This document shows, one piece after another, positions 1 to 64,000 of a stretch of DNA of 64,000 nt. Position 1 is the first letter of the stretch. Each line of letters opens with the position of its first letter. Origin of the DNA: an uncultured Pseudomonadales bacterium (lineage in GTDB: Bacteria > Patescibacteriota > Microgenomatia > UBA1400 > PJMF01); the NCBI GenBank assembly GCA_964406075.1, contig CAYOQI010000003.1, positions 76,718 through 140,717 on the forward strand, read 5' to 3'. Made by a program: the position numbers and the translations under genes. A model generated the notes under the pieces. That model did not search any database. It was not told the DNA's origin and saw only the letters and a program-made list of their open reading frames with translations.

Positions 1-1
1 T

Positions 2-304
2 GCGAATGAAGAAGGAAAATTTACACTTCCAATTCAAGAAATACCGAAAATTAATACTCAGTCTGATGGAGTAAGTAGAAACTTTTTCTTGAGAGAATTG
101 GGAATTTATAATCAACCTTCAGGTACAAAGGAACTCCCTTTAGAAGATGAAAATAACAGAGTCATATTCTATATTGCCAGAGAAAATTTACCAAATGATT
201 TAAAAGGAGAATGGATACCTTTAAATAAAGTGGAAGAGTTACTTTTGGATGACGCGAAGGAAATTGTGGGAAAAGTACTGAAAACAGCGAGACTGAAGAA
301 TTAA
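2..304 (+). CDS. Nudix-like protein, C-terminal part (5' end off window)
   Basis: Frame stays open to the left edge. Degenerate Nudix-box-like stretch GKFTLPIQE...RNFFLRELGI. Followed by a second Nudix-like ORF. Confidence 0.4.
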   Translation, partial: ANEEGKFTLPIQEIPKINTQSDGVSRNFFLRELGIYNQPSGTKELPLEDENNRVIFYIARENLPNDLKGEWIPLNKVEELLLDDAKEIVGKVLKTARLKN

Positions 305-319
305 TTGAAAAGGAGAAAA

Positions 320-817
320 ATGACGGAAAAAGTATTTGTTCCTGGCAAAGTTGTTCGTGCTGTTATTACTCGACCTCAACCAAAACCTGAGCTTGTTCGT
401 AACGAGAATCCTCAGGTACTACTGGTTGAAAGACCAAACTGGAGTGGTCAAGCAAGTGAAGATTGGCAACTTCCAGGAGGAAGAATTATTAGCTTAGAGC
501 TTCAAGCTGAAGTAGCTCGTATTATAGGTGACGAATTAGGAATTGAGATTCGACAGGATAATTCTCCAGAATATATTGGAGGATATGAAAATGGTGATTG
601 GACATCCTGGCTATATCTCTGCCAACTTTTAGAAAATCCAGGGCCATTAAGAGTGGATCTAGACAGAAATCAAGGTGTAAGGTGGTTTGATACAAATGGA
701 AAAAGATTAATCTTAGAAAGAGAACAAGACGATGTTTTAGTAGAAAAGTATCGAATTGCCTTTGATCATCACAAAATGATTTCAGATGCTTTGAAAATGA
801 TCAGAGAGAAGAATTAA
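320..817 (+). CDS. Nudix-family hydrolase (degenerate Nudix box)
   Basis: WQLPGGRIISLELQAEVARIIGDELGIE resembles GX5EX7REUXEEXGU. AAGGAG at 311-316 favours the ATG at 320 over the TTG at 305. Confidence 0.6.
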   Translation: MTEKVFVPGKVVRAVITRPQPKPELVRNENPQVLLVERPNWSGQASEDWQLPGGRIISLELQAEVARIIGDELGIEIRQDNSPEYIGGYENGDWTSWLYLCQLLENPGPLRVDLDRNQGVRWFDTNGKRLILEREQDDVLVEKYRIAFDHHKMISDALKMIREKN

Positions 818-1297
818 TTATTTTTTACTTTTCCCAATCTTAAATCTTGTTGGTTCAAAGTCTGGTTCATTAATAGCAGGAATGATTAATTGAGCATGCA
901 AATGTTTGACTGATCCAGCAGAGTAATTGGTATCTCCAAATCGGAAAGCAATTCCACCGCCGGGAATATTTTTTTCTTTTTCAATTTCTCCAAACAATTG
1001 AAACAATTCAGCTCCTGCTTCTGGTTTTAATTCAGAAATAGTTTCTGCATGATATTTTAAAATTGCCAATAAATGAAGTTCAGTGTGATCATATGGCCAT
1101 TGGTTGGACGTAATCAGCCAATACTGACCTTCTTTAAGAGTTGGTTGCTTGTGATACAGATGGAAATTTTCCATGCAAAACGGACAGTGGCCCGCATCAA
1201 TGATCTTTTGCATTTCTTCACGCTGATCATCATAGCGAGCGTTTTCGATGTCGACGAAGTTAGCTGTTTTATTTGTGTGTTGATTAAGTGTGTTCAT
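818..1297 (-). CDS. HIT-superfamily nucleotide transferase/phosphorylase (GalT/Ap4A-phosphorylase-like branch)
   Basis: CPFC motif near the N-terminus and an HLHAQLI (HxHxQ) histidine-triad variant near the C-terminus. Confidence 0.6.
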   Translation of the reverse strand: MNTLNQHTNKTANFVDIENARYDDQREEMQKIIDAGHCPFCMENFHLYHKQPTLKEGQYWLITSNQWPYDHTELHLLAILKYHAETISELKPEAGAELFQLFGEIEKEKNIPGGGIAFRFGDTNYSAGSVKHLHAQLIIPAINEPDFEPTRFKIGKSKK

Positions 1298-1408
1298 GGG
1301 AAGTATTAATTAAATAAGTTTATAACAAGAAAAATATATAACCACAAAACTAAGAATTAGCTTGTGGAGTATTGAATAGCGAAGAAATATGAAGATTTAA
1401 TCATATAT

Positions 1409-2272
1409 TTATATTGCCACAGGAATATCTTTCATTCCAGGTAGTGGATCATAGTTCTCTAATTCAAAATCATCTTTGCGGAAGTCAAATAAATTATCAT
1501 GTGTATTGATCATTTTAATTTGAGGCAAAGGCGAAGCTTCTCTTTGAATTAATTCTTTCACCGCATCAACTTGGTCGACATAAATATGGGCATCAGAAAA
1601 GCTGTGAATGTATTCATACGGTTCAAGACCAGTGACATGCGCAATCATTAACAATAATGCTGAGTACTGCACCATGTTAGCCGGAACTCCAACCGGAACA
1701 TCAGCCGAACGTTGAAACATGTGTAGAGTTAATTTTCCGTCTAAAACTCGCAGATGAATCCAACCATGACAGGGGGCAACCACCACTTTTTGGGTTCGAC
1801 CAGTTATGCGATAGGTGTATTGCGGAATCCATGGGGTGATGAAGTGAGTACGCAAATGTGGACGTTCTTTGATTTGTTGAATCACAGCCGCGAATTGATT
1901 AAACGATTCACCTTCAGCAGTTGGAAAGTCATGAAAGGCGGCTCCATATGAACCAGGTCCAAGATCACCGGTTTCCAGTCCACGTTTTTTGCACTTAGCT
2001 TCTGTCACCCAAGGATGCCACCACTTGCAGCCATATTTTTCTAACTCTTCCTGAGTGCGAGCGCCATTGATAAAAGCAATAATTTCGGCCACAGCTTGTT
2101 TCCAAAATGCTTTGATACTCCGTTCGGTAATGACTGGGAAACCTTCACTGAGTTTAAATCTTAAAGGAGGTGGAGCCATGTAGGTAAGTGCATCCGTCTC
2201 TTGTTGAGTGTTCGTGCGTTCACCATTTTCTAAAATCGTTTTGAGGAGAGTCTGATATTGAGAAAGCGGCAT
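1409..2272 (-). CDS. thyA: thymidylate synthase (ThyA type, divergent)
   Basis: APCHG catalytic Cys motif and QRSADVPVGVPANMVQY (cf. QRSxDxxLGxPFN). The dUMP-specifying Asn is retained. Confidence 0.8.
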   Translation of the reverse strand: MPLSQYQTLLKTILENGERTNTQQETDALTYMAPPPLRFKLSEGFPVITERSIKAFWKQAVAEIIAFINGARTQEELEKYGCKWWHPWVTEAKCKKRGLETGDLGPGSYGAAFHDFPTAEGESFNQFAAVIQQIKERPHLRTHFITPWIPQYTYRITGRTQKVVVAPCHGWIHLRVLDGKLTLHMFQRSADVPVGVPANMVQYSALLLMIAHVTGLEPYEYIHSFSDAHIYVDQVDAVKELIQREASPLPQIKMINTHDNLFDFRKDDFELENYDPLPGMKDIPVAI

Positions 2273-2332
2273 GTTTTCCTTCTGTTGGATTATTCAAGTT
2301 ATATCATATTGTTTGTTAAAGAGTTAAGAACT

Positions 2333-2376
2333 GGATCCCCGATCATCTGAGCAAAGTCAGATGGTCGAGGATGACA
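2333..2376. repeat. GC-rich imperfect hairpin, member E1 of the CTG(A)GATCC...GGATGACA repeat family
   Basis: CATCTGA/TCAGATG 7-bp core stem extended to about 15 bp. Shares the 5' GGATCC and 3' GGATGACA ends with the copies at 57341 and 61872. Confidence 0.5.
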
Positions 2377-2396
2377 GTTGATGGTAGTATCAGACC

Positions 2397-2906
2397 ATGC
2401 ATGTTTTTCTGATTGCTGCTATTACTATCGATGGTTATATTGCTCGAGACTCTGATCAAATTTCAACTGCTTGGACGAGTAAAGAAGATAAAGCTTTTTT
2501 TCGTGATCGTACCAAACAAGCAGGTGTGATTGTGATGGGGCGAAAAACCTTTGAAACCATTGGACGAGCATTGCCCGATCGGTTAAATATTGTATTATCG
2601 CGCCAACCTCGACCTGCAGATTTAGCGGAAGAAATTCAATGGTCAAATCAAACTCCTCAAGAATTGTTAAAATATTTAGAAGAAAAAGGTCATCAAGAAG
2701 TGGCGATTTGTGGTGGTCAACAAATTTATTCTCAATTTTTAGAAGCAGGACTCATTAACACTCTCTACTTAACAGTTGAACCTGTGGTTTTTGGAAATGG
2801 AGTGAAGTTCGTAGATCAAGTTTCAGCAGTGAATTGTCGATTAAAAAGTGAAAAAAAACTGAATGAACAAGGAACGGTTCTCCTCGAATATGAAGTTACG
2901 CATTAA
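2397..2906 (+). CDS. dihydrofolate reductase-like protein (RibD C-terminal/DHFR fold)
   Basis: IAAITIDGYIA...VIVMGRKTFETIG...NIVLSR pattern. Divergently paired with thyA. Confidence 0.7.
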   Translation: MHVFLIAAITIDGYIARDSDQISTAWTSKEDKAFFRDRTKQAGVIVMGRKTFETIGRALPDRLNIVLSRQPRPADLAEEIQWSNQTPQELLKYLEEKGHQEVAICGGQQIYSQFLEAGLINTLYLTVEPVVFGNGVKFVDQVSAVNCRLKSEKKLNEQGTVLLEYEVTH

Positions 2907-3318
2907 ACGTTTTGATAAAACCATACCTCTCCCAGAATACAAAACGATAGGTGCAGCCGGTTTCGATTTATCGTCTCGCATAACGATCACCATTTCTTCT
3001 CATCAGATTGGATATATTCCACTCAATATTGCTCTTCAATTACCTCAAAATGCTTGGTTACTTTTGTCAGCTCGCAGTTCATTACACAAAAGTGGCTTAA
3101 TGATGGCCAATGGAATTGGTGTAGGGGATCCTGATTTTTCGGGAGATGGAGATGAGTATCAAGCTGCTGTTTTTAATTTCACTGACAAAGACGTCACGAT
3201 TGAAAAAGGCCAACGGATTGTGCAAGGGATAATCATGAATCGACAGCAAGCTGAGTTTGAAGAAGTAGAAAGTTTGGGAAATGCTGATCGTGGCGGATTT
3301 GGTTCGACTGGAAAGTAG
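2890..3318 (+). CDS. dut: dUTP diphosphatase
   Basis: AGFDL, GIGVGDPDFSGD and RGGFGSTG dUTPase motifs. The ATG at 2890 overlaps the upstream stop by 17 nt. The track start at 2863 is less likely. Confidence 0.85.
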   Translation: MKLRIKRFDKTIPLPEYKTIGAAGFDLSSRITITISSHQIGYIPLNIALQLPQNAWLLLSARSSLHKSGLMMANGIGVGDPDFSGDGDEYQAAVFNFTDKDVTIEKGQRIVQGIIMNRQQAEFEEVESLGNADRGGFGSTGK

Positions 3319-3485
3319 TTCATCAGCTGGTTGGTTCAATAGTATGCTGGTTTTTCATTTCTATATATTGATTCCTTTGTACTAAATTTCTCAATAGATT
3401 GTGTGTTTTGGTTTTTGTTGGTGTTGCTGTAAGATTTTTTTTTAGTTAGAGTTACGTTCTTAGTTAATCAAATACATTCACATCC

Positions 3486-4481
3486 ATGCAAACCGTTGTT
3501 GAATCCAATAATTTCTCTCGTTTTCCTCACGTTTGGAAAAAGCTGAATAGAACTCCTGAATTTTCTCCTAACGATCTTATGCATCCTGTCGCAGAGTGGG
3601 TAGATGACCGTCCAGCTATGCAACTCGTTAATAGTGCTATTCCCTTTATGGGGCTCAGAATTATGGAAGAGACAGAAGAAATAAGAGAGGGTTTAGCCAT
3701 TGGCGGTTTAGAACTGGCGAAGGAATTAAATGATCAATTCTTTTTTGAGGCTTCACTTGCCCATAATCTAGGAAAACTTGAAGAAATTCATCTTCCATCA
3801 CTTGCGAGCCGTCTCAATGGTGTGGGTGCTCGAGATGATATCTTGGACAAAATGCGAGAAGTGGCAGGCAATATGGAAGATAAGCGAACAGTCATGAAAG
3901 ATCTTGAATGGCTGATGAGTGCTTGGATGAGCTTTTTGCGACATGGTCCGGTAGAAGCTGATCCTGTAGATATTATGAGAAAAGTTATAAAGAAAAATGG
4001 AACAAATGTGAGTGGCAATCATCCGGCAATGTACTATTCAGGAAGAGATCCATTGACAGGTGAAATCTTGAATCCTGATGAAATGTATGAGCAATATAGA
4101 GGAACCAGAGGTAAGCTTAGAGCGATTAGGATGCATACAGGAAACCGACCGGAGGGTTTAAAGCCTTCTGATCATTTACCTTTTAGAAACCTGATTAACG
4201 ATTTCAGACGGCCTGAAGAATCATTTGAGGAGCTGATGGAATATTTGACACTCACACCAAGAATCTCACAACATTTATCTGACTACTACCAAAATGCTTC
4301 AGTCAAACTTGTAACTTCTTATCATCAATATTCTCGAGATCATGCATTATCTGCTCGTGAATTAGAAACCCTTATGCCTCAGCCTGGTTTACGTGAAGAT
4401 AGTTCAACTGTGAAGTTCAAAAGCACATCTTTTAATAATTCCTCATTTTATTTGAATGCGACTGTTCGTTTCAGTCATTAA
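3486..4481 (+). CDS. hypothetical protein, possible MazG-like all-alpha NTP pyrophosphohydrolase
   Basis: MEETEEIREGLAIGGLELAKELND fits EXXE-(15)-EXXD. Sits between dut and tmk. Confidence 0.35.
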   Translation: MQTVVESNNFSRFPHVWKKLNRTPEFSPNDLMHPVAEWVDDRPAMQLVNSAIPFMGLRIMEETEEIREGLAIGGLELAKELNDQFFFEASLAHNLGKLEEIHLPSLASRLNGVGARDDILDKMREVAGNMEDKRTVMKDLEWLMSAWMSFLRHGPVEADPVDIMRKVIKKNGTNVSGNHPAMYYSGRDPLTGEILNPDEMYEQYRGTRGKLRAIRMHTGNRPEGLKPSDHLPFRNLINDFRRPEESFEELMEYLTLTPRISQHLSDYYQNASVKLVTSYHQYSRDHALSARELETLMPQPGLREDSSTVKFKSTSFNNSSFYLNATVRFSH

Positions 4482-4519
4482 TTCGCTATACTAGTTTAAA
4501 TAAAAAATAAATAAAGATT

Positions 4520-5152
4520 ATGTCCAAATATCCAGGTTTTTTAATCTCATTTGAAGGTGGAGAAGGTGGTGGTAAAACTACTCAACTCGTTCGTCTGCGG
4601 GAGCGTCTTGTTAAAGCAGGAAAAGATGTGATTGCCTTGCGTGAGCCAGGAGGCACAGTCATCTCTGAACAAATTCGGGAAGTAGTTCTATCAAGCAAAA
4701 ATGTCGGAATGGCATACACAACTGAAGTTCTACTTTTTCAAGCTGCTCGTGCACAAATTTACCGAGAAATTGTATTACCTTCATTAGAAGTTGGAAAAAT
4801 TGTGTTAATGGATCGAACTCGAGATAGTTCGGTGGTCTACCAAGGCATGGTGCGAAAGTTTGGCGTTGAGACGATTCACATGCTGAATGATTTATCCACC
4901 AAAAGTACTGTTCCTGATCTCACCTTTTTACTTGATATTGATGTAGTAACTGGTCTCACTCGTCGCGGTGAAGCCGGTGATGTCAATCGTTTGGATATGG
5001 AAGCAGAAAAATTTCATGAACAGGTGAGAACCGCATATTTAGAATTGGCCAAAAACAATGATCACAAACGCTGGAATATCATCAATGCAGGACAAGAAAT
5101 AGAAAAAGTGGAAGAGGATATTTGGAAGGTAGTACAGGAGAAAGCAAAATAA
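4520..5152 (+). CDS. tmk: thymidylate (dTMP) kinase
   Basis: P-loop FEGGEGGGKTTQ, a REPGGT motif and a DR...SS..YQG pattern. Confidence 0.9.
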   Translation: MSKYPGFLISFEGGEGGGKTTQLVRLRERLVKAGKDVIALREPGGTVISEQIREVVLSSKNVGMAYTTEVLLFQAARAQIYREIVLPSLEVGKIVLMDRTRDSSVVYQGMVRKFGVETIHMLNDLSTKSTVPDLTFLLDIDVVTGLTRRGEAGDVNRLDMEAEKFHEQVRTAYLELAKNNDHKRWNIINAGQEIEKVEEDIWKVVQEKAK

Positions 5153-5157
5153 TATTT

Positions 5158-5553
5158 ATGGATAATCGAGAAAATAGTATAAACAATCCGGTTGAAAAAA
5201 TTGTGAAAGAGTACAAAGAAAAAGTGAATGGGAATCCGGCTTCGGCTGTGTATTTATTGGCAAAAGATATTTTAAATCATTCACACGAAACTCAAACTGA
5301 TCCATCAACAGAGATGCAAAGTGCATTGCAAAAACTGTATGGTGAAGCTATTAGTAAATACTCTGCAGGATTGACTGGTCCATTAGCCAATTGCATACAA
5401 ACAGGATCTTTGGCTTTAGCCGTTAAAGAATTGTATGAATGGTCAAGAAGTCCTGCTGAATCAAGGTTGCAATTGTATTCAGGTAAAATTAAGTTACGCC
5501 CTATGAGCGAGAATTATTTTTCACTTTTAGATAGTCCAGGAGGAAGGGGATAA
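5158..5553 (+). CDS. hypothetical protein
   Basis: ORF with no recognisable motif. The ATG at 5158 is preferred to the TTG at 5122, which overlaps tmk. Confidence 0.4.
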   Translation: MDNRENSINNPVEKIVKEYKEKVNGNPASAVYLLAKDILNHSHETQTDPSTEMQSALQKLYGEAISKYSAGLTGPLANCIQTGSLALAVKELYEWSRSPAESRLQLYSGKIKLRPMSENYFSLLDSPGGRG

Positions 5554-5555
5554 GA

Positions 5556-5900
5556 ATGGTTGAGAAAAGCGAACAAACCGAGATGCAAGGTATAGAAAAG
5601 AACGAATATTTAGAAATAATCCGTAAAAAATTGATTCCGTTAGTTTCAGACGAAAATATTACTGAAGAGCAGATTATTAGGGTTGCAAGTGAACTATGGA
5701 CAAAGTTAAAAAGTAAAGTAAGTGATACTGAAATTTTAGAATGGATAGAGAAGCAGGAAGCAAAAAAAGATTGGTTGGCGAAAGTTATAAGGCCTCACAG
5801 TAAAATTTCATTTGGTACAGCCATGTGGTGGTTTGCTCAGGGAAAAGCATTACCTCTCGACAATGTGAGAAGCTCTTGGACGAGTCATAATAAACAATAA
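5556..5900 (+). CDS. hypothetical protein
   Basis: ORF starting 2 nt after the previous stop. No recognisable motif. Confidence 0.4.
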   Translation: MVEKSEQTEMQGIEKNEYLEIIRKKLIPLVSDENITEEQIIRVASELWTKLKSKVSDTEILEWIEKQEAKKDWLAKVIRPHSKISFGTAMWWFAQGKALPLDNVRSSWTSHNKQ

Positions 5901-5962
5901 AAAAATTTCAGAATTAGAGACATGTTGAAAAATTTGGCAACAGAAACTAAAAAGGAAGATAC

Positions 5963-6628
5963 ATGAAAAAAAATAGCAAATATGATCTTTTTATTTTTGA
6001 TTTTGATGGAACACTAGCAGATTCAAGACTTAATATTATTAATAGTCTAAATTTTGCCCTCAATACACAAGGTTTATCACCCATAGAAGGAAAAAGAATA
6101 ACACCTCTCATTGGTAAAATGTCACTAGATAACACTTTTTTATATTTTTATCCTGAACTAAAAACAGTACAAATTGAGAAATTGTTAGAAGAATTTCGCA
6201 TATACCAACGAGAACATGCTCACGAGGAGTTAGTATTTTTCCCAGAAGTATTATCAACGCTAGAGAAACTGTATAAACAAAAAAAAATGCTAGCGATATT
6301 GACAACAAAACATATTAGTCAGATCACATACATTCTTAAATTGTTTAAGATTGATCACTTTTTTGATGTTGTTTTGGGGGAAGGTGTGATCTCGCAAAGG
6401 AAACCAGCGTCTGAATGTGTAGGGTATATTTTATCATCACTATCAGTTCCACTTGATAAGTCAAAGGTTGTAATGATAGGTGATTCATCTGTGGATGTTC
6501 TGTCTGCTCAGAATGGAGGTATTGATATGATTGCTGTTGGTCATGGTACAGATAGCCTTGAGTCTTTAAAAGAAATGGGTGCAATATTTACAGTCAACAC
6601 TTTTTCAGAAATTTTGCAATATACATAA
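5963..6628 (+). CDS. HAD-superfamily phosphatase (phosphoglycolate-phosphatase-like)
   Basis: DFDGTLADS motif I, TTK motif II and GDSSVD motif IV. Confidence 0.8.
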   Translation: MKKNSKYDLFIFDFDGTLADSRLNIINSLNFALNTQGLSPIEGKRITPLIGKMSLDNTFLYFYPELKTVQIEKLLEEFRIYQREHAHEELVFFPEVLSTLEKLYKQKKMLAILTTKHISQITYILKLFKIDHFFDVVLGEGVISQRKPASECVGYILSSLSVPLDKSKVVMIGDSSVDVLSAQNGGIDMIAVGHGTDSLESLKEMGAIFTVNTFSEILQYT

Positions 6629-6646
6629 AGTATTTTAAAAATTAAA

Positions 6647-7540
6647 ATGGTTGAAAAAATTTTGGGTGTCGGGTATGTAGTTACTGATGTGATTCAAGGT
6701 AAAGAGTATCTTGGTGGTGCGGCTGCAGGTATTGCTATTAACGGAAAAAATTTAGGCTTAGATACAGGATTGCTTGCATTGTTGGGAGGAGATGAAAGAA
6801 GTAAAAAATATCTTTTAAAACTTTTAGAAATTGGGGTAGATCTCACACATTTAATCAATGTGCCAGAAGCAAATATACCCAAAAATGAGATGAATCATGA
6901 TGATCGGACCAAGGGGTGGAATGATTTCGGGATTGGAGCATTTTTTACTGACATACAGCTGGAAAAAGATGTTTTAGCTAATTATGGGATTGTCCATATA
7001 GCAAGTGCACATCCATTTTTAGTAAACAAAGTTTTAGAAAGAAAACTTTACAATAACTTGATGTTTACATATTCACCTGGTCCAAAAATTGTTAATGACC
7101 CAGCTTTTTTGAACAAGGATTGCCTTAGAGCATCTGAAGTGTTATTTCTTAATGAGACTGAGTGGAAGGCAATAAGAAATCAATTACAGATTGATACTCC
7201 TCAAAGTTTATTTTCTTATGGACCCAATGTTGTTATTATTTCAAAAGGAAGCGAAGGAATTAGTGCATTTAGTCAGTCTAGCTTAGGGAGAGAAGAATTC
7301 CTTCCATCAATTTCATGGGAAGATCCTGAAACGACTGGAGCAGGGGATGCATTAGCTTTAGGATTCGTGATTGGATACACACAACATTTAGGAGTTGCTA
7401 CTTCTCTAGAATTGGGACGATTTTTGTCATTTTGTGCTATCCAAAAACCTGGAGTAATTCTAGATGAGTCTGAATTGGGAAAATTTCAATTATTCTTAAA
7501 ACAACAAGGTGTTTCTGTCCAGCAGAAAGGAAAACATTGA
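6647..7540 (+). CDS. PfkB-family sugar/nucleoside kinase
   Basis: N-terminal GGAAAG pattern and the C-terminal TTGAGDALALGF signature. Confidence 0.75.
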   Translation: MVEKILGVGYVVTDVIQGKEYLGGAAAGIAINGKNLGLDTGLLALLGGDERSKKYLLKLLEIGVDLTHLINVPEANIPKNEMNHDDRTKGWNDFGIGAFFTDIQLEKDVLANYGIVHIASAHPFLVNKVLERKLYNNLMFTYSPGPKIVNDPAFLNKDCLRASEVLFLNETEWKAIRNQLQIDTPQSLFSYGPNVVIISKGSEGISAFSQSSLGREEFLPSISWEDPETTGAGDALALGFVIGYTQHLGVATSLELGRFLSFCAIQKPGVILDESELGKFQLFLKQQGVSVQQKGKH

Positions 7541-8274
7541 GTAATCAGTCTAAAAATATTATAGTTACTGGAGCTAATGGTGGATTGGGAACGGCTATTG
7601 TCCAAAGATTAATTGAAGAGAAATTCTCTCTTATTTTATTTGATAATAATAACAGTCAATTGGAAAGCTTTTCAGAGCTAGCACTCAAAAATGATACTTT
7701 GCTTAAATTTTTTACATTTGATATCTCAAATCCCACAAATATTAAGGAAATTTTTCAACAATTGGAATCTGAGTATGACTCAATTTTTGGTCTTGTGAAT
7801 AACGTAGGAATTTACCCAATAAAAAGACTTGAAGAGTATACTCTAGAACTTTGGCATCAAGTGGTTGATGTAAATCTCACTTCAGCATTTTTATGTACAC
7901 AGTTAGTTTTACCATTTATGAAAAAAGCTGGCGGAAAAATAATCAATATTGCATCAACAGGCGCCCATTTAGGGAGTCGTGATCCAGGTTATAGTTCATC
8001 AAAAGCAGGATTGATAGGTTTGACAAAATCATGTGCCCGCAATCTAAGTCAATATAATATTCAGGTAAATGCAATAGCACCGGGGATGATTGATACACAA
8101 ATGTCCAGGAGAATGAGGCCTGAAGATCGACAAAAGAATGTCGAAATGAGTTTAGTGCGAAGAATGGGAATCCCTACAGATGTGTCAGGAGTTGTACAGT
8201 TCTTACTTTCTTCAGATTCAGATTACATTAATGGGTTTACAATAGATGTGAATGGAGGAATGTATATCCGATAG
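7537..8274 (+). CDS. short-chain dehydrogenase/reductase (SDR)
   Basis: TGANGGLGTAI cofactor motif and YSSSKAG catalytic motif. The TTG start overlaps the upstream stop by 4 nt. Confidence 0.8.
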   Translation: MSNQSKNIIVTGANGGLGTAIVQRLIEEKFSLILFDNNNSQLESFSELALKNDTLLKFFTFDISNPTNIKEIFQQLESEYDSIFGLVNNVGIYPIKRLEEYTLELWHQVVDVNLTSAFLCTQLVLPFMKKAGGKIINIASTGAHLGSRDPGYSSSKAGLIGLTKSCARNLSQYNIQVNAIAPGMIDTQMSRRMRPEDRQKNVEMSLVRRMGIPTDVSGVVQFLLSSDSDYINGFTIDVNGGMYIR

Positions 8275-8335
8275 TTTTAAAAGAATTTAGAGTAGATATA
8301 TGTTACAAAGTAAAGCAATTTGAAAAGAGGAAAAG

Positions 8336-8965
8336 ATGTCAGATGTCATCGAAATTTTAAAAGAAGTCAATGCGATTATCATAGATAGTCACCTTGTGGG
8401 CACCTCAGGACGTCATATGAGTGTCTACATAAATAAAGATGCACTCTTTCCACATGCAAACGCAGCTTCAAAAGTTGGCGAATTATTTGCTAAGAAGTAT
8501 CAAGACAGGGGCATTGAAGTCATTGTTGCCCCAGCCATGGGAGGCATTATTTTGTCACAGTGGACTGCTTTTCATTTATCGAAACTTACAGGTCAAGAAG
8601 TTTTTGGAGTTTATACTGAAAAAACTGGTGATAATGGACAGGTATTTAAGCGTGGTTATGACACCTTTGTGAAAGGCAAAAAGGTTTTGGTTATTGAAGA
8701 CCTGACTACTACCGGTGGTTCTGTGAAAAAAGTAGTGGATGTTGTTCGAGAAGAAGGTGGAGAAGTGGTAGAAGTATGTGTGATGGTAAATCGTGATGAA
8801 AAAATGGTCAATGCAAAAAGTGTTGGTGCCCCTTTTTCTTCTTTAGGAATTTTTCCTGCTGTTTCGTATAGCGAAGAAGAATGTCCTCTATGTAAACAAG
8901 GCATACCGATAAATACAAAGGTAGGTCATGGAAAAGCATTTTTGAAAAAACAACAATCAAGATAA
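8336..8965 (+). CDS. pyrE: orotate phosphoribosyltransferase-like type I PRTase
   Basis: PRPP-binding motif VLVIEDLTTTGGS. Lies immediately upstream of pyrF. Confidence 0.65.
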   Translation: MSDVIEILKEVNAIIIDSHLVGTSGRHMSVYINKDALFPHANAASKVGELFAKKYQDRGIEVIVAPAMGGIILSQWTAFHLSKLTGQEVFGVYTEKTGDNGQVFKRGYDTFVKGKKVLVIEDLTTTGGSVKKVVDVVREEGGEVVEVCVMVNRDEKMVNAKSVGAPFSSLGIFPAVSYSEEECPLCKQGIPINTKVGHGKAFLKKQQSR

Positions 8966-8992
8966 GATTTATATAATTTACTACCTAACTAC

Positions 8993-9850
8993 ATGTTTCC
9001 GCTTGATAAGCTTCACCAGCGTCAAAATAAAACGAACTCTCTCCTTTGTATTGGATTAGATCCTGATTTCTCAAAAATTTCTGCTCAATTTTCAAAATTA
9101 AAATTTCCACAATTTGAATTTAATAAATGGATCATTGAACAAACTCATGAATATGCTTTGGCGTACAAACCAAACACTGCTTTTTACGAGGCACGAGGGA
9201 GTCAAGGTTGGAAAGAGCTAGAAATGACAATGGAGTATTTGCATAAAAATCACCCCGATATTTTTACGATTGCAGATGCGAAGCGGGGAGATATTGGTTC
9301 GACGAACCAAGGATATGTGACGGCTATTTTTGATCATCTTGGTTTTGATGCTGTCACGATTCACCCATTCACTGGATCAGAAGGTTTGTCTCCATTTTTA
9401 GAAAGACAAGATAAAGTTTCCATCGTTTTGTGTCATACGTCGAATCCAGGAGCAAAGGAGTTGCAGGAAATGCGTTTGCAAACAGAATTGGCTAACGACG
9501 ACGGGATCCCTCTCTCGACTGAAAGTCGGGATCGGGATGACAGTTTATTATTATGGCAAATTATTGCTGAGAAAGTTGTGAATGATTGGAATAAAAACAA
9601 AAACTGTATGCTGGTGGTGGGAGCGACATTCCCAGAAGAACTAAAAAAAGTTCGGGAAATAGTGGGAGATATGTGGCTACTTATCCCTGGCATAGGATCT
9701 CAAGGAGGTGACCTGGATGCAGTTTTGGAAAATGGTTTAACTGCTAAAAAAGACGGAGTACTCATCAATGCTTCCCGAAGTATTATTTTTGCAGAGTCAC
9801 CAAAAGATGAGGCTGAAAATTTGGTTAGACAAATGCAAAAGTTGCTTTAA
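8993..9850 (+). CDS. pyrF: orotidine-5'-phosphate decarboxylase, type 2
   Basis: IGLDPD, YKPNTAFY, DAKRGDIGST, PGIGSQGG and NASRSI motifs. Confidence 0.85.
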   Translation: MFPLDKLHQRQNKTNSLLCIGLDPDFSKISAQFSKLKFPQFEFNKWIIEQTHEYALAYKPNTAFYEARGSQGWKELEMTMEYLHKNHPDIFTIADAKRGDIGSTNQGYVTAIFDHLGFDAVTIHPFTGSEGLSPFLERQDKVSIVLCHTSNPGAKELQEMRLQTELANDDGIPLSTESRDRDDSLLLWQIIAEKVVNDWNKNKNCMLVVGATFPEELKKVREIVGDMWLLIPGIGSQGGDLDAVLENGLTAKKDGVLINASRSIIFAESPKDEAENLVRQMQKLL

Positions 9851-9899
9851 AATTCTTACTTTTTTCCTGCAATATTTTATATACAATACTCTCATAAGA

Positions 9900-9928
9900 T
9901 TGATAATCAGGTAGTTTTTTGATATAAT
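9900..9928 (+). promoter_or_regulatory. sigma70-type promoter (TTGATA-17 nt-TATAAT)
   Basis: TTGATA at 9900-9905, a 17-nt spacer and TATAAT at 9923-9928. Confidence 0.5.
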
Positions 9929-9935
9929 TTACTCG

Positions 9936-10016
9936 ATGAGACAGCAAAATTTTAATCATTGGAAAAATAAAATAAGTCTTTGTATGAAGACCTATTTTTT
10001 ATTTAAAATTATCTAA
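9936..10016 (+). CDS. candidate leaderless 26-aa mini-ORF (MRQQNFNHWKNKISLCMKTYFLFKII)
   Basis: The ATG lies 7 nt after the -10 box. The stop TAA at 10014-10016 abuts the 5' arm of the terminator hairpin. Confidence 0.25.
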   Translation: MRQQNFNHWKNKISLCMKTYFLFKII

Positions 10017-10042
10017 ACCGCCATTAATAGGCGGTTTTTTTT
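10016..10042 (+). terminator. intrinsic terminator/attenuator hairpin abutting the next start codon
   Basis: AACCGCC-attaata-GGCGGTT followed by a T8 run that ends at the ATG at 10043. Confidence 0.6.
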
Positions 10043-11536
10043 ATGAAAAATATGGCACTCAATCAAGAAGCTTCCAGACTTTATAACGACCATAAAGTTA
10101 GAGACCTTATTCATAAAAGTAGAAATGAAGCAACTTCTCATTATAAAAATGTCAAATTGAAGGGTGGAGAAATTGCCGAGCTTCGAAGAGAAGGACATTA
10201 TCCTGTGGTTACAAATGAAGGTAGGTTTGATGCCACACTCTTACGAGTCATCCCAACTAAATCGGAAAATCGATCCCGAGGAGGTGAGTTTAGAGTGTTA
10301 GCGAATGAGAAAGTCGAGCAAGGAAGTGAAGCTAAGGTCAAAATAGTTCTTGAGTGTATTCCCATTTTTTTGAAAGAATTAAGTGATGAACAAGTACAAA
10401 TGAAATTAGCGAAAACGAGAACTGAAATTAGCCAAGCAGAAACTCCTGCTTTTTTAGTACAAACTAGAGCTTCCGATATCCACGATGGCGAGTACCGAGA
10501 TACTTGGGATGGTCAATCTGATTTAAGAGAAGAGGTTTGGTATGCACAAGTCTTACAAATCATGGAGTTATTTCCAGGGATGCCTTTTTTAAAAGCTGCA
10601 TCTATTTTCGTGAAGTTGAAAAAAGATTTGTATGCCTCTGACTTTGGACTAGGTGTAGAAGCTGTTATTCATCATTATTACTCTGGGAAAGAACCCGAAG
10701 ATCTTGAAACAGAAGTGTTAGATGGATCAAACTTTATTAATTCATTTCCAGATGAATCGAATCCTTTCGTACAAGATAATTGGGATATTGATGAAGTAAT
10801 TGAAAATTACCATGAGGAAATTCAAGATGCTTTGGCAAAAGTAACAGAAGAAAATTACGAAAATATTAGAATTGATGAAAAAGATTATGAGTTAAGAACT
10901 TTAGCGTCATATCCTATTATGCAAAGTGGTGTGAAGTTTCAAGTTAAACTTATTATGGCTCGAGATCCTGATGGAGTATCTTTTCAAACCTTTAGAGTTT
11001 TACAATATGGAGATATTTCAGATGCTTACGTACGAGTAGATTCGATTTGTACAAATGGAGTTCAAGGTGGTGATACACATTGCGAGTGTCGACAACAGAG
11101 TGAAGCTGAGAAACAGCGAGCAGCCAGTGGAATTCCTATGATGTTAATTAATGTTCGAGATGATGAAGGTAGATTTCATGGTGAAGGAGACAAAGGTGGA
11201 ACTTTAAACTTACAACGAATGATTTTAGAACAATTGAGGACCGAGGTAGGAAATGCTGTTGCAGCTCAATTGTATTATCACGAAACAGGGAAGCTAGTGG
11301 ATGCACGAAGTTATGAATTAACTCAGGCGCTTTTAAAGTATTTAGGAGTAAACAAAATAGCACATTTAGTTACAGATAATGTTAGAAAGATTGATGCGAT
11401 TAGTGAAGTCGCAGAAATTGAGGAAGTGGTAACAGCAGAAGTACTGGCCCTTTCGTCAGAAGCACGAAAAACTATTCAAGAAAAAGCTGGAGGAGGAATC
11501 CCAGGTGTGCCCTATCTTTACAATAACCAGAGCTAA
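10043..11536 (+). CDS. two-domain protein: unknown N-terminal ~330 aa plus C-terminal GTP cyclohydrolase II-like domain
   Basis: VRVDSICTNG...THCECRQQ...DDEGRFHG...LGVNKIAHLVTDN parallels RibA VRVHSECxTGD...RCDCGxQ...EGRGIG...LGVxxVRLLTNNP. Three Cys are retained. Confidence 0.55.
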   Translation: MKNMALNQEASRLYNDHKVRDLIHKSRNEATSHYKNVKLKGGEIAELRREGHYPVVTNEGRFDATLLRVIPTKSENRSRGGEFRVLANEKVEQGSEAKVKIVLECIPIFLKELSDEQVQMKLAKTRTEISQAETPAFLVQTRASDIHDGEYRDTWDGQSDLREEVWYAQVLQIMELFPGMPFLKAASIFVKLKKDLYASDFGLGVEAVIHHYYSGKEPEDLETEVLDGSNFINSFPDESNPFVQDNWDIDEVIENYHEEIQDALAKVTEENYENIRIDEKDYELRTLASYPIMQSGVKFQVKLIMARDPDGVSFQTFRVLQYGDISDAYVRVDSICTNGVQGGDTHCECRQQSEAEKQRAASGIPMMLINVRDDEGRFHGEGDKGGTLNLQRMILEQLRTEVGNAVAAQLYYHETGKLVDARSYELTQALLKYLGVNKIAHLVTDNVRKIDAISEVAEIEEVVTAEVLALSSEARKTIQEKAGGGIPGVPYLYNNQS

Positions 11537-11542
11537 AAAATC

Positions 11543-12388
11543 ATGGTAACTTTTTTATCAAAATTAATTTCATCACTAGAAACTAAGAAGTCTCATGTCT
11601 GTGTCGGTCTCGATTCTCGTTATGATCGAATTCCGGAACTCATAAAAAAAGGAAAATCTGTTTCTGAAGCAATTTTTGAGTTCAATAAAAATGTGGTTGA
11701 AGCTACTCATGAGTATACTTCTGCGTACAAAAGTAATGTAGCGTTTTATGCTGGATTTGGAGAAGAAGGATTAAAGGGTTTGCAAAAAACCAATGAATTT
11801 CTTAAAACAAATTATTCCGATATTCCACTGTTAGCTGACTGCAAACGATCCGAGATGGGTGAGTCGGTGAAGATGATTAAAGCTGAAATTTTCGATTGGT
11901 TGCAATTTGATTGTGTGATGGTCACGCCTTGGTTTGGCTTTGATACAGTTCGAGATTATTTAGACGAAGAAAAAAACGGAGTCTGTGTGTACGTTCACGA
12001 TAGCAATCCCACCGCGGAAGAATTTCAAGAAGTCGAACTCAAAGATGGACGACGACTCTATGAATATGTGACGGAAAGAGTTTGTCAGGTTTGGAATGTG
12101 AGTGGAAACGTGTTTATAGAAGCAGGAGCGACATATCCTGAAGCACTCAAAAAAGTTCGAAAAATTGCAGGTGATGACATGGTGATTCTTACAGCGGGTG
12201 TGGGTACTCAAGGTGGGAAAGTCGAAGACTTGAAAGGTGTATTTGGAAAAGATGGGCAACGATTATTGGTCAATAGTTCTCGTGGAATTATTTTTGCGGG
12301 TGAAAATAAACCAGATTACTTCGTTGCAGTCAAAGAATCCGCTCAACAACTTCGTAACACATTACGTTCTGCTTCAAAAATCAGCTAA
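11543..12388 (+). CDS. OMP-decarboxylase-family paralog (type 2 fold, variant active-site motif DCKRSE)
   Basis: VGLDSRYD, YKSNVAFY, ADCKRSEMGES, AGVGTQGG and NSSRGIIFA align with the pyrF motifs at 8993-9850. Confidence 0.7.
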   Translation: MVTFLSKLISSLETKKSHVCVGLDSRYDRIPELIKKGKSVSEAIFEFNKNVVEATHEYTSAYKSNVAFYAGFGEEGLKGLQKTNEFLKTNYSDIPLLADCKRSEMGESVKMIKAEIFDWLQFDCVMVTPWFGFDTVRDYLDEEKNGVCVYVHDSNPTAEEFQEVELKDGRRLYEYVTERVCQVWNVSGNVFIEAGATYPEALKKVRKIAGDDMVILTAGVGTQGGKVEDLKGVFGKDGQRLLVNSSRGIIFAGENKPDYFVAVKESAQQLRNTLRSASKIS

Positions 12389-13209
12389 TGGTACTTTTTC
12401 CTCAACTTGTAGTGATCGGTTATACCAATATTGATATTAATATAACTCCGTTGTCGAAAACTGTGCTTCCTGGTGGAGGTGCATATTTTGCAGCTATTGC
12501 AGCTTCTAGAATTATCAAACCAGTGGGATTAGTAACCAGAATTGGAAAAGATTATGAGGCGGAGTTTTTACTCTCTCGAGTTATTCCGGATGGTGTAAAA
12601 ATTATCCCTGAAAAATTAACTGCTCGTTCTACGCAAATTTATCATTCCGAAAAAGATTTAACTGACAGAGATATTCAATTGGAATGGGGAGTGGCTCCTG
12701 ATATAAATCCTCAAGATTTTCCAAGAGAGTGGTTAGAAAAAGCTGAAATTGTACATATTTCGACTATGCCTCCAGCTCAACAAACTGAATTCATTCGATT
12801 TTTACGCAAGCATGCTCCGCAAACCAAAATTTCTTTAGATACGGATCACTTCTTTTTTGAAGATAAAAATTTGTTTGAACAAATTAAAGAAAATTTTTCG
12901 AAAGTTGATATAGCCTTTGCAAATCGCCATGAATACTTGGCATTAAAAGAAACGATTGATCAGTTGCCGGAAGCGATTGTGAAGTTTGATAAAGATGGAG
13001 CCGATTACTTACAACATGGGAAAAAGATTTTTCATATTCCAACACAAGCAGTGGAAGTCAAAGATGCGACGGGAGCGGGTGATATGTTGGCTGGAACATA
13101 TTTGGCATTGATTATTAAAAGTGAATCAAAAGAAAAAGCATTAAAACTTGCAGTAGAAGTGGCAACAGAATCGGTGAAAGAGGTGGGAGTAAAACACATA
13201 TTCAAATAG
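12388..13209 (+). CDS. PfkB-family sugar/nucleoside kinase (second copy)
   Basis: DATGAGDMLAGTYLA signature. The ATG overlaps the upstream TAA by 1 nt. Confidence 0.7.
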   Translation: MVLFPQLVVIGYTNIDINITPLSKTVLPGGGAYFAAIAASRIIKPVGLVTRIGKDYEAEFLLSRVIPDGVKIIPEKLTARSTQIYHSEKDLTDRDIQLEWGVAPDINPQDFPREWLEKAEIVHISTMPPAQQTEFIRFLRKHAPQTKISLDTDHFFFEDKNLFEQIKENFSKVDIAFANRHEYLALKETIDQLPEAIVKFDKDGADYLQHGKKIFHIPTQAVEVKDATGAGDMLAGTYLALIIKSESKEKALKLAVEVATESVKEVGVKHIFK

Positions 13210-13212
13210 TAA

Positions 13213-13241
13213 TTGACAAATTTTTAATAATAAACTACGAT
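13213..13241 (+). promoter_or_regulatory. sigma70-type promoter (TTGACA-17 nt-TACGAT)
   Basis: TTGACA at 13213-13218, a 17-nt spacer and TACGAT at 13236-13241. Confidence 0.5.
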
Positions 13242-13247
13242 ATCCTA

Positions 13248-13361
13248 TAACAAAAATGACAGCGAAGGCATCGAAGCTTTCGCTCCCAAGAAACAAACCG
13301 CTTCAGTTCACGACTGAGGAGAGGAAAACCAAGTGAGCGTAAGCAAGCGGTGTCTTTTTTT
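13248..13361 (+). promoter_or_regulatory. structured leader or small RNA ending in a T7 run upstream of add
   Basis: Hairpin AGCGAA/TTCGCT (13261-13284). Competing stems CTTCAGT/ACTGAGG (13301-13319) and ACCGCTT/AAGCGGT (13297-13351), then a T7 run. Also holds a 26-codon ORF at 13256-13336. Confidence 0.4.
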
Positions 13362-13393
13362 ATATTTAAATCATTAGAGCCTACTTAAAACAT

Positions 13394-14416
13394 ATGGTTA
13401 CCATTCCCAGTCAACAACAGACCACTCCAAATATTCTTGACGGCATTGAGCTAACTGAACTCCATACACATGTGGGATTTTCGGTCTCACCAACAATGTT
13501 GTGGGAAATTGCTCATGATCAAGGAATTCGACTTCCGACAAAAAATTATTGGGAGTTTGAAAAAATGGTGACGATCCACGAATCCAAGGATTATGAAGAG
13601 TATCTCAAAATGTATGACTGGACAGAAAAAATTCAATCTTCTCCTGATGCTCTTTTTATTGGAATTCAAAATATCATCTCGGGTGCATATCGCAAAAATA
13701 ACATTACTAAAACTGAGCTTCGTTTTAATCCCATTTTACGCAATCGAAAAGGTGAGCGTGATCTTGATCATTTGATTGTGTTTGCGATCCAAGGTATGGA
13801 AAGAGCAATGTTGAAATATCCGGTGAAGGCCGGAATTATTTTAATGATGGACCGAAGATTCACACCTGAAGAAAACGCTGGTATCGTCAAAAAAGCAATT
13901 AAGTATAAAAACAGAGGTGTGGTAGGTATCGATTTAGCTGGCCCAATCAAACGGACTGAAAATGCCAAAGCTTTTGAACCGAAACAAATCGCTGATTTAG
14001 TCGATGAAGCGCGAGATCAAGGATTGGGTATTACTATTCATACTGGGGAAGCGACGGGTATAGAGGAAATGTGGGAAGTTGTGGAAGTCTTAAAACCTTC
14101 ACGCATTGGTCATGGAATTGCTTGTGTGAAAGATAAAAAACTCATGGCTCGATTGGTCAAAGATGATATCGTTTTGGAAACCTGTCCAACTTCAAATTTA
14201 AATACAAAATTACTTTCCGGTTTTGATGAAATGAGAGACATGTATCGAACACTGAAAGAGAATAAAGTTAAGTTCACCATCAATACCGATGGCCCCGAAA
14301 TGCAACTGATTTCTCTGAGAGCAGAGTTTGCCAAACTTATTGAACATGACATTTTGACACCAGAAGATTTGGTGGAAGCCAATCGTATAGCGACTGAAGT
14401 GAGTTTTATTAAATAA
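13394..14416 (+). CDS. add: adenosine deaminase
   Basis: ELHTHVG metal-binding motif, HTGE, and a C-terminal TINTDGP pattern. Confidence 0.8.
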   Translation: MVTIPSQQQTTPNILDGIELTELHTHVGFSVSPTMLWEIAHDQGIRLPTKNYWEFEKMVTIHESKDYEEYLKMYDWTEKIQSSPDALFIGIQNIISGAYRKNNITKTELRFNPILRNRKGERDLDHLIVFAIQGMERAMLKYPVKAGIILMMDRRFTPEENAGIVKKAIKYKNRGVVGIDLAGPIKRTENAKAFEPKQIADLVDEARDQGLGITIHTGEATGIEEMWEVVEVLKPSRIGHGIACVKDKKLMARLVKDDIVLETCPTSNLNTKLLSGFDEMRDMYRTLKENKVKFTINTDGPEMQLISLRAEFAKLIEHDILTPEDLVEANRIATEVSFIK

Positions 14417-14443
14417 AAATATTTTCTAATTCATGGAGTATCT

Positions 14444-15598
14444 ATGACCAATGGTCCTATTCAATCCCAATTACTACCTCAAGCATTGACGTTTGATGAT
14501 GTGTTGCTCAAGCCAGGTTTTACTGATTTCTCACGAGATCAAATTATGATCGAGTCGAAATTAACGAAAAAAATTACACTCCAGACACCTTTAGTGGCCG
14601 CTCCCATGGATACTGTTGTGGAAAGTGAGTTAGCGATTGCTTTGGCACAAGCTGGAGGAATTGGAATTATTCACCGTAATCTCACCACAGCTGATCAGGT
14701 ACATGAAGTAAAAAAAGTCAAAGAGTTAGGTTTACTTGTTGGAGCAGCGATTGGAGCAAGTCATGGCTATGAAGAGCGAATGGCGGCATTGGCAGAAGCC
14801 AAAGTAGATGTGGTTGTGGTCGATACAGCTCATGGATTCGTCAAATATGTGATCGATGCAATCAAATTCATCAAACAAAATTTCCCAGAGGTTGAAGTCA
14901 TTGCGGGAAACATTGCCACCTATGAAGGAGCTCAAGCGTTGATCGAAGCCGGAGCAGATGGATTACGTGTTGGGATGGGACCTGGTGCAATCTGTACGAC
15001 TCGCATTGTGTCCGGAATGGGTGTGCCTCAAATGACCGCGATTTGGGAAACAGTCAGAGCTGCGAAACCAGCTGGTGTTCCAGTGATTGCTGACGGTGGT
15101 ATCAAATATTCTGGTGATATGGTCAAAGCTTTAGCCGCAGGAGCAAGTACCGTCATGATGGGAAGTTTTTTTGCTTCATGCTTCGAAGCTCCAGGGGAGA
15201 AAATGGAGATACCAGCAGCACAAGTGCCTGGTCGTTTTAAACACATCATTAAAGATACTCAAGAAATGTATACCTTTAAAACCTATCGGGGTATGGGTTC
15301 AGTAGGCGCGATGGAAAAAGGTGCGGAAGTAAAATCGGAAGAAGAGTATCATGGCAAAAACTACAAAGATAAAGTTTTAGTTGCAGAAGGTGTCGAGGGA
15401 TTAGTTCCTGTAAAAGGAACTGTGAAAGAATTGGTCGATCAAGCTATTGGCGGAATCAAATCCGGCATGTATTATGTGGGAGCCAAATCAGTGACAGAAT
15501 TGCAAAATTCTGCTCAATTTATGCAGATCACTCAAGCTTCACTGACTGAGAGCCACCCGCATGATTTAATCATTACCAATGCGGGGAAGAATTACTAA
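14444..15598 (+). CDS. guaB: IMP dehydrogenase lacking the CBS (Bateman) subdomain
   Basis: [22 protein letters not shown] catalytic loop, [10 protein letters not shown], and the flap [12 protein letters not shown]. At 384 aa there is no room for the CBS pair. Confidence 0.8.
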
Positions 15599-15618
15599 TA
15601 AAATAGTCTTATAACTCC

Positions 15619-17178
15619 ATGAGTGTAGATCAAATTAGTTACAAAGATTTATTACAAGATCCAGATCAAGCTGAAGCGTATATTCAAGAAATCTTTGCTA
15701 TTTGTGAAAAGAATGGATTTATTCATTGGTTACTTTCTGAGATTGCAAGAGAGAGTAAAGGGCCCGAGGAAGCATATCCAGCGCAAGGATTAGTTTTTAC
15801 AGGATATGAAGGTTTCGGGGATATAGAACCAAAAAGAGATGAATTACAGCCACAACTTGTTGATACGACAATATTAGCTTGGTTATACTATCTTACCTTA
15901 AATAATCACCCCGACAGGTTACAATCACTTTACGAGCAATCAGAAAAACCTTTTGTACCGCCACAAGAAATTGAGTCCCCAATATTTGAGAACGCCCGCA
16001 AAGAACGTCGAGCTATAAATATTGCCGATTTAAAACTCCAGGTGGGTGGAACTGATAAATCTCGACGAAGTAGAACAGAGTTACACCAATCAGGACCTTT
16101 TGTTTCTTACTATCATCCAACTGATAAAGAGCCTTCTAAAGGGAGAAAACAAGCTCGAGGGGTAATAGTTGCTGGGGCAAATCCTGAAATTACAGGTAGC
16201 CCTTTTGCTTTGGCGACTCTAGTGCAATCACATTCCTTAGCATCTGTACCCAGAGATGGGCTTTTTTCAAAAATTCAAAGGCAGGTAGATTTGGTCCGAA
16301 AAACAATTGAATTCTTAGAACGAAGTCCGATGTTATATAACAAAGATGAAGAAGAACGGAAAAAGTTATTGGAATTTTATACACATAATTTAGTTGGAGT
16401 TATTGAGCCTGAACCGAAAAAAGCACTCAAAAGAGCACGAGCTTTATATGAGGCAGGTATACGGACTTTTAGAATTTATTCTCCAGAGCCAGGTAATGAT
16501 TCATTAAGAACTTTGGTTGATTTACGAAAAGCAGAAAATGAAGAAGGATGGGAACCAATTGAAATTTTTGTGGGCCAGGTTGTTGATGTTGAACAAGCTA
16601 TTGCATTACAAAAAGCTGGAGCTGATGCTCTCTATTTTGGTATTGGTGGAGGTGGAAGATGTATTACAGGAGTAGTGGGAGGACTCACAATTAACTGGCC
16701 ACAATTAGTTTGGGATTTACGTGGAAAGATTTCAGTACCCATGCTTGTGGAAGGTGGAGCAAACGATTATATATCAGAGTCATTAACGATTGGAGCAAGT
16801 GGTATTGGGACTGTAGGAAAATTTGGAGGAACGATTGAAACTCCAGGTTCTATTGCCTTTTATATTGATGAAGAAGGGCAAGTGTTTAAATTTTATGGCG
16901 GAGAAGCTTCAGATAGAATGAGAGTAATGGGAGGTAGAAAAGGTCCTTTTGGATTTGTGTTAAATACAGAAGGTGAAACCACTAAGAAGAAAAAGAGAAA
17001 TGGTGTGCAAAGATTACCGACCTTGAGTCAAGTTCTTCATGAACTTAATCAAGGAGTGGTAGCAGGAATGGTATTTCAAAATGCAGGATCGGTGAGTGAA
17101 CTTCAGCAATTAGCAAATCGTTCTCTTTTACAGGCATCACCGAATGATGACGCATCTAGACACACTCATAATAAATAA
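15619..17178 (+). CDS. IMPDH/GMP-reductase-family paralog with a ~250-aa unknown N-terminal extension
   Basis: The C-terminal half has GIGGGGRCITG (Cys retained), VEGGAN and GTIETPGS..FKFYGGEAS, mirroring IMPDH barrel motifs. Confidence 0.55.
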   Translation: MSVDQISYKDLLQDPDQAEAYIQEIFAICEKNGFIHWLLSEIARESKGPEEAYPAQGLVFTGYEGFGDIEPKRDELQPQLVDTTILAWLYYLTLNNHPDRLQSLYEQSEKPFVPPQEIESPIFENARKERRAINIADLKLQVGGTDKSRRSRTELHQSGPFVSYYHPTDKEPSKGRKQARGVIVAGANPEITGSPFALATLVQSHSLASVPRDGLFSKIQRQVDLVRKTIEFLERSPMLYNKDEEERKKLLEFYTHNLVGVIEPEPKKALKRARALYEAGIRTFRIYSPEPGNDSLRTLVDLRKAENEEGWEPIEIFVGQVVDVEQAIALQKAGADALYFGIGGGGRCITGVVGGLTINWPQLVWDLRGKISVPMLVEGGANDYISESLTIGASGIGTVGKFGGTIETPGSIAFYIDEEGQVFKFYGGEASDRMRVMGGRKGPFGFVLNTEGETTKKKKRNGVQRLPTLSQVLHELNQGVVAGMVFQNAGSVSELQQLANRSLLQASPNDDASRHTHNK

Positions 17179-17236
17179 AATTATCTTTATATGATCACTG
17201 TTAAAGATATGATAGTTTTACAGTAAAAAGGAACAT

Positions 17237-18751
17237 ATGATCTTAATCATCGATTTTGGTTCACAAACCGCACATCTTATCGGTCGAAGACTTCGAGATT
17301 TAGGTGTGAAGTACGAGTACGTACATCCAGAAGACGCGTTGGACGAAGTCAAGAAATACTCTCCAAATGGAATCATTTTTTCTGGTGGTCCTTCTTCTGT
17401 TTATGGTGAAGGTGCTCCAACTGTCGATAAAAAAATCTATGAGTTAGGTTTACCAATTCTTGGAATTTGCTATGGCTGTCAATTGATGATGCATCATTTA
17501 GGTGGGGAAGTGAAAAAGGGAAAAAGCGAGTATGGATTACAAGATCTAACTGTTGAGAATTTTAATTCATATAATTTACCAGAGGAAAAATTCAGAGTCA
17601 TCATGTCACATGGCGATTCGGTCATGAGTATTCCTAAGGATTTTACGGTCGTTGGATCCACTCCCAATGTGAAGTTTTCCTGGGTTATCAATGCTCCTAA
17701 AAAAATGATGGGTGTGCTTTTTCATCCAGAAGCAGATCACACTGAGCATGGCCAAGAAGTTTTAGAGTATTTCGCACAGAAAATGTGTAACGAAGAAATT
17801 GAACTACACGTGCTGAAACCAGATATGATGATTCAAGAGATTAAAGAAAAAGTTGGAAATAAAAAAGTAATTTGTGCTGTTTCAGGAGGAGTAGATTCTA
17901 CCGTAGCAGCAGCATTAATAGGGAAGGCAATTGGAAAACAATTAATTGCTGTATATGTAGAAAGTGGATTGATGCGAGAAGGAACTAGAGAAAGAGTTGA
18001 AGAGATTTTTTCCAAACATATCCCGGTTGATTTAGTTGTCCTAAAAGTTGAAGAGAGATTTTTATCTGCCTTGAAAGGTATTACTGATCCTGAAGTAAAA
18101 CGAAAAACAATTGGAAAACTCTATATTGATCTTTTTGATGAAGTTTCGAAGCAACATCCAGAAGTTGATTTTTTGGGACAAGGGACGATTTATTCCGATG
18201 TAATTGAATCAAAAGGTTCAAAACATGCCTCTCACATTAAGTCTCATCACAATGTTGGAGGATTGCCGAAAGATATGAAATTGAAGCTTTTAGAGCCACT
18301 TAGAACACTGTACAAAGATGAGGTACGAGCAGTAGGAAGGTTAATCGATTTACCTGAAGATGTGTTGATGCAACATCCTTTTCCTGGTCCAGGATATGCG
18401 ATTCGAGTTCGAGGAGAAGTAACACCCCAACGATTGGCTCAAGCCAAACAAGCAGATGAGATTGTGATGAGTGAAATCAAGAAGGCTGGTTTATACGAAA
18501 AAGTCTTCCAAGTTTTTCCAGTGATGACAGGAGCAATGAGTACGGCAGTCAAAGGTGATGGGCGTGAATTTTCTGAAGTAGTGGCGATTCGAGCTTATGA
18601 AAGCAAAGATATCATGACGGTGCAGTGGGCACGGTTACCCTACGAGTTATTAGCTCATTTGTCTTCACGAATTGTGAATGAAGTACCGAATGTGTCTCGA
18701 GTTGTGTACGACATCACATCTAAACCACCAGCAACTATGGAGTGGGAATAA
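17237..18751 (+). CDS. guaA: GMP synthase (glutamine-hydrolysing)
   Basis: GATase ICYGCQ and HP motifs, SGGVDSTVAA PP-loop, and a C-terminal PPATMEWE. Confidence 0.9.
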   Translation: MILIIDFGSQTAHLIGRRLRDLGVKYEYVHPEDALDEVKKYSPNGIIFSGGPSSVYGEGAPTVDKKIYELGLPILGICYGCQLMMHHLGGEVKKGKSEYGLQDLTVENFNSYNLPEEKFRVIMSHGDSVMSIPKDFTVVGSTPNVKFSWVINAPKKMMGVLFHPEADHTEHGQEVLEYFAQKMCNEEIELHVLKPDMMIQEIKEKVGNKKVICAVSGGVDSTVAAALIGKAIGKQLIAVYVESGLMREGTRERVEEIFSKHIPVDLVVLKVEERFLSALKGITDPEVKRKTIGKLYIDLFDEVSKQHPEVDFLGQGTIYSDVIESKGSKHASHIKSHHNVGGLPKDMKLKLLEPLRTLYKDEVRAVGRLIDLPEDVLMQHPFPGPGYAIRVRGEVTPQRLAQAKQADEIVMSEIKKAGLYEKVFQVFPVMTGAMSTAVKGDGREFSEVVAIRAYESKDIMTVQWARLPYELLAHLSSRIVNEVPNVSRVVYDITSKPPATMEWE

Positions 18752-18775
18752 AATTTTGTTTGATACAATCAGCAA

Positions 18776-19615
18776 GTGAATCATCCTGAATGGCCATTAC
18801 TTCCTTCTGGAATAAGCAAAGAGAGTGTTGCTTCTAATCTTCCTTGGGCTGAACAAGCATTACAACATGTTGGAAATCATCTTGGTGATCATGTTGATGC
18901 ACAAGGTGATCCTATCTTTCAGTTGAACGAAGGAATCATACATTGGCCCGAAAAAGCAAATGATTTTGAAATATTACACATAATTGATGAATTACTTCGA
19001 AAACATATTCATTTAGAAGCAGAAGAAATTGAAGATCTTATTCCAGTCATTCGGAAGCTTTTACTCAAAACACAACTTTTTTCTGTACTTCATGATCCAA
19101 GTATTAAAGTTAGTGAAGCTCATGCTTGTGAAACAATTTTTAACCATACTCTTGAGGTTTTCCGCCAAGCATTACAGTATGATTTTGGTCGGAGTAAAGA
19201 AGAATTAATTAAGCGGAGAGCACTACTGTGGATGTCGCTCGACCATGACAGTGGGAAAATATTTGGTGCAGTAGGAAAAGATTCTCAGTTTCATGCATTT
19301 ATTTCGACATTTTTACTGTATGAGTTTTTTTATCAAATCAAGGATTTTTCACCGGAATTAATTCAACAGATGTTATATGGAATTCAGTATCATCATTCAT
19401 TTGAAGAATTAGCTCATAAATGGTTGAGTAAAAGACAAATGATTCGTAGATTTAGAGAAGATGAAACAACACATGGATTATTTATGAGATTATCATTAGC
19501 CGATGTCAGAAGCACCGGGCAATATGCTGAGTTTGCGGAACAAAATATCAACATTTCCGATCTGTTATTTCCTCATTTCTCTCAAAATGGTTTTCATGCT
19601 CGGCAAAGGCAATAA
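18776..19615 (+). CDS. HD-domain phosphohydrolase
   Basis: NHTLEV...LDHDSGK (H...HD) pattern. GTG start. Confidence 0.5.
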   Translation: MNHPEWPLLPSGISKESVASNLPWAEQALQHVGNHLGDHVDAQGDPIFQLNEGIIHWPEKANDFEILHIIDELLRKHIHLEAEEIEDLIPVIRKLLLKTQLFSVLHDPSIKVSEAHACETIFNHTLEVFRQALQYDFGRSKEELIKRRALLWMSLDHDSGKIFGAVGKDSQFHAFISTFLLYEFFYQIKDFSPELIQQMLYGIQYHHSFEELAHKWLSKRQMIRRFREDETTHGLFMRLSLADVRSTGQYAEFAEQNINISDLLFPHFSQNGFHARQRQ

Positions 19616-19628
19616 GAATTTCAAGAAG

Positions 19629-20588
19629 TTATTTTTTTTTCACTCTGACCTGCCGCTTAAATTCTGCCAGGAATACTCCGATCGTAATTAATACAACTGT
19701 TACGATGGAATAGGTACTGATCGATTCTCTCAACCAAATCACAGACAACGGAATGAAGACAAGTGGTTGCAAATAGGTAAAAATTCCAGCTTCAGATGCC
19801 TCAATTCCATCCTGACCTTTGATATATGCTGTGAGCCCGATGATCGAGCCAAAAAGCGCCATATAGAGTACTGCCCATTGAACGGTAGAAACGCTTAAAT
19901 CCAGTTTCGCATTTGTTAAAAAAACTGTCATGGAATTATTGGAAATGACCCAATCAATGATAAAGAAAGAAATCAGTCCGACATAAAAACTGACTGAGGT
20001 GACAAAAAGTTTTGGAATACCTTTGTAGTGTTTTTTGGCAATGATAAAGTAGGCGGCTGTGGCTAGATTTTGAAGTAAGACTAAAAAATTTCCGAGTGTC
20101 GAACCAGTGAGCTGAAGTGTCTGTCCTGAGAAAAATGGTTCAAGTGTCAGAGCGACTGTGCCAATAAAAGCTAGCCCCAAGCCAAACATTTCATGTCGTT
20201 CCACTTTTTCTTTTAAAAATAACAATCCACCGATGGTAATAAAAATTGGAGTTGTGGTCACAATCAAACTTGCTTCGACTGCTGATGTTCTTTCTAACCC
20301 TGCATATAAAAGTCCCAAGGCGAGCGTGGTTCCAATCGATTCAGAAACGATAATTTTAAAGATAGCGTGATGTTTACGATCGACTTTTGGCCAGTAATAG
20401 ACCAAAACAGGGAAGCTTAAAATTGCTGCTAAAACAAAGCGATAAAACAAGAAAAGGAAAGGGGAAGTTGAGTCTAAAGCAGGTTTGACGATGGGTAAAG
20501 CAGCACCCCAAAGTACCACGTTGAGCAATAAGAAAAGAATTGAAATGCGGCGGGTAGAAGGTAAGGTTTTTTTTAATACTTTACGCAT
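19629..20588 (-). CDS. EamA/DMT-family transporter
   Basis: About 10 predicted hydrophobic helices arranged as two EamA-like halves. Confidence 0.65.
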   Translation of the reverse strand: MRKVLKKTLPSTRRISILFLLLNVVLWGAALPIVKPALDSTSPFLFLFYRFVLAAILSFPVLVYYWPKVDRKHHAIFKIIVSESIGTTLALGLLYAGLERTSAVEASLIVTTTPIFITIGGLLFLKEKVERHEMFGLGLAFIGTVALTLEPFFSGQTLQLTGSTLGNFLVLLQNLATAAYFIIAKKHYKGIPKLFVTSVSFYVGLISFFIIDWVISNNSMTVFLTNAKLDLSVSTVQWAVLYMALFGSIIGLTAYIKGQDGIEASEAGIFTYLQPLVFIPLSVIWLRESISTYSIVTVVLITIGVFLAEFKRQVRVKKK

Positions 20589-20632
20589 TAAAGTAGTATG
20601 GGGAATTTATGAAGAAGGTGCAAGGTTTCTTG

Positions 20633-21385
20633 TTACTTTTTCAACTCATACATAATAATTCCAAAACTGACGCTGGCGTTTAAAGATTCTGCTTTTCCAA
20701 ACCCAGGTATGCTCATTACTGAGTCTGCAAGTTGATCTACTTCAGGAGACGTCCCGATGGATTCATTGCCAATCACAAGCGCAAGTTGGTTGGTTGCCTG
20801 GTTGGATGGTTGACTAGTTTGAGTTTCAGGGCGGGTGACTATCAACTTAACACCTTTCGACTTCAACATATTTAAATCTTCAAGTAAATTGTCTGAGACA
20901 TACAGCGGAAGATGAAAAATCGAACCCATCGTCGATCTGAGGACTTTATCGTTGTACGGATCGGCGCCGTTGACAGTAGTCATCACAGCATCGGCTCCAA
21001 ACCAATCAGCGGTCCGAATCATGGTACCAAGATTTCCAGGATCTTTGATATCTTCAAAAACGACAATCATTTTTTTATCAAAAAGACTTTCCAGTTGAGG
21101 ATCATTTTTTCTGACCACTGCAAAAATACCGGCAGGAGTTTTAGATGAAGTTAAGCGTTCTGCATTTGAATCAGAAATAATTGATAACGGTATGTTCGAA
21201 ATTGATAATTGTGAAAGGTAAATGCGTTCATTTCGATCAAACGTCTCAGTGAAAATGATTTGAACAATCGCTTGTTTTGATGAAAGAGCCTCTTCAACAA
21301 TTTTTTTTCCTTCAATCAAAAAAACACCTTCTTTGTTTCTGAAAGATCGTTTTTGGAGTTTGGAGAGTTCTTTGACTGAGTACAT
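20633..21385 (-). CDS. SpoU/TrmH-family RNA 2'-O-methyltransferase
   Basis: DPGNLGTMIRTADWFG, GNESIGTS and ESLNASVS motifs. Confidence 0.8.
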   Translation of the reverse strand: MYSVKELSKLQKRSFRNKEGVFLIEGKKIVEEALSSKQAIVQIIFTETFDRNERIYLSQLSISNIPLSIISDSNAERLTSSKTPAGIFAVVRKNDPQLESLFDKKMIVVFEDIKDPGNLGTMIRTADWFGADAVMTTVNGADPYNDKVLRSTMGSIFHLPLYVSDNLLEDLNMLKSKGVKLIVTRPETQTSQPSNQATNQLALVIGNESIGTSPEVDQLADSVMSIPGFGKAESLNASVSFGIIMYELKK

Positions 21386-21396
21386 GAGTTGATTGG

Positions 21397-22638
21397 TTAA
21401 GAAACTGATTGGATGAATTCAGCCACAGATACTTGTTTTTGGTCTCGAGTTTGAATATTTTTGACAGTGATTAGGTTTTTCTGAATCTCTTCTTCACCAG
21501 CAATCACCGCATATTGAATACCTTTTTTCTCAGCGTTTTGCAGTTGTTTGCCGATGGTTTCATTCATATCCGGATAGACTTCGGTGCGAATATCAGCTTG
21601 TCTGAGTTGTTTAGCAATTACTAGAGAGTTGGGAAGTGTCTGGTCATTAAAAACTGTCACCAGAACTTGAGTTCCAGTATTCTCAATTTTAATTAAATCT
21701 AGTTGATCGGCGGCTTCGACTGTTCGATCAAAACCAAGTCCAAAACCAACTGCTGGTATAGAAACACCAGAGAGTTGTTCAATCAATTTGTCATATCTTC
21801 CACCACCACCAACAGAACCAACTGTGTATTCAGGAATTCTGCCTTCAAAAATTAGTCCAGTGTAGTAATCGAGTCCACGGGCAATTTTGGGATTAAAAAC
21901 CAGTGCTTCTTTCTTGACTCCCAAACTTACGGCTTGATCAATAATCTGACGAAGGTTATCTGACATTTCCGCAGTTTCAATTGCGGTGATCGTGTTATCA
22001 GCATTTTCTTCGGAAATACCTTTATTCATTAATTCTTTGGCAACATCTTCGGGACTCATTTTATCGAGCTTATCAATTGACTGAATGATCGAAAACACAT
22101 CACAACTATCGTTCGCGAATTCGGACAGAGTTTGTATCAATGTCTGTCGATCGTTCACTTCAATTTTGATCGAAGTTAATCCAATTTCTTGATAAATGAA
22201 GTAATAGACGGCTAAGATTTCAGCATCTGCAATTGAAGAATTTGAAAAAATATCGGCATCACATTGAGCGAATTCTCTAAATCTCCCTTTTTGAGGCTTA
22301 TCCGCTCGAAAAACATTCTGCATTTGATAGCGACGAAAATACTTTGGCAGTTCATTTTGATATTGAGCCAACACTCGAGCAGTCGGAACAGTTTGATCAT
22401 AGCGTAAGGCTACTTCACGCTCACCACGATCTTGAAATGAATAGACCAATTTGTCTGCCTCATCACCATATTTTCCGAGGAGGAGGGAAGCGTACTCAAG
22501 AGTGGGCGTTTCAAGCGGTGCAAAACCAAACCGTTCGAAAACAGTTTTGATTTTTCCTGCCACGACATCACGCTTCCGTTTTTCTTCTGGAAGGAAATCT
22601 CGAAAGCCTTTTAGTGTTTGTAGCTGATCATTTTTCAT
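21397..22638 (-). CDS. hisS: histidine--tRNA ligase
   Basis: LKGFRDFLPEE, FRADKPQKGRFREFAQCD and GGGRYD motifs. The start at 22638 (MKNDQLQTLKGFRD) is preferred, with in-frame ATGs further upstream to 22695. Confidence 0.85.
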   Translation of the reverse strand: MKNDQLQTLKGFRDFLPEEKRKRDVVAGKIKTVFERFGFAPLETPTLEYASLLLGKYGDEADKLVYSFQDRGEREVALRYDQTVPTARVLAQYQNELPKYFRRYQMQNVFRADKPQKGRFREFAQCDADIFSNSSIADAEILAVYYFIYQEIGLTSIKIEVNDRQTLIQTLSEFANDSCDVFSIIQSIDKLDKMSPEDVAKELMNKGISEENADNTITAIETAEMSDNLRQIIDQAVSLGVKKEALVFNPKIARGLDYYTGLIFEGRIPEYTVGSVGGGGRYDKLIEQLSGVSIPAVGFGLGFDRTVEAADQLDLIKIENTGTQVLVTVFNDQTLPNSLVIAKQLRQADIRTEVYPDMNETIGKQLQNAEKKGIQYAVIAGEEEIQKNLITVKNIQTRDQKQVSVAEFIQSVS

Positions 22639-22717
22639 AGTGTTCTTTCTGGTAGATTGTACCATTTTATTCATGTATCGAACTGATATAGTCATTTTTT
22701 TTAACTAAAAAATGCAT

Positions 22718-22741
22718 AAAAAAAGCTCCGGTTGGGAGCTT
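22718..22741 (-). terminator. intrinsic terminator (attenuator) between the His-rich mini-ORF and hisS
   Basis: On the minus strand: AAGCTCC-caacc-GGAGCTT followed by a T run. Confidence 0.65.
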
Positions 22742-22766
22742 GGTCAATGTTGGTCTATAAAGAAAA

Positions 22767-22841
22767 TTATGCCATCAAAAAACCAGCACCCGAAATATGA
22801 GAGTGGTGATGATGAGCTGAAGAAATGACTTTAAATAACAT
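22767..22841 (-). CDS. His-rich leader peptide candidate MLFKVISSAHHHHSHISGAGFLMA
   Basis: 24 codons with CAT CAT CAC CAC TCT CAT. Lies between a consensus promoter and a terminator, upstream of hisS. Confidence 0.55.
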   Translation of the reverse strand: MLFKVISSAHHHHSHISGAGFLMA

Positions 22842-22849
22842 ACGACTTA

Positions 22850-22877
22850 ATTATATCCTATAGTGTTTGGTTGTCAA
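22850..22877 (-). promoter_or_regulatory. consensus sigma70 promoter (TTGACA-16 nt-TATAAT) overlapping the GNAT gene 3' end
   Basis: On the minus strand: TTGACA at 22877-22872 and TATAAT at 22855-22850. The mini-ORF ATG follows 8 nt after the -10 box. Confidence 0.55.
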
Positions 22878-23409
22878 TTAATTTGTAGTAAATGAGTTCG
22901 TCTTGATATTGATCCTGCCATTTTGTTGCTTTTGGTTTCTCACCACAAAGAATAAATCCCTGAGATTCATAGAGTTTTTTGGCTTCGATATTTGAGGACA
23001 GACAAGAGAGGTACAGCACTTCGAGTTCCGCTTCACTGGCTTGTTGAATAACTGAGAGCATCAGGGCTTTTCCAATTCCATTTTTTCTAAATTCTGGGTG
23101 AACTGACAAGTTAAAAACTTGTCCAGTATGGGCCATTTTTTTCTCAAAGTTCTGAGTTAACTGAATATATCCGACCATTTTTTCGTCAATAAAATATCCA
23201 AAATAGCCAAAATGCGGTGGATTGAAATTATCTAAGACTGTGTAGCGAAAAAAATGTTCAGGTTGATCAACTTCAAATTCATATGAAGACAAGAACGAAT
23301 TGGGGTTTGACTGGAGAACTATCAAACGAAGTTCCCTGTACGCTTGAGCATCGTTTTGAGTTAAAAGACGAATTGAAGGTTTTTGTTGAGTAGCTGCCAT
23401 ATGTAACAC
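22858..23409 (-). CDS. GNAT-family N-acetyltransferase
   Basis: Acetyl-CoA motif HPEFRKNGIGKALM. Confidence 0.75.
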   Translation of the reverse strand: MLHMAATQQKPSIRLLTQNDAQAYRELRLIVLQSNPNSFLSSYEFEVDQPEHFFRYTVLDNFNPPHFGYFGYFIDEKMVGYIQLTQNFEKKMAHTGQVFNLSVHPEFRKNGIGKALMLSVIQQASEAELEVLYLSCLSSNIEAKKLYESQGFILCGEKPKATKWQDQYQDELIYYKLIDNQTL

Positions 23410-23427
23410 TGAATATCTTTTCTAAAA

Positions 23428-23483
23428 TTCACCCCTTTCCCGGCACGTTCGTGTCGGGTTTTCCCCTCAAAAGAAGGGAAAAT
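23428..23483 (+). repeat. structured intergenic element, copy A (TTCACCCCTTTC - variable hairpin - TTTCCCCTC..GGGAAAAT)
   Basis: Shares both conserved flanks with the copy at 28956. The internal hairpin CCCGGCAC/GTGTCGGG differs in sequence from that copy but keeps its pairing. Confidence 0.5.
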
Positions 23484-23484
23484 A

Positions 23485-24549
23485 TCATATGAGTTCTTCA
23501 CAACCTTTTGATGAAAATAAAACGGAGTTTTCAAAACGGTAGCCAAACTGCCCTGGTAAATAAATCCCTGGCTCAATAGTGATCACACAATGATCTGGTA
23601 AAAGCTGATCATTTTTCCAATTGAGTGATGGTGGTTCATGAACGACGATGCCGACTCCATGACCAGTAGTATGGATGAACTGTAAACCATATCCTGCTTT
23701 AGTTATAACTGATCGGGCAACCTGATCGATATCTTTCGCTTGTAATTGTTTATCCGAATTACAAGTCTTCAAAGCAGTCGAATATGCATGCTTAACGATT
23801 CGTTCCACTTTTGTAAATTGTTGTGATGGTGTATCCCCAAACCAAAATGTTCGAGTCACATCCGCACAATAACCTTGCCATTTGGCGCCAATATCGATAA
23901 GTATAACTTCATTCTCTTTTAATTTTCGATCTGTAGGTTGGTGATGTGGCAGGGCAGAATTGTCAGAAAATGCGACGATAGTTGGAAAAGCCATAGTTTC
24001 TACGCCTTGATCAGATAAATACACTTCGAGCAGTTTTTTCACTGCTTTCTCTGACATACCAACTTTTATTTTCTTCTTCATTTCTAAAATAGCTTCATGA
24101 GTGAGACTGTTTGCTTTTCTGATTAACAGTATTTCACTTTCATCTTTTATCATTCGAAGCTCATCCAGCGGATCAACTTTTATCATTTCAAATGAAAGTT
24201 GAGACAGTTTGGTTTTTATTGTTTCAAATTCTTGAACGAATAAAGTATTCCCATCAAATTGAATACTGTTGATCTGATTTTTTTTACTCCATTCACCAAT
24301 CAGCTCAGTGAAGGGTGCTTGGCTACTCATATGATGGACGGGAATGTTGATGTTCGTGGGCAATGGTGAAAAAGGTGTTAAAAAACAGACAATTGCTGAG
24401 TCTGAAACAAGCAAAAAGCCTTCTCGTTCTTCAGGAGTAAGTTGTTGAATGCCTGTCAAATAAAAGAGGTGGGCAGAATCAGAGATGAGTAGAGCAGTTT
24501 TTGGCGGAACTTTTTTTTGAAGAAGAGATATTCGTGTTTGATAGTTCAT
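23485..24549 (-). CDS. M24-family Xaa-Pro aminopeptidase
   Basis: DIGAKWQGYCADVTRT, HGVGIVVHEPP and ITIEPGIY metal-ligand motifs. Confidence 0.8.
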   Translation of the reverse strand: MNYQTRISLLQKKVPPKTALLISDSAHLFYLTGIQQLTPEEREGFLLVSDSAIVCFLTPFSPLPTNINIPVHHMSSQAPFTELIGEWSKKNQINSIQFDGNTLFVQEFETIKTKLSQLSFEMIKVDPLDELRMIKDESEILLIRKANSLTHEAILEMKKKIKVGMSEKAVKKLLEVYLSDQGVETMAFPTIVAFSDNSALPHHQPTDRKLKENEVILIDIGAKWQGYCADVTRTFWFGDTPSQQFTKVERIVKHAYSTALKTCNSDKQLQAKDIDQVARSVITKAGYGLQFIHTTGHGVGIVVHEPPSLNWKNDQLLPDHCVITIEPGIYLPGQFGYRFENSVLFSSKGCEELI

Positions 24550-24604
24550 GAGGAGTTAGAAAATTGCACGTTTCATGATTGCGGTACTGTTCAGAATTCA
24601 CATT

Positions 24605-25321
24605 TTACTCAGCATTCACTTCACCCAAGGTTCTGAGTACAGTAACTCGGCCACTAGAATTCTTAACCGTCTGTGCTGTGGCTTCTTCAGCGACTGAGAC
24701 GATCAGCACGTCTTGATCAATTTCAACATCAGCTACTTTGACAACTTCACCGTCAGTGTTTGTAAAACGAGTTTTAGTGGTAAAAGCGAAAATCTTTTCT
24801 TCTCCAGCCCGAGTAAGGATCGTCACAGAGTTCTTTTCAACTTTCTTAACATTACCGACTATGATGGTTCGAGTCGGAGGACGGAGTGGAGTTTTGGAAA
24901 GATAAATTCTTTCTGGTGCGAATTCATCCTTCACCTGAGTACCAATCACAACGACTTCATTGCTGATCTCGATATCAGTTCGAGCAATGGTTTTTTTTGC
25001 TTCAAAAAATTGAATATCACCGGTGATTGTTAATACTACAGGTCCTCGAGGCGTATCGAGCGTGAGGGCTTCTTCTGAAATTCTTCGAACTACTCCAATA
25101 AAACCTTTTTTAGGTGCGCCATCTGTGATGCCTTTAATACGTTCGCTTTTCTCTTCGATGACTTTTTTTAATCGATCTTTTAAATTTTGCTGTATGGCTT
25201 CATCACTGGAACTCGTGACATCTTCAGGTTCAGGAGAAGGTGTTTGGGCGGAAATAGAAGATACACTTGATAATGAAAAAAGAAAAAGCAATGTAGTTAT
25301 GATGATGGTTGTTTGTTTCAT
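24605..25321 (-). CDS. secreted hypothetical protein
   Basis: N-terminal signal-like segment MKQTTIIITTLLFLFSLSSVSSISAQ. No known motif. Confidence 0.5.
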   Translation of the reverse strand: MKQTTIIITTLLFLFSLSSVSSISAQTPSPEPEDVTSSSDEAIQQNLKDRLKKVIEEKSERIKGITDGAPKKGFIGVVRRISEEALTLDTPRGPVVLTITGDIQFFEAKKTIARTDIEISNEVVVIGTQVKDEFAPERIYLSKTPLRPPTRTIIVGNVKKVEKNSVTILTRAGEEKIFAFTTKTRFTNTDGEVVKVADVEIDQDVLIVSVAEEATAQTVKNSSGRVTVLRTLGEVNAE

Positions 25322-25860
25322 GGGGTTGCAATCGGTTTAGGTGTAACTGTTGGTTTTACGGTCGCTTTGGGGCTGGCACTTGCTTTGGCAGACGGTGAAG
25401 GAGTGGTGTTGGTTTTAGCACTTGCTGATGCAGTTTCGACGCCTGTCTCAGGATCAAGGATGACAACAAGGTCCTTGACGTGTTCTGTGCCATCAGAGCT
25501 TAAACTCGTTACTTGAATGATGTTACTTCCTGCAGTTAATTGAATTTTGACTGCAAACGCCCCGATATCATCGGCCTGTGTAATGTATTCTTGTTCATTA
25601 ACAAAAATTACGACCATCTCTTGGCTTTGAGTTGTACCACTGAGCGTGATGTCACTTTCATATACGACGGATTCATTTTGAGGTGAAGTTATAAATAGCT
25701 TTTCCGCTCCAGAAGGAGAAGGAAGTACTTCTGCACTTGTGACAGTTTCAATCTGAGCAACAGGTGGTGCAAAGCGTTGACGAACTTGATAAATACCATA
25801 GGTAATGCCAAGTCCAACAATAATACCGATAAATATTGCTAAGAATGCTTCTTTTTTCAT
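25318..25860 (-). CDS. membrane-anchored hypothetical protein with a Pro/Thr/Ala/Lys-rich tail
   Basis: N-terminal TM helix. 4-nt overlap with the downstream ORF. Confidence 0.5.
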   Translation of the reverse strand: MKKEAFLAIFIGIIVGLGITYGIYQVRQRFAPPVAQIETVTSAEVLPSPSGAEKLFITSPQNESVVYESDITLSGTTQSQEMVVIFVNEQEYITQADDIGAFAVKIQLTAGSNIIQVTSLSSDGTEHVKDLVVILDPETGVETASASAKTNTTPSPSAKASASPKATVKPTVTPKPIATP

Positions 25861-25961
25861 GAGAGGGGCTCTTTAATTTAAGTTTTAACAGCTATTAGAA
25901 CATCTCATTATACATGATTGATGCATTGGGCAAAGCTTAGAAATTTTTAAGTGCTAGAATG

Positions 25962-25990
25962 TTGACAACTAAGAAGAGGGTTGCTAACTT
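25962..25990 (+). promoter_or_regulatory. sigma70-type promoter (TTGACA-17 nt-TAACTT)
   Basis: TTGACA at 25962-25967 and TAACTT at 25985-25990. AAGGAG RBS at 26010-26015 before the ATG at 26020. Confidence 0.4.
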
Positions 25991-26019
25991 CCACGTTAGT
26001 TGTTAATTGAAGGAGAAGT

Positions 26020-26682
26020 ATGGAAATTCAGTATTTAGGACATTCATGTTTTAAGCTCAAAGGGAAAGCGGGTACCGTCATTTGTGACCCGTACGATTCC
26101 TCGGTGGGTTTTTCATTGACTAGTGTCAGTGGAGATGTGGTGACGTTATCTCATGATCATTTTGATCACAATGCTAGTAATAAAGTAAAAGGTACAGCTC
26201 GAAGAGAGCAACCATTTATCGTAAACTCTCCTGGAGAATATGAAGTAGGTGGTATCTCCATTTTTGGAGTACCAACTTTTCATGATGAATCAAAAGGAAC
26301 AGAACGAGGAAGAAATATTGTCTTCACTATTGTGCTTGATCATTTGCGCATCTGTCACTTAGGTGACTTGGGTCATACTTTGACTGATCAGGATGTGTCC
26401 CAAATTGGAACTGTGGATGTTCTGCTAGTCCCAGTCGGAGGGTTATTTACGATCAATGCGGCGCAAGCTGTAGAAGTCATTTCTAGTATTGAGCCAAGCT
26501 ATGTGATCCCCATGCACTATAAAACTGATGATCACCACCCTGATACATATAAAGATATGCAACCCGTTGACGTATTTTTAAAAGAATATGGAGTGACTAA
26601 GAAACCAGTTACAACATTAAGTGTTGAAATGGGGAGATTACCAGAAGAAACTGAAGTGGTGATTATGGAGAAGAGTAAGTAA
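26020..26682 (+). CDS. metallo-beta-lactamase-fold hydrolase (UPF0173-like)
   Basis: YLGHSCF start and SHDHFDHN metal motif. Confidence 0.75.
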   Translation: MEIQYLGHSCFKLKGKAGTVICDPYDSSVGFSLTSVSGDVVTLSHDHFDHNASNKVKGTARREQPFIVNSPGEYEVGGISIFGVPTFHDESKGTERGRNIVFTIVLDHLRICHLGDLGHTLTDQDVSQIGTVDVLLVPVGGLFTINAAQAVEVISSIEPSYVIPMHYKTDDHHPDTYKDMQPVDVFLKEYGVTKKPVTTLSVEMGRLPEETEVVIMEKSK

Positions 26683-26752
26683 TGATTGACCAGTTATCAC
26701 TGGATAGTTGGCTGTTTCATTTCACATACATTTATTATTCGATTGAGATCCC

Positions 26753-28066
26753 GTGGTTCAAAAACTAACAGTTCCTCCTAGTAATGAAGATGCTGAACGA
26801 GCAATGCTTGGTGCAATTTTGCTGGATCGAGATGCAATTGTTTTGATTGCGGAAGTAACTCGGCCTGAGCATTTTTATATTCGAGCACATCAAATTGTCT
26901 ATGAAGCCATGATCCTTCTGTATGAAGCTCGGTCTGCTATCGATGTGGTGACATTGACTGCTCAGTTGAAAAAAATGCAGCAACTGAAAGAAGTAGGTGG
27001 AGCAGCGTTTGTGGCCAGTTTGTCCTCTGATGTGTTGACTACGGGTCACGTGGTCGAGTACTCCAAAATTATTAAAAATTTGTATATCAAACGCTCCTTG
27101 ATCAGTTTGGCAGCGAATATTCATGACTCAGCATTTGATGATAGCCGAGAAGTTCCACAAATTCTTGATTCTGCTGAGCAGGAAATTTTTTCACTTTCAC
27201 ATACACAATCTGAAAAAGGGTTTGTTCCACTGCGTGAAGCGCTTGCAGATAGTTTTGAGCGATTAGATGAACTCCAACGTAATAGTGGGGAACTGCGAGG
27301 AATTCCGACTGGCTTTGCTGATTTAGATCGAATTACGGCAGGTTTTCAGAAATCTAACTTGATTATTTTAGCAGCCCGTCCTGGTATCGGAAAAACTGCT
27401 TTTTCCCTCAATATCGCCCAACACGCTGCCATCGTCCACAAAAAGAAAATTGCTTTTTTCTCGCTCGAAATGAGTAAAGAAGAACTCGTTGATCGTCTTT
27501 TGGTTGGTCAAGCCGAGATAGATGCTTGGAAACTGAAAACTGGTCGATTGACGGATGAAGATTACATGAAAATTTCTGATGCCATGGGTGTTCTCGCGGA
27601 AGCACAAATTTTTATAGATGACTCTCCAGGTTTAAATATTCTTGAAATTCGAACGAAAGCTCGCCGATTGATGTCTGATTATGGTATTGATCTGGTTATC
27701 GTTGACTACCTTCAGCTTGCTCAGGGAAGATCCAAAGACAATCGTGTGCAGGAAGTGGCAGAAATTTCTCAAGGGTTGAAAAATTTAGCTCGAGAATTGA
27801 AAGTACCTGTTCTTTCTCTAGCTCAATTGTCTCGTGCTGTGGAAAGTCGGGGGGAGAAAGTTCCTCAACTGTCTGACCTTCGAGAATCAGGATCAATTGA
27901 ACAAGATGCTGACATGGTGATGTTCTTGTATCGAAAAGATGAAGATATTCGTGAAGCCGTCAACTTACGCATTTCAAAACATCGAAATGGTGGCTTAGCC
28001 GATATTGATCTCTATTTCCGAGGGGAGAGAGTTCGTTTTTACGGAATGGAGACAAAACAGCATTAG
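26753..28066 (+). CDS. dnaB: replicative DNA helicase
   Basis: N-terminal PPSNEDAERAMLGAILLD, Walker A ARPGIGKTAF, and IVDYLQL and SGSIEQDAD motifs. GTG start. Confidence 0.9.
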   Translation: MVQKLTVPPSNEDAERAMLGAILLDRDAIVLIAEVTRPEHFYIRAHQIVYEAMILLYEARSAIDVVTLTAQLKKMQQLKEVGGAAFVASLSSDVLTTGHVVEYSKIIKNLYIKRSLISLAANIHDSAFDDSREVPQILDSAEQEIFSLSHTQSEKGFVPLREALADSFERLDELQRNSGELRGIPTGFADLDRITAGFQKSNLIILAARPGIGKTAFSLNIAQHAAIVHKKKIAFFSLEMSKEELVDRLLVGQAEIDAWKLKTGRLTDEDYMKISDAMGVLAEAQIFIDDSPGLNILEIRTKARRLMSDYGIDLVIVDYLQLAQGRSKDNRVQEVAEISQGLKNLARELKVPVLSLAQLSRAVESRGEKVPQLSDLRESGSIEQDADMVMFLYRKDEDIREAVNLRISKHRNGGLADIDLYFRGERVRFYGMETKQH

Positions 28067-28110
28067 TTAGAGGATTTGAAATTCTCTGGTACAATATCGA
28101 GTATCTTTTT

Positions 28111-28167
28111 GCCGATGTGGCCTGCCCGCAATGCTTTCAGCATAGCTGATGCAGGCGGGCGGAACTG
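28111..28167 (+). repeat. duplicated 5' fragment of tRNA-Leu interrupted by a ~39-nt GC-rich hairpin
   Basis: GCCGATGTGGC ... GGCGGAACTG equals tRNA positions 1-18. The inserted GCCTGCCCGC...GCAGGCGGGC forms a 10-bp stem. Confidence 0.55.
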
Positions 28168-28241
28168 ATATGTTTATCAACTAAAGAGAAATATTTAAAA
28201 TCAGGGATAGGTAAGGAATTTTTAAAAAGTTTGTGAAACAT

Positions 28242-28325
28242 GCCGATGTGGCGGAACTGGCAGACGCGCACGACTCAAAATCGTGTGACTTCACGGTCAT
28301 GAGGGTTCGATTCCCTCCGTCGGCA
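28242..28325 (+). tRNA. tRNA-Leu (anticodon CAA), type II with long variable arm; CCA not encoded
   Basis: Acceptor GCCGATG/CGTCGGC, anticodon loop CT-CAA-AA, T-arm GGGTTCGATTCCC. Confidence 0.9.
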
Positions 28326-28381
28326 CATTTTTTAATTTAAATAATTGTTTTCATTTTTGGAATGAAACTGTATTTGTTTAG

Positions 28382-28420
28382 GTCTGCCTGCCCTCCATTC
28401 GGCTAAACCGGCAGGCAGGT
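28382..28420. repeat. GC-rich hairpin downstream of tRNA-Leu
   Basis: Perfect 9-bp stem CTGCCTGCC/GGCAGGCAG with a 17-nt loop in an AT-rich spacer. Confidence 0.5.
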
Positions 28421-28461
28421 ACGCGACATGTTGTTTTGAGATTGCTATAATCAAACCTTCT

Positions 28462-28908
28462 ATGCTTTCAATTGCTCATGTCGTTACAGGTTCATTTATC
28501 GCTACCCAAGTTGGAAATCCTCTGATTGCAATCCCACTGATTTTTGCTTCTCACTATCTGGAAGACTGGATTCCTCATTGGGATGTTGGAACAGGTTTAA
28601 GTACAGGGAAAAGGAAAAGAGAAGACGCAATACGATATGAGTTTCTTGATCTGGGTATTTCTGCATTGTTGGTATATTTGTATTGGCATGCCGGTAGCAC
28701 TTCTATCCCATGGGCAGCGTATTGGGGCGGATTTATCGCCTTGATACCTGATTTTATGGAAGCTCCAAGGAATTTTTGGAAATGGGAACCTGCGTGGTTA
28801 AAACCTTTTAATACTTTCCATGGATATTTTCATCACTCGACGCCGAATAAGTTGATCGGTTTAACACCACAAATCATTGTTTTAATTGTGATTTTTTTGT
28901 TGCGATGA
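28462..28908 (+). CDS. small integral membrane protein (possible YdjM/DUF457-like)
   Basis: 4-5 hydrophobic helices and an HYLEDWIPHWD motif. Confidence 0.45.
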   Translation: MLSIAHVVTGSFIATQVGNPLIAIPLIFASHYLEDWIPHWDVGTGLSTGKRKREDAIRYEFLDLGISALLVYLYWHAGSTSIPWAAYWGGFIALIPDFMEAPRNFWKWEPAWLKPFNTFHGYFHHSTPNKLIGLTPQIIVLIVIFLLR

Positions 28909-28955
28909 AGTGTTTAATCAGCTTCTGATACAATATTTCAGACTGACGTATAGTT

Positions 28956-29012
28956 TTCACCCCTTTCTCATGTGCTAAAGCACTTGAGTTTCCCCTCTAA
29001 AGAGGGGAAAAT
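28956..29012 (+). repeat. structured intergenic element, copy B, in the lgt 5' leader
   Basis: TTCACCCCTTTC, then hairpin CTCATGTGC/GCACTTGAG, then the perfect hairpin TTTCCCCTC-taaa-GAGGGGAAA. It ends 7 nt before the lgt ATG. Confidence 0.5.
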
Positions 29013-29019
29013 TATTACT

Positions 29020-29895
29020 ATGTTTCCAACACTTTTTCAGCTCGGCGCTTTTTCACTTCAAACTATAAATATTTGGTTGCTCATTGGCTTTATTGGTGGA
29101 GGATTTCTAGTGTGGAAGCGTGCACATGACGAACATTATGAAGATGATCAGGTATTTGATGTGTTATTGGTATCGACGCTGATTGGTATCCTTTTTGCCC
29201 GAGTCGTATATGTGTTATTCCACTTTACTGATTTTGGAATTGATTTTCTGTCATGGCTTTCTTTTTTTACTCGACCTGGATTCAATGAATTTATCGGGGT
29301 GATTGCAACACTCGTTGCGGCCAGGTGGCAACTGAAACATCGTAAATGGGATGAGTATGAGTTTTTGGATTTCTTAAGTGTTGGTTGTGTCTGGTTCTTG
29401 GCGTGTTTATGGATTGGCCGTTTTTTTGCAGGATCATATCTTGGCTTGCCCACTGGCTTGCCAGTCGGTATGATTTTTCCAACCGTGTATGATGCTCGTC
29501 ATCCTGTTCAACTGTATTTTGTTGGGATCTTACTTCTTCAATTGCTGATTCTGTTTCTTTTAGAAAAAAGATATCGTTTTTTTCAATGGTACAAAGGAAA
29601 TAGCCAGTCTGCTCAAACTGGGTTTGTGGTAGGGAACATGATTTTCTTGACAGGTATTACCTACACTGCTTTACGTTTTCTTCAACAAGAACCACAAAAA
29701 TTTATCTTTTCTTTTCCAATTGAAGCGATCGCGACATTTTTACTTGGATGTATTGGGCTGGTTTTGCTTTATTTGAGATCAGGTATTGGCAAATCAAACA
29801 AGCGAACAGTTAAACTCAAACAGCAACGAAGGTTGTTTTCAAGAAAACTGAAGGCATTCAAGTGGAGAAAGCAGTCAGAAACGAACAAAGAATAA
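29020..29895 (+). CDS. lgt: prolipoprotein diacylglyceryl transferase
   Basis: Multi-TM protein with GRFFAGSYLGLPT and HPVQLY motifs. The track start at 28972 would read through repeat element B. Confidence 0.75.
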   Translation: MFPTLFQLGAFSLQTINIWLLIGFIGGGFLVWKRAHDEHYEDDQVFDVLLVSTLIGILFARVVYVLFHFTDFGIDFLSWLSFFTRPGFNEFIGVIATLVAARWQLKHRKWDEYEFLDFLSVGCVWFLACLWIGRFFAGSYLGLPTGLPVGMIFPTVYDARHPVQLYFVGILLLQLLILFLLEKRYRFFQWYKGNSQSAQTGFVVGNMIFLTGITYTALRFLQQEPQKFIFSFPIEAIATFLLGCIGLVLLYLRSGIGKSNKRTVKLKQQRRLFSRKLKAFKWRKQSETNKE

Positions 29896-29898
29896 AGT

Positions 29899-30339
29899 AT
29901 GCCTCTTTCTAGGGCTTTCTTAAAAAAAACCAACATTCATTTGTTGTTATTTTTTTTAATTGTAGGAATAGATCAATTTACCAAGTGGGGGGCAAGGGAA
30001 ACTGGGATAGTTCAACTCAATACCGGAGTGTCCCTGGGACTGTTTAACGATTTTTCAGTACTGCTTCATATTTTTATTTTTCTTCTGACTATTATTGTTC
30101 TTTTGTTCACATTTAAAAATTCTTGGCAAAAACATGCCTACTATTATGTAGCTATCTTGGCAGCGGGTTTTTCGAATGTTATTGACCGGGTCATTTGGGG
30201 AGGAGTACAAGATTTTTTACCCGTACCTTTTTTCCAAGTTCAAAACAATATTGCAGATTGGGTGATATTCATCGCGTTTCTAGGAATATTTGTGAGTAAT
30301 ATGCAGCCAGAAGTCAAAAAAGAGTCCTCAGAGAGTTGA
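29899..30339 (+). CDS. lspA: lipoprotein signal peptidase II
   Basis: NTGVSLGLF and NVIDRV..GGVQDF motifs. Adjacent to lgt. Confidence 0.8.
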   Translation: MPLSRAFLKKTNIHLLLFFLIVGIDQFTKWGARETGIVQLNTGVSLGLFNDFSVLLHIFIFLLTIIVLLFTFKNSWQKHAYYYVAILAAGFSNVIDRVIWGGVQDFLPVPFFQVQNNIADWVIFIAFLGIFVSNMQPEVKKESSES

Positions 30340-31218
30340 GTTTATTGTTTGCTCCGCAGATGGTGAGGATACTTCCTCAATAGGTGAAAGTGTTGGTGCA
30401 ACCAAGGTTGATTCTGTAGCTACTTCTTCAACTGTTTCCACCTCTATTGGCAGATCTTCTACATTTTCCTCTGAAGTTAATAATTCATCGTTTCTCGGAT
30501 CAATTCCAGATAAGAGTTGATAGACTTGGGTAAAGCGATGGGATTGAGTCAAAAACCTGGCTTGATCCGGTGAAGTTTGGGCCAAGTATTTCAGCACGAC
30601 CAGTGATGCGTGGGATGATTGAGGTGTTGCGACGTAGTTCACTGTTCCCACCTGAAGAGTTGCTCCTGGGTGTGGTTGATAAACATTTTCTGGTGCAAAT
30701 TGGGTTTCTTTGGCAATTGAAAGTAAGGTTGCTGTCAATTTATTCATCTGAGCCTGAAAAACAGTAAAATCAATCGGAGTTGGAGTAGTGGAGGTCAAGA
30801 CAGTACCATGTTCGAGTTCTGTAAGTGTTAATAGAATAAATGGATTCAGTCCTGATTGGACTGCGGTAGCGGTGATGAAGCTATCAGCCGTTGTTCCACC
30901 TTCAACGATTGGTAAAAATAACAGAGGACTATTCACCAGTTGAAGCGCTCGGGGAACACTTCGAGGAGTTGTTCGCCCTTCACTTGAGACCCCACAAAGT
31001 TGGTAGAAAAACTTACAGTCTGTCATCAAATTTGGAAGTTGATTGGATTGCGCTTCAGTCAGGAGTGCTGTTTCTTTGTTTGGAATGATAAAAACACTGA
31101 GTACTGTGCCGATCAAGAAAGAAGTTGCTGTGACAGTTAATACTAAATAACTCAAGACGTTTTTGGTGTTCTCTTGCGGAGGAAGTGGAGTAGAGGAAAT
31201 AAACATGCTCTCGGTCAT
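30328..31218 (-). CDS. membrane-anchored hypothetical protein
   Basis: One N-terminal TM helix and no known motif. Convergent 12-nt overlap with lspA. Confidence 0.45.
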   Translation of the reverse strand: MTESMFISSTPLPPQENTKNVLSYLVLTVTATSFLIGTVLSVFIIPNKETALLTEAQSNQLPNLMTDCKFFYQLCGVSSEGRTTPRSVPRALQLVNSPLLFLPIVEGGTTADSFITATAVQSGLNPFILLTLTELEHGTVLTSTTPTPIDFTVFQAQMNKLTATLLSIAKETQFAPENVYQPHPGATLQVGTVNYVATPQSSHASLVVLKYLAQTSPDQARFLTQSHRFTQVYQLLSGIDPRNDELLTSEENVEDLPIEVETVEEVATESTLVAPTLSPIEEVSSPSAEQTINSTL

Positions 31219-31287
31219 GAATATTTATCTTAGAGCTTTTTTTGAGGGTTGTATAGCGAGTTGTGACTATTACTGTGAAGAAAGTGC

Positions 31288-31316
31288 TTGACACCTTTTT
31301 CTGGATTCGATATGAT
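31288..31316 (+). promoter_or_regulatory. sigma70-type promoter P1 (TTGACA-17 nt-TATGAT)
   Basis: TTGACA at 31288-31293 and TATGAT at 31311-31316. Confidence 0.45.
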
Positions 31317-31352
31317 ACTTTTTTCTTCTTCAAGAAAATATTTACGTACCTA

Positions 31353-31380
31353 TTGACAAGTAGGTCTTTTTTCGTATAAT
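31353..31380 (+). promoter_or_regulatory. sigma70-type promoter P2 (TTGACA-16 nt-TATAAT)
   Basis: TTGACA at 31353-31358 and TATAAT at 31375-31380. Confidence 0.5.
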
Positions 31381-31390
31381 AAACTTTTGG

Positions 31391-31416
31391 AGTCCTATAA
31401 TTAATAAAAAAGGACT
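31391..31416. repeat. GTCCTATA-type hairpin, copy F1
   Basis: AGTCCT-13 nt-AGGACT. The string AGTCCTATAAT is shared with the copy at 42871. Confidence 0.4.
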
Positions 31417-31466
31417 TCAAAAATGAATACAATCGTTTTTCTTATCACTTTTTAAAGAAATGTCTG

Positions 31467-31494
31467 GACCACCGGTTATGGGTGGTTTTTTTTT
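31467..31494 (+). terminator. intrinsic terminator/attenuator just upstream of the 31509 gene
   Basis: CCACC-ggttatg-GGTGG followed by a T9 run. Confidence 0.6.
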
Positions 31495-31508
31495 GGCAAA
31501 AAAAATAT

Positions 31509-32669
31509 ATGCAAGATCGATATATACAATCACAAGATGAAAATCCAATTTTGCAAAGGATTGATGGAATACTTCAGGATGCAAGAAACATTTGGGAAGC
31601 AAAAAGACTATTAGTCAAAGCTGTTCCAGTTTTAGGAATACTTTTTGTTTCAGGTTTTGTCATAACAGAAGATGTAAGTGCAGAGCAAATTTTGGATGAA
31701 GTGAAAAATGTAACACCTCGCAGTATTAACGCTGATGATTTATTGGCTGAGAATAGAGATGTATTAAATGAATTTGGATATTCTCCAATCTTTCAAACAG
31801 AGGGGCAGGGAGGTGAGCCACCAATAAGAAAAGGTATGGTTGGAGGTAATGGTGTCAATGTCAGAGCTGATGCTGGGACAACTTTTCCAGTTATTGAAAG
31901 TATCTCCCATACTGATTCTTCAGGTAGAGTAGTTGAGTTTGATATCTTGTCAGAAAAGGAAGGAAATGATGGAAGAATATGGCTTGAAGTTTTGTTAGCT
32001 AATGGTGAAACAGGGTTTATTCGTTCTGATTTAGTAATTGAAGTTGAGCCAACCTTTGCTGCAGTTCCTGAAGCTCCAGCTGAAATACAAGTAGGAACAG
32101 ATACTCCGAATGACGAAGATACAGCTACTGAACCAGCTCCTACTGAAGAAGGACAAGGTGCAGGAGCGACCGAAACACCGATACCTCTCTTTAAAGCAAC
32201 CGAAGCACCAGCTCTTAAATGGTGGGATTTTACATGTAGAGTTGTTGGGATTGATGAAAGTCCTCATACAGTTGGTGATTTAACAACAGCTTTGAGCTTA
32301 GTGTGTGAATATCAAATTTCACCAACGGAAATGGCCCAAATCCCAATTGCAATCGCAGTGAATAGTTCTGATGGATATATGATTTTCGGTTTTCAACCAA
32401 AACAAGGGAAAGAAGTTACAAGTTACTACGCCCAAAGTATTTTAGAACAAAAAATCGGAGGTTCTCTGATTGGAAGAACAATGACTGTATCTGTTGGTTT
32501 ACCGAGTGCATCAAATAGTGGAGTTATATCTGTCCCATTTGTTAGTTCGGCAATTCAAAGTGAATATACTATTGAAGGTATGACAGATTTTGTGAGTGGA
32601 GTTTCTGCTGGTAATCTTTCCTCATTGGGGACAGATACCTTGTTACCTCTGTATCTGACTATTAGTTGA
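31509..32669 (+). CDS. membrane-anchored hypothetical protein (possible SH3b-like middle region; C-terminal domain paralogous to the next ORF)
   Basis: The ATG at 31509 is preferred, since the GTG at 31482 lies inside the terminator. The C-terminal region WWDFTCRV...VCEY...YMIFGFQPK is shared with the ORF at 32728. Confidence 0.5.
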   Translation: MQDRYIQSQDENPILQRIDGILQDARNIWEAKRLLVKAVPVLGILFVSGFVITEDVSAEQILDEVKNVTPRSINADDLLAENRDVLNEFGYSPIFQTEGQGGEPPIRKGMVGGNGVNVRADAGTTFPVIESISHTDSSGRVVEFDILSEKEGNDGRIWLEVLLANGETGFIRSDLVIEVEPTFAAVPEAPAEIQVGTDTPNDEDTATEPAPTEEGQGAGATETPIPLFKATEAPALKWWDFTCRVVGIDESPHTVGDLTTALSLVCEYQISPTEMAQIPIAIAVNSSDGYMIFGFQPKQGKEVTSYYAQSILEQKIGGSLIGRTMTVSVGLPSASNSGVISVPFVSSAIQSEYTIEGMTDFVSGVSAGNLSSLGTDTLLPLYLTIS

Positions 32670-32727
32670 ATATAATACTACATTGCTTTTCGCTTGAGAT
32701 TCTCCTACTATAAAAAGATAGATAATT

Positions 32728-33381
32728 ATGTCTGTCTTTTCTACTTCGATCTCAAAATTTACTTACAGTAAATTCTTTCCTATCTTAATTGCTGTTCTAG
32801 CAACATTGGGTGGATTTTTAGTTGGGTTTTTACTGATAAGAATAAAATATCAGAATGTCTCACCTCAGTCACAACTGGTAGAAGGTACTAAACGAGATTT
32901 TCCAGCATCTTATTCGTCACAACTTGGATGGTATGATTTTCAATGTATTGTCAAAGATTTTAATTACAAGCCTTTAGTAATAACTAGCAATTTATCAAGT
33001 ATTCTGAATGTTGATTGTGAATATTTAGATGCTAGAGGTGTGCCTTCAATTATTGTCATTCCAATTGCTTTAAAAAAGAATTCTGATGAGTATATGATTT
33101 ATTCTTTCACGCCTAAGAAAAGCGAAAATGACATGACTCAATATTACGTAGAAGAAATACTTAAACAGAAAAAAGTTATTAAAGGTACAAAACTATTAAT
33201 TGGTTTTGGTTTACCAAATGATGTTAATAAAGGTGTACCTTCTCAACAATTTGTTGCCGGGTCTATCTCTGAAATTTATACAGAAGATAAGATTGAATCT
33301 TTTCGGTCAAGTGGAAATATTGATGATTTAAAGTCAAATGGGGTTTTGATCCCTATATCAATTATTTTAAATCAAATTTAA
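32728..33381 (+). CDS. membrane-anchored hypothetical protein, paralog of the 31509 C-terminal domain
   Basis: WYDFQCIV...DCEY...YMIYSFTPK aligns with the upstream ORF. One N-terminal TM helix. Confidence 0.5.
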   Translation: MSVFSTSISKFTYSKFFPILIAVLATLGGFLVGFLLIRIKYQNVSPQSQLVEGTKRDFPASYSSQLGWYDFQCIVKDFNYKPLVITSNLSSILNVDCEYLDARGVPSIIVIPIALKKNSDEYMIYSFTPKKSENDMTQYYVEEILKQKKVIKGTKLLIGFGLPNDVNKGVPSQQFVAGSISEIYTEDKIESFRSSGNIDDLKSNGVLIPISIILNQI

Positions 33382-33420
33382 TTATTACTACTTTAGTAAG
33401 ATCTAAGTTAAAACGATTGA

Positions 33421-36400
33421 ATGAAAAATAAGCATTTGTTTCTTCGCTACATTGCTCATCTTAAGAAAAAAGGAATCTTTTTCATTATTTTTTTTGTTTG
33501 TTGTTTTTTATTTAATCACCGCAGCTTTGTTTCAGCTGATCTCCAATGTGGTGCTGGATCTGTTTGTACTGGTACTAATGCTTATTTAAAAGTGGGGGCT
33601 TGTGTTGTAAATGGAAATCGATGTGATAACGCGAGTCTGACATACAATGCACCTCATTCTTGTCCTACGACTGGTGGTTCAGGTACCTGCGTAGCATTCG
33701 CACCTGGAAAAGATGGTTGCACAATGTTTACACCTTCACCTGGTAGCGGAAGTACCTGTGCTTGTTCGGCAGCAGGGGCACCAGCAGGGTTTTGTAATAC
33801 AGGGAATATTGGAGCAGCTTGTGGATCAGGAGCTCCATACAGTGGTGTCTGTGATTGTGAAGGTGGGGAACCGACCTGTCCACTCCCACAGGGAGGAGAC
33901 TTGGGTTGCTGTTTAGCTGCAACTCCTACACCTCCTTCTGGTGGAAATACACCAACTCCAAGACCAACCAATACTTCTGCACCAGTCTCAACCCCAACAC
34001 CAGGTGGTGGTGGAGGGAACACTCCAACCCCAGCTCCGACATCTACTCCTATTGCAGGTTCACCAAGAGGTTGGCATGATGGTGCCAACTGTAATACTAT
34101 TTGGGGATGGACTTGTGATCCAAATAACTATTCAACAGCATTAACGGTAAATCTGTATAGAGACGGACCACCGGGAACAGGTACCTTTATAACAAGTGTA
34201 ATCGCGAATGTGCCTCGTGACATAGGTGTGTCAGGCAACTGTAATGGTGTGGCAAACCATGGTTTCGAAATTGTAACTCCTGCAAGCCTGAAAGATGGAA
34301 TGCTTCACCCAATATATGCTGAAGCAGTGAATATTGGGGCTGGAAGTAATAGGTTGCTTTCACAAACTCCCATAACAGTTCAGTGTGCCGGTCCCACGTC
34401 GACTCCAACATTAACCCCCACACCCACACCTCTGCCACCAGTCCCTTCGTGTACGGTTTCGTTATCACCGGCTGGAGCACTGAGTATGAATCCTCCGAAT
34501 ACCATGAACTTAACTGCAACGGCCACCACAGCCAATGGGACGGTCAATGAAGTGCGATTTTCCTCAACCAATGCGACAGTCGCCAGTGTGACACCTGCTG
34601 TAGATAACGCTTCTGCGTATGTCACCAGTGTGCAGGCAAATGCAGCTGGAAGTGCAACCGTGCGAGCAGATGTAGTGATGAGTAATGGATCGATCATGTG
34701 TAGCACGACCAAAGCAGTCACTGTTACCACTCCACCTGTTGCAAATCCGACAGTCACTCTGACTGCCAATGGAAATGCTGGCTCTACGACGATTGCATAC
34801 AATACGGCTGCAACTTTAAATTGGACCTCGACCAATGCAACATCTTGTACAGCAAGTGTTGGTTGGACAGGAAGTAAATCAATAACTCCAGGAAATGAGA
34901 GTACTGGTAATCTCACAGCCAATCGAACATATACACTTACTTGTCAAAATTCAGCTGGCGTGACTGCGAGTGCGACGGTAACGGTAATCGTTACACCACC
35001 AGTTCCGTCCTGTACTGTTTCACTTGCTCCAGCAGGGAGTCTTAATATGAATCCTGGAAATAATGTAAATTTGACTGCTACAGCTAATCCAAGTAATGGC
35101 ACAGTCAATGAAGTACGTTTTTCACTTACGAATAGTACAGTCGCAACCGTCACACCCACCGTAGATAATTCGTCTCCGTATGTCACAAACTTGCGGGCGA
35201 ATTCTGCGGGAAGTACTACTGTTCGAGCAGACGTGGTGATGAGTAATGGCTCAATCATGTGTAGTACGACCAAAGCGGTAACGATTTCCAACACTGCGAC
35301 TTCAACCCCAGCGCCGACCTCTGCACCCCCAACTGTCAACTTAACGGCAAATGGTCAGCCAGTCACAGTGACAATTCTATATAACACAACAGCGGCGCTT
35401 TCTTGGTCAAGTACAAATGCTACAAGCTGTGTATCAAGTGGCGGATGGACTGGTAGTCGTCCAACTGGTGGGAATGCTTCAAGCGCCCCGTTAACGTCGA
35501 ATACAACCTTTACTATTCAATGTACCGGTCCTGGAGGTACAGCAACGAGTAATGTGCTGGTGATAGTGCAACCGCCAGTCCCTTCTTGTACTGTCTCTTT
35601 AGCTCCTGCTGGAGCTCTGAGCATGAGCCCAGGGAACTTAACGAACTTAACAGCAACTGCTAATGCGAGTAACGGAACTGTGAATGAAGTGCGATTTTCC
35701 TCAACGAATGCGACTGTTGCCAGTGTCACTCCAACTGTAGATAACACTGTGACATACACGACGGGCTTGCGAGCAAATGCGTTAGGAAGTGCAACTGTCC
35801 GAGCAGATGTAGTGATGAGTAATGGATCAATTATGTGTAGTACGACTAAAGCCGTTACAGTTACGAATCCTCCTGTGGCCAATCCTACAGTCACACTCAC
35901 CGCCAATGGCGGTTCTGGTTCGATCACCATTCCGTACAATACTTCAGCCTTGCTTGTGTGGTCGACAACGAATGCTGTGAGTTGTGTCGCAAGTGGTGCG
36001 TGGACTGGAAGCCGACCAATTAGTGGTAATCAAGGTACAGGGAATTTAACAGTAAGCCAAACATACTCATTGACCTGTCAAAATTCTGCAGGTGTCACAG
36101 CTGTTGCTACCGTGTCGGTGATTGTGCAACCACAAACAGCAACTTGTTCCATTGTGCTTAATCCAGCTGGAAATACATCCTTAGCAGTTGGAGAGATTAG
36201 AATAATGGAAGCACTGGTAACATCAGCAGGTGGAACGTTTAATGGAGTTGAATTCTTTTCTTCAAATAATGGGATCGCTCAATTTAATCCAGTATCAGAT
36301 ATTAGCTCCCCATATCGTTCAACACTTTCTGGGTTTGGAGTTGGTTCTGTCACATTGACTTATCGAGGGTATATGAATGGAATTCAACGGTGTCAGACCA

Positions 36401-38232
36401 CTCAGAATCTTTCAGTAGTGACTGCTCCAGCAGTCTGTGGAAATGGTCGAATCGAACCTGGCGAAACATGTACGAATTGTCCTGCAGACGTCGGAAGCTG
36501 TGTGGTAGGTGATCCACCAATTTGTGGAAATGGAACGATTCAAGCAGGGGAGACATGTACGAATTGTCCTGCTGATGTAGGTGCTTGTCCGCCTGTTAAT
36601 GGATGTACCCCTTCATGTACTGGAAACTTATGTGGCCAAGCCGATGGGTGTGGTGGGTTTTGTAGCAATCGAGATGATGCGGCTCCACCAGCTCCAACAG
36701 CAGTCTCTCCAATCAATGATCAACTCGCTCCAACTACTGGAAGCCCTGATAAAACAGTCACTATACAATTCACAACTCAAGCCGATCCCAATTACGATGC
36801 ATCGAATGTCATACTTCAAGTCTATCCAACAGTCGGAAGTCCGAGTTGTAGTGGGGGTGTGTGTAATTGTGATGATGGATTTTGTGGTCTTGTTCCAGCG
36901 GCTACAAATGCAGCACCCGATAGTTCTATTACCTATAACTTCACAATCCCAGCAGCGGTATTTGGTCGATATCCTCAATATCAGTGGAGAGTTCAACATC
37001 AAAATGCAACCTGTACAGATAGAGTTGGAAGTTTTGGAAATTGGAATTACTTCAGAGTGGGAGATGTGATTACAGGAAATGTCTACAGAGATAATGGCGG
37101 ACCCTATGGTGCAACATGTACAACCTTGGGACCTCTAGAACCATATACTGATGGTGGAACGGTAACTCTCGAAGGAAGTGGGCTCTCTGCGAACGTGGCT
37201 GCAGATGGCACATTCTCTCTTTCTGGACCGGCCTCAGGCAACTCGCGAGTCAATTTTAATCCTGTAGATCCAAACGAACAATGCGTCTGTCCAAACAATG
37301 GTCAATGCCAACATGTCAGTTTATCCAGTCCATATAGTCCAATCCGTTTCTTTGTCAGACCATTCGATGTTCGAGATGCATGGTGGCAAGTAGAAGGTGG
37401 ACATATCATGGCTGAGGATACAGTTGCTTCACAAATCCCAGTAGAGCCGTGTGAGTTTGATACAAGTTGTGATCCATACTTAACCCTGCCTGGAGTACCA
37501 GGGAATGGGGAAACTGCTGGAATAGTTGTTGTTGCAGATACAAATCCTGCTGCAGTCGATACGTCAGATGCTTCTGGAAGTCAATCAAATCAAGTAGCCC
37601 AAGCTGGAAATGCGGTTGTTCGTGGAAGTGAGATTGCAGGAACACGCGAAAATTATGACTACTTCTATCGAAGTTTCAGTATAGGAATTAATCCTGCTCA
37701 AGATACGAGTATCGAACCGCTAGCAAATGCACCCAAGCCCACAGCCGCCCCATTGAATGGACGTGCATATGTCGCCAATGGCAATGTGACTATCAACAAT
37801 GCTACTTGGAATGTTGGAGCAGGGGAGAACATCGTCGTATTTGTGGATGGTGATTTAAATATTCGTAATGATATTCAAGTTGCGGAAGGTGGATTCTTAG
37901 GCTTTATGGTGAGTGGTGATATCACAATTGATCAAAATGTCTGTCAGCCAAACCATCTCAGCAAAGAGCCGGTGGTGGAAGGTATTTACTTAGCTGATGG
38001 GGTATTCACTGTGGAATCTCGACCAAATGGAGACTGTAAATTTGTCGGAGGTGGCGTATTTGTAGGCTGGAGTGGTGTAGATTTGCAAAGAGATTTCAGA
38101 AACGCTGGAAATCAAGAAACATGGAATGGCCAAGCTCCAACTGAACTCTTTATTTACCGCCCAGATCTGGTTTTCAATATGCCTGACCGAATGTCTCGAC
38201 CTTTGTATCAGTGGCAAGAAGTGGCACCGTAG
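33421..38232 (+). CDS. 1603-aa secreted/surface protein with a Cys-rich N-terminal region, tandem Ig-like modules and CGNG Cys-rich repeats
   Basis: Signal-anchor MKNKHLFL..FFIIFFVCCF, PTPTP linkers, three ~190-aa repeats, and two CGNGxIxxGETCTNCPADVGxC units. Confidence 0.7.
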   Translation: MKNKHLFLRYIAHLKKKGIFFIIFFVCCFLFNHRSFVSADLQCGAGSVCTGTNAYLKVGACVVNGNRCDNASLTYNAPHSCPTTGGSGTCVAFAPGKDGCTMFTPSPGSGSTCACSAAGAPAGFCNTGNIGAACGSGAPYSGVCDCEGGEPTCPLPQGGDLGCCLAATPTPPSGGNTPTPRPTNTSAPVSTPTPGGGGGNTPTPAPTSTPIAGSPRGWHDGANCNTIWGWTCDPNNYSTALTVNLYRDGPPGTGTFITSVIANVPRDIGVSGNCNGVANHGFEIVTPASLKDGMLHPIYAEAVNIGAGSNRLLSQTPITVQCAGPTSTPTLTPTPTPLPPVPSCTVSLSPAGALSMNPPNTMNLTATATTANGTVNEVRFSSTNATVASVTPAVDNASAYVTSVQANAAGSATVRADVVMSNGSIMCSTTKAVTVTTPPVANPTVTLTANGNAGSTTIAYNTAATLNWTSTNATSCTASVGWTGSKSITPGNESTGNLTANRTYTLTCQNSAGVTASATVTVIVTPPVPSCTVSLAPAGSLNMNPGNNVNLTATANPSNGTVNEVRFSLTNSTVATVTPTVDNSSPYVTNLRANSAGSTTVRADVVMSNGSIMCSTTKAVTISNTATSTPAPTSAPPTVNLTANGQPVTVTILYNTTAALSWSSTNATSCVSSGGWTGSRPTGGNASSAPLTSNTTFTIQCTGPGGTATSNVLVIVQPPVPSCTVSLAPAGALSMSPGNLTNLTATANASNGTVNEVRFSSTNATVASVTPTVDNTVTYTTGLRANALGSATVRADVVMSNGSIMCSTTKAVTVTNPPVANPTVTLTANGGSGSITIPYNTSALLVWSTTNAVSCVASGAWTGSRPISGNQGTGNLTVSQTYSLTCQNSAGVTAVATVSVIVQPQTATCSIVLNPAGNTSLAVGEIRIMEALVTSAGGTFNGVEFFSSNNGIAQFNPVSDISSPYRSTLSGFGVGSVTLTYRGYMNGIQRCQTTQNLSVVTAPAVCGNGRIEPGETCTNCPADVGSCVVGDPPICGNGTIQAGETCTNCPADVGACPPVNGCTPSCTGNLCGQADGCGGFCSNRDDAAPPAPTAVSPINDQLAPTTGSPDKTVTIQFTTQADPNYDASNVILQVYPTVGSPSCSGGVCNCDDGFCGLVPAATNAAPDSSITYNFTIPAAVFGRYPQYQWRVQHQNATCTDRVGSFGNWNYFRVGDVITGNVYRDNGGPYGATCTTLGPLEPYTDGGTVTLEGSGLSANVAADGTFSLSGPASGNSRVNFNPVDPNEQCVCPNNGQCQHVSLSSPYSPIRFFVRPFDVRDAWWQVEGGHIMAEDTVASQIPVEPCEFDTSCDPYLTLPGVPGNGETAGIVVVADTNPAAVDTSDASGSQSNQVAQAGNAVVRGSEIAGTRENYDYFYRSFSIGINPAQDTSIEPLANAPKPTAAPLNGRAYVANGNVTINNATWNVGAGENIVVFVDGDLNIRNDIQVAEGGFLGFMVSGDITIDQNVCQPNHLSKEPVVEGIYLADGVFTVESRPNGDCKFVGGGVFVGWSGVDLQRDFRNAGNQETWNGQAPTELFIYRPDLVFNMPDRMSRPLYQWQEVAP
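34435..36129 (+). repeat. three tandem coding repeats of 561, 576 and 558 bp inside the giant gene
   Basis: The units start at 34435, 34996 and 35572, each with PPVPSCTVSL(S/A)PAG... A divergent fourth module follows. Confidence 0.8.
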
Positions 38233-38349
38233 CTTATTGATTTGTTCATTGGTTCGCTGGTTGAGTCATTGAAAGAAAAAGGCAAGGTTCACAGTTAAAT
38301 CTACAAATGGCAAAACAAGCTTCTTTCAGTTGTAAGGTATAATTTCCTC

Positions 38350-39177
38350 ATGAATGTAGAATTACCGATATTGTTTGAAGATGAACATGTAGTTGTGGTC
38401 ATGAAACCGGCTGGAGTGGTGGTGAATCGTTCTCACACACACCAAACTGACACAGTGCAGGACTGGATGGAAAAAACCTATCCGCAACTCTTTACGACGA
38501 TCGATGAAGTAACAGAAGAAACGCAATTGTTTCTCGATCGATCAGGGATAGCGCATCGTTTAGATAAAGACACTTCTGGGATACTGCTCTGTGCAAAAAC
38601 ACCTCAATCACTAGCGCAACTCTTTTCCCAGTTTAAACAGCGACAGATACGCAAAACCTATCTCGCTTTAGTTCACGGAAAACTGATCCCATCAGAAGGG
38701 GAAATTAATTTACCTCTTGGTAGAGATAGTAAATTCCGTTTACGATTTGCAGTCAGAGAAGGTGGAAGAGAAAGTCAAACATTGTATAAAACACTGCATT
38801 TTTTTCCACATTTTCAAATTGATCTTTTTGAAAAACAAAAAGATCGACCCGAGTTCACATCAAATCTACAAGGACAATCGAAAAATTTTCGAAGAGCTAT
38901 TAAAAGTTATCAGGGGTTCTCATTGGTAGAACTGCATCCTTTGACTGGACGTACTCATCAAATTCGGGTTCATATGTCTCATCTTCATCATCCACTGGTT
39001 GGCGATCAACTCTATGGCGGAAAGCGGAGGCAAGTTCTCGATATGATGTGGTGTCCACGACATTTTCTCCACGCGGCTGAGCTTATTTTCAATCATCCAA
39101 TATCAGGAGAAGTTGTTACTGTTAAATCATCTCTACCGAAGGACTTAGTTGAAGTCTTGAAATATGTTGAGGTTTAA
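38350..39177 (+). CDS. RluA-family pseudouridine synthase
   Basis: HRLDKDTSGILL catalytic Asp motif and GRTHQIRVH. Confidence 0.8.
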   Translation: MNVELPILFEDEHVVVVMKPAGVVVNRSHTHQTDTVQDWMEKTYPQLFTTIDEVTEETQLFLDRSGIAHRLDKDTSGILLCAKTPQSLAQLFSQFKQRQIRKTYLALVHGKLIPSEGEINLPLGRDSKFRLRFAVREGGRESQTLYKTLHFFPHFQIDLFEKQKDRPEFTSNLQGQSKNFRRAIKSYQGFSLVELHPLTGRTHQIRVHMSHLHHPLVGDQLYGGKRRQVLDMMWCPRHFLHAAELIFNHPISGEVVTVKSSLPKDLVEVLKYVEV

Positions 39178-39210
39178 AGAGTAGGGACTAGTTGTGAGCG
39201 CTATGGTATA

Positions 39211-40251
39211 TTGTTTCACATGCGAAAATCTGCCCTCGTGTTCAGGAGAAAGACGTTTGATTCTCCGAGTAGTACTTCATCATCTTTTTTTACCAATTTT
39301 TTAAAATATATTTTTCTTGCTCTGATTGTTGGTATTTGTGCTGTACTAATCTGGTTGGGTTGGCAAGTGTGGCTCTCCGAATACCGAACAACGACATGGG
39401 AAAAAGAGTTTGATCGATTTAATCTGCTCATTCTGATTCCTGACTCAAAAGAAGCACTAAATAAAAAGGTCTATTTTGTGAGTATTGGCGGGAAAGAAGA
39501 AGATAGTTATGTGGCTGAATTACCAGCTGAGCATGAACTCCAAGCGTGGAACAACTACGGACGATTTCGGATCACTGCATTGCCTCAATTGTATGCTTTA
39601 AATGGACATCCTGATCAATTTTTTATCAGCCAACTTGCCGTGCAAACTGGCTTGATTGCAGATGTGGAATTAAAAGAAGATGCAGCGACCGAGTATTCAA
39701 TTACTGATCATCGTGGATTAACTCGCTTTTTTTCACCATTTACTTGGTGGAGCAGACGAAATACGTTGGCTCTTTCTTCACAAGTTCGTATTTGGCGGTC
39801 ACTTGAGGCATTGCGGAATGATCAGGTAGTCAATGTAAGTGAGCAATTAGAAAAAGCACTTACTCAATCTGATACCCAAGCAAATATGAGTCAGCTGAAT
39901 TTTTTACAAAATACGGTCACGGCCAAACAAGGAGAAAGTGTGGCTGTCGTTAATCTGACTGGCATAAATGGTTTGGGTGGGTATATGGCTGAAGTGTTAG
40001 GTGCTCAAGGGTTTCGAGTGGTGCATGTTTCAAGTGACGGCTTTGAACGAAATAAAAAATCAGAAATTATCGTACCTACTCACATGAGTCTCGATTCTCG
40101 TGAAAGGTTTTATTTATCACATCTTTTTCCGGAAGTTCCGCCAAATGTAGTAGATAAAACATTTACCGATAAGTATCGAACAGAATACGTTGTAGTTTTT
40201 GGGGAGGATTTTAATAAATTTATTTCGGAGTGGCAGGTTGGTGGGAAGTAG
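39211..40251 (+). CDS. membrane-anchored protein with a LytR_C-like C-terminal domain
   Basis: N-terminal TM helix. The C-terminal VAVVNLTGINGLGGYMAEVLGAQGFRV resembles the LytR C-terminal domain. The start is ambiguous (39211 or 39220). Confidence 0.45.
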   Translation: MFHMRKSALVFRRKTFDSPSSTSSSFFTNFLKYIFLALIVGICAVLIWLGWQVWLSEYRTTTWEKEFDRFNLLILIPDSKEALNKKVYFVSIGGKEEDSYVAELPAEHELQAWNNYGRFRITALPQLYALNGHPDQFFISQLAVQTGLIADVELKEDAATEYSITDHRGLTRFFSPFTWWSRRNTLALSSQVRIWRSLEALRNDQVVNVSEQLEKALTQSDTQANMSQLNFLQNTVTAKQGESVAVVNLTGINGLGGYMAEVLGAQGFRVVHVSSDGFERNKKSEIIVPTHMSLDSRERFYLSHLFPEVPPNVVDKTFTDKYRTEYVVVFGEDFNKFISEWQVGGK

Positions 40252-40456
40252 TTATTCATTACTAATGAACGGATAAAAGTAATGACATAAATCAGTTGAA
40301 AAGAGGTGATACATTTTAATTACATTTCGCCCGGTTGGGCTCGGAAAGGAACGGCCTTGACATTCGAGGTGATGCACCGTAGTATCTGGCCGGTTAGATG
40401 TAAAAACATTTTATTTCTTGAATTCAGAAAATACACATTTTTAAAAAGGAAACAGC

Positions 40457-41248
40457 ATGAATAATTCGTCATTTTTACTTCAAAAACAAGCGATAGAGCA
40501 CGCTAAAAAAGGTGAGTGGGAACAAGCAAAAGATAAAAACACTCAGATCTTAGAGAAGAATCCAAAAGATATTACTGCGTTGAATCGATTAGGTTTTTGT
40601 TTTATGCAATTAAAAAGCTTGGATGAAGCCAAAAAAGCGTACCAACGTGTGCTCGAAGTTGATCGTTTAAATGCGGTTGCCAAAAAGTATCTTGATTTAA
40701 TGAGCACCAAAAAAACTATCAATTTAAAGCAAATTTCGACCTCACAAGATTTTATTGAAGAGCCGGGTAAATCTCGTGTGATTGTCTTGGATAGATTAAG
40801 TGGTGCCGAATCACTGAATCATTTGTCAGTGGCAAGTTTGATGACCTTGAAACTGAAAGGAAGATTTATCACGGTCAATACGGAAGAAGGTGAGTACATT
40901 GGTTCTCTTCCTGAAGATATTTCATTTCACCTTGCCGGATTGTTGAAAACAGGAAATACCTATACGTGCGTACTGAGATCATCGTCAAAACAGGAATGTT
41001 CCGTTTTTATTAAAGAAACATATCGATCACCTGAAAATCAAAATGTGCCATCTTTTTATTATCATAAAAAGCGACAAGTGGGTGAGATTGATGAAGATTT
41101 GCTCTTAGCAGACATGATGGATGATACATTGACAGAAGATGGTGCAAGCGATGATGAACCAGAGAAAACTGTCGAAGATGCGGATGCAGATGAAGGCACA
41201 AAAGAGCCGATTCCTTCGGATATTTTGGGAGACGTTGAGCGAGAATAA
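40457..41248 (+). CDS. TPR-repeat protein with an acidic C-terminal tail
   Basis: TPR-like AxxGxWxxA/ALNxLGxCF pattern and a D/E-rich end. Confidence 0.5.
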   Translation: MNNSSFLLQKQAIEHAKKGEWEQAKDKNTQILEKNPKDITALNRLGFCFMQLKSLDEAKKAYQRVLEVDRLNAVAKKYLDLMSTKKTINLKQISTSQDFIEEPGKSRVIVLDRLSGAESLNHLSVASLMTLKLKGRFITVNTEEGEYIGSLPEDISFHLAGLLKTGNTYTCVLRSSSKQECSVFIKETYRSPENQNVPSFYYHKKRQVGEIDEDLLLADMMDDTLTEDGASDDEPEKTVEDADADEGTKEPIPSDILGDVERE

Positions 41249-41295
41249 GTTTAGTTATAAGTGAGTTAGCATTTTTATCACTAAAGTGAGGAACC

Positions 41296-41847
41296 ATGTC
41301 AGGTCATAGTAAATGGTCAACGATTAAACACAAAAAAGGTGTGACAGATGCAAAGCGCGGGAAACTCTTTAGTGAACTTGCGAAAAATATTCGGATTGCA
41401 GTCAAAGAAGGCAAAAGTGGTGATCCGAACTTCAATCCCTCATTACGATTGGCAGTAGATAAAGCCAGAGCAGCAAATATGCCTGGAGATAATGTAAAAA
41501 GAGCGATTGATCGAGGTTTAGGCGTAGGTAAAGGTGGTCAAATCCAAGAAATTACGTATGAAGGTTATGGACCAGCCAGTGTTGGTTTTCTGATATTAGC
41601 GGCAACGGATAATAAAATGAGAACAAGTTCAGAAATTCGAACAGTGTTTGAAAAAAACGGTGGAAGTTTAGGTGGACCTGGGGCAGTCGGATTTCTTTTT
41701 GAATTGACTCCAACCAAAGAATATGTCGTCAAAATTCCTTTGGAAATTTCCGACGAAGAGGTGTGGGCACAACTGGAAGCACTGGAAGAAGCCTTATTAG
41801 AACATGATGATGTGGAGGAAGTTTTCCATAACGGAGTGAAGAAGTAA
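41296..41847 (+). CDS. YebC/PmpR-family protein (short form, 183 aa)
   Basis: MSGHSKWSTIKHKKG...RLAVDKARAANMP...YEGYGP motifs. Confidence 0.8.
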   Translation: MSGHSKWSTIKHKKGVTDAKRGKLFSELAKNIRIAVKEGKSGDPNFNPSLRLAVDKARAANMPGDNVKRAIDRGLGVGKGGQIQEITYEGYGPASVGFLILAATDNKMRTSSEIRTVFEKNGGSLGGPGAVGFLFELTPTKEYVVKIPLEISDEEVWAQLEALEEALLEHDDVEEVFHNGVKK

Positions 41848-41923
41848 TAAGTTGTTTTTCACTTGTTCTGTTCTATGTGGTTTTCTCATGCACAATTCAT
41901 GATCAATCGTTCATAATACTGAT

Positions 41924-42691
41924 ATGCGTCGTAGAGAAAAATTTATCATCAGTGCGATTTTACTTTCCTTAGGTTTGTTGGCTGTTCAATACATTGCATT
42001 GCAGTATCGTTTTTTGGCGGTGTTTGTTTTTTTTGCAGCTTCATATTTAGTCTCCGCATGGGCATTGTTTGAAGATTTGTATGGTGTGGAATGGGTGACG
42101 ATTGTGCCATTCCCAGCCATGTACGCGTTGTCTGTCTCATTTTTCTATTTTTTGTTACCGGACAACTGGATCAGCAGAGTACTTATCCTAGTGTTGTTTG
42201 GTGTAGGCATGTATGCCTTGTATTTGACGTGTAATATTTTCTCGGTGGCGAAAGCAAGAACGATTCAATTACTCCGGGCAGCACAAGCCATTGGGTTTCT
42301 GTTTATCCTTCTGATCTCTACCTTGTTTGCCAATACAATTTTTTCTTTTCATTTTCCATTTTGGACAAATGCTGGACTGCTTTTAGCTTCACATCTTCCT
42401 CTATATTTACACTTGTTGTGGTCAGCCAAAATTCAATCAACCATAGATCCAAAGCTTCGATGGTTAGTGATTCTTTTTTCACTGATGCTGGCTGAGGTTG
42501 GGTTGATCGTTTCGTTATTTCCAGTTGGAATTTGGACAGCTTCGTTGCTGGTGAGCTCATTTATGTACGTGAGTGGGGGAATTGTGCAAAGCTCACTGCA
42601 AGAACGACTATTTCAAAACACCATTTGGGAGTATGTTACCTTTGGCGGGTTCGTAATGTTGTCATTTCTTTTTCTGCTGGAGTGGAAGTAG
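41924..42691 (+). CDS. polytopic membrane protein, unknown function
   Basis: About 7 hydrophobic segments and no known motif. Confidence 0.5.
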   Translation: MRRREKFIISAILLSLGLLAVQYIALQYRFLAVFVFFAASYLVSAWALFEDLYGVEWVTIVPFPAMYALSVSFFYFLLPDNWISRVLILVLFGVGMYALYLTCNIFSVAKARTIQLLRAAQAIGFLFILLISTLFANTIFSFHFPFWTNAGLLLASHLPLYLHLLWSAKIQSTIDPKLRWLVILFSLMLAEVGLIVSLFPVGIWTASLLVSSFMYVSGGIVQSSLQERLFQNTIWEYVTFGGFVMLSFLFLLEWK

Positions 42692-42871
42692 CTGGTAGTA
42701 AGCAGTTACTAGTAGACAGTTAACAGCTTTGAAAGCAAAGCATATAAATTAAAGACCATAATTTTTCCTCAAGTAATAAGCATTTCTTCTCGAGTAGAAA
42801 ATTTTTTTATCTGGTACCAGGTGGGGAAGAGAGGAGTGAGAGGAGAGGATGATAGGGTTTGATATAGTTAA

Positions 42872-42906
42872 GTCCTATAATATTAATTTCGTGAAAATTA
42901 TAGGAC
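42872..42906. repeat. GTCCTATA-type hairpin, copy F2 (perfect 10-bp inverted repeat)
   Basis: GTCCTATAAT-15 nt-ATTATAGGAC. Confidence 0.5.
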
Positions 42907-43250
42907 GTTTATTGTGAAAAGAGGAGTGATGTAAGAATTTTTAAGGGGAAAATGAATATTTTTAAAAATGTGGAAAACTTTTAATTTACTCAAGAGATCA
43001 TCGTTGTTTCCAGAATATGCAAGAATAAATCAGAGTTGTGAGCGATAGAAGGCCATATGTGGGATAAAAAACCCGAATAGGCGTTTATATCAGGTAAGGC
43101 TGAGTGAGGCTCGATAGATGTGCCAGATACAGCAGAGAGAGTGCAATGTAATACTGCATATCAATTTATTCGCAGTTGTGTAGATAAAAGAGAGGATGAT
43201 GAGCTGTTGTAAGATATGCTTCCCCAACATACATCAATTTCTTTCTGCAC

Positions 43251-43280
43251 TATGTCGCAAAAGTATTATTGTGCGACATA
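43251..43280. other. 30-bp palindromic site (12-6-12 layout) built from the ATGTCGCA motif
   Basis: TATGTCGCAAAA-gtatta-TTGTGCGACATA, with 11 of 12 arm positions complementary. Confidence 0.5.
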
Positions 43281-43445
43281 ATTAACTCTGTTGGAGAAGG
43301 GTCTCTCTGTGCAACTCTGTATCCACTTTTGTCACTTTTTATTTTCTTACTCCTCTATTTCGCTGAATTAACCTTGAATTAGTTTTTACTCACCTCTTTC
43401 ACTCCTGTCTCATTTTTTAGAAATCATTAAATCGTATGTTTTCCC

Positions 43446-43485
43446 GAAGCTTAGCCTGGTAATCATATCTACCAGGCTAAGCTTC
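43446..43485. repeat. perfect 16-bp stem, 8-nt loop hairpin
   Basis: GAAGCTTAGCCTGGTA-atcatatc-TACCAGGCTAAGCTTC. Confidence 0.7.
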
Positions 43486-43826
43486 TCTCTATATAGATGA
43501 TGAAATGGTCGTCAATTTTAATAAAAGCCGATTTTAAGCCATTTAAATCGGCCTTTCACCAGGCGGGATTTTTTCATATGGATAAGTACTCATTGGGCAT
43601 ATGAAACACGAGAATTTGAGTATGTTTGGGGCAAAAGGTAACAAAGTATCACGAGACACATCTATGTGAGTCATCACGACAAATTTGTCACTAAACTGAT
43701 GCCAACTTCACTGAGATACAGTTGAGATTCAGCTTTTTTTTAAATAAAAGACTCCTTTGTGCGATTTTAAGAAAACACCTTAAAAAGGAAAAAAGACTTT
43801 TTAGATATAAAGATTTTTATATTCAT

Positions 43827-43856
43827 CTTGACATTAATGTGGATTATGTCGCACAA
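43827..43856. other. candidate dif-like/recombinase site carrying a third ATGTCGCA copy
   Basis: CTTGACATTAA-tgtgga-TTATGTCGCAC. The 12-mer TATGTCGCACAA is identical to the reverse complement of 43269-43280. A fourth copy lies at 43891-43898. Confidence 0.35.
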
Positions 43857-44164
43857 TTCTATTTAATTCTTGATCATACTTGAGAAAATAATGTCGCAGA
43901 ATGATAGTTCCCTATTTATCTTCTATAACATATTTTAAGAAAAAGACGGAAGAGAAGGGAAATTCTTTTTTTTAATCATGGTGCATTTTAGGTTGAATGA
44001 TCAATCCTTGAATCAAGGGAAAAACGATAGCAGTGAAAGCTATTCAGTGATAGCAACTTATAGCGAGTAATCAGGCCTGAGAATTCCTTTAAATCGGTCT
44101 AGTGCCTAGAGGTCGGGTTTAAATTTATTTGTTCATTATTTATACATTTTTTTAAGAATTTATC

Positions 44165-45112
44165 ATGACTACACTTCCCTCCTCTGTTGAACTTTTGATT
44201 ACGGATTTTCTCGAACATTTAGAAGTTGAACGAAATTTAAGCAAGTTAACATTACGTGATTATGCTCATTATTTGCACCGATTTGCTGACTGGTATGCGG
44301 CTCAAGGTCAGAAAGAAATGAAGGAGCTTGATTTAAAAATATTAAAAAAATATCGCATGTATTTATCAAGATATGAGGACGATTTAGGAAGGACGCTTGC
44401 TTTGTCCACTCAGAGCTATCACATCATCGCGTTGCGATCATGGCTAAAGTGGATGATCAAGAATGATATGGAAGTGTTGCATCCCGAAAAAGTTGATTTG
44501 CCCAAGTCTGAACCTCAGGTCATGAAATTTCTTTCTCCAGAAAATATGGAACGTTTGATGTCGCAACCTCAGCTATCGAGCAAAACGGGATTACGAGATA
44601 AAGCGATTTTAGAAGTGCTCTTCTCTACCGGATTACGTGTGAGTGAGCTGGTGAGTCTCAATCAAGATCAAATTAATTTAAAGCGACGAGAGTTTGGGGT
44701 GATTGGAAAAGGACGAAAACCACGGGTCGTATTTCTTAGCGAGCGGTCGGCTGATTGGTTGGGTCGATGGTTAGAAAGCAGAGAAGATAAATGGGATCCG
44801 GTCTTCATCCGATTAGCAAAAGAAAAAGAAGTGGAAGATCCACTGGGTGAATCAATGCGTTTAACCACACGAAGTGTTCAACGCATTGTCGAGAAATATG
44901 TCAAAAAAGCTCACCTGCCTATTAAAATTACGCCTCATGGAATTCGACATAGTTTTGCCACGGATTTACTCATTAACGGGGCGGGGCTTCGTGATGTCCA
45001 AGAAATGCTGGGACATAAAAATATTGCGACCACTCAGATTTATACGCACGTTACTCGTTTAGAGTTAAAACGTGTGCATGATAAGTTTCATGGAAAAGAA
45101 CATTCAGAATAA
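44165..45112 (+). CDS. XerC/XerD-type tyrosine recombinase
   Basis: GLRVSEL, GKGRKPRVV, HGIRHSFAT and LGHKNIATTQIYTHV (R-H-R-Y set). Confidence 0.85.
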   Translation: MTTLPSSVELLITDFLEHLEVERNLSKLTLRDYAHYLHRFADWYAAQGQKEMKELDLKILKKYRMYLSRYEDDLGRTLALSTQSYHIIALRSWLKWMIKNDMEVLHPEKVDLPKSEPQVMKFLSPENMERLMSQPQLSSKTGLRDKAILEVLFSTGLRVSELVSLNQDQINLKRREFGVIGKGRKPRVVFLSERSADWLGRWLESREDKWDPVFIRLAKEKEVEDPLGESMRLTTRSVQRIVEKYVKKAHLPIKITPHGIRHSFATDLLINGAGLRDVQEMLGHKNIATTQIYTHVTRLELKRVHDKFHGKEHSE

Positions 45113-45115
45113 CGC

Positions 45116-47359
45116 TTACATTACTCTGAGACGAGCATAGAAGCTACTCATCAAAAACCAGACAGCATGATTCGGATGAGTCATACAGTGTTTGATATTT
45201 TCTGAACAATCAGGGGCGAAGTAAACCGTTTCCTCTTTTTCAATCTGATCTCCCGCTTTCACTTTTACCTGATACTTCCCTACTCTGTTTTCAATTACAT
45301 CCATAAAAATTACGCCGTTTCCCTGTTGGTCTTGAATCGTTGTATCGAGAACTTCTGGTTCAGTTGAAATTTCCGGGATTACTTCTTGAGTTGTTGCATA
45401 GCCTTGCTCATCTTTCGGAATCAAGACAAATCGTACCGGGTTTCTGCCAGCAATGGCATATTTGTTGTGGGCATACAGCACTGTTTGTTCGTTGCTGAGA
45501 GGACGATCAATCACCTCAGGGAAAAGGTAAGGATAAAAAGTAGTACGTGCTGTCTCAATACTATTGATTGGTAGTGTTGTTAGAAATTTGCATGTATAAG
45601 GTTTCCCCTCACAGTCAATATCATATCGAAAGAAAAAAGGTTCTTTTTCCCAAAAAATCATATCAACTGATCGATTGTTATTTACTTTAACGGTGTTTAG
45701 TTCAAAGAATGGTAATGAGTCATGTAAAACGTTGAGACGAATTTCTGAGGGTGTCTGTACTTCAAAATAATCTGGGAAAAAAGTGAAAGTAATGGGCTGT
45801 TGCTGGGCATCAAGATAACTCAATTTTGCTGTATCACTCGCTACTCTTTCCAACTTTACGTTTTCATTTGATTTTATATCGGGTAAATCTATTGATGTAG
45901 GAATTGTAGCAGTATCGTTTTTTGTTTCTAATGTTTCCGGAGGACGATACTTATATTCTGGCAGAAGTATTTCTTTTACATTATCTTTGAGTTTGTGTTG
46001 CCAAGGCAAGTTTACCGGCTCACTAGTTTCATAAAAACGTGAACCAGCAACTACAAATGGTGCTACCCAGTAGCCAAGATTTTGAGCAGAATATGATGTG
46101 TACGGATCAGTCCAATTTTCATCATATATCCTCAGGTCAGTAATTTTTATTTCTGCATCTTTTTTCAAAATTCGAACTCGATATTTTGAAGCATTCACCC
46201 AAATAGCTTCAGTATCTGACTGATTGATCAAATCTTTCCCTTGGACGACTGTAATTGGTTGATTTAATTGAGAAAATTCTTCTTGAAAAGAAGACACAGT
46301 AGTAGTTAATAGTGTCGGTTTTTCTTCTTGGAGTTGTTTTACATACTCAATTTGTTTTACGAATTCGTCTTGATATTTTTCCTCCATGGAATTTTCTAAT
46401 CCTAAAATAGCGAAGCTGTAGGGATTACTCGACTGGCTGAGTGATTGGTTCAGTACGTTTTTAAAATACTCGAAGTTTTTTCCATCACGAGAGTAATCAT
46501 TCGGCTGTGAAGTAAAAGCACTGGTGCTATCACCATAATTAAAAAGAGGATCGGAAATAGTTTGACGTAACATTAAGGTTGATTTGTTCATTGGTTCATT
46601 AGTTGCTAGGTTTATTCCCTCACTGCCTGGAGTACCAGGCTTCTCTCCCAAAGGGAGAGAAGATTCTATAAGGTTAGTTTGTCTGGGAAGGAATGCCCAG
46701 TTTGGATTTGTGTAGTACGGATAATGGATTGGTCCACCATCGAGTGTGTAGCTATCTGTTCCCCACTGTTCTCTAGTGATCTCATGAGTGGTAACTCCGT
46801 ATTTTTCTCGCATGTAATTAATGGTTGGAGTGTCAACAATCCAGCCGACCGTAAACTTGGGATACTTTCCAAATTGCTTAAAAAATTCAGCAAAAACTGT
46901 ATCCACTAGTTTCTCTCTCATTTCTGGTTCGTAACCGATGGGATAGGCATATTGAGCTTGATACCAATTTTCATTTGTTCCTTTGTACTCTCCTCCACTC
47001 TTTTCTATTAAACTTGGAGTGATTTCGAGAAAAATTCCGAGTTCGTTAGCGGGTTGATTGGTTGATTGGTTGTTTGGTTGGCTAGTTGAATATTGTTTTA
47101 ACAGTTGAACGTATCTTGGATCGGTTAAGGCGTCATATCGAATGGCGAAATTAGCCGGCAGATCATTTTTTTCAAAAGTATCGAGTTGTAATTTTAAATG
47201 TTCAAGATTACCTGGATCACAACACTCCCCGCCTCTGACTTGGTTGATAAATAAAACTCGTTGAGACTGGTCCGATTGTGCGTTGACTCGAAGTGCAGAA
47301 AGAAAGAAGATAAACGTGAAGAGAAAAATGGTAAGTTGATATTTCAGAGATGTTGACAT
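45116..47359 (-). CDS. 747-aa secreted hypothetical protein
   Basis: Signal-like MSTSLKYQLTIFLFTFIFFLSALRVNAQ. No confident domain. Confidence 0.5.
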   Translation of the reverse strand: MSTSLKYQLTIFLFTFIFFLSALRVNAQSDQSQRVLFINQVRGGECCDPGNLEHLKLQLDTFEKNDLPANFAIRYDALTDPRYVQLLKQYSTSQPNNQSTNQPANELGIFLEITPSLIEKSGGEYKGTNENWYQAQYAYPIGYEPEMREKLVDTVFAEFFKQFGKYPKFTVGWIVDTPTINYMREKYGVTTHEITREQWGTDSYTLDGGPIHYPYYTNPNWAFLPRQTNLIESSLPLGEKPGTPGSEGINLATNEPMNKSTLMLRQTISDPLFNYGDSTSAFTSQPNDYSRDGKNFEYFKNVLNQSLSQSSNPYSFAILGLENSMEEKYQDEFVKQIEYVKQLQEEKPTLLTTTVSSFQEEFSQLNQPITVVQGKDLINQSDTEAIWVNASKYRVRILKKDAEIKITDLRIYDENWTDPYTSYSAQNLGYWVAPFVVAGSRFYETSEPVNLPWQHKLKDNVKEILLPEYKYRPPETLETKNDTATIPTSIDLPDIKSNENVKLERVASDTAKLSYLDAQQQPITFTFFPDYFEVQTPSEIRLNVLHDSLPFFELNTVKVNNNRSVDMIFWEKEPFFFRYDIDCEGKPYTCKFLTTLPINSIETARTTFYPYLFPEVIDRPLSNEQTVLYAHNKYAIAGRNPVRFVLIPKDEQGYATTQEVIPEISTEPEVLDTTIQDQQGNGVIFMDVIENRVGKYQVKVKAGDQIEKEETVYFAPDCSENIKHCMTHPNHAVWFLMSSFYARLRVM

Positions 47360-47429
47360 GGATTGATTATACAGAATGAATTAATTAAACCTATAGTAAT
47401 GTTTTTTCCAGTCTGATAAAATTCACCAT

Positions 47430-50400
47430 ATGGTTGCATCCTTTGAAGTGTCACCAACAGAAATTTTAAGTCCAAAGAAAAAAGACTGGTTCAGTATTGG
47501 AATACTGCCGGATAGCATTGAGATAAGAAATACCTTGCAAGATGAACTTCAAAAAGGCACGACTTTTAGTGCGGATACTGGCGATGTAATTTCTACTCCA
47601 AATGAACTTTTTCTTTTTCTTGTAGATAAACGACAAGCATTTAAGTCTAGCTCAGAAGAATATCTGCTAAGTAACATTCAAATAAAACTAGAAGGTCAAG
47701 ACTTCAAAATTTCTTGGATGGATCCATTAAGTAGTAAAACTCACAAAGAAGCAGTACTTAAAAAACAGGGTGTTAAGGAAGAACCAGTTGATCCAGTTGA
47801 TTTTGAAGCACTTGAAGCAGAAAGCGATCAGATACTTGATTCTCTTGAGAAAGATTTGCGTGAGAAAAAAATAACACTTCAAGTTTTTGATTCAGAGAAG
47901 GAACTTACTCAACTTCGTAAATCCGATGCATCAAACTTCAGAACAAGACTGACCCAATTTGCTCCGTCTCTCAATGGCCATACACCACGTATCATTATTC
48001 AATCGATTAAACATTCAGTTCCTGCATATCACGCTTGGATTTATTCTGAAAACGGGATAGGGCCCAAATTAGAAGCTGAAATCTATTTGATTGAAGAACC
48101 ATATACTACTCCCCCACCTCCTGAGAAGTTAGCCGAAGATGTTAAAACAAATACTTTTCGAGATGCTGTTGAAAAAGCTATGAGCTTTTTAGAGCCAGAG
48201 TTTGTTGATTCGACTGATGATTTCCTGATTGAAAGTAAAGTCGGTGATGTACTGGTCGAAAATACAGCATTAGCACTACATGGAGTGGAAAATTTCCATT
48301 CAAATTTTACTAAAAAAATTGATGCTGCTCTCCACGAGATTCGTGTCGCTTCCGAGGAGGCGGCTGAGATCGAAGATGAGCATGCAAGAGAGCTTTTTTT
48401 CAAAAAAATGTCAGATAGAGCTAAATCAATGAATCGTTCATTTTACGATAGTCCGATATATGGAACGTTAGTGGATGTACAAAGAAGTAATGAGTACGGT
48501 TTTGAAACGCTTCCAGAAAATTCTCCGGATTCAGAGAATGACGTTGTGCATATGGTTCCTTACTTCACTTTCATCTATGAGAAAGATGGCCAAGAAATTC
48601 GTGTCGATAATCAACAAGTTCCAGGAACAGAAGTAATTTTGCGTCGTCAACGTAGTACAGCTGCAGCTATTCCAGAACCACCTCATTTGCCAGAGGAATT
48701 TAGATCCCCTGCTGTGAATACGACTACAGAAGAGGGTTTGGTAGATGATGATCCAGATGAAATTTTGAGAAAGAAATTAGAAGGTGTTCCACTTACGGGG
48801 GCATTTCGAGGGAGACCTTTGGATGACGAAGAAATAGCGGAAGTTGAAGCAGCAATTTTACGAGAGCAACAGGAAGAAGAACAACCAGAAATTGAAACTG
48901 CACCTGAACCGATTAATCCTTATGAAGGCTATCTTCCGTTGGGTGATTTTGAAAATAATTTAAATGGAAAGTTTGGAGAGGATTGGTTTACTATTCAAAC
49001 TTCGGGTCAAAAAAAACCTCAACTTATAGACGTATCTGATTTTATTAACAGTTTGGAAAAATATGAGAAAGTTTTACCAGGAGGAAGCGTATTAGGAATT
49101 GAACAACATGGTGAAAGGGATGAAGATTTCAGTATTAAACTTTTGGTTAAAGCTAGTCCGGAATCAGAATGGGAAACTGTTGATGTTGTCAATTTTGAAA
49201 CTATTGATCAGGAAAAAGCAGAAGTTATTCGTGAACCTCTACAAATAGAAGCGAGTTGGTGGCAGTGGAATTTTGCTATGAGGAATTCTGAATCATGGCA
49301 GAAACTCAGTTCACGGAGAAAATCTGACATTCATGACTCAAAACTACCAAAAGACTTCCCAAGTGTAATGAAATGTGAAATTACTTTCGATTTAGAAATA
49401 GATGCTTGGGTTGTTATTCATAATGGTAAAAATTATGTAGCCAAGCATTCCACGGATGCTCCAAAGTGGATTGGAGATTTACTTACAGAAATTGAAGCTG
49501 GAAACATTGATCTGGCAGAATTGTCTGAGAATTTTGAAGATCATCAAGATACTTGGAAGCCAGTTACGAGTGAAATTATAGATGCTTTTGCTCACGGTGG
49601 ACTTAACTTCCTGATCACTTTTCCTGACGGAAATACTCAATATCTGTTCGGATTGAAATCCGATATAGTTTTAGCTCAAATCCATGAAGTGTTATCAAAT
49701 CCAAATGTAGCTTCAGAAAAAGAACTTGAAGGATTGCAATACGATGAACGGAGTAATGAAGATCAAGGCTTGGTCGTCCGAAAAGGAGAGAATGTTTGGG
49801 TGATTGAAGCATTGAGCCAAGATGATGTCAGTGATAGACAGAAAAGAATCCTTGATCTTAAGCATAATGGAAAGTTAAAAAACTACATGTTAGAAGTCTT
49901 GCATGAAAGATTGGTGAGATTTTCTCATCAAGGAAAACTTAATTTTGATAATCTCCGAACGACCATCGATCAATTACAACAAGCTTACAGTTTTGATGTG
50001 TTAACAGATTTAGGAGCGAATGCAGAACTCACTCAATTGTGGGATGTGCCATTGCTGATGGGAAGTGATGGAAAAATGCCACTATCTTCTGCTCAATTAA
50101 GAATAGAAATCGAGGAATTTTTCAAAAAAAACATTGTAGATTGTTTTAAATCAATCATGGGTAATGAGATTGCTCAAATCATCCAGACAGAAATGATTCA
50201 GCATTTGGATGATAAAGAACGAAAAGAAGTGTTGATTGCTCGTCAACTTGATAAAGATAAAGACGGTTTTAGATGGAATTTGGCCAAACGAAGAGCTGAA
50301 ATACAAGAACTTGAACAAAAGCGAACACACTCGATACAAAATGTGGAAACTATCATCAAGGCCCTTATACAAGCATTCCAAGGAAGTGATAACTGGCTGA

Positions 50401-51518
50401 AGAGATTGGATATTGTCATGCGTGTGATGAAGAACAAAGATAATCCCCGAGTTTCTCCAGAAGAATTAGAGTTGGGTTTACAGATTTTGGCAAAACAAGA
50501 GCTGGTTCGTGAAGCAGAAGCTCGGGCAGGGAGTCAAAGTTCTTACTCTAGAGCCACTGTGCCCAGTATCTCAAATGAAGCTGTACAGCAAAGAGTTTTG
50601 GCTATGAAACAAGATAGAAAAAAATATGAAAAAATCACCCAGATTCAAGCTGAGGATAACATTCAAGATCAAATGAGACAGATTGCTATGCCTTTCGTCA
50701 AACAATTCGAAACGATGCTTGTTCAAGCGATGCCGAATCCTTCGGAACGAGATATTTTTACACCGATAGCGTTAGATGTTGTAAAAGCCAGATTAGGAAA
50801 CGTGGAAGAAAAAGTCAAACATTTTTCGGAAGCTCAATCACAAGCTATGAAATTGGAAGTAAAAAATGATGAATTGGAAGATGAAGATGAAGATGAAGAG
50901 GATGAGGAAGAAGAGGTTGAGCTCGATGAGATAATGGAAGATGCTATGGCGATTGTGAGGCAGCACAGAAAGGCTGAAAAAAAAGATAAAAAGACATTTG
51001 GAGATGAATTAAATGATTTAATTATTGAAAACTTAGAATTATTTGAAAAAAGTAAGGAATTAAATAGCAATTTTAAATCTGACGATAATGATGATAAGAA
51101 AATTGTCAAAATAAAAACCCGACTTTTTGATATGTATGATAAAGGTGAATGGGAATATGAGGCTGAGGACGAGGAAGAAGATAATGAGGAATTAACTGAG
51201 GCTCAAAAAGCACAAATACGAGCATATGCTGAAGATGAAAAGAAAAGTCGGGAAACTCAAGTCGTCCCTAAAGTGAGTTTAGAACAAGATATGGAAAGAA
51301 TTGCGATTCAAATTCAGCTCGAACAGTTTCAGCAAGATATTGAGGATGCAGGAGAAGATGAAGAAGCACAGTTAGAAGCTGTCAGTGAACTCGTTGAGCT
51401 CATTAGAGATAATCTGAGCTTTTTCTTAAATAAACATCAATTAAAAGATAGTCCTGACTCCGTTAAGTTAATTGCGCAGAAGTATATCCACTCAGCTTTC
51501 GAAGCAAAAAAGAGTTAG
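47430..51518 (+). CDS. 1362-aa acidic cytoplasmic ORFan
   Basis: Long uninterrupted ORF with no TM or signal segment. Has E/D runs ([13 protein letters not shown]) and coiled-coil-like stretches. Confidence 0.55.
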
Positions 51519-54163
51519 GTCTTTTCCACTTCTTCACCCATTTCTTTTAATGTGGTCGCCACAGCTGCAACTTTATCCTGTTTTTGCATTCTCATCAAAA
51601 TCACTCCTTGAGTAGGACGTTTGAGAATTGGAATATTTTTCAGTTGCAATTTCAAGGCAATGCCCTCTTTTGAGGTCAGCACTACTTCATCATGAGACAA
51701 ATCGACCATCATGGCTGCGCAGACTTTACCGGTTTTGGCAGTGATCTCAGAGACTTTGACCCCTTGGCCTGAACGCTTCTGTAATGGGTACTCTGTCAAC
51801 AAACTCCTCTTCCCCATTCCATTTTCCGTGACCAGCAACAGATGACGTTTGCCTTTGGCGGATTCTTGATCGGCTTCTTTGCTGAAGGCTTCGACGCCCA
51901 CCATGAAATCTCCGGACTTCAACATGATTCCTTTGACACCTTGGGTATCTCGATTGGATGCTTTGACTTCGGTTTGACTGAAGCGAATACATTTTCCTTC
52001 GTGTGTGATTAACAAAATGTGATCGTCATCTTTGGTAATTGCTCCAGAAACGAGCTCGTCACCTTTTTTCAATAAAATGGCAATGATTCCGGTCGTTCGA
52101 ATATGTTTATACAGTTCAAGTTTGGTTCGTTTGACCAACCCATCTCGAGTAACCAAGGTAATATTTTTATCTTTAATATCCCCTTCAGGCATTTCCAAAA
52201 GTGATTGGACTCGTTCGTGAGCTTGCAAACTAATTAAGTTGACCACAGCTTGCCCTTTGGCTTGGCGTGAAGATTCTGGAACTTCGTGGACTTTAATCTT
52301 AAATACTCGACCAGTGTTGGTAAAGAATAAGAGATAGTCGTGGGTATTGGTAAAGATAATATGGCGAATCGTATCTTCTTCTTTGGTCTTCATGCCGATC
52401 GCGCCCTTGCCTCCGCGACGTTGACTACGATACACATCTGGACTCATACGTTTGATATAGCCAGTTTCAGTCATGGTTACAATGGTGGCTGCTTCTGGAA
52501 CAAGATCTTCTTCATTAAACTCACCAATTTTTCCTTTGATCACTTTGGTCTTGCGTTCATCACCGTACAGACTCAGCATTTCTTCGGTTTCAGTCGCAAT
52601 TAATTTCAAAATATTTTTTTGTGAGGATAACAGTTTGATCATTTCATCAATGCTTTTTTGAATCAGTTTGTATTCATCTTCAATCTTTTGGCGTTCCAAG
52701 GCTGCGAGTCGTTTCAACTGCATTTCCAAAATGGCCACGGCTTGAATTTCAGATAATTTAAACTTCTCAATCAATCGACCTTTGGCTGTCTCACTATCAG
52801 GAGAACGACGAATTGTATCGATCACATCATCAAGATGATTGAGTGCAATTAACAGTCCTTCCAAAATATGAGCACGAGCACGTAATTCTCTGAGATCAAA
52901 TTGAGCTCTTCGGACCACCACCAACTGGCGGTGAGACAAGTACTCCATTAAAACTTGTTTAATATTCATCAACTGAGGTGTGCCGTCAGAATTCAAGGCC
53001 ACCATGTTCAATGAGAAACTGGTTTGGAGTTCGGTGTATTTGTACAGCTTATTCAAAATGACTTTGGGCTGACCATCGCGCTTAACATCAATGGCAATTC
53101 GCATACCATCTCGGTCGGACTCATCACGCAAATCACGAATACCTTCGATTTTTTTCTCACGGACCAAATCTGCAATACGAGCAACCAGTTTGGCTTTGTT
53201 TACTTGATATGGAATTTCAGTGATGATGATTTGATACCCAGTTTTGCCATCTTCAATATTGGCTAAACCACGAGTAACGATTTTCCCTTTTCCTGTGGCA
53301 TAGGCTTCTTTGATTGCATTTTGATCGTAAATGATTCCCGCTGTTGGGAAATCTGGACCTTTGACTATTTCCATCAGATCATCAATCGTTGCTTCGGATG
53401 TAACAGAACCAGCAATAACTCGAGCATCTTGATCTTCGATTGGAAGTTCAAGATTCGCCTTGTCAGCGGCTTCACTCGTTTGACCCTCTGCTACTTTTAC
53501 GGATGCCTGTTTGATCTCCACTTTTTCAATGACTTTGAGTAAGGCTTTACAAACCTCAGTTAAATTATGTGGAGGAATCTTGGTCGCCATACCGACGGCA
53601 ATACCTTCTGCACCGATTAACAACAAGTTAGGAATTTTGGCTGGCAAGACGGTTGGTTCTTGCATACTTCCGTCAAAGTTATCGGCAAAGAGGACCGTTT
53701 TCTTTTCTAAATCAATGAGAAGTTCTTGAGAAATTTTAGCCAGACGAGCTTCGGTATAACGCATGGCAGCAGCATTATCACCATCAACCGAACCAAAGTT
53801 ACCTTGTCCATCAATCAATGGATAGCGAAGAGAAAAAGATTGAGCCAACCGAACCAACGCATCGTAGACCGCTGTGTCTCCGTGTGGATGGTACTTACCT
53901 AAAACGTCTCCGACAATACGCGCAGATTTTTTGTACCCACTACTATGATGAATCCCAGTCTTGTACATCGAGTATAAAATTCTTCGATGCACAGGTTTCA
54001 ATCCATCCCGGACATCAGGCAAGGCACGAGAAACGATCACACTCATGGCGTAATCGAGATACGATCGCTCCATTTCATCGACGATGGAGATAGGAAGAAC
54101 TTTCCCATGGTCTGTTTGAACTGGAATGCCAATTTGATAGTCTGGTGTTGGTGTATCGGTCAT
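51515..54163 (-). CDS. gyrA: DNA gyrase subunit A
   Basis: [22 protein letters not shown], and AAMRYTE with the catalytic Tyr. C-terminal beta-pinwheel repeats. Confidence 0.95.
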
Positions 54164-54229
54164 AGGTTAGTTTAATGGTTCATTAGTTTGCTGGTTCACT
54201 CATTAGCAGGTTGTTAGTTGATAGAACCT

Positions 54230-54829
54230 TTATTTACTTACTTCATGAGATTTGTCGTGATCACATCCGCAATCACCGCCACAACAGTGACCATGCTGAT
54301 CGTCACAGTCCTCGCAACCTTCACATTCCTTCTCACATTCTTCTTCGTACCGTTTTTGACCAGCTTCAAGAATCTTCATGGCTTCATCAGCATTTTTCCA
54401 ATCTTTGAGCTTGACCCATTTCTCTGGTTCTAAATCTTTGTAGTGTTCAAAAAAGTGTCGGATTTGTTTTTTATGAGCTTCAGGAATGTTATCAAGAGAA
54501 CTCCAGTCTCCACAGATTGGGTCGATTTTAGTCTTAGCTGGGACACAAATGATTTTGTGGTCCACTCCTTCTTCATCTTCCATTTCCAACACGCCGATAA
54601 TTTTGCATTTAACCACGACGTTTGGCATGACCGGTTGAGAAAGAAAAACCAATGCATCGAGTGCATCACCATCTTCTCCACTCGTTCCAAGAATCAATCC
54701 ATAATTAACTGGATAACTCATGGCTGTTGGCATTAATCGGTCAACGGTCATTTCTCCAGTTTCTTCATCGAGTTCGTATTTAACACTCGATCCTTGTGGG
54801 ATTTCGATTAAGACTTTGATGTCGGACAT
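54230..54829 (-). CDS. ppa: family I inorganic pyrophosphatase with a Cys/His/Asp-rich C-terminal tail
   Basis: IEIPQGSSVKYELD and GEDGDALDALV PPase motifs. Tail CEKECEGCEDCDDQHGHCCGGDCGCDHDKSH. Confidence 0.85.
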   Translation of the reverse strand: MSDIKVLIEIPQGSSVKYELDEETGEMTVDRLMPTAMSYPVNYGLILGTSGEDGDALDALVFLSQPVMPNVVVKCKIIGVLEMEDEEGVDHKIICVPAKTKIDPICGDWSSLDNIPEAHKKQIRHFFEHYKDLEPEKWVKLKDWKNADEAMKILEAGQKRYEEECEKECEGCEDCDDQHGHCCGGDCGCDHDKSHEVSK

Positions 54830-54921
54830 AGGGCTCCTTTGAAAATTATTCTAATTTCTAATTGATCTAATTAATCTGACTTTTCTTTCGAATTTCTTGG
54901 GCAGAAAATGAATGTAAGTTT

Positions 54922-55311
54922 CTATGTTTGAGCGCGACGCATCACTCGAGTATTGACTTTCATTGTTCCAATTTCGTTTGCATACTTTTCAGCTGCTTTT
55001 TTCATTTCAGCTAACAAATCAGGACTCGAACCTTCATGTGGCTCGACGATCACAATCTTTCCATTGGTGTCGATTTTGACTTTAAAAACAGCGTCTTTAT
55101 ATTGGAAATAAAATTCATTAGTAGTTCGTCCACCCATTTCCAAAAAAGTAAATAAAACATCTCCGGCTGTATTCTTTTCCTCCACATCAAGTTGAATTCG
55201 ATACGGTAAGTCCTCAAAACCTGTTCCACTGAAATTACACCAACCAATGAGATGAATTTCATGATTCTGTTTTGATTCTGGTGGTTGAGTTTCTTCTTTT
55301 CTAAATCCCAT
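54922..55311 (-). CDS. hypothetical protein
   Basis: ORF between ppa and gyrB with no known motif. Confidence 0.4.
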   Translation of the reverse strand: MGFRKEETQPPESKQNHEIHLIGWCNFSGTGFEDLPYRIQLDVEEKNTAGDVLFTFLEMGGRTTNEFYFQYKDAVFKVKIDTNGKIVIVEPHEGSSPDLLAEMKKAAEKYANEIGTMKVNTRVMRRAQT

Positions 55312-55316
55312 ATTAA

Positions 55317-57314
<1,998 letters not shown>

Positions 57315-57340
57315 CTAAAAACTTATCTTCACTTTGGACT

Positions 57341-57395
57341 TCTGAGATCCTTCGACTGCATCTTGGCTGATAGCCAGGATTGCGCTCAGATGACA
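57341..57395. repeat. member E3 of the CTGAGATCC...GATGACA repeat family
   Basis: Shares CTGAGATCC, CAyCTTGGCTGwTAGCCA and GATGACA blocks with the copy at 61872. Lies between the holB-like terminator and the gyrB start. Confidence 0.6.
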
Positions 57396-57447
57396 CTGCT
57401 ATTGTTACTTTTTGAAACTGAAGTATCACTTATATCACTTCCATTAT

Positions 57448-57485
57448 GAAAATAAAAGGCCGATTTTGGTTTATTTTACGGCCTT
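57448..57485 (-). terminator. intrinsic terminator after the holB-like gene
   Basis: On the minus strand: AAGGCCG-16 nt-CGGCCTT followed by TTTTATTTT. Confidence 0.55.
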
Positions 57486-57494
57486 AAAGCAAAT

Positions 57495-58121
57495 CTACTG
57501 GAGACCAAATAAACACCACTCCATGGAAAGCCGTACATTGGTATTGTTTTGAAGTAACGGCAACGTTTTTTGTAATCGCTGAATATTACTCGTAATTTTC
57601 AAACTGGGTTTGGTGTGAAGAAGCTGAATGTGTTGGTCAAGCAATTGAAAAATAATATCGATGGCTTGTCCCCGATCTTTGTACTTCTCTGCAACTTTTA
57701 TTTTTTCAGAAATAGTTAGGATTGATAAATTGTTCAATTGTTCGTTGCTGGTAATACTTTGTTGAGTAGGAATAGCTTTCCATTCACATCGAGACATTAA
57801 CGTTGGTAAAAGTAAATGTGGATGAGAAGCCGTAATAATGATTTGTAACCATTCCGGCGGTTCTTCAAATTTTTTTAACAAAGTGTTTTGAACGACTTCA
57901 CTACTCAAATCTAATCGATGAAAAATAATTATTTTCTGAGCTGATTGATACGGTGGAAAAAGAAAATGCTCTTCCACACTTCGGATAATTTCAAGATCAA
58001 TAGTTTCCTCTGCCCGATTGCACCAAATAATATCGGGATGAGGTTGCTCAATGGCAGAATTTATCTGAAGTAATTGTTCAATTAAATTTTCACCAGAGAG
58101 TAGTAATGGAAGCGAGGACAT
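57495..58121 (-). CDS. DNA polymerase III delta-prime-like clamp-loader subunit (short, degenerate P-loop)
   Basis: LLKKFEEPP...LLPTLMSRC motifs. The N-terminal LLLSGEN stands in place of a Walker A motif. Confidence 0.6.
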   Translation of the reverse strand: MSSLPLLLSGENLIEQLLQINSAIEQPHPDIIWCNRAEETIDLEIIRSVEEHFLFPPYQSAQKIIIFHRLDLSSEVVQNTLLKKFEEPPEWLQIIITASHPHLLLPTLMSRCEWKAIPTQQSITSNEQLNNLSILTISEKIKVAEKYKDRGQAIDIIFQLLDQHIQLLHTKPSLKITSNIQRLQKTLPLLQNNTNVRLSMEWCLFGLQ

Positions 58122-58175
58122 ATCTGCATGTTAAATGGAAAAAGAAAAATGTCAAAACTGTGACAAGTCTAATAA

Positions 58176-58210
58176 GTCCTATAGTGTTGATTTTCGAGGG
58201 TTTTTAGGAT
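58176..58210. repeat. GTCCTATA-type hairpin, copy F3
   Basis: GTCCTA-23 nt-TAGGAT. The leading AAGTCCTATAG matches the other copies. Confidence 0.35.
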
Positions 58211-58285
58211 ACAATGTGAGCTTCAACTTTTCCGCTTTTACGCTGATGTAGTTGATTTTTGCTCTTTAAAAAGATGAAAAGTTAG

Positions 58286-58338
58286 ATTGCTCAGGTAAGG
58301 AGTATACGATCTCGTCGTATATTGCTTACCTGGGCAAT
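58286..58338. repeat. 53-nt near-perfect extended hairpin upstream of the small membrane protein gene
   Basis: 14-bp outer stem ATTGCTCAGGTAAG/CTTACCTGGGCAAT (one G-U pair) plus a 7-bp inner stem TATACGA/TCGTATA. Confidence 0.6.
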
Positions 58339-58376
58339 TTCAAATTCGCATGCCCTGGTTTGTGGAGAATTTTAAA

Positions 58377-58718
58377 ATGAAGAAAAGAATTGTACTAACT
58401 GTCGGATTCAGCATTATGATCTGGTTTATTATCCTTTACTTTAAGGGTAATTTCTCTGAGTTCGTTGTATTGCCCGTGCTGGGCGGTATAGCGTTGTATC
58501 TGGCAATTGGTTTTTTTGGCGTTGCCATTCCTTCTCTGACAAGGAAAGAAACACATATAATTGGAGCAATTATAGTGGGGTTGTTAATCCTTCTGATAGG
58601 ATTTCCAGCCCAATTTTTCCTGAATCAGGGTATTTGGGGTGATAAGTTTGCGCCGACCATGCTAAAAGGTGTGGGTATTTCAATGGGAGTAGGCATCGCC
58701 TACTTCCTCAAGATTTAA
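58377..58718 (+). CDS. small membrane protein
   Basis: 3-4 hydrophobic helices. The start is either 58377 (MKKRIV) or 58350. Confidence 0.5.
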   Translation: MKKRIVLTVGFSIMIWFIILYFKGNFSEFVVLPVLGGIALYLAIGFFGVAIPSLTRKETHIIGAIIVGLLILLIGFPAQFFLNQGIWGDKFAPTMLKGVGISMGVGIAYFLKI

Positions 58719-58740
58719 CCCACCTACTTTTCATTTAGTG

Positions 58741-58768
58741 AGTGCAGCCGAGATCCGACTGCACTTTT
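58741..58768 (+). terminator. hairpin plus T4 after the membrane protein gene; its loop carries a GAGATCC repeat core (E4)
   Basis: AGTGCAG-ccgagatccga-CTGCACT then TTTT. GAGATCCGACTGCA matches E3 GAGATCCttCGACTGCA. Confidence 0.45.
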
Positions 58769-58815
58769 CCTGAGTTCATAAACATATTTGTGAATTGAGG
58801 AAAAGTAATATATTG

Positions 58816-58842
58816 AAGACTCGAGAAATCGAGTCTTTTTTT
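58816..58842 (+). terminator. intrinsic terminator
   Basis: AAGACTCGA-gaaa-TCGAGTCTT followed by a T run. Confidence 0.7.
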
Positions 58843-58893
58843 ATGTCACTAGGTTGCGGTTCACTTGTTTTTTCTTCATAATGTGATCCACGA

Positions 58894-60666
58894 ATGGAAC
58901 CTGCCCAGCCCCTAGTTGCTCCCACTCCATCTGCTCGTCCAACATCTTTACTCGATGTTCTTGTTTCGCGTAACCAATTGACACCAGATCAAGCTCAAGC
59001 CTTAAGCCTCGAGCAACTCAATCAAAATAGACCGGTAGAAGAACTCATTCTTGAACAACGTTTGGTGACTGAGGAAGATCTAACGCAAGCGAAAGCTGAG
59101 TTTTATAACGTGCCGTACATCAATCTGGCTACGACCGGTATTTCTCCTGAAGCCCTGACGAAAATTGCTGAAAGTGTAGCAAAACGGTATCACATCTTCC
59201 CTTTTTCACTTGATCGAAAAGAAAACACTTTGTCTGTCGCGATGCAGAATCCCTTGGATTTAAATGCGATTGATTTTGCGGAGAAAAAAAGTGGCAGTCG
59301 CATTATTGCCTACATTGCTACTCCGAGTGAGCTCGAAAGAATGATTGCTGAGAAGTATGCTCAAAGTCTGTCTTCTGAAGTGACCGCAGCGCTCAAAGAA
59401 ACGAAGCAAGTGATGAAGGATGAATCATCGGTCCAAGATTTCTCTCGACTTTCTGGTCCGGTCATTCGAGATGCTCCGATTAGTAAAATCGTGGAAACGT
59501 TTCTCGGTTTTGCGATGAAAGCTCGGGCTTCAGATATTCACGTCGAACCACTCGAGGATCGTACGCGTGTTCGCTATCGTATTGACGGTATTTTGTCTGA
59601 AAAATTAGTACTTCCGCGAAGTGTGCATGATGCGGTTGTTTCTCGTATTAAAATTTTATCCCAGCTGAAAATTGATGAAAAACGTATTCCTCAGGACGGA
59701 CGTTTTACTTTTTATGCAAATGATGAAGAAGTGGATCTGCGTATTTCCACTTTGCCAACTGTGTACGGTGAAAAGGTGGTGATGCGTTTGCTCAAGAAAA
59801 ATAACACCATTCCGACACTCCAAGATTTGGGTATGCGAGGAATGGCGCTCAAGAATTTGGAAGAAGCCATCAAAGTGCCACACGGTATTGTGTTAGTGAC
59901 GGGACCGACAGGATCAGGAAAAACCACGACGTTGTATTCCGTGCTTCACATGATCAATACACCAAAAGTAAATATTTTAACCTTGGAAGATCCGGTCGAG
60001 TATCAAATGATAGGAGTCAATCAAGTTCAAATTAATCCGCAAGCAGGTTTAACGTTTGCATCCGGTTTGCGTTCATTCCTTCGCCAAGATCCGAATATCA
60101 TCATGGTCGGAGAAATTCGTGATAATGAAACTGCTGATCTTGCCATCCAAGCTTCTTTGACCGGTCACTTGGTCTTCTCCACTCTTCATACCAATTCTGC
60201 AGCGGGTGCTTTACCGCGTTTGCTTGATATGAAAGCGGAGCCTTTTCTGCTCGCGTCATCTATGACACTCGTCATGGCTCAGCGGGTGGTGCGACGAATT
60301 AATGAGCAATTTCGAGAAGAATATACACCAGCCCCTGAAGTAATTACTCAAATTGCAAAAGTACTTGGTCCGTATTTTGACGCTTGGTGTCAGCAACACG
60401 ATAAGCGACCGGAAGATATTACTTTATTCCGAGCAAATAAAAATCGACCTCCGACTGAAGGTGAATATTCCGGCCGTATCGGTATTTATGAAGTCATGCA
60501 GATGACTGAGAAAATTGGACATATGATTTTAAAACATGAGCCAGCAAGTGAGATAGAAAAAGTGGCCGTAGAAAATGGAATGTTGCTCATGAAACAAGAT
60601 GGCTTCTTGAAAGTTTTGGATGGGATCACTACTATAGAAGAGGTATTGAGAGTTGCGGAAACATAA
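58894..60666 (+). CDS. pilB: type IV pilus assembly ATPase (PilB/GspE family)
   Basis: Walker A GPTGSGKTTT, Asp box, Walker B IIMVGEIRD and His box TGHLVFSTLHTN. Confidence 0.9.
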   Translation: MEPAQPLVAPTPSARPTSLLDVLVSRNQLTPDQAQALSLEQLNQNRPVEELILEQRLVTEEDLTQAKAEFYNVPYINLATTGISPEALTKIAESVAKRYHIFPFSLDRKENTLSVAMQNPLDLNAIDFAEKKSGSRIIAYIATPSELERMIAEKYAQSLSSEVTAALKETKQVMKDESSVQDFSRLSGPVIRDAPISKIVETFLGFAMKARASDIHVEPLEDRTRVRYRIDGILSEKLVLPRSVHDAVVSRIKILSQLKIDEKRIPQDGRFTFYANDEEVDLRISTLPTVYGEKVVMRLLKKNNTIPTLQDLGMRGMALKNLEEAIKVPHGIVLVTGPTGSGKTTTLYSVLHMINTPKVNILTLEDPVEYQMIGVNQVQINPQAGLTFASGLRSFLRQDPNIIMVGEIRDNETADLAIQASLTGHLVFSTLHTNSAAGALPRLLDMKAEPFLLASSMTLVMAQRVVRRINEQFREEYTPAPEVITQIAKVLGPYFDAWCQQHDKRPEDITLFRANKNRPPTEGEYSGRIGIYEVMQMTEKIGHMILKHEPASEIEKVAVENGMLLMKQDGFLKVLDGITTIEEVLRVAET

Positions 60667-60744
60667 CAGGATTTTGCTCATCTGTTAATTGTTAATCAAA
60701 AAAAGTACGTTTACATTTTTCTTTACTTTTACTTTTTAAAATCT

Positions 60745-61800
60745 ATGACAATATTCGACTTACTTCAATTGGTTGTCGACCAACAAGCTTCAGATCTTCA
60801 TATTATCGTGGGTACTCGTCCTACAATTCGTGTCCATGGAAAGTTGCTGGTAGTTGATGAGTCCCCCGTTCTAGCTGATCGTGACACGCACATGTTGATT
60901 GATCCCCTGCTGAATGACGAGCAAAAAAAATTGTACGAAGTGAATAAAGAAATTGATTTTTCGTATCAATATAAAGATCTCGGTCGTTTTCGTGTGAACG
61001 CCTACACTCAGAAAGGCTCTTCCGCTGCGGCATTACGTTTGATCCCGAATGTGATTAAAGGGATTGATGAGCTCCAACTTCCTCAGGTCTATCACGACAT
61101 CTGTAAATTAAAACAAGGTTTAATTCTAGTTACCGGTCCGACTGGTGAAGGAAAATCTACTTCTCTAGCGGCCATTATTCAAGAAATTAACCATACTCGT
61201 GCCGAACATATTGTTACCATCGAAGATCCAATTGAGTTTGCGTACACCCCTGAAAAAAGTTTAATTTCGCAACGTGAAGTGCACAATGATACCCATGGAT
61301 GGGATGTGGCGTTGAGAAGTGTTTTGCGAGAAGATCCTGATGTTGTGTTAGTCGGTGAAATGCGAGATTTTGAAACAATTGCTGCTGCGTTGACGACCGC
61401 GGAAACTGGGCATTTAGTGCTCGCTACATTGCACACCAATTCAGCCTCTCAGACAATTGATCGTATTATTGATGTATTCCCCGAGCATCAGCAAGGACAA
61501 GTGCGTCAACAACTCGCTTCTTCTTTGGAAGCAGTGTTTTCCCAAAGACTGGTTCCGACGAAAGAAGGTACTTTGATTTGTGCGGTGGAAGTATTACTCG
61601 TTAACTCAGCTGTTCGCAATCTGATTCGTGAAGGTAAAGCATTCCAAATTGATAATGTCATGCAAACATCTGGTGAGGTAGGAATGACAACGATGGAGTC
61701 AAGCTTAGCGCGTTGGGTAAGTACCGGTATTATTTCGAAAGAAACTGCTCGAGAACATTCGACTCGTCCAGCAGAGTTTGATCGATTGGTACGAGGATAA
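60745..61800 (+). CDS. pilT: type IV pilus retraction ATPase (PilT family)
   Basis: ASDLHI, GPTGEGKSTS, VVLVGEMRD and TGHLVLATLHTNSA motifs at about 350 aa. Confidence 0.85.
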   Translation: MTIFDLLQLVVDQQASDLHIIVGTRPTIRVHGKLLVVDESPVLADRDTHMLIDPLLNDEQKKLYEVNKEIDFSYQYKDLGRFRVNAYTQKGSSAAALRLIPNVIKGIDELQLPQVYHDICKLKQGLILVTGPTGEGKSTSLAAIIQEINHTRAEHIVTIEDPIEFAYTPEKSLISQREVHNDTHGWDVALRSVLREDPDVVLVGEMRDFETIAAALTTAETGHLVLATLHTNSASQTIDRIIDVFPEHQQGQVRQQLASSLEAVFSQRLVPTKEGTLICAVEVLLVNSAVRNLIREGKAFQIDNVMQTSGEVGMTTMESSLARWVSTGIISKETAREHSTRPAEFDRLVRG

Positions 61801-61871
61801 CTCTCATTTTTCAGAAGTTAATTTAACAAAAAAATAATAAAGGATCTGGTTAAATAAGAAAAACGTAAACA

Positions 61872-61941
61872 CTGAGATCCCGGATTCTCGAGGGCATCAC
61901 TTGGCTGTTAGCCATGCTCTTTCCTCGCGTCCGGGATGACA
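61872..61941. repeat. member E2 of the CTGAGATCC...GATGACA repeat family, 7 nt upstream of pilC
   Basis: Outer stem ATCCCGGA/TCCGGGAT, CGAGG/CCTCG, and inner CTTGGCT/AGCCA hairpin. The blocks are shared with the copy at 57341. Confidence 0.6.
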
Positions 61942-61948
61942 AATAGGT

Positions 61949-63145
61949 ATGGCAATTTTTCAATACAAAGCAAGAAATCAACACGGTGAAACCGTCCAAG
62001 GAAAAGTAGAGGCGCGACAACTTCAACAAGCTTCAGGAATTTTGCGTGAACGAGGACTGTTGGTTATTTCTGTCAAAGAAGCAAATGAGACTGATGGTCT
62101 TTTTGGATCGTATCTTTCTCGAATAAGTAAGAACGATATTGTCAGCTTTACTCGTCAGCTTTCAACCATGAATACAGCGGGATTGTCGCTTATTGATGCG
62201 CTGAGTATATTGGAACGACAAAATAAACCAGCGGTGAGAAAAATGATTGGTGAAATTATCCAAGAAGTAGAAGGTGGAAGTACATTTTCAGCTGCACTGG
62301 CTCAACAGCCAGCTTTTGGTCGTGTGTATTACAACCTTGTTAAGGCTGGTGAAATGGCTGGAGTTTTAACGGAAGTACTGAAGCGATTAGCTGATACATT
62401 AGAGAGTGAAAAAGAGTTTCGAGGAAAAGTAAAAGGTGCATTGATTTATCCAGTGATTGTTGTGATTGCCATGTTGATTGTGGCGGTTTTGATGATGATT
62501 TTCGTGATTCCGAAGCTGTCCGAAATGTACAAGGATTTCGGAGCTGATCTTCCCTTCATGACTCAAATTTTGATTAGTACTTCAGAGTTTATGGCGAGAT
62601 TTTGGTATGTGTTATTCGTTTTAGTTGCTGCTGGAATTTATGGACTCAAAAAATGGCGACAAACTTCAATCGGAGCTCATCAGTTTGATCGAATGATGTT
62701 AAAAATTCCTGTCTTTGGCATACTGCAACAAAAAATTATTTTGACAGAATTTTCTCGAACCATGGCATTGTTGTTAGCTGCGGGAATTTCTCTGCTCGAA
62801 GCATTGGAAATTGTAGCGGATGCGATTGATAACGTGATTTATCGAGATGCACTGCAGGATGCTTACCATTATGTAGAAAAAGGAAGCTCACTCTCTGCAG
62901 CGATTGAGAAATACGAGGAGTTTCCAGCAATTCTTCCTCAAATGATTTCTGTCGGTGAAGAAACTGGACAGCTAGATGAAGTGTTAAACAAGCTTTCTCA
63001 ATACTTTGCATCAGAGACAGAACAAGCAGTTAAAGGACTGACGACCGCGTTGGAGCCAATCATCATGATTGTGCTTGGAATTGGTGTCGGCTTTCTCATT
63101 ATTGCGATCGTAATGCCAATTTACTCATTAACCAGTACTTTTTAA
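61949..63145 (+). CDS. pilC: type IV pilus platform protein (PilC/GspF family)
   Basis: Two GspF-like repeats with 3 TM segments at about 400 aa. Confidence 0.85.
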   Translation: MAIFQYKARNQHGETVQGKVEARQLQQASGILRERGLLVISVKEANETDGLFGSYLSRISKNDIVSFTRQLSTMNTAGLSLIDALSILERQNKPAVRKMIGEIIQEVEGGSTFSAALAQQPAFGRVYYNLVKAGEMAGVLTEVLKRLADTLESEKEFRGKVKGALIYPVIVVIAMLIVAVLMMIFVIPKLSEMYKDFGADLPFMTQILISTSEFMARFWYVLFVLVAAGIYGLKKWRQTSIGAHQFDRMMLKIPVFGILQQKIILTEFSRTMALLLAAGISLLEALEIVADAIDNVIYRDALQDAYHYVEKGSSLSAAIEKYEEFPAILPQMISVGEETGQLDEVLNKLSQYFASETEQAVKGLTTALEPIIMIVLGIGVGFLIIAIVMPIYSLTSTF

Positions 63146-63244
63146 AGAAAAAAAACTCGAGTAAAACTTCATCCCATTCGTAAGAAATAGCTCTTGCAGT
63201 TGAGAGACAAAATACTGTACAGTAAATGAGATATAAAAATTATC

Positions 63245-63850
63245 ATGACTTTTGTCAAGGAAACTATGAAACTTCACCTTGCCCGTGGCCTTAGACAAGC
63301 TGGTTTTACCATGATCGAGCTTTTGGTTGTTATTGCTGTGATTGGTGTGCTTGCTGTCGCTGTGCTCTCTTCTATCAATCCAATTGAACAGATCAATAAA
63401 GGAAGAGATACTCGCTTACGCTCTGACGGTGCTCAATTGATTAGTGCTGCCGATCGTTTCTTTGCTATTCAAGGATACTACCCTTGGAATGGTGCAAGTA
63501 CTGAAGTGATCAATGCATACACTCTCTCTAGAGTTGTGGGAGCAGTAACTGAAGTTAACACTGGAAGTACTGGACCAGTTTGGCCAGCATGGGGAAACTT
63601 ATTAACTACTACATCTGAAGTCAAAGCAGGATTCATTACTCGTGTAAGTGGTGAAAATGTGCTGAGTGTGTTCAAGCTTGCTGGTGCAAATGAAACTATT
63701 CGTGTTTGTTACTTACCTTTATCTCGTCAGTTTAAACAACAGGCACTAACAAATTGTGCAGCAGGTACTACCCCTGCATCACTGAATACAGTGACAATTT
63801 GTGCAAGTACGACTGATATTAATGCTAATAATTATATCTGTCTTCCATAA
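63245..63850 (+). CDS. type IV pilin / pseudopilin
   Basis: Prepilin motif G-FTMIELLVVIAVIGVLA. Four Cys in the C-terminal part. Confidence 0.8.
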   Translation: MTFVKETMKLHLARGLRQAGFTMIELLVVIAVIGVLAVAVLSSINPIEQINKGRDTRLRSDGAQLISAADRFFAIQGYYPWNGASTEVINAYTLSRVVGAVTEVNTGSTGPVWPAWGNLLTTTSEVKAGFITRVSGENVLSVFKLAGANETIRVCYLPLSRQFKQQALTNCAAGTTPASLNTVTICASTTDINANNYICLP

Positions 63851-63873
63851 GATAACAGAAATTAAAAACAGAA

Positions 63874-63899
63874 ACGGCCCTGACTGGGCCGTTTTTTTT
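63874..63899 (+). terminator. intrinsic terminator after the pilin gene
   Basis: ACGGCCC-tgact-GGGCCGT followed by a T8 run. Confidence 0.75.
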
Positions 63900-63945
63900 C
63901 ACATATATAACCAAAGAGTTCTTCAGTTATACTTAGTAGATTGTT

Positions 63946-64000
63946 ATGGTATTTATTCTCTTTTTTCTTTTTATCATCGGACTGGCAATTGGAAGTTTTT
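63946..64000 (+). CDS. probable prepilin peptidase, N-terminal 18 codons (3' end off window)
   Basis: MVFILFFLFIIGLAIGSF resembles the PilD/A24 N-terminal helix (..GL.IGSF). Follows the pilin gene. Confidence 0.4.
   Translation, partial: MVFILFFLFIIGLAIGSF

Follow-up and report, generated by a model that had tools for sequence, protein, structure and literature searches.

A candidate nucleotide-remodelling operon of Patescibacteria built around a GTP cyclohydrolase II-like protein and a second OMP decarboxylase

Eight plus-strand ORFs occupy positions 5963–13209 of the window, the whole 64,000-nt stretch of DNA that was analysed, and the best explanation of this region is a nucleotide-remodelling operon of Patescibacteria type, the conserved core of which is a two-enzyme couple and a kinase. 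The couple consists of GCH2L, a GTP cyclohydrolase II (GCH II)-like protein, and OMPDC-B, a paralog of OMP decarboxylase; the kinase belongs to the PfkB family. The module recurs in dozens of candidate-phyla genomes; it is distinct from plain UMP synthesis and from riboflavin synthesis.

The array begins with a HAD-IA phosphatase (PGP/PpaX-like; 5963–6628; HAD_2, 127 bits), for which the best NCBIfam matches fall far under their equivalog cut-offs. Next is a nucleoside-kinase-like PfkB protein (PfkB1; 6647–7540; PfkB, 80 bits), which among solved structures is closest to M. jannaschii MJ0406 (E 1.6e-14), a nucleoside kinase deposited as ‘sugar kinase MJ0406’. A FabG-like short-chain dehydrogenase/reductase (SDR; 7537–8274; adh_short_C2, 182 bits; NF009466, 213 bits, under its cut-off of 222) starts at a TTG codon and shares a 4-nt TTGA overlap with the PfkB1 ORF. 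It is followed by a type I phosphoribosyltransferase (PRTase; 8336–8965; Pribosyltran), which had been proposed as a counterpart of URC6. We rejected a URC6-type uracil PRTase for this ORF, since its best NCBIfam model is pyrE_Therm (133 bits, under the cut-off of 150), and it is PyrE-like by profile. The canonical type-2 OMP decarboxylase (OMPDC-A, PyrF; 8993–9850; OMPdecase) comes next, and after a gap of 192 nt there follow GCH2L (10043–11536), OMPDC-B (11543–12388) and a sugar/ribokinase-like PfkB protein (PfkB2; 12388–13209; PfkB, 105 bits), which overlaps the OMPDC-B ORF by 1 nt at 12388 and has generic KDG/sugar kinases as its best solved relatives. The initial annotation had listed eight same-strand genes with these coordinates, domains and overlaps, and its family assignments hold. 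It had also stated that no riboflavin genes are nearby; among 38 further window ORFs scanned (28 with a Pfam match) there were no rib, fol, pyrB, pyrC or pyrD genes.

The tight spacing had been read as a single operon of eight genes. The spacing is as described, but the genes probably form two transcription units, because the gap at 9851–10042 contains both a promoter-like site and a terminator-like hairpin. The promoter-like site (9900–9928, plus strand; TTGATA-17-TATAAT with TG) is the best match of the region, agreeing with the consensus at 11 of 12 positions; going by this consensus match only, the GCH2L unit is probably transcribed from here. A 26-codon uORF (9936–10016) lies downstream, its stop abutting a hairpin at 10015–10045 of 8 bp (5 GC) with a T8 run. 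The hairpin lies 165 nt downstream of the preceding gene and 6 nt ahead of the following start, a placement shared by no other intergenic plus-strand terminator-like site of the window, and we regard it as a candidate attenuator. The leader has a folding z-score of −3.3 and matched no Rfam family. Leaders in L001, L004, L006, L014, L040 and L048 (L-numbers and the JGI contig of P0005 denote the other loci compared) likewise contain uORFs, of 16–31 codons, which in the printed sequences end between ∼30 nt before the hairpin and its interior. With its uORF, U-tracts and terminator, the leader recalls the E. coli pyrBI and pyrE attenuators, which are UTP-sensitive and would switch the downstream genes on when pyrimidines are scarce.

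GCH2L (497 aa) matches GTP_cyclohydro2 (PF00925) with 35.2 bits at residues 319–456, against a cut-off of 23.3. Its AF2 model (pLDDT 88) was matched by Foldseek to E. coli RibA (2bz0; E 6.7e-8, target TM 0.71) and also to 4rl4. The zinc site CX2GX7CXC is formed by Cys336, Cys347 and Cys349 (codons at 11048–11050, 11081–11083 and 11087–11089) and is invariant across all homologues; the motif is a confirmed one of GCH II (PMC10366380). In the alignment Arg422 corresponds to RibA Arg128, which contacts the α-phosphate for pyrophosphate release (PMC10366380), and the EGR motif and Lys101 of RibA are kept. All these elements are present in every OMPDC-B partner aligned. The RibA residue that positions the zinc-bound water, Tyr105, aligns with Leu388 and is substituted in every OMPDC-B partner; bona fide RibBA proteins retain it. 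Profile, motif and predicted structure thus confirm the proposed GCH II identity of the C-terminus and GCH2L as a real but very divergent, putatively zinc-dependent GCH II-like enzyme derived from RibA. The GCH II fold begins near residue 272, so the N-terminal domain, which is novel, is ∼270 aa long rather than the 330 aa first given. Translation probably starts at the ATG at 10052 and not at 10043, because the resulting MALNQE opening matches the homologues.

There are only ∼13 full-length members of the GCH2L family among 1.84 billion representatives. The partners of OMPDC-B form a graded series that runs from RibA-like proteins down to the window protein. Those in L036 (172 bits), L019 (157 bits) and L011 (152 bits) pass the NCBI RibA subfamily model NF001591 (cut-off 148 bits). 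Since some partners are this strongly RibA-like, guanine nucleotides are plausible substrates for the family.

The two OMP decarboxylases of the window are only 38% identical, and both exceed the pyrF_sub2 cut-off of 110 bits (222 for OMPDC-A, 198 for OMPDC-B). OMPDC-A carries the canonical motifs DAKRGDI, HPFTG, HTSNP and VVGAT. OMPDC-B has the invariant signatures DCKRSEM (aa 99–105; nt 11837–11857), TPWFG and HDSNP, and invariably changes DxKxxD to DxKxxE, TSN to DSN and IPG to TAG, substitutions missing from 3r89, the closest true PyrF. The ribose-phosphate grip and the Lys-Asp-Lys triad of OMPDC are retained. OMPDC-B proteins, annotated as pyrF in Patescibacteria MAGs, are 57–83% identical across loci, with the identity of the GCH II partners falling to ∼20%. 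Judged from these sequences, OMPDC-B is a distinct and highly conserved Patescibacteria subfamily of OMPDC paralogs. An A-type copy accompanies it in three loci (the window, L012 and L040), and the A-type copies in the same genomes carry the canonical motifs. The argument against plain de novo UMP synthesis as the role of the cluster therefore stands, as OMPDC-B co-exists with a canonical pyrF and its active-site motifs are altered.

GCH II-domain and OMPDC-B genes are almost always neighbours: in 24 of ∼30 assessable loci the former lies no more than 2 kb from the latter, even where the N-terminal domain of the partner is unrelated; GCH2L directly precedes OMPDC-B in L004–L009 and lies within 2 kb of it in L001. 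A PfkB2-like gene adjoins OMPDC-B in L001, L004, L006, L011, L014, L017, L018, L025, L039, L043 and L048, and PfkB2 is thus the third conserved core member. The full set of GCH2L, OMPDC-B, PfkB, HAD, PfkB and SDR genes is shared by four genomes (the window, L048, L001, where the SDR is truncated, and the JGI contig); the second PfkB was also found in L048 and the JGI contig. In one Woesebacteria genome the six genes form a single tight operon followed by an AA_kinase gene, and in L048 they occur in the order listed, with overlapping junctions. An AA_kinase gene, probably pyrH, is directly 3′ of the cluster in L048, L007 and the JGI contig. Co-conservation of all eight families, as initially envisaged, was only partly borne out: dozens of Patescibacteria loci show linkage of GCH2L, OMPDC-B and PfkB, and the HAD, PfkB and SDR genes accompany them in the four genomes, but the pyrE-like PRTase and the canonical OMPDC are missing from the orthologous operons of L048, L001 and the JGI contig. 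These two genes are window-specific inserts relative to the six-gene set.

The neighbouring families are mostly those of pyrimidine and nucleoside metabolism (PfkB, 11; PRTase, 5–7; also Tmk, uridine kinase, TK, dNK, dCTP deaminase-like and AA_kinase), and the 25 most frequent include no riboflavin or folate biosynthetic family. PyrE-type PRTases occur near the pair in L011, where the order is PyrE, GCHII, OMPDC-B, PfkB2, and in L019 and L040. In L040 the pair is embedded in a complete carAB-pyrBCDK-pyrF-pyrE operon; together with the attenuator-like leader, this suggests that the pair serves pyrimidine supply no less than catabolism. GuaA is near the pair in the window, L004, L012 and L021; ThyA, DHFR, SHMT or FolD lies within 10 kb in the window, L004, L013 and L049; and NUDIX genes are beside or near it in L007, L036 and the window. 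A dUTPase is present in the same island.

Ring opening of a nucleoside triphosphate followed by decarboxylation, in a URC-like route, is our best model, put forward tentatively. GCH2L would take a nucleoside triphosphate, release PPi and open the ring in one hydrolytic step, at the carbon beside the glycosidic nitrogen. Attack on a carbonyl carbon (C2 of UTP or CTP) would leave a 5′-monophosphate in which a carbamate or carboxyl group, rather than a formamide, adjoins the ribosyl nitrogen, so that Tyr105-dependent deformylation would be unneeded. OMPDC-B, as a dedicated paralog, would strip this group as CO2, and nucleosides would be fed in by PfkB1 and the neighbouring UMP kinase. The physiological direction could be ribose/nitrogen salvage or control of the pyrimidine pool.

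Against ring opening, OMPDC-B has kept nearly all of the OMPDC catalytic machinery and may act simply as a decarboxylase of OMP, and degradation of UTP would be odd in organisms thought to be pyrimidine auxotrophs. It is thus possible, if rather doubtful, that OMPDC-B serves as the regular PyrF of the lineage, or decarboxylates a compound close to OMP, as the last step of a route supplying pyrimidines, with GCH2L upstream making, delivering or regulating its substrate and the operon raising UMP under pyrimidine scarcity. The pyrF_sub2 score and MAG annotation agree with this, OMPDC-B is the sole OMPDC seen in most loci, and its conservation suggests a core function. The pair lies behind PyrE in L011, within the de novo pyr operon in L040 and ahead of the probable pyrH, and a leader of the UTP-sensitive type would, by analogy, turn it on when pyrimidines are scarce. 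However, three loci have a canonical pyrF alongside, a redundancy unlikely for genomes of perhaps ∼1 Mb (the L001 contig is 1.07 Mb), and the invariant DxKxxE, DSN and TAG changes set OMPDC-B apart from 3r89. We know of no hydrolytic reaction of a GCH II-type enzyme that yields OMP, and the obligatory GCH II neighbour is left unexplained.

The partners above the RibA cut-off also weigh against pyrimidine ring opening, and their graded series, with the conserved zinc site and Arg128 equivalent, would suit a route from GTP, which we consider unlikely. GCH2L would open the imidazole ring as RibA does, perhaps halting at the 5-formamido intermediate; in S. coelicolor, a GCH II with Met in place of the equivalent Tyr reportedly forms a formamidopyrimidine. 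OMPDC-B, as a phosphate-binding (β/α)8 barrel, would process the phosphoribosylamino-pyrimidine (e.g. by Amadori rearrangement or deformylation), and reduction by the SDR and dephosphorylation by the HAD protein, activities that form the next steps in riboflavin and folate pathways, would give a pterin or ribitylaminopyrimidine. The nearby GuaA, ThyA, DHFR, SHMT and FolD genes fit, and the scheme is analogous to the bypass of FolE/FolQ in Chlamydia, where RibA and the barrel enzyme TrpF produce dihydroneopterin phosphate (PMC4161248). But FolB, FolK, FolP, PTPS, RibD, RibH, RibE and RibB are found neither among the 25 commonest neighbour families nor among the window ORFs scanned, an isomerase would not need the decarboxylase residues, two PfkB kinases have no role, and the linkage to pyrE, pyrH and the pyr operon is unaccounted for. 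That linkage and the attenuator also speak against nucleotide sanitation, in which GCH2L would open 8-oxo-GTP or 8-oxo-dGTP (C8 carbonyl) to an N7-carbamate and OMPDC-B would then remove CO2, so that a mutagenic nucleotide is destroyed. The chemical logic is identical to that for UTP/CTP, E. coli RibA hydrolyses 8-oxo-dGTP, and NUDIX and dUTPase genes are at hand, but six genes with two kinases and an SDR seem excessive, and this reading, drawn by analogy, is improbable. Least credible is a conventional pyrE and two pyrF genes for de novo or orotate-salvage UMP synthesis beside a degenerate ribA, with the other genes there by chance. All family-level matches are to ordinary families, but the conserved zinc and Arg residues argue against decay of GCH2L, and the co-conservation of the module contradicts chance: GCH II/OMPDC-B adjacency persists in lineages whose partners are only ∼20% identical, the six-gene set recurs with overlapping junctions, and the scanned window ORFs hold no other riboflavin gene and no pyrB, pyrC or pyrD.

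In the ring-opening model, the last three roles are assigned by family: the HAD protein would remove phosphate from the ribosyl fragment, the SDR would reduce the C3 aldehyde fragment and PfkB2 would phosphorylate ribose again. The initial interpretation, a URC-like ring-opening route, is partly supported: the GCH II domain and the linked genes agree with it, but the frequent neighbours include no URC4-like gene and none for urea degradation. In the URC pathway itself, whose steps are uncharacterised, a GCH II homologue acts together with a PRTase and the products of other genes (PMC7530994). The analogy is a reasonable lead for this cluster, and the steps proposed here for the HAD, SDR and PfkB2 proteins would parallel those of the fungal URC and bacterial Rut routes.

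All eight ORFs of the cluster described in the initial annotation were recovered on the + strand, with the TTGA overlap at 7537–7540 and the one-base overlap at 12388, and the family calls made there agreed with our own, taken from Pfam and NCBIfam. In order, the genes encode a HAD protein (5963–6628; HAD_2, 127 bits), a PfkB kinase (PfkB1, 6647–7540; PfkB, 80 bits), a FabG-like SDR (7537–8274; adh_short_C2, 182 bits), a PyrE-like PRTase (8336–8965; pyrE_Therm, 133 bits against a cut-off of 150), a type-2 OMPDC (OMPDC-A, 8993–9850; pyrF_sub2, 222 bits), the 497-aa protein GCH2L (10043–11536; PF00925 at residues 319–456, 35.2 bits against a cut-off of 23.3), a second OMPDC (OMPDC-B, 11543–12388; pyrF_sub2, 198 bits) and a second PfkB kinase (PfkB2, 12388–13209; PfkB, 105 bits).

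A family scan of the window ORFs placed the cluster within a nucleotide-metabolism island. NUDIX, ThyA, DHFR, dUTPase and Tmk genes lie upstream; adenosine deaminase, GuaB, an IMPDH-like protein and GuaA are encoded downstream, and housekeeping genes follow past ∼19.6 kb. No pyrB, pyrC, pyrD, rib or fol genes were found among the ORFs scanned, which agrees with the earlier statement that riboflavin genes are absent nearby. The DHFR ORF (2397–2906), with ThyA divergent upstream, also matches RibD_C (72 bits) and overlaps the dUTPase ORF (2863–3318) by 44 nt. Three ORFs of the island (3486–4481, 5122–5553 and 5556–5900) are unassigned; the first encodes a 331-aa protein with no Pfam match, whose EETEEIRE stretch recalls, by eye, the MazG-type NTP pyrophosphatases. 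Between guaB and guaA, a 519-aa protein (15619–17178) has a partial, weak IMPDH/GMP-reductase barrel (residues 258–500, 67 bits) and an N-terminus of ∼250 aa without assignment. Further along the window, a 1603-aa ORF (33421–38232) has a GC content of 0.45–0.48, against about 0.38 elsewhere, and many long antisense ORFs.

The genes for GCH2L and OMPDC-B are paired well beyond this window. HMM searches of all the loci showed that 24 of the ∼30 assessable non-redundant ones have a GCH II-domain gene (hereafter, the partner) no more than 2 kb from OMPDC-B, mostly directly upstream of it and often overlapping it. Seen from the GCH2L side, an OMPDC is the gene directly downstream in every locus with enough flanking sequence (L004, L005, L006, L009 and a JGI contig), and in L001 OMPDC-B lies within 2 kb. 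GCH2L itself is rare, with only 12 homologues among 5.8 billion proteins. One further full-length member came from a profile search over 1.84 billion representatives, as did a sister clade with this architecture at 19–21% identity, and a scan of species-representative genomes yielded only one short contig (L009). Two sister-clade loci have the orders NUDIX, GCH2L, OMPDC and AA_kinase (probably pyrH) in L007, and GCH2L, OMPDC, cytidine deaminase and, further on, cmk in L008. A literature search returned no paper on the GCH2L/OMPDC-B gene pair.

A PfkB2-like kinase adjoins OMPDC-B in 11 loci, and other members of the cluster recur with the pair. In L048 (Ca. Woesebacteria), the order is GCH2L, OMPDC-B, PfkB, HAD, PfkB, SDR and AA_kinase (probably pyrH), the genes overlapping at their junctions; on the JGI contig the order is GCH2L, OMPDC-B, HAD, PfkB, SDR and AA_kinase (again probably pyrH); and L001 has GCH2L, HAD, SDR, a hydrolase, OMPDC-B and PfkB. 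From these gene orders, the conserved set is therefore six of the eight genes, and the PyrE-like PRTase and canonical OMPDC-A are inserted in the window only. The co-conservation anticipated for the whole cluster thus holds for the six and not for these two. In the type-III loci L039 and L043, a protein encoded between PfkB2 and the GCH II gene has a faint match to a phosphatase catalytic domain (E 0.003, residues 31–44). On the opposite strand, a PPDK_N-domain protein of 700–777 aa is encoded next to the GCH II-like gene in two loci that are only distantly related (L001, 7501–9834; L036, 5794–7890).

The position of the pair also varies. Window positions 21397–29895 are syntenic with 443–10775 of the Ca. 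Pacebacteria locus L049 (HisRS, M24 peptidase, a Glucodextran_B protein, Lactamase_B_3, DnaB and LGT). In L049 the GCH2L/OMPDC-B pair lies between DnaB and LGT; in the window, this place is taken by a tRNA-Leu and a 148-aa ORF. The position of the module is thus mobile.

The resemblance of the GCH2L C-terminus to GCH II, first noticed from the sequence, held for profile score, fold and zinc site alike. The AlphaFold model is confident (pLDDT 88, pTM 0.88), and its C-terminal ∼220 residues superpose by Foldseek on RibA from E. coli (2bz0; E 6.7e-8, target TM 0.71) and H. pylori (4rl4); the N-terminal ∼270 residues gave no PDB match by Foldseek. Cys336, Cys347 and Cys349 make up the CX2GX7CXC zinc motif defined for GCH II (PMC10366380); they do not vary in any of the 12 family members or in any class of partner. 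Arg422, unchanged in every partner class, corresponds to Arg128 of RibA, whose contact with the alpha-phosphate serves pyrophosphate release (PMC10366380). In the same numbered alignment, all partners retain Cys54, Cys65, Cys67, the EGR motif, Lys101 and Arg128 (RibA numbering). GCH2L also shares the TNN-x-K region with RibA. Unlike RibA, it has Leu at Tyr105, Asp at His51 and the additional N-terminal domain of ∼270 aa, and its gene is accompanied by an OMPDC paralog rather than by riboflavin genes (no ribD, ribB, ribH or ribE in the scanned window ORFs or among the 25 commonest neighbour families).

The loss of Tyr105 extends to every partner. The position is mostly Leu (Leu388 in the window protein), otherwise Trp, Thr, His or Glu, and Tyr is kept in two bona fide RibBA proteins (P0132 and P0088) in the same alignment. 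Ren and co-workers reportedly found in 2005 that Tyr105 hydrogen-bonds the zinc-activated water, and Spoonamore and Bandarian are said to have described in 2008 a natural Tyr-to-Met variant, the S. coelicolor GCH II, that halts at the formamido intermediate (formamidopyrimidine). Like that variant, GCH2L has lost the Tyr105 equivalent and kept the zinc and pyrophosphate-release residues, which predicts a halt after the first hydrolysis; unlike it, GCH2L has Leu rather than Met, and its domain architecture and gene context also differ. GCH2L scores well under the RibA cut-offs (TIGR00505, 41 against 206 bits; NF001591, 34 against 148 bits). The partners in L036 (172 bits), L019 (157) and L011 (152) pass the 148-bit subfamily cut-off, and RibA similarity is graded from these down to the window protein at 34 bits. 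Partners are 271 to 544 aa long, with at least three unrelated N-terminal extensions.

OMPDC-B is, at the level of sequence, a distinct subfamily. The OMPDCs beside GCH2L relatives are its orthologues, 57–70% identical to it but only 33–40% identical to OMPDC-A; 37 further metagenome loci with OMPDC-B signatures were retrieved, and a database search gave over 120 proteins sharing at least 53% identity. These relatives carry the name pyrF in MAGs of Patescibacteria, Woesebacteria, Pacebacteria and Doudnabacteria, in keeping with the earlier guess that the family belongs to the CPR. For comparison we used the A-type copies of the window, L012 and L040 together with PDB 3r89. After the ribose-binding Asp, OMPDC-B has GLDSRYDR(I/L)P in the core clade (GLDS, then variable, in distant members), against canonical GLDP or GLDS followed by variable residues. 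The catalytic motif is ADCKRSEM (canonical DAKRxDI), the strand after the catalytic loop TPWFG (HP(F/Y)xG), the base-binding motif HDSNP ((H/R)TSN), the stretch before the GAT region xE(A/G)xxTYP (VVGAT) and the phosphate loop LTAG(V/I)G (IPG).

OMPDC-B therefore departs from the type-2 base-binding T-S-N and I-P-G motifs, with Asp for Thr in HDSNP and Ala for Pro in TAG; these changes, DCKRSEM and TPWFG are all invariant. In D99-C-K101-R-S-E104, Glu replaces the second Asp of Asp-x-Lys-x-x-Asp throughout the subfamily, an Asp that is present in the A-type copies and 3r89. Like type-2 PyrF (TIGR02127, 198.1 bits against a cut-off of 110.6; 3r89), OMPDC-B has GLDS, the K of AYK, D-x-K, a similar length and the Q-G-G and S-S-R phosphate grip. 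Both catalytic lysines are kept, and the ribose/phosphate grip (D24, K63, Q223-G224 and S246-R247) is fixed in the subfamily. A sugar-acid decarboxylase (KGPDC/HPS-like) role was ruled out because OMPDC-B is far closer to PyrF. Unlike type-2 PyrF, it is linked to a GCH II-like gene and coexists with a canonical A-type copy in three loci (the window, L012 and L040); in most of the short contigs, OMPDC-B is the only copy visible. We regard it as firmly established that a Tyr105-less GCH II homologue and OMPDC-B form a two-gene module conserved in Patescibacteria; a PfkB kinase usually accompanies it, and HAD, PfkB and SDR genes often do.

The neighbours of the module come largely from nucleotide metabolism. 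In a Pfam census of 124 flanking proteins, the families included GTP_cyclohydro2 (13 proteins), PfkB (11), Pribosyltran (5, plus 2 UPRTase), Tmk and HAD (3 each), and dCTP-deaminase-like, uridine kinase family, GMP synthase, thymidine kinase, dNK and AA_kinase (2 each); no folate or riboflavin biosynthetic family was among the top 25. The full pyrB/pyrC/pyrD set accompanies the pair only in L040, which has carA, carB, a 271-aa GCH II protein, OMPDC-B, pyrB, pyrC, pyrD, pyrK, a PHI-like SIS protein, A-type pyrF and pyrE. L011 has a PRK06886-family amidohydrolase, a weak DHOD-like protein, PyrE, a 538-aa GCH II protein, an OMPDC-B 83% identical to that of the window, and PfkB2. Both loci connect the pair with genes of the de novo type. 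The genomic context of the module is firmly that of pyrimidine nucleotide metabolism, and the module is, equally firmly, neither a riboflavin pathway nor simply pyrE/pyrF.

Three neighbours deserve a separate description. In L011 (1534–4231), the amidohydrolase (428 bits) is cytosine-deaminase-like; it is encoded, with PyrE and a DHOD/PreA-like flavoenzyme of very divergent sequence, immediately before the GCH II protein and OMPDC-B; these upstream genes may provide an alternative route feeding an orotate-like base. OMPDC and hexulose-phosphate synthase share one suprafamily, and the SIS protein of the L040 pyr operon (10498–11022), directly before the A-type OMPDC, is 6-phospho-3-hexuloisomerase-like (TIGR03127, 150 bits, cut-off 160). 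In L004 (3488–5050), thymidylate synthase is called as one 520-aa product with MtrA-like and pterin-binding DUF4346 domains.

The 192-nt gap upstream of GCH2L contains four leader features: a promoter-like site (9900–9928), the best of the region with 11 of 12 positions and an extended TG; a 26-codon uORF (9936–10016); a small GUCUU..AAGAC hairpin followed by a U-tract (9975–10000); and an 8-bp GC-rich terminator hairpin with T8 (10015–10045), which abuts the GCH2L start codon. Such a terminator-before-start arrangement was found nowhere else in the 64-kb window. The same layout, in which a uORF of 16–31 codons ends near a terminator hairpin touching the GCH II start, precedes the GCH II-like genes of L001, L004, L006, L014, L040 and L048; in L040 it stands at the head of the pyr genes, too. 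The GUCUU...AAGA(C) motif and the sequence near the uORF stop are kept where the proteins of the loci share only about 50% identity. Rfam gave no family above threshold for the leader, and RNAalifold on a MAFFT alignment of six leaders predicted no consensus pairs, so that the documented likeness is one of architecture and not of structure.

From this layout, we consider the leader a candidate leader-peptide attenuator and possibly the first regulatory RNA element for the operon. E. coli pyrBI and pyrE have leader-peptide, UTP-sensitive attenuators. As there, a promoter, a short uORF stopping near the terminator, a U-rich tract and an intrinsic terminator come just before the first structural gene; unlike them, the GCH2L leader has no sequence relationship, and the likeness is one of architecture alone. 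The listed GCH2L start (ATG 10043, MKNMALNQE) overlaps the terminator T-run; homologues start with MAL, MKL or MSL, making ATG 10052 the likelier start. A second strong terminator-like hairpin at 31466–31488 (GGACCACC..GGTGGT + T9) overlaps the annotated GTG start of ORF 31482–32669; probably this start is wrong, or a terminator also precedes that gene.

What reaction might the pair catalyse? GCH II-type enzymes convert an NTP to a ring-opened 5′-monophosphate and the OMPDC barrel binds 5′-phosphoribosyl compounds, so GCH2L would act first and OMPDC-B second. By analogy with these enzymes, the best model, which we put forward tentatively as one possibility, is ring opening of an NTP by GCH2L followed by decarboxylation by OMPDC-B. 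If hydrolysis takes place at a carbonyl carbon, such as C2 in UTP or CTP or C8 in 8-oxo-GTP, its first round would give a carbamate and not a formamide; a carbamate product would explain both why Tyr105 is lost throughout and why a partner from a decarboxylase family was recruited. PfkB1, whose best solved relative is MJ0406 (which we take to be a nucleoside kinase), would supply the NTP together with PyrH. HAD, SDR and PfkB2 would process ribosyl and C3 fragments, after the manner of the URC and Rut pathways.

Two main rivals have to be weighed against the ring-opening model. OMPDC-B could be a true OMP-type decarboxylase performing the last step of a pyrimidine-supply route, a reading favoured by the L011 and L040 contexts, the pyrH linkage, the very high conservation and the attenuator. 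The alternative is a GTP-derived route, analogous to the Chlamydia RibA+TrpF bypass (PMC4161248); the RibA-like partners argue for it, but folate and riboflavin genes are not linked to the pair and the decarboxylase residues are retained. A pterin hypothesis of this RibA+TrpF-like kind was weakened, as the neighbour census contained no FolB, FolK or FolP. Purine-to-pyrimidine conversion by a Dimroth-type rearrangement was dropped as chemically implausible.

A bolder proposal, which we likewise put forward only as a tentative possibility, is that the GCH II-like/OMPDC-B couple would catalyse a pair of reactions as yet undescribed in nucleotide metabolism. In one version, C2 would be excised from a pyrimidine NTP by zinc-dependent ring opening with PPi release, and the resulting carbamate decarboxylated. 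In a more radical version, the pair would provide a new route to an OMP-like nucleotide, and hence to UMP, without pyrB, pyrC and pyrD. In either, the leader-peptide attenuator would sense pyrimidine supply and control the operon. If true, Patescibacteria that are otherwise auxotrophic would have a pyrimidine branch of their own.

Very few functional offshoots have been described for OMP decarboxylase or GTP cyclohydrolase II, both of them textbook enzymes. Here a paralog of the one, altered in its catalytic motif, is tied across deep Patescibacteria lineages to a derivative of the other that lacks Tyr105, a residue central to RibA catalysis. The pair offers a testable case of a new two-enzyme nucleotide reaction and bears on the pyrimidine pools of ultra-small symbiotic bacteria, believed to be without nucleotide biosynthesis. 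In these genomes, the labels ‘pyrF’ and ‘ribA’ given by automatic annotation are probably wrong.

Overall, the initial interpretation, a URC-like nucleotide ring-opening or salvage operon, is partly supported. In its favour, an enzyme of the ring-opening kind is present, genes of the cluster are co-conserved, and plain de novo synthesis does not fit; the substrate may be a pyrimidine or a guanine nucleotide, and the operon may serve catabolism or supply. Fungal uracil catabolism by the URC pathway involves the GCH II homologue URC1, the PRTase URC6, the SDR URC8 (which reduces the C3 aldehyde), URC4 (DUF1688) and urea amidolyase. In the window, too, PRTase and SDR genes accompany, in a pyrimidine context, a GCH II homologue that does not belong to riboflavin synthesis. 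GCH2L corresponds to URC1 at the level of the GCH II family, and the six-gene operon keeps an SDR, which is FabG-like by sequence. The mapping fails for URC6, a uracil PRTase, since the PRTase of the window resembles PyrE (L004 is the only locus with a true Upp near the pair), and for URC4, which, like urea amidolyase, was found neither in the 25 commonest neighbour families nor in the scanned window ORFs. An OMPDC paralog, moreover, is absent from URC. Two PDB chains that we suspect to be URC1-like, 7ej3 and 7eev, keep the Tyr105 position lost in GCH2L and match GCH2L only at E 0.11; a literature search found no paper on URC1 structure or on these entries. The intermediate steps of the URC pathway, which uses a GCH II homologue, are uncharacterised (PMC7530994).

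The Chlamydia system offers the second comparison. There, RibA and TrpF were shown experimentally to bypass FolE/FolQ (Adams et al. 2014, PMC4161248), the barrel acting on the 5′-phosphoribosyl product of RibA and a phosphatase being needed afterwards. As in Chlamydia, the module combines a GCH II enzyme with a phosphate-binding (beta/alpha)8 barrel, a coupling that is read here from the genes. Unlike Chlamydia, it has no downstream folate genes linked to it, and its barrel is of the OMPDC family with decarboxylase residues, whereas TrpF is a PRA isomerase. In addition, Chlamydia recruited its two enzymes from separate pathways, whereas the GCH2L and OMPDC-B genes are adjacent and co-evolving.

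Follow-up and report, generated by a model that had tools for sequence, protein, structure and literature searches.

A putative histidine-sensing leader-peptide attenuator upstream of hisS in a Patescibacteria-type genome and its relatives

Patescibacteria (CPR) are uncultured and genome-reduced bacteria, thought to be dependent on hosts for amino acids. To our knowledge, their gene regulation is almost unexplored. The locus examined here raises this question directly. In a 64,000-nucleotide stretch of DNA (the window), a short open reading frame (ORF) with a run of histidine codons and a transcription terminator lie immediately before hisS, the gene for histidine–tRNA ligase. Does this arrangement couple transcription of hisS to the charging of tRNA-His, or do its parts lie together for another reason? 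The original prediction, made from the window, proposed a translation-mediated attenuator. The following sections consider the parts of the element, their conservation in related genomes, and the readings that compete with attenuation.

Leader element and alternative folds in the window

The putatively regulated gene is located on the minus strand (21397–22638) and encodes a protein of 413 aa from an ATG at 22638. The product matches TIGR00442 (NCBIfam hisS equivalog) with 379 bits, above the cut-off of 286.75, and no second hisS-like gene occurs in the 64-kb window. The start codon is backed by homologues, most of which have 412–420 aa and share this start position. The longest ORF, which is also the source annotation, starts at 22695 and encodes 432 aa; its N-terminal extension is not conserved. 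A GNAT acetyltransferase gene with RimI-like/GNAT family matches (22858–23409, minus strand) precedes the element and provides its context without being part of it.

The original prediction called for a TTGACA-16-TATAAT promoter over the end of the GNAT gene, an ATG 8 nt further on that opens a 24-codon ORF with five His codons, and a terminator with a U run 25 nt past the leader stop, followed by hisS. All of these parts are present on the minus strand at the predicted places. The promoter, P1 (22850–22877), consists of a −35 box TTGACA (22877–22872), a 16-nt spacer, and a −10 box TATAAT (22855–22850). It matches the consensus at 12 of 12 positions, is the sole promoter to do so between 20000 and 26000, and overlaps the stop codon and 3′ end of the GNAT ORF (23409–22858). 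The leader ORF, MLFKVISSAHHHHSHISGAGFLMA (22767–22841), has 24 codons and a stop, with its ATG at 22841. The ATG is 8 nt past the −10 box and lacks a Shine-Dalgarno sequence, which together suggest a leaderless or nearly leaderless mRNA. The putative regulatory His codons (22797–22814) are five within six positions, CAT CAT CAC CAC at codons 10–13 (22814–22803) and CAT at codon 15 (22799–22797). No other amino-acid-run leader with a terminator was found in the 64-kb window, and two other His-run short ORFs near hairpins were dismissed because they lie inside long ORFs. A window-wide test for leaderless genes was not significant, with 5 of 24 sites against a background of 15%.

The leader is ~125 nt long and harbors three pairing segments and the terminator, all on the minus strand. 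Segment 1 (22799–22817) holds His codons and forms the 5′ strand of an anti-antiterminator with segment 2. Segment 2, GGGUGCUGGUUUUUUGAUGGC (22772–22791), has a core at 22791–22781 that can pair with either segment 1 or segment 3. Segment 3, GACCAAGCUCCC (22734–22745), is the antiterminator partner of segment 2 and includes the 5′ arm of the terminator. The intrinsic terminator (22718–22741), AAGCUCC-caacc-GGAGCUU (22741–22723) with seven U residues (22724–22718), has a 7-bp GC-rich stem that begins 25 nt past the leader stop codon.

The full leader folds as a 1:2 hairpin plus the terminator, with a total of −24.4 kcal/mol, although this fold surpasses those of shuffled sequences by only a modest margin (z = −1.5 to −1.9). 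The 1:2 hairpin, in which 22817–22799 pairs with 22791–22772, contributes −13.3 kcal/mol (z = −2.8), and the terminator hairpin (3:4) contributes −10.1 kcal/mol (z = −4.2), or −9.1 kcal/mol in the duplex comparison. The antiterminator pairing of the original prediction, GGGUGCUGG with CCAAGCUCCC, proved to be real. RNAduplex assigns this 2:3 duplex −14.3 kcal/mol, an energy reached by 0.3% of shuffles, and its values across analyses range from −14.3 to −14.7 kcal/mol, compared to −9.1 kcal/mol for the terminator. When the RNA 5′ of 22793 is removed, mimicking a ribosome stalled on codons 10–13, segment 2 (GGGUGCUGGUU) pairs with GACCAAGCUCCC (22745–22734) in the minimum free energy fold at −18.7 kcal/mol, and the terminator is absent. 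Folding of the alternative structures, suggested as a check on the prediction, thus gives terminator and antiterminator folds that are mutually exclusive, of which the antiterminator is the more stable (−14.3 to −18.7 vs −9.1 to −10.1 kcal/mol). Together with 2:3 and 3:4, the 1:2 pairing completes a switch of the trp/his attenuator type. Both the 1:2 anti-antiterminator pairing and a second promoter, P2, described below, were absent from the original prediction.

Conservation, spacing, and co-variation among relatives

The closest HisS sequences come from metagenome-assembled genomes, mostly titled Patescibacteria, Pacebacteria, Woesebacteria, or Roizmanbacteria, and some of these titles look mislabelled. 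HisS identity to the window does not exceed 69% among 80 GTDB species representatives. A metagenome scan contributed 18 loci, none above 74% identity, and closer relatives were reached by protein search and contigs. Three Logan contigs encode the closest HisS proteins, with 84%, 75%, and 72% identity. They share with the window the order M24 peptidase, GNAT, hisS, SpoU methylase, EamA, and HD, and they carry the leader between GNAT and hisS, with the leaders MSFAQIRTSTSSYHHHLHILV, VLKRNLSLAVDHHHTHLLV, and MSQITLIATTLHHRHTHSMV placed directly after GNAT.

A short ORF with at least three His in five residues, located within 400 nt upstream of hisS and on the hisS strand, is found in 22 of the 75 relatives that have enough upstream DNA. 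For comparison, such an ORF occurs in 1 of 75 on the opposite strand and in 2.1% of the 2,286 windows used as controls (binomial P ~3e-19). No other amino acid has a strand bias like that of His in the 75 hisS upstream regions. Conservation of the His-run ORF at this position therefore excludes chance. With relaxed criteria and a search further upstream, the count rises to 41 leaders of the same layout, the window and 40 other hisS loci, such that the His-run mini-ORF and terminator that the original prediction expected before hisS in relatives are indeed conserved. Among the 80 GTDB species representatives, 34 loci bear the leader. A conserved upstream tRNA gene was considered as a possible tRNA-His and rejected, as it is tRNA-Ala(CGC).

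Of the 40 leaders with upstream DNA available, 35 have a −10 box with at least five of the six TATAAT positions that ends 4–14 nt before the start codon, and in 31 of those 35 the spacing is 6–10 nt. Random ATGs have such a box in 5.9% of cases (P ~4e-38 for the leaders). Twenty-one of the 35 boxes are TG-extended, and 18 are accompanied by a good −35 box. From the spacing of the boxes, transcription would be expected to begin at the start codon or a few nucleotides upstream of it, which supports the apparently leaderless transcript put forward in the original prediction.

The leader ORFs comprise 15–25 codons and contain 2–6 His codons, with only two in five leaders. The His run starts at codon 10–14 in 30 of 31 leaders measured and at codon 6 in the remaining one, L071. 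Both synonymous codons are used across the family (CAT 91, CAC 53). The N-terminal residues of the peptides are unconserved, and outside the His run conservation follows the RNA pairing segments and their spacing. A GC-rich hairpin with a U run is found 20–104 nt past the stop codon in all 41 leaders, segment 2 copies the 3′ arm of this terminator, and a 1:2 hairpin is present in most family folds.

The conserved distances that separate segment 2 from the His run and from the stop codon fit the size of a ribosome, which protects roughly 10–13 nt 3′ of its A site. From the third His codon to the start of segment 2, the median distance is 12 nt (range 7–19). Segment 2 extends, in the median, 11 nt past the first base of the stop codon, such that a terminating ribosome would cover it. 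The masking of the antiterminator by a ribosome at the stop, as originally proposed, suits most relatives, in which the stop lies just before or inside segment 2, better than it suits the window itself. In the window, as in L005, L033, L034, and L071, the ORF runs through segment 2. The window stop codon lies 12 nt beyond it, and a ribosome parked there would cover only its 3′ edge. Termination in the window is better explained by a ribosome that passes through segment 2, with the 1:2 hairpin re-forming in its wake, than by one that remains parked there.

The pairing segments also change in concert. The terminator arms vary widely and fall into 22 classes (AGCUCC, ACUCCC, ACCCGC, GUCCCC, CCUCAC, and others), and segment 2 changes along with them (GGGUGCUGG, GGGAGUUGAU, GUGUGGGUA, UUGGGG, GGUGUGAGUGGG, and others). 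When 38 leaders were aligned with MAFFT, RNAalifold predicted no consensus pairs, because, as a column-by-column pair scan revealed, the alignment fails to bring the C-rich and G-rich arms into register. Co-variation was therefore assessed without an alignment, by comparing the duplex energies of cognate and non-cognate partners. In 31 leaders, RNAduplex pairing of the post-His zone with its own terminator 5′ arm has a mean of −14.0 kcal/mol, compared to −10.2 ± 0.45 kcal/mol when partners are permuted, and the cognate mean was reached in 0 of 20,000 permutations. The result is the same with one representative for each of the 22 arm classes (cognate −14.36 vs permuted −10.56 ± 0.54 kcal/mol; 0 of 50,000). 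Against shuffles of the same zone, the 2:3 pairing has a mean z of −2.9. Cognate 1:2 pairing likewise beats permuted pairing, with only 2 of 20,000 permutations as good. An effective switch requires an antiterminator that is more stable than the terminator, and the family means are −14.0 and −10.1 kcal/mol, respectively.

Histidine genes, proposed mechanism, and competing readings

In at least 29 loci, the window among them, the leader directly precedes hisS with nothing between them. In several relatives, other genes are interposed. The leader is followed by HisG-like, HisD (TIGR00069, 450 bits), and hisS in L058; by HisG (93 bits), HisC (281 bits), and hisS in L059; by a 101-aa ORF, HisC-like, and hisS in L100; and by a short HisG-like gene and hisS in L102 and L085. 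A further group (L026, L038, L040, L054, L055, and L064) has a histidine-racemase-like protein in this position, with a weak CntK/HisR match of 42–52 bits where scanned (L055, L040). In this group, hisS lies 8–18 nt from the preceding gene in L026, L040, L055, and L064 and shares one ORF with the racemase-like protein in L038 and L054. The presence of his genes between leader and hisS ties the leader to histidine independently of its codons. On the basis of gene order, the leader is that of a his-type operon in which hisS is the constant last gene. The original prediction had expected a lineage auxotrophic for histidine. No HisG-like or HisC-like gene is found in the 64-kb window, but this absence of his genes does not extend to the whole lineage, given the HisG, HisD, and HisC of the relatives.

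These observations suggest the following mechanism. Transcripts from P1 would start at, or a few nucleotides from, the leader ATG, and ribosomes would load at the 5′ end with no need of a Shine-Dalgarno sequence. With ample His-tRNA, the ribosome would pass the His codons and segment 2; with segment 2 occupied or re-paired with segment 1, the 3:4 terminator would form and transcription would stop at 22724–22718. When His-tRNA is scarce, the ribosome would stall on codons 10–13 and cover segment 1. Segment 2 begins ~12–14 nt downstream, which would be just outside the ribosome footprint, and once freed it would pair with segment 3, preventing the terminator from forming and allowing RNA polymerase to continue into hisS. 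If the leader were not translated at all, 1:2 and 3:4 would both form, and termination would result. We know of no studies of transcription–translation coupling in Patescibacteria.

A candidate promoter, P2 (22656–22664, minus strand), consists of the extended −10 element TGgTACAAT. It lies past the terminator, 17 nt upstream of the ATG of hisS. The motif precedes hisS in at least 18 of the 29 loci in which the leader abuts hisS, compared to a chance expectation of 7.7%; this count is a lower bound, as the automatic scan misplaced the start of hisS in some loci, the window among them. In relatives that lack the leader, a P2-type motif is the only promoter-like element before hisS. Owing to its position past the terminator, expression of hisS would not depend on read-through. 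P2 probably supplies basal expression of the essential hisS, to which the stronger, attenuated P1 would add inducible transcription, a sensible design for an essential gene.

Other functions can be envisioned for the same parts. The least probable of these, to which only a negligible chance is assigned, is a coincidence in which the hairpin does no more than end the GNAT transcript, and the His-rich ORF has arisen by chance within the 3′ untranslated region of that transcript. In its favor, no other terminator separates the GNAT gene from hisS, and short ORFs are common in AT-rich DNA. Against this coincidence stand the enrichment already given (P ~3e-19), the consensus promoter immediately before the leader ATG, and the fact that the leader travels with hisS and not with GNAT, being kept in ~20 relatives with a divergent tRNA-Ala gene upstream; the comparative data in practice refute it. 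Direct sensing of uncharged tRNA-His in the manner of a T-box, with the His codons as untranslated specifier triplets, is hardly more credible. While T-boxes classically regulate hisS in Firmicutes (PMC2965389) and the element does have an antiterminator/terminator pair, there is no RF00230 match in the window (E ≤ 10) or in 20 relatives at gathering score, and the ~125-nt leader lacks a Stem I or T-box sequence. Furthermore, there are 2–6 tandem His codons instead of one specifier, these are always in frame with a promoter-adjacent start, and the distance from the stop to segment 2 is conserved.

A self-contained unit with its own strong promoter and terminator could also be an independent small gene, encoding a His-rich micropeptide (e.g., metal-binding) or a small RNA that neighbors hisS incidentally. 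This is very unlikely, since the peptide is unconserved outside the His run while the RNA pairing segments and their spacing are conserved, the linkage to hisS or his genes extends over 41 loci, and the alternative 2:3 pairing would have no role. Less remote, though still improbable, is a relic of a his-type operon (hisG, hisD, hisC, or racemase, then hisS) that now yields a short terminated transcript, with hisS expressed solely from P2. The his genes between leader and hisS in relatives, the lack of his genes in the 64 kb of the window, and the presence and conservation of P2 are all compatible with such decay. However, the leader is found directly before hisS with all parts intact in at least 29 loci of diverged species, and the 2:3 co-variation across 22 terminator-arm classes requires continued selection. 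In the window, P1 is a perfect consensus promoter, and the ORF, antiterminator, and terminator are intact. Any transcript that reads through the terminator must also contain hisS, as nothing separates the two.

Taken as a whole, the element very probably works by ribosome-mediated (leader-peptide) attenuation of transcription, in which the level of charged tRNA-His determines whether RNA polymerase reads through into hisS. The 41 leaders, their co-variation, spacing, and −10 boxes, and the his-gene linkage support the translation-mediated His attenuator of hisS that had been predicted; the start sites, leader translation, ribosome stalling, and His-dependent read-through that it entails are inferred from these features.

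Relation to known systems and implications

Leader-peptide control of an aminoacyl-tRNA synthetase by codons for its own amino acid is established in the E. coli pheM-pheST system. As proposed here, low charging leads to more synthetase; in contrast, pheM uses Phe codons and a Shine-Dalgarno start, and the sequences are unrelated. We know of no internal basal promoter proposed for pheM-pheST that would correspond to P2. The hisL leader of Salmonella and E. coli (RF00514) shares with the present leaders a short ORF with tandem His codons and mutually exclusive anti-antiterminator, antiterminator, and terminator hairpins, and there, too, a ribosome stalled at His codons frees the antiterminator strand. 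The two have no sequence or covariance-model similarity. hisL has seven His codons and six segments and precedes a biosynthetic operon, whereas the leaders described here have 2–6 His codons and a simple 1:2 / 2:3 / 3:4 scheme and precede hisS, with an apparently leaderless ORF in a Patescibacteria-type genome. Neither Rfam His_leader (RF00514) nor T-box (RF00230) matches the window between 21000 and 24000 at E ≤ 10, and at gathering score only tRNAs, and no Rfam regulatory families, are found in the whole window or in 20 leader-bearing loci.

A His leader peptide has been predicted before a Bacillus hisS paralogue (hisS*) and hisZ (Naville & Gautheret 2010, PMC2965389). That prediction likewise comes from comparative genomics and features a short ORF with a His stretch and a premature terminator before a gene of the HisRS family. 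However, those paralogues are tied to histidine biosynthesis, and the canonical hisS there has a T-box (PMC2965389), whereas the gene considered here is the hisS equivalog, the only copy in the window, in another phylum and with an apparently leaderless start to its leader ORF. The Firmicutes hisS T-box (RF00230) shares with the present element the gene, the tRNA-His charging signal, and the antitermination output, but it binds tRNA directly without translation, and no T-box features are found here. Outside Proteobacteria, classical leader-peptide attenuators have been predicted upstream of the synthetase genes trpS and leuS in Streptomyces (Seliverstov et al. 2005, PMC1262725), which concern other amino acids and another phylum; no histidine case is reported there (PMC1262725). 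The leaderless poly-Cys regulatory short ORFs of mycobacteria (Actinobacteria; bioRxiv 10.1101/834739) also lie at the 5′ end of the transcript and sense supply through runs of codons for a single amino acid. They differ in the amino acid, and the mycobacterial cys leaders lack obvious terminators (PMC1262725), in contrast to the canonical terminator/antiterminator pair of the present leaders. Each individual feature of the leader has a precedent, and the mechanism itself would not surprise a specialist. The leaders are a new family of a well-known mechanism, one that Rfam does not contain and that lies outside its His_leader and T-box families. Literature searches returned nothing on attenuation or on leader peptides regulating genes in Patescibacteria.

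If the proposed mechanism is correct, the bona fide hisS would join the synthetase genes under leader-peptide control, namely pheST and, by prediction, trpS, leuS, and the Bacillus hisS paralogue. It may be, although this is offered tentatively and could well prove otherwise, that the family represents the first amino-acid-sensing cis-regulatory switch described in CPR, a his-operon attenuator that survived genome reduction and is kept solely to tune HisRS to externally acquired histidine where no his biosynthetic gene is visible. In that case, sensing would depend on the loading of 70S ribosomes on leaderless RNA and on tight coupling of RNA polymerase and ribosome from the first nucleotides, and the variable his-gene cargo (short HisG-like proteins and a histidine-racemase-like protein that sometimes shares one ORF with HisRS) would point to unrecognised histidine salvage. 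More generally, the his-related genes that accompany the leader hint at partial histidine metabolism in assumed auxotrophs. A conserved His sensor would be evidence that Patescibacteria use transcription–translation-coupled attenuation, and the layout of the leaders would indicate leaderless translation in this lineage. The ratio of terminated to read-through transcripts in metatranscriptomes could then serve as a natural reporter of the histidine status of these bacteria.

The hisS start and possible RNA elements preceding the gene

The source annotation of hisS on the minus strand (P0001, 432 aa) places the start codon at the ATG at 22695, 19 codons upstream of the homologue-supported start at 22638. 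The resulting N-terminal extension (22639-22695, minus strand) is not conserved in an 84%-identical relative. With the start at 22695, the candidate extended -10 promoter P2 (TGgTACAAT, 22664-22656), located between the terminator and hisS, would fall inside the gene.

The hisS loci of relatives (L handles, with coordinates counted within each locus) harbor several variations on this region. Upstream of hisS in L039, the layout of promoter, short ORF, and terminator is retained at ~2750-2900, with a single His codon left in the GTG-initiated short ORF VKNKLSNTSNHPLLQPISGDSF; the leader there may have decayed or been retargeted. L010 and L011 share a conserved ~90-nt stretch between the attenuator terminator and hisS (2860-2960 and 2830-2930, respectively), in which the common motifs are, in order, GAnCGAnCGTCA, GATAGnGAG, AAGGCA, and TGCCG. 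The stretch, which has no match in Rfam, could represent a second RNA element. The interval between the attenuator and P2 is occupied in L034 (2747-2968) and L033 (2733-2955) by a conserved ORF of ~73 aa (beginning MNKESKELFLSDEERGITDRTTRMAND), the L033 copy of which appears to be frameshifted.

Four relatives that do not have the His leader (L048, L065, L089, and L097) share a conserved hairpin ~60-150 nt upstream of hisS (e.g., ~2870-2910 in L065). Its loop reads (A/T)(C/T)TGATCAC and its purine-rich stem co-varies, as exemplified by GAGGGGGAGAAGAG-tctgatcac-CTCTTCCCTCCCTC. No U run follows the hairpin.

Genes flanking the leader and hisS

An opposite-strand tRNA-Ala(CGC) gene is a conserved upstream neighbor, found 70-250 nt from the leader or hisS in ~20 relatives (L001, L005, L014, L022, L024, L030, L036, L043, L049, L052, L060, L072, and L092, among others). 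In the closest relatives of the window, its place is taken by the GNAT acetyltransferase gene.

In six loci, the interval from the His leader to hisS encodes a protein of 230-260 aa that carries an ACGSGS motif (L055, 2301-2993; L026, 2195-2983; L040, 968-1693; L064, 2277-2993; L038, 2058-3989; and L054, 1816-3753). In L038 and L054, this protein and HisRS form one continuous ORF (643-645 aa). Its similarity to the histidine racemases CntK/HisR is weak, scoring 42-52 bits, far under the NCBIfam cut-offs. Immediately upstream of hisS, L085 (948-1457), L102 (1732-2428, split into two ORFs), L058 (613-1629), and L059 (1155-1952) each encode a HisG-like protein (ATP phosphoribosyltransferase) that is short or divergent, which raises the question of whether HisRS in these organisms takes on the additional role of a HisZ-like partner.

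Candidate leaderless genes

Within the window, five long ORFs are candidate leaderless genes because their ATGs lie 5-10 nt past a TA(A/C/T)AAT box. Those starting at 47359 (minus strand, 747 codons) and 47430 (plus strand, 1362 codons) are a divergent pair; the others, all on the plus strand, start at 38350 (275 codons), 28462 (148 codons), and 7061 (159 codons). Many relatives without the His leader have the hisS ATG (~position 3001) 6-8 nt after the end of a TATAAT box, including L028, L037, L041, L061, L062, L076, and L080. This spacing suggests that hisS itself would be leaderless in these relatives and that leaderless translation may be common in the clade.
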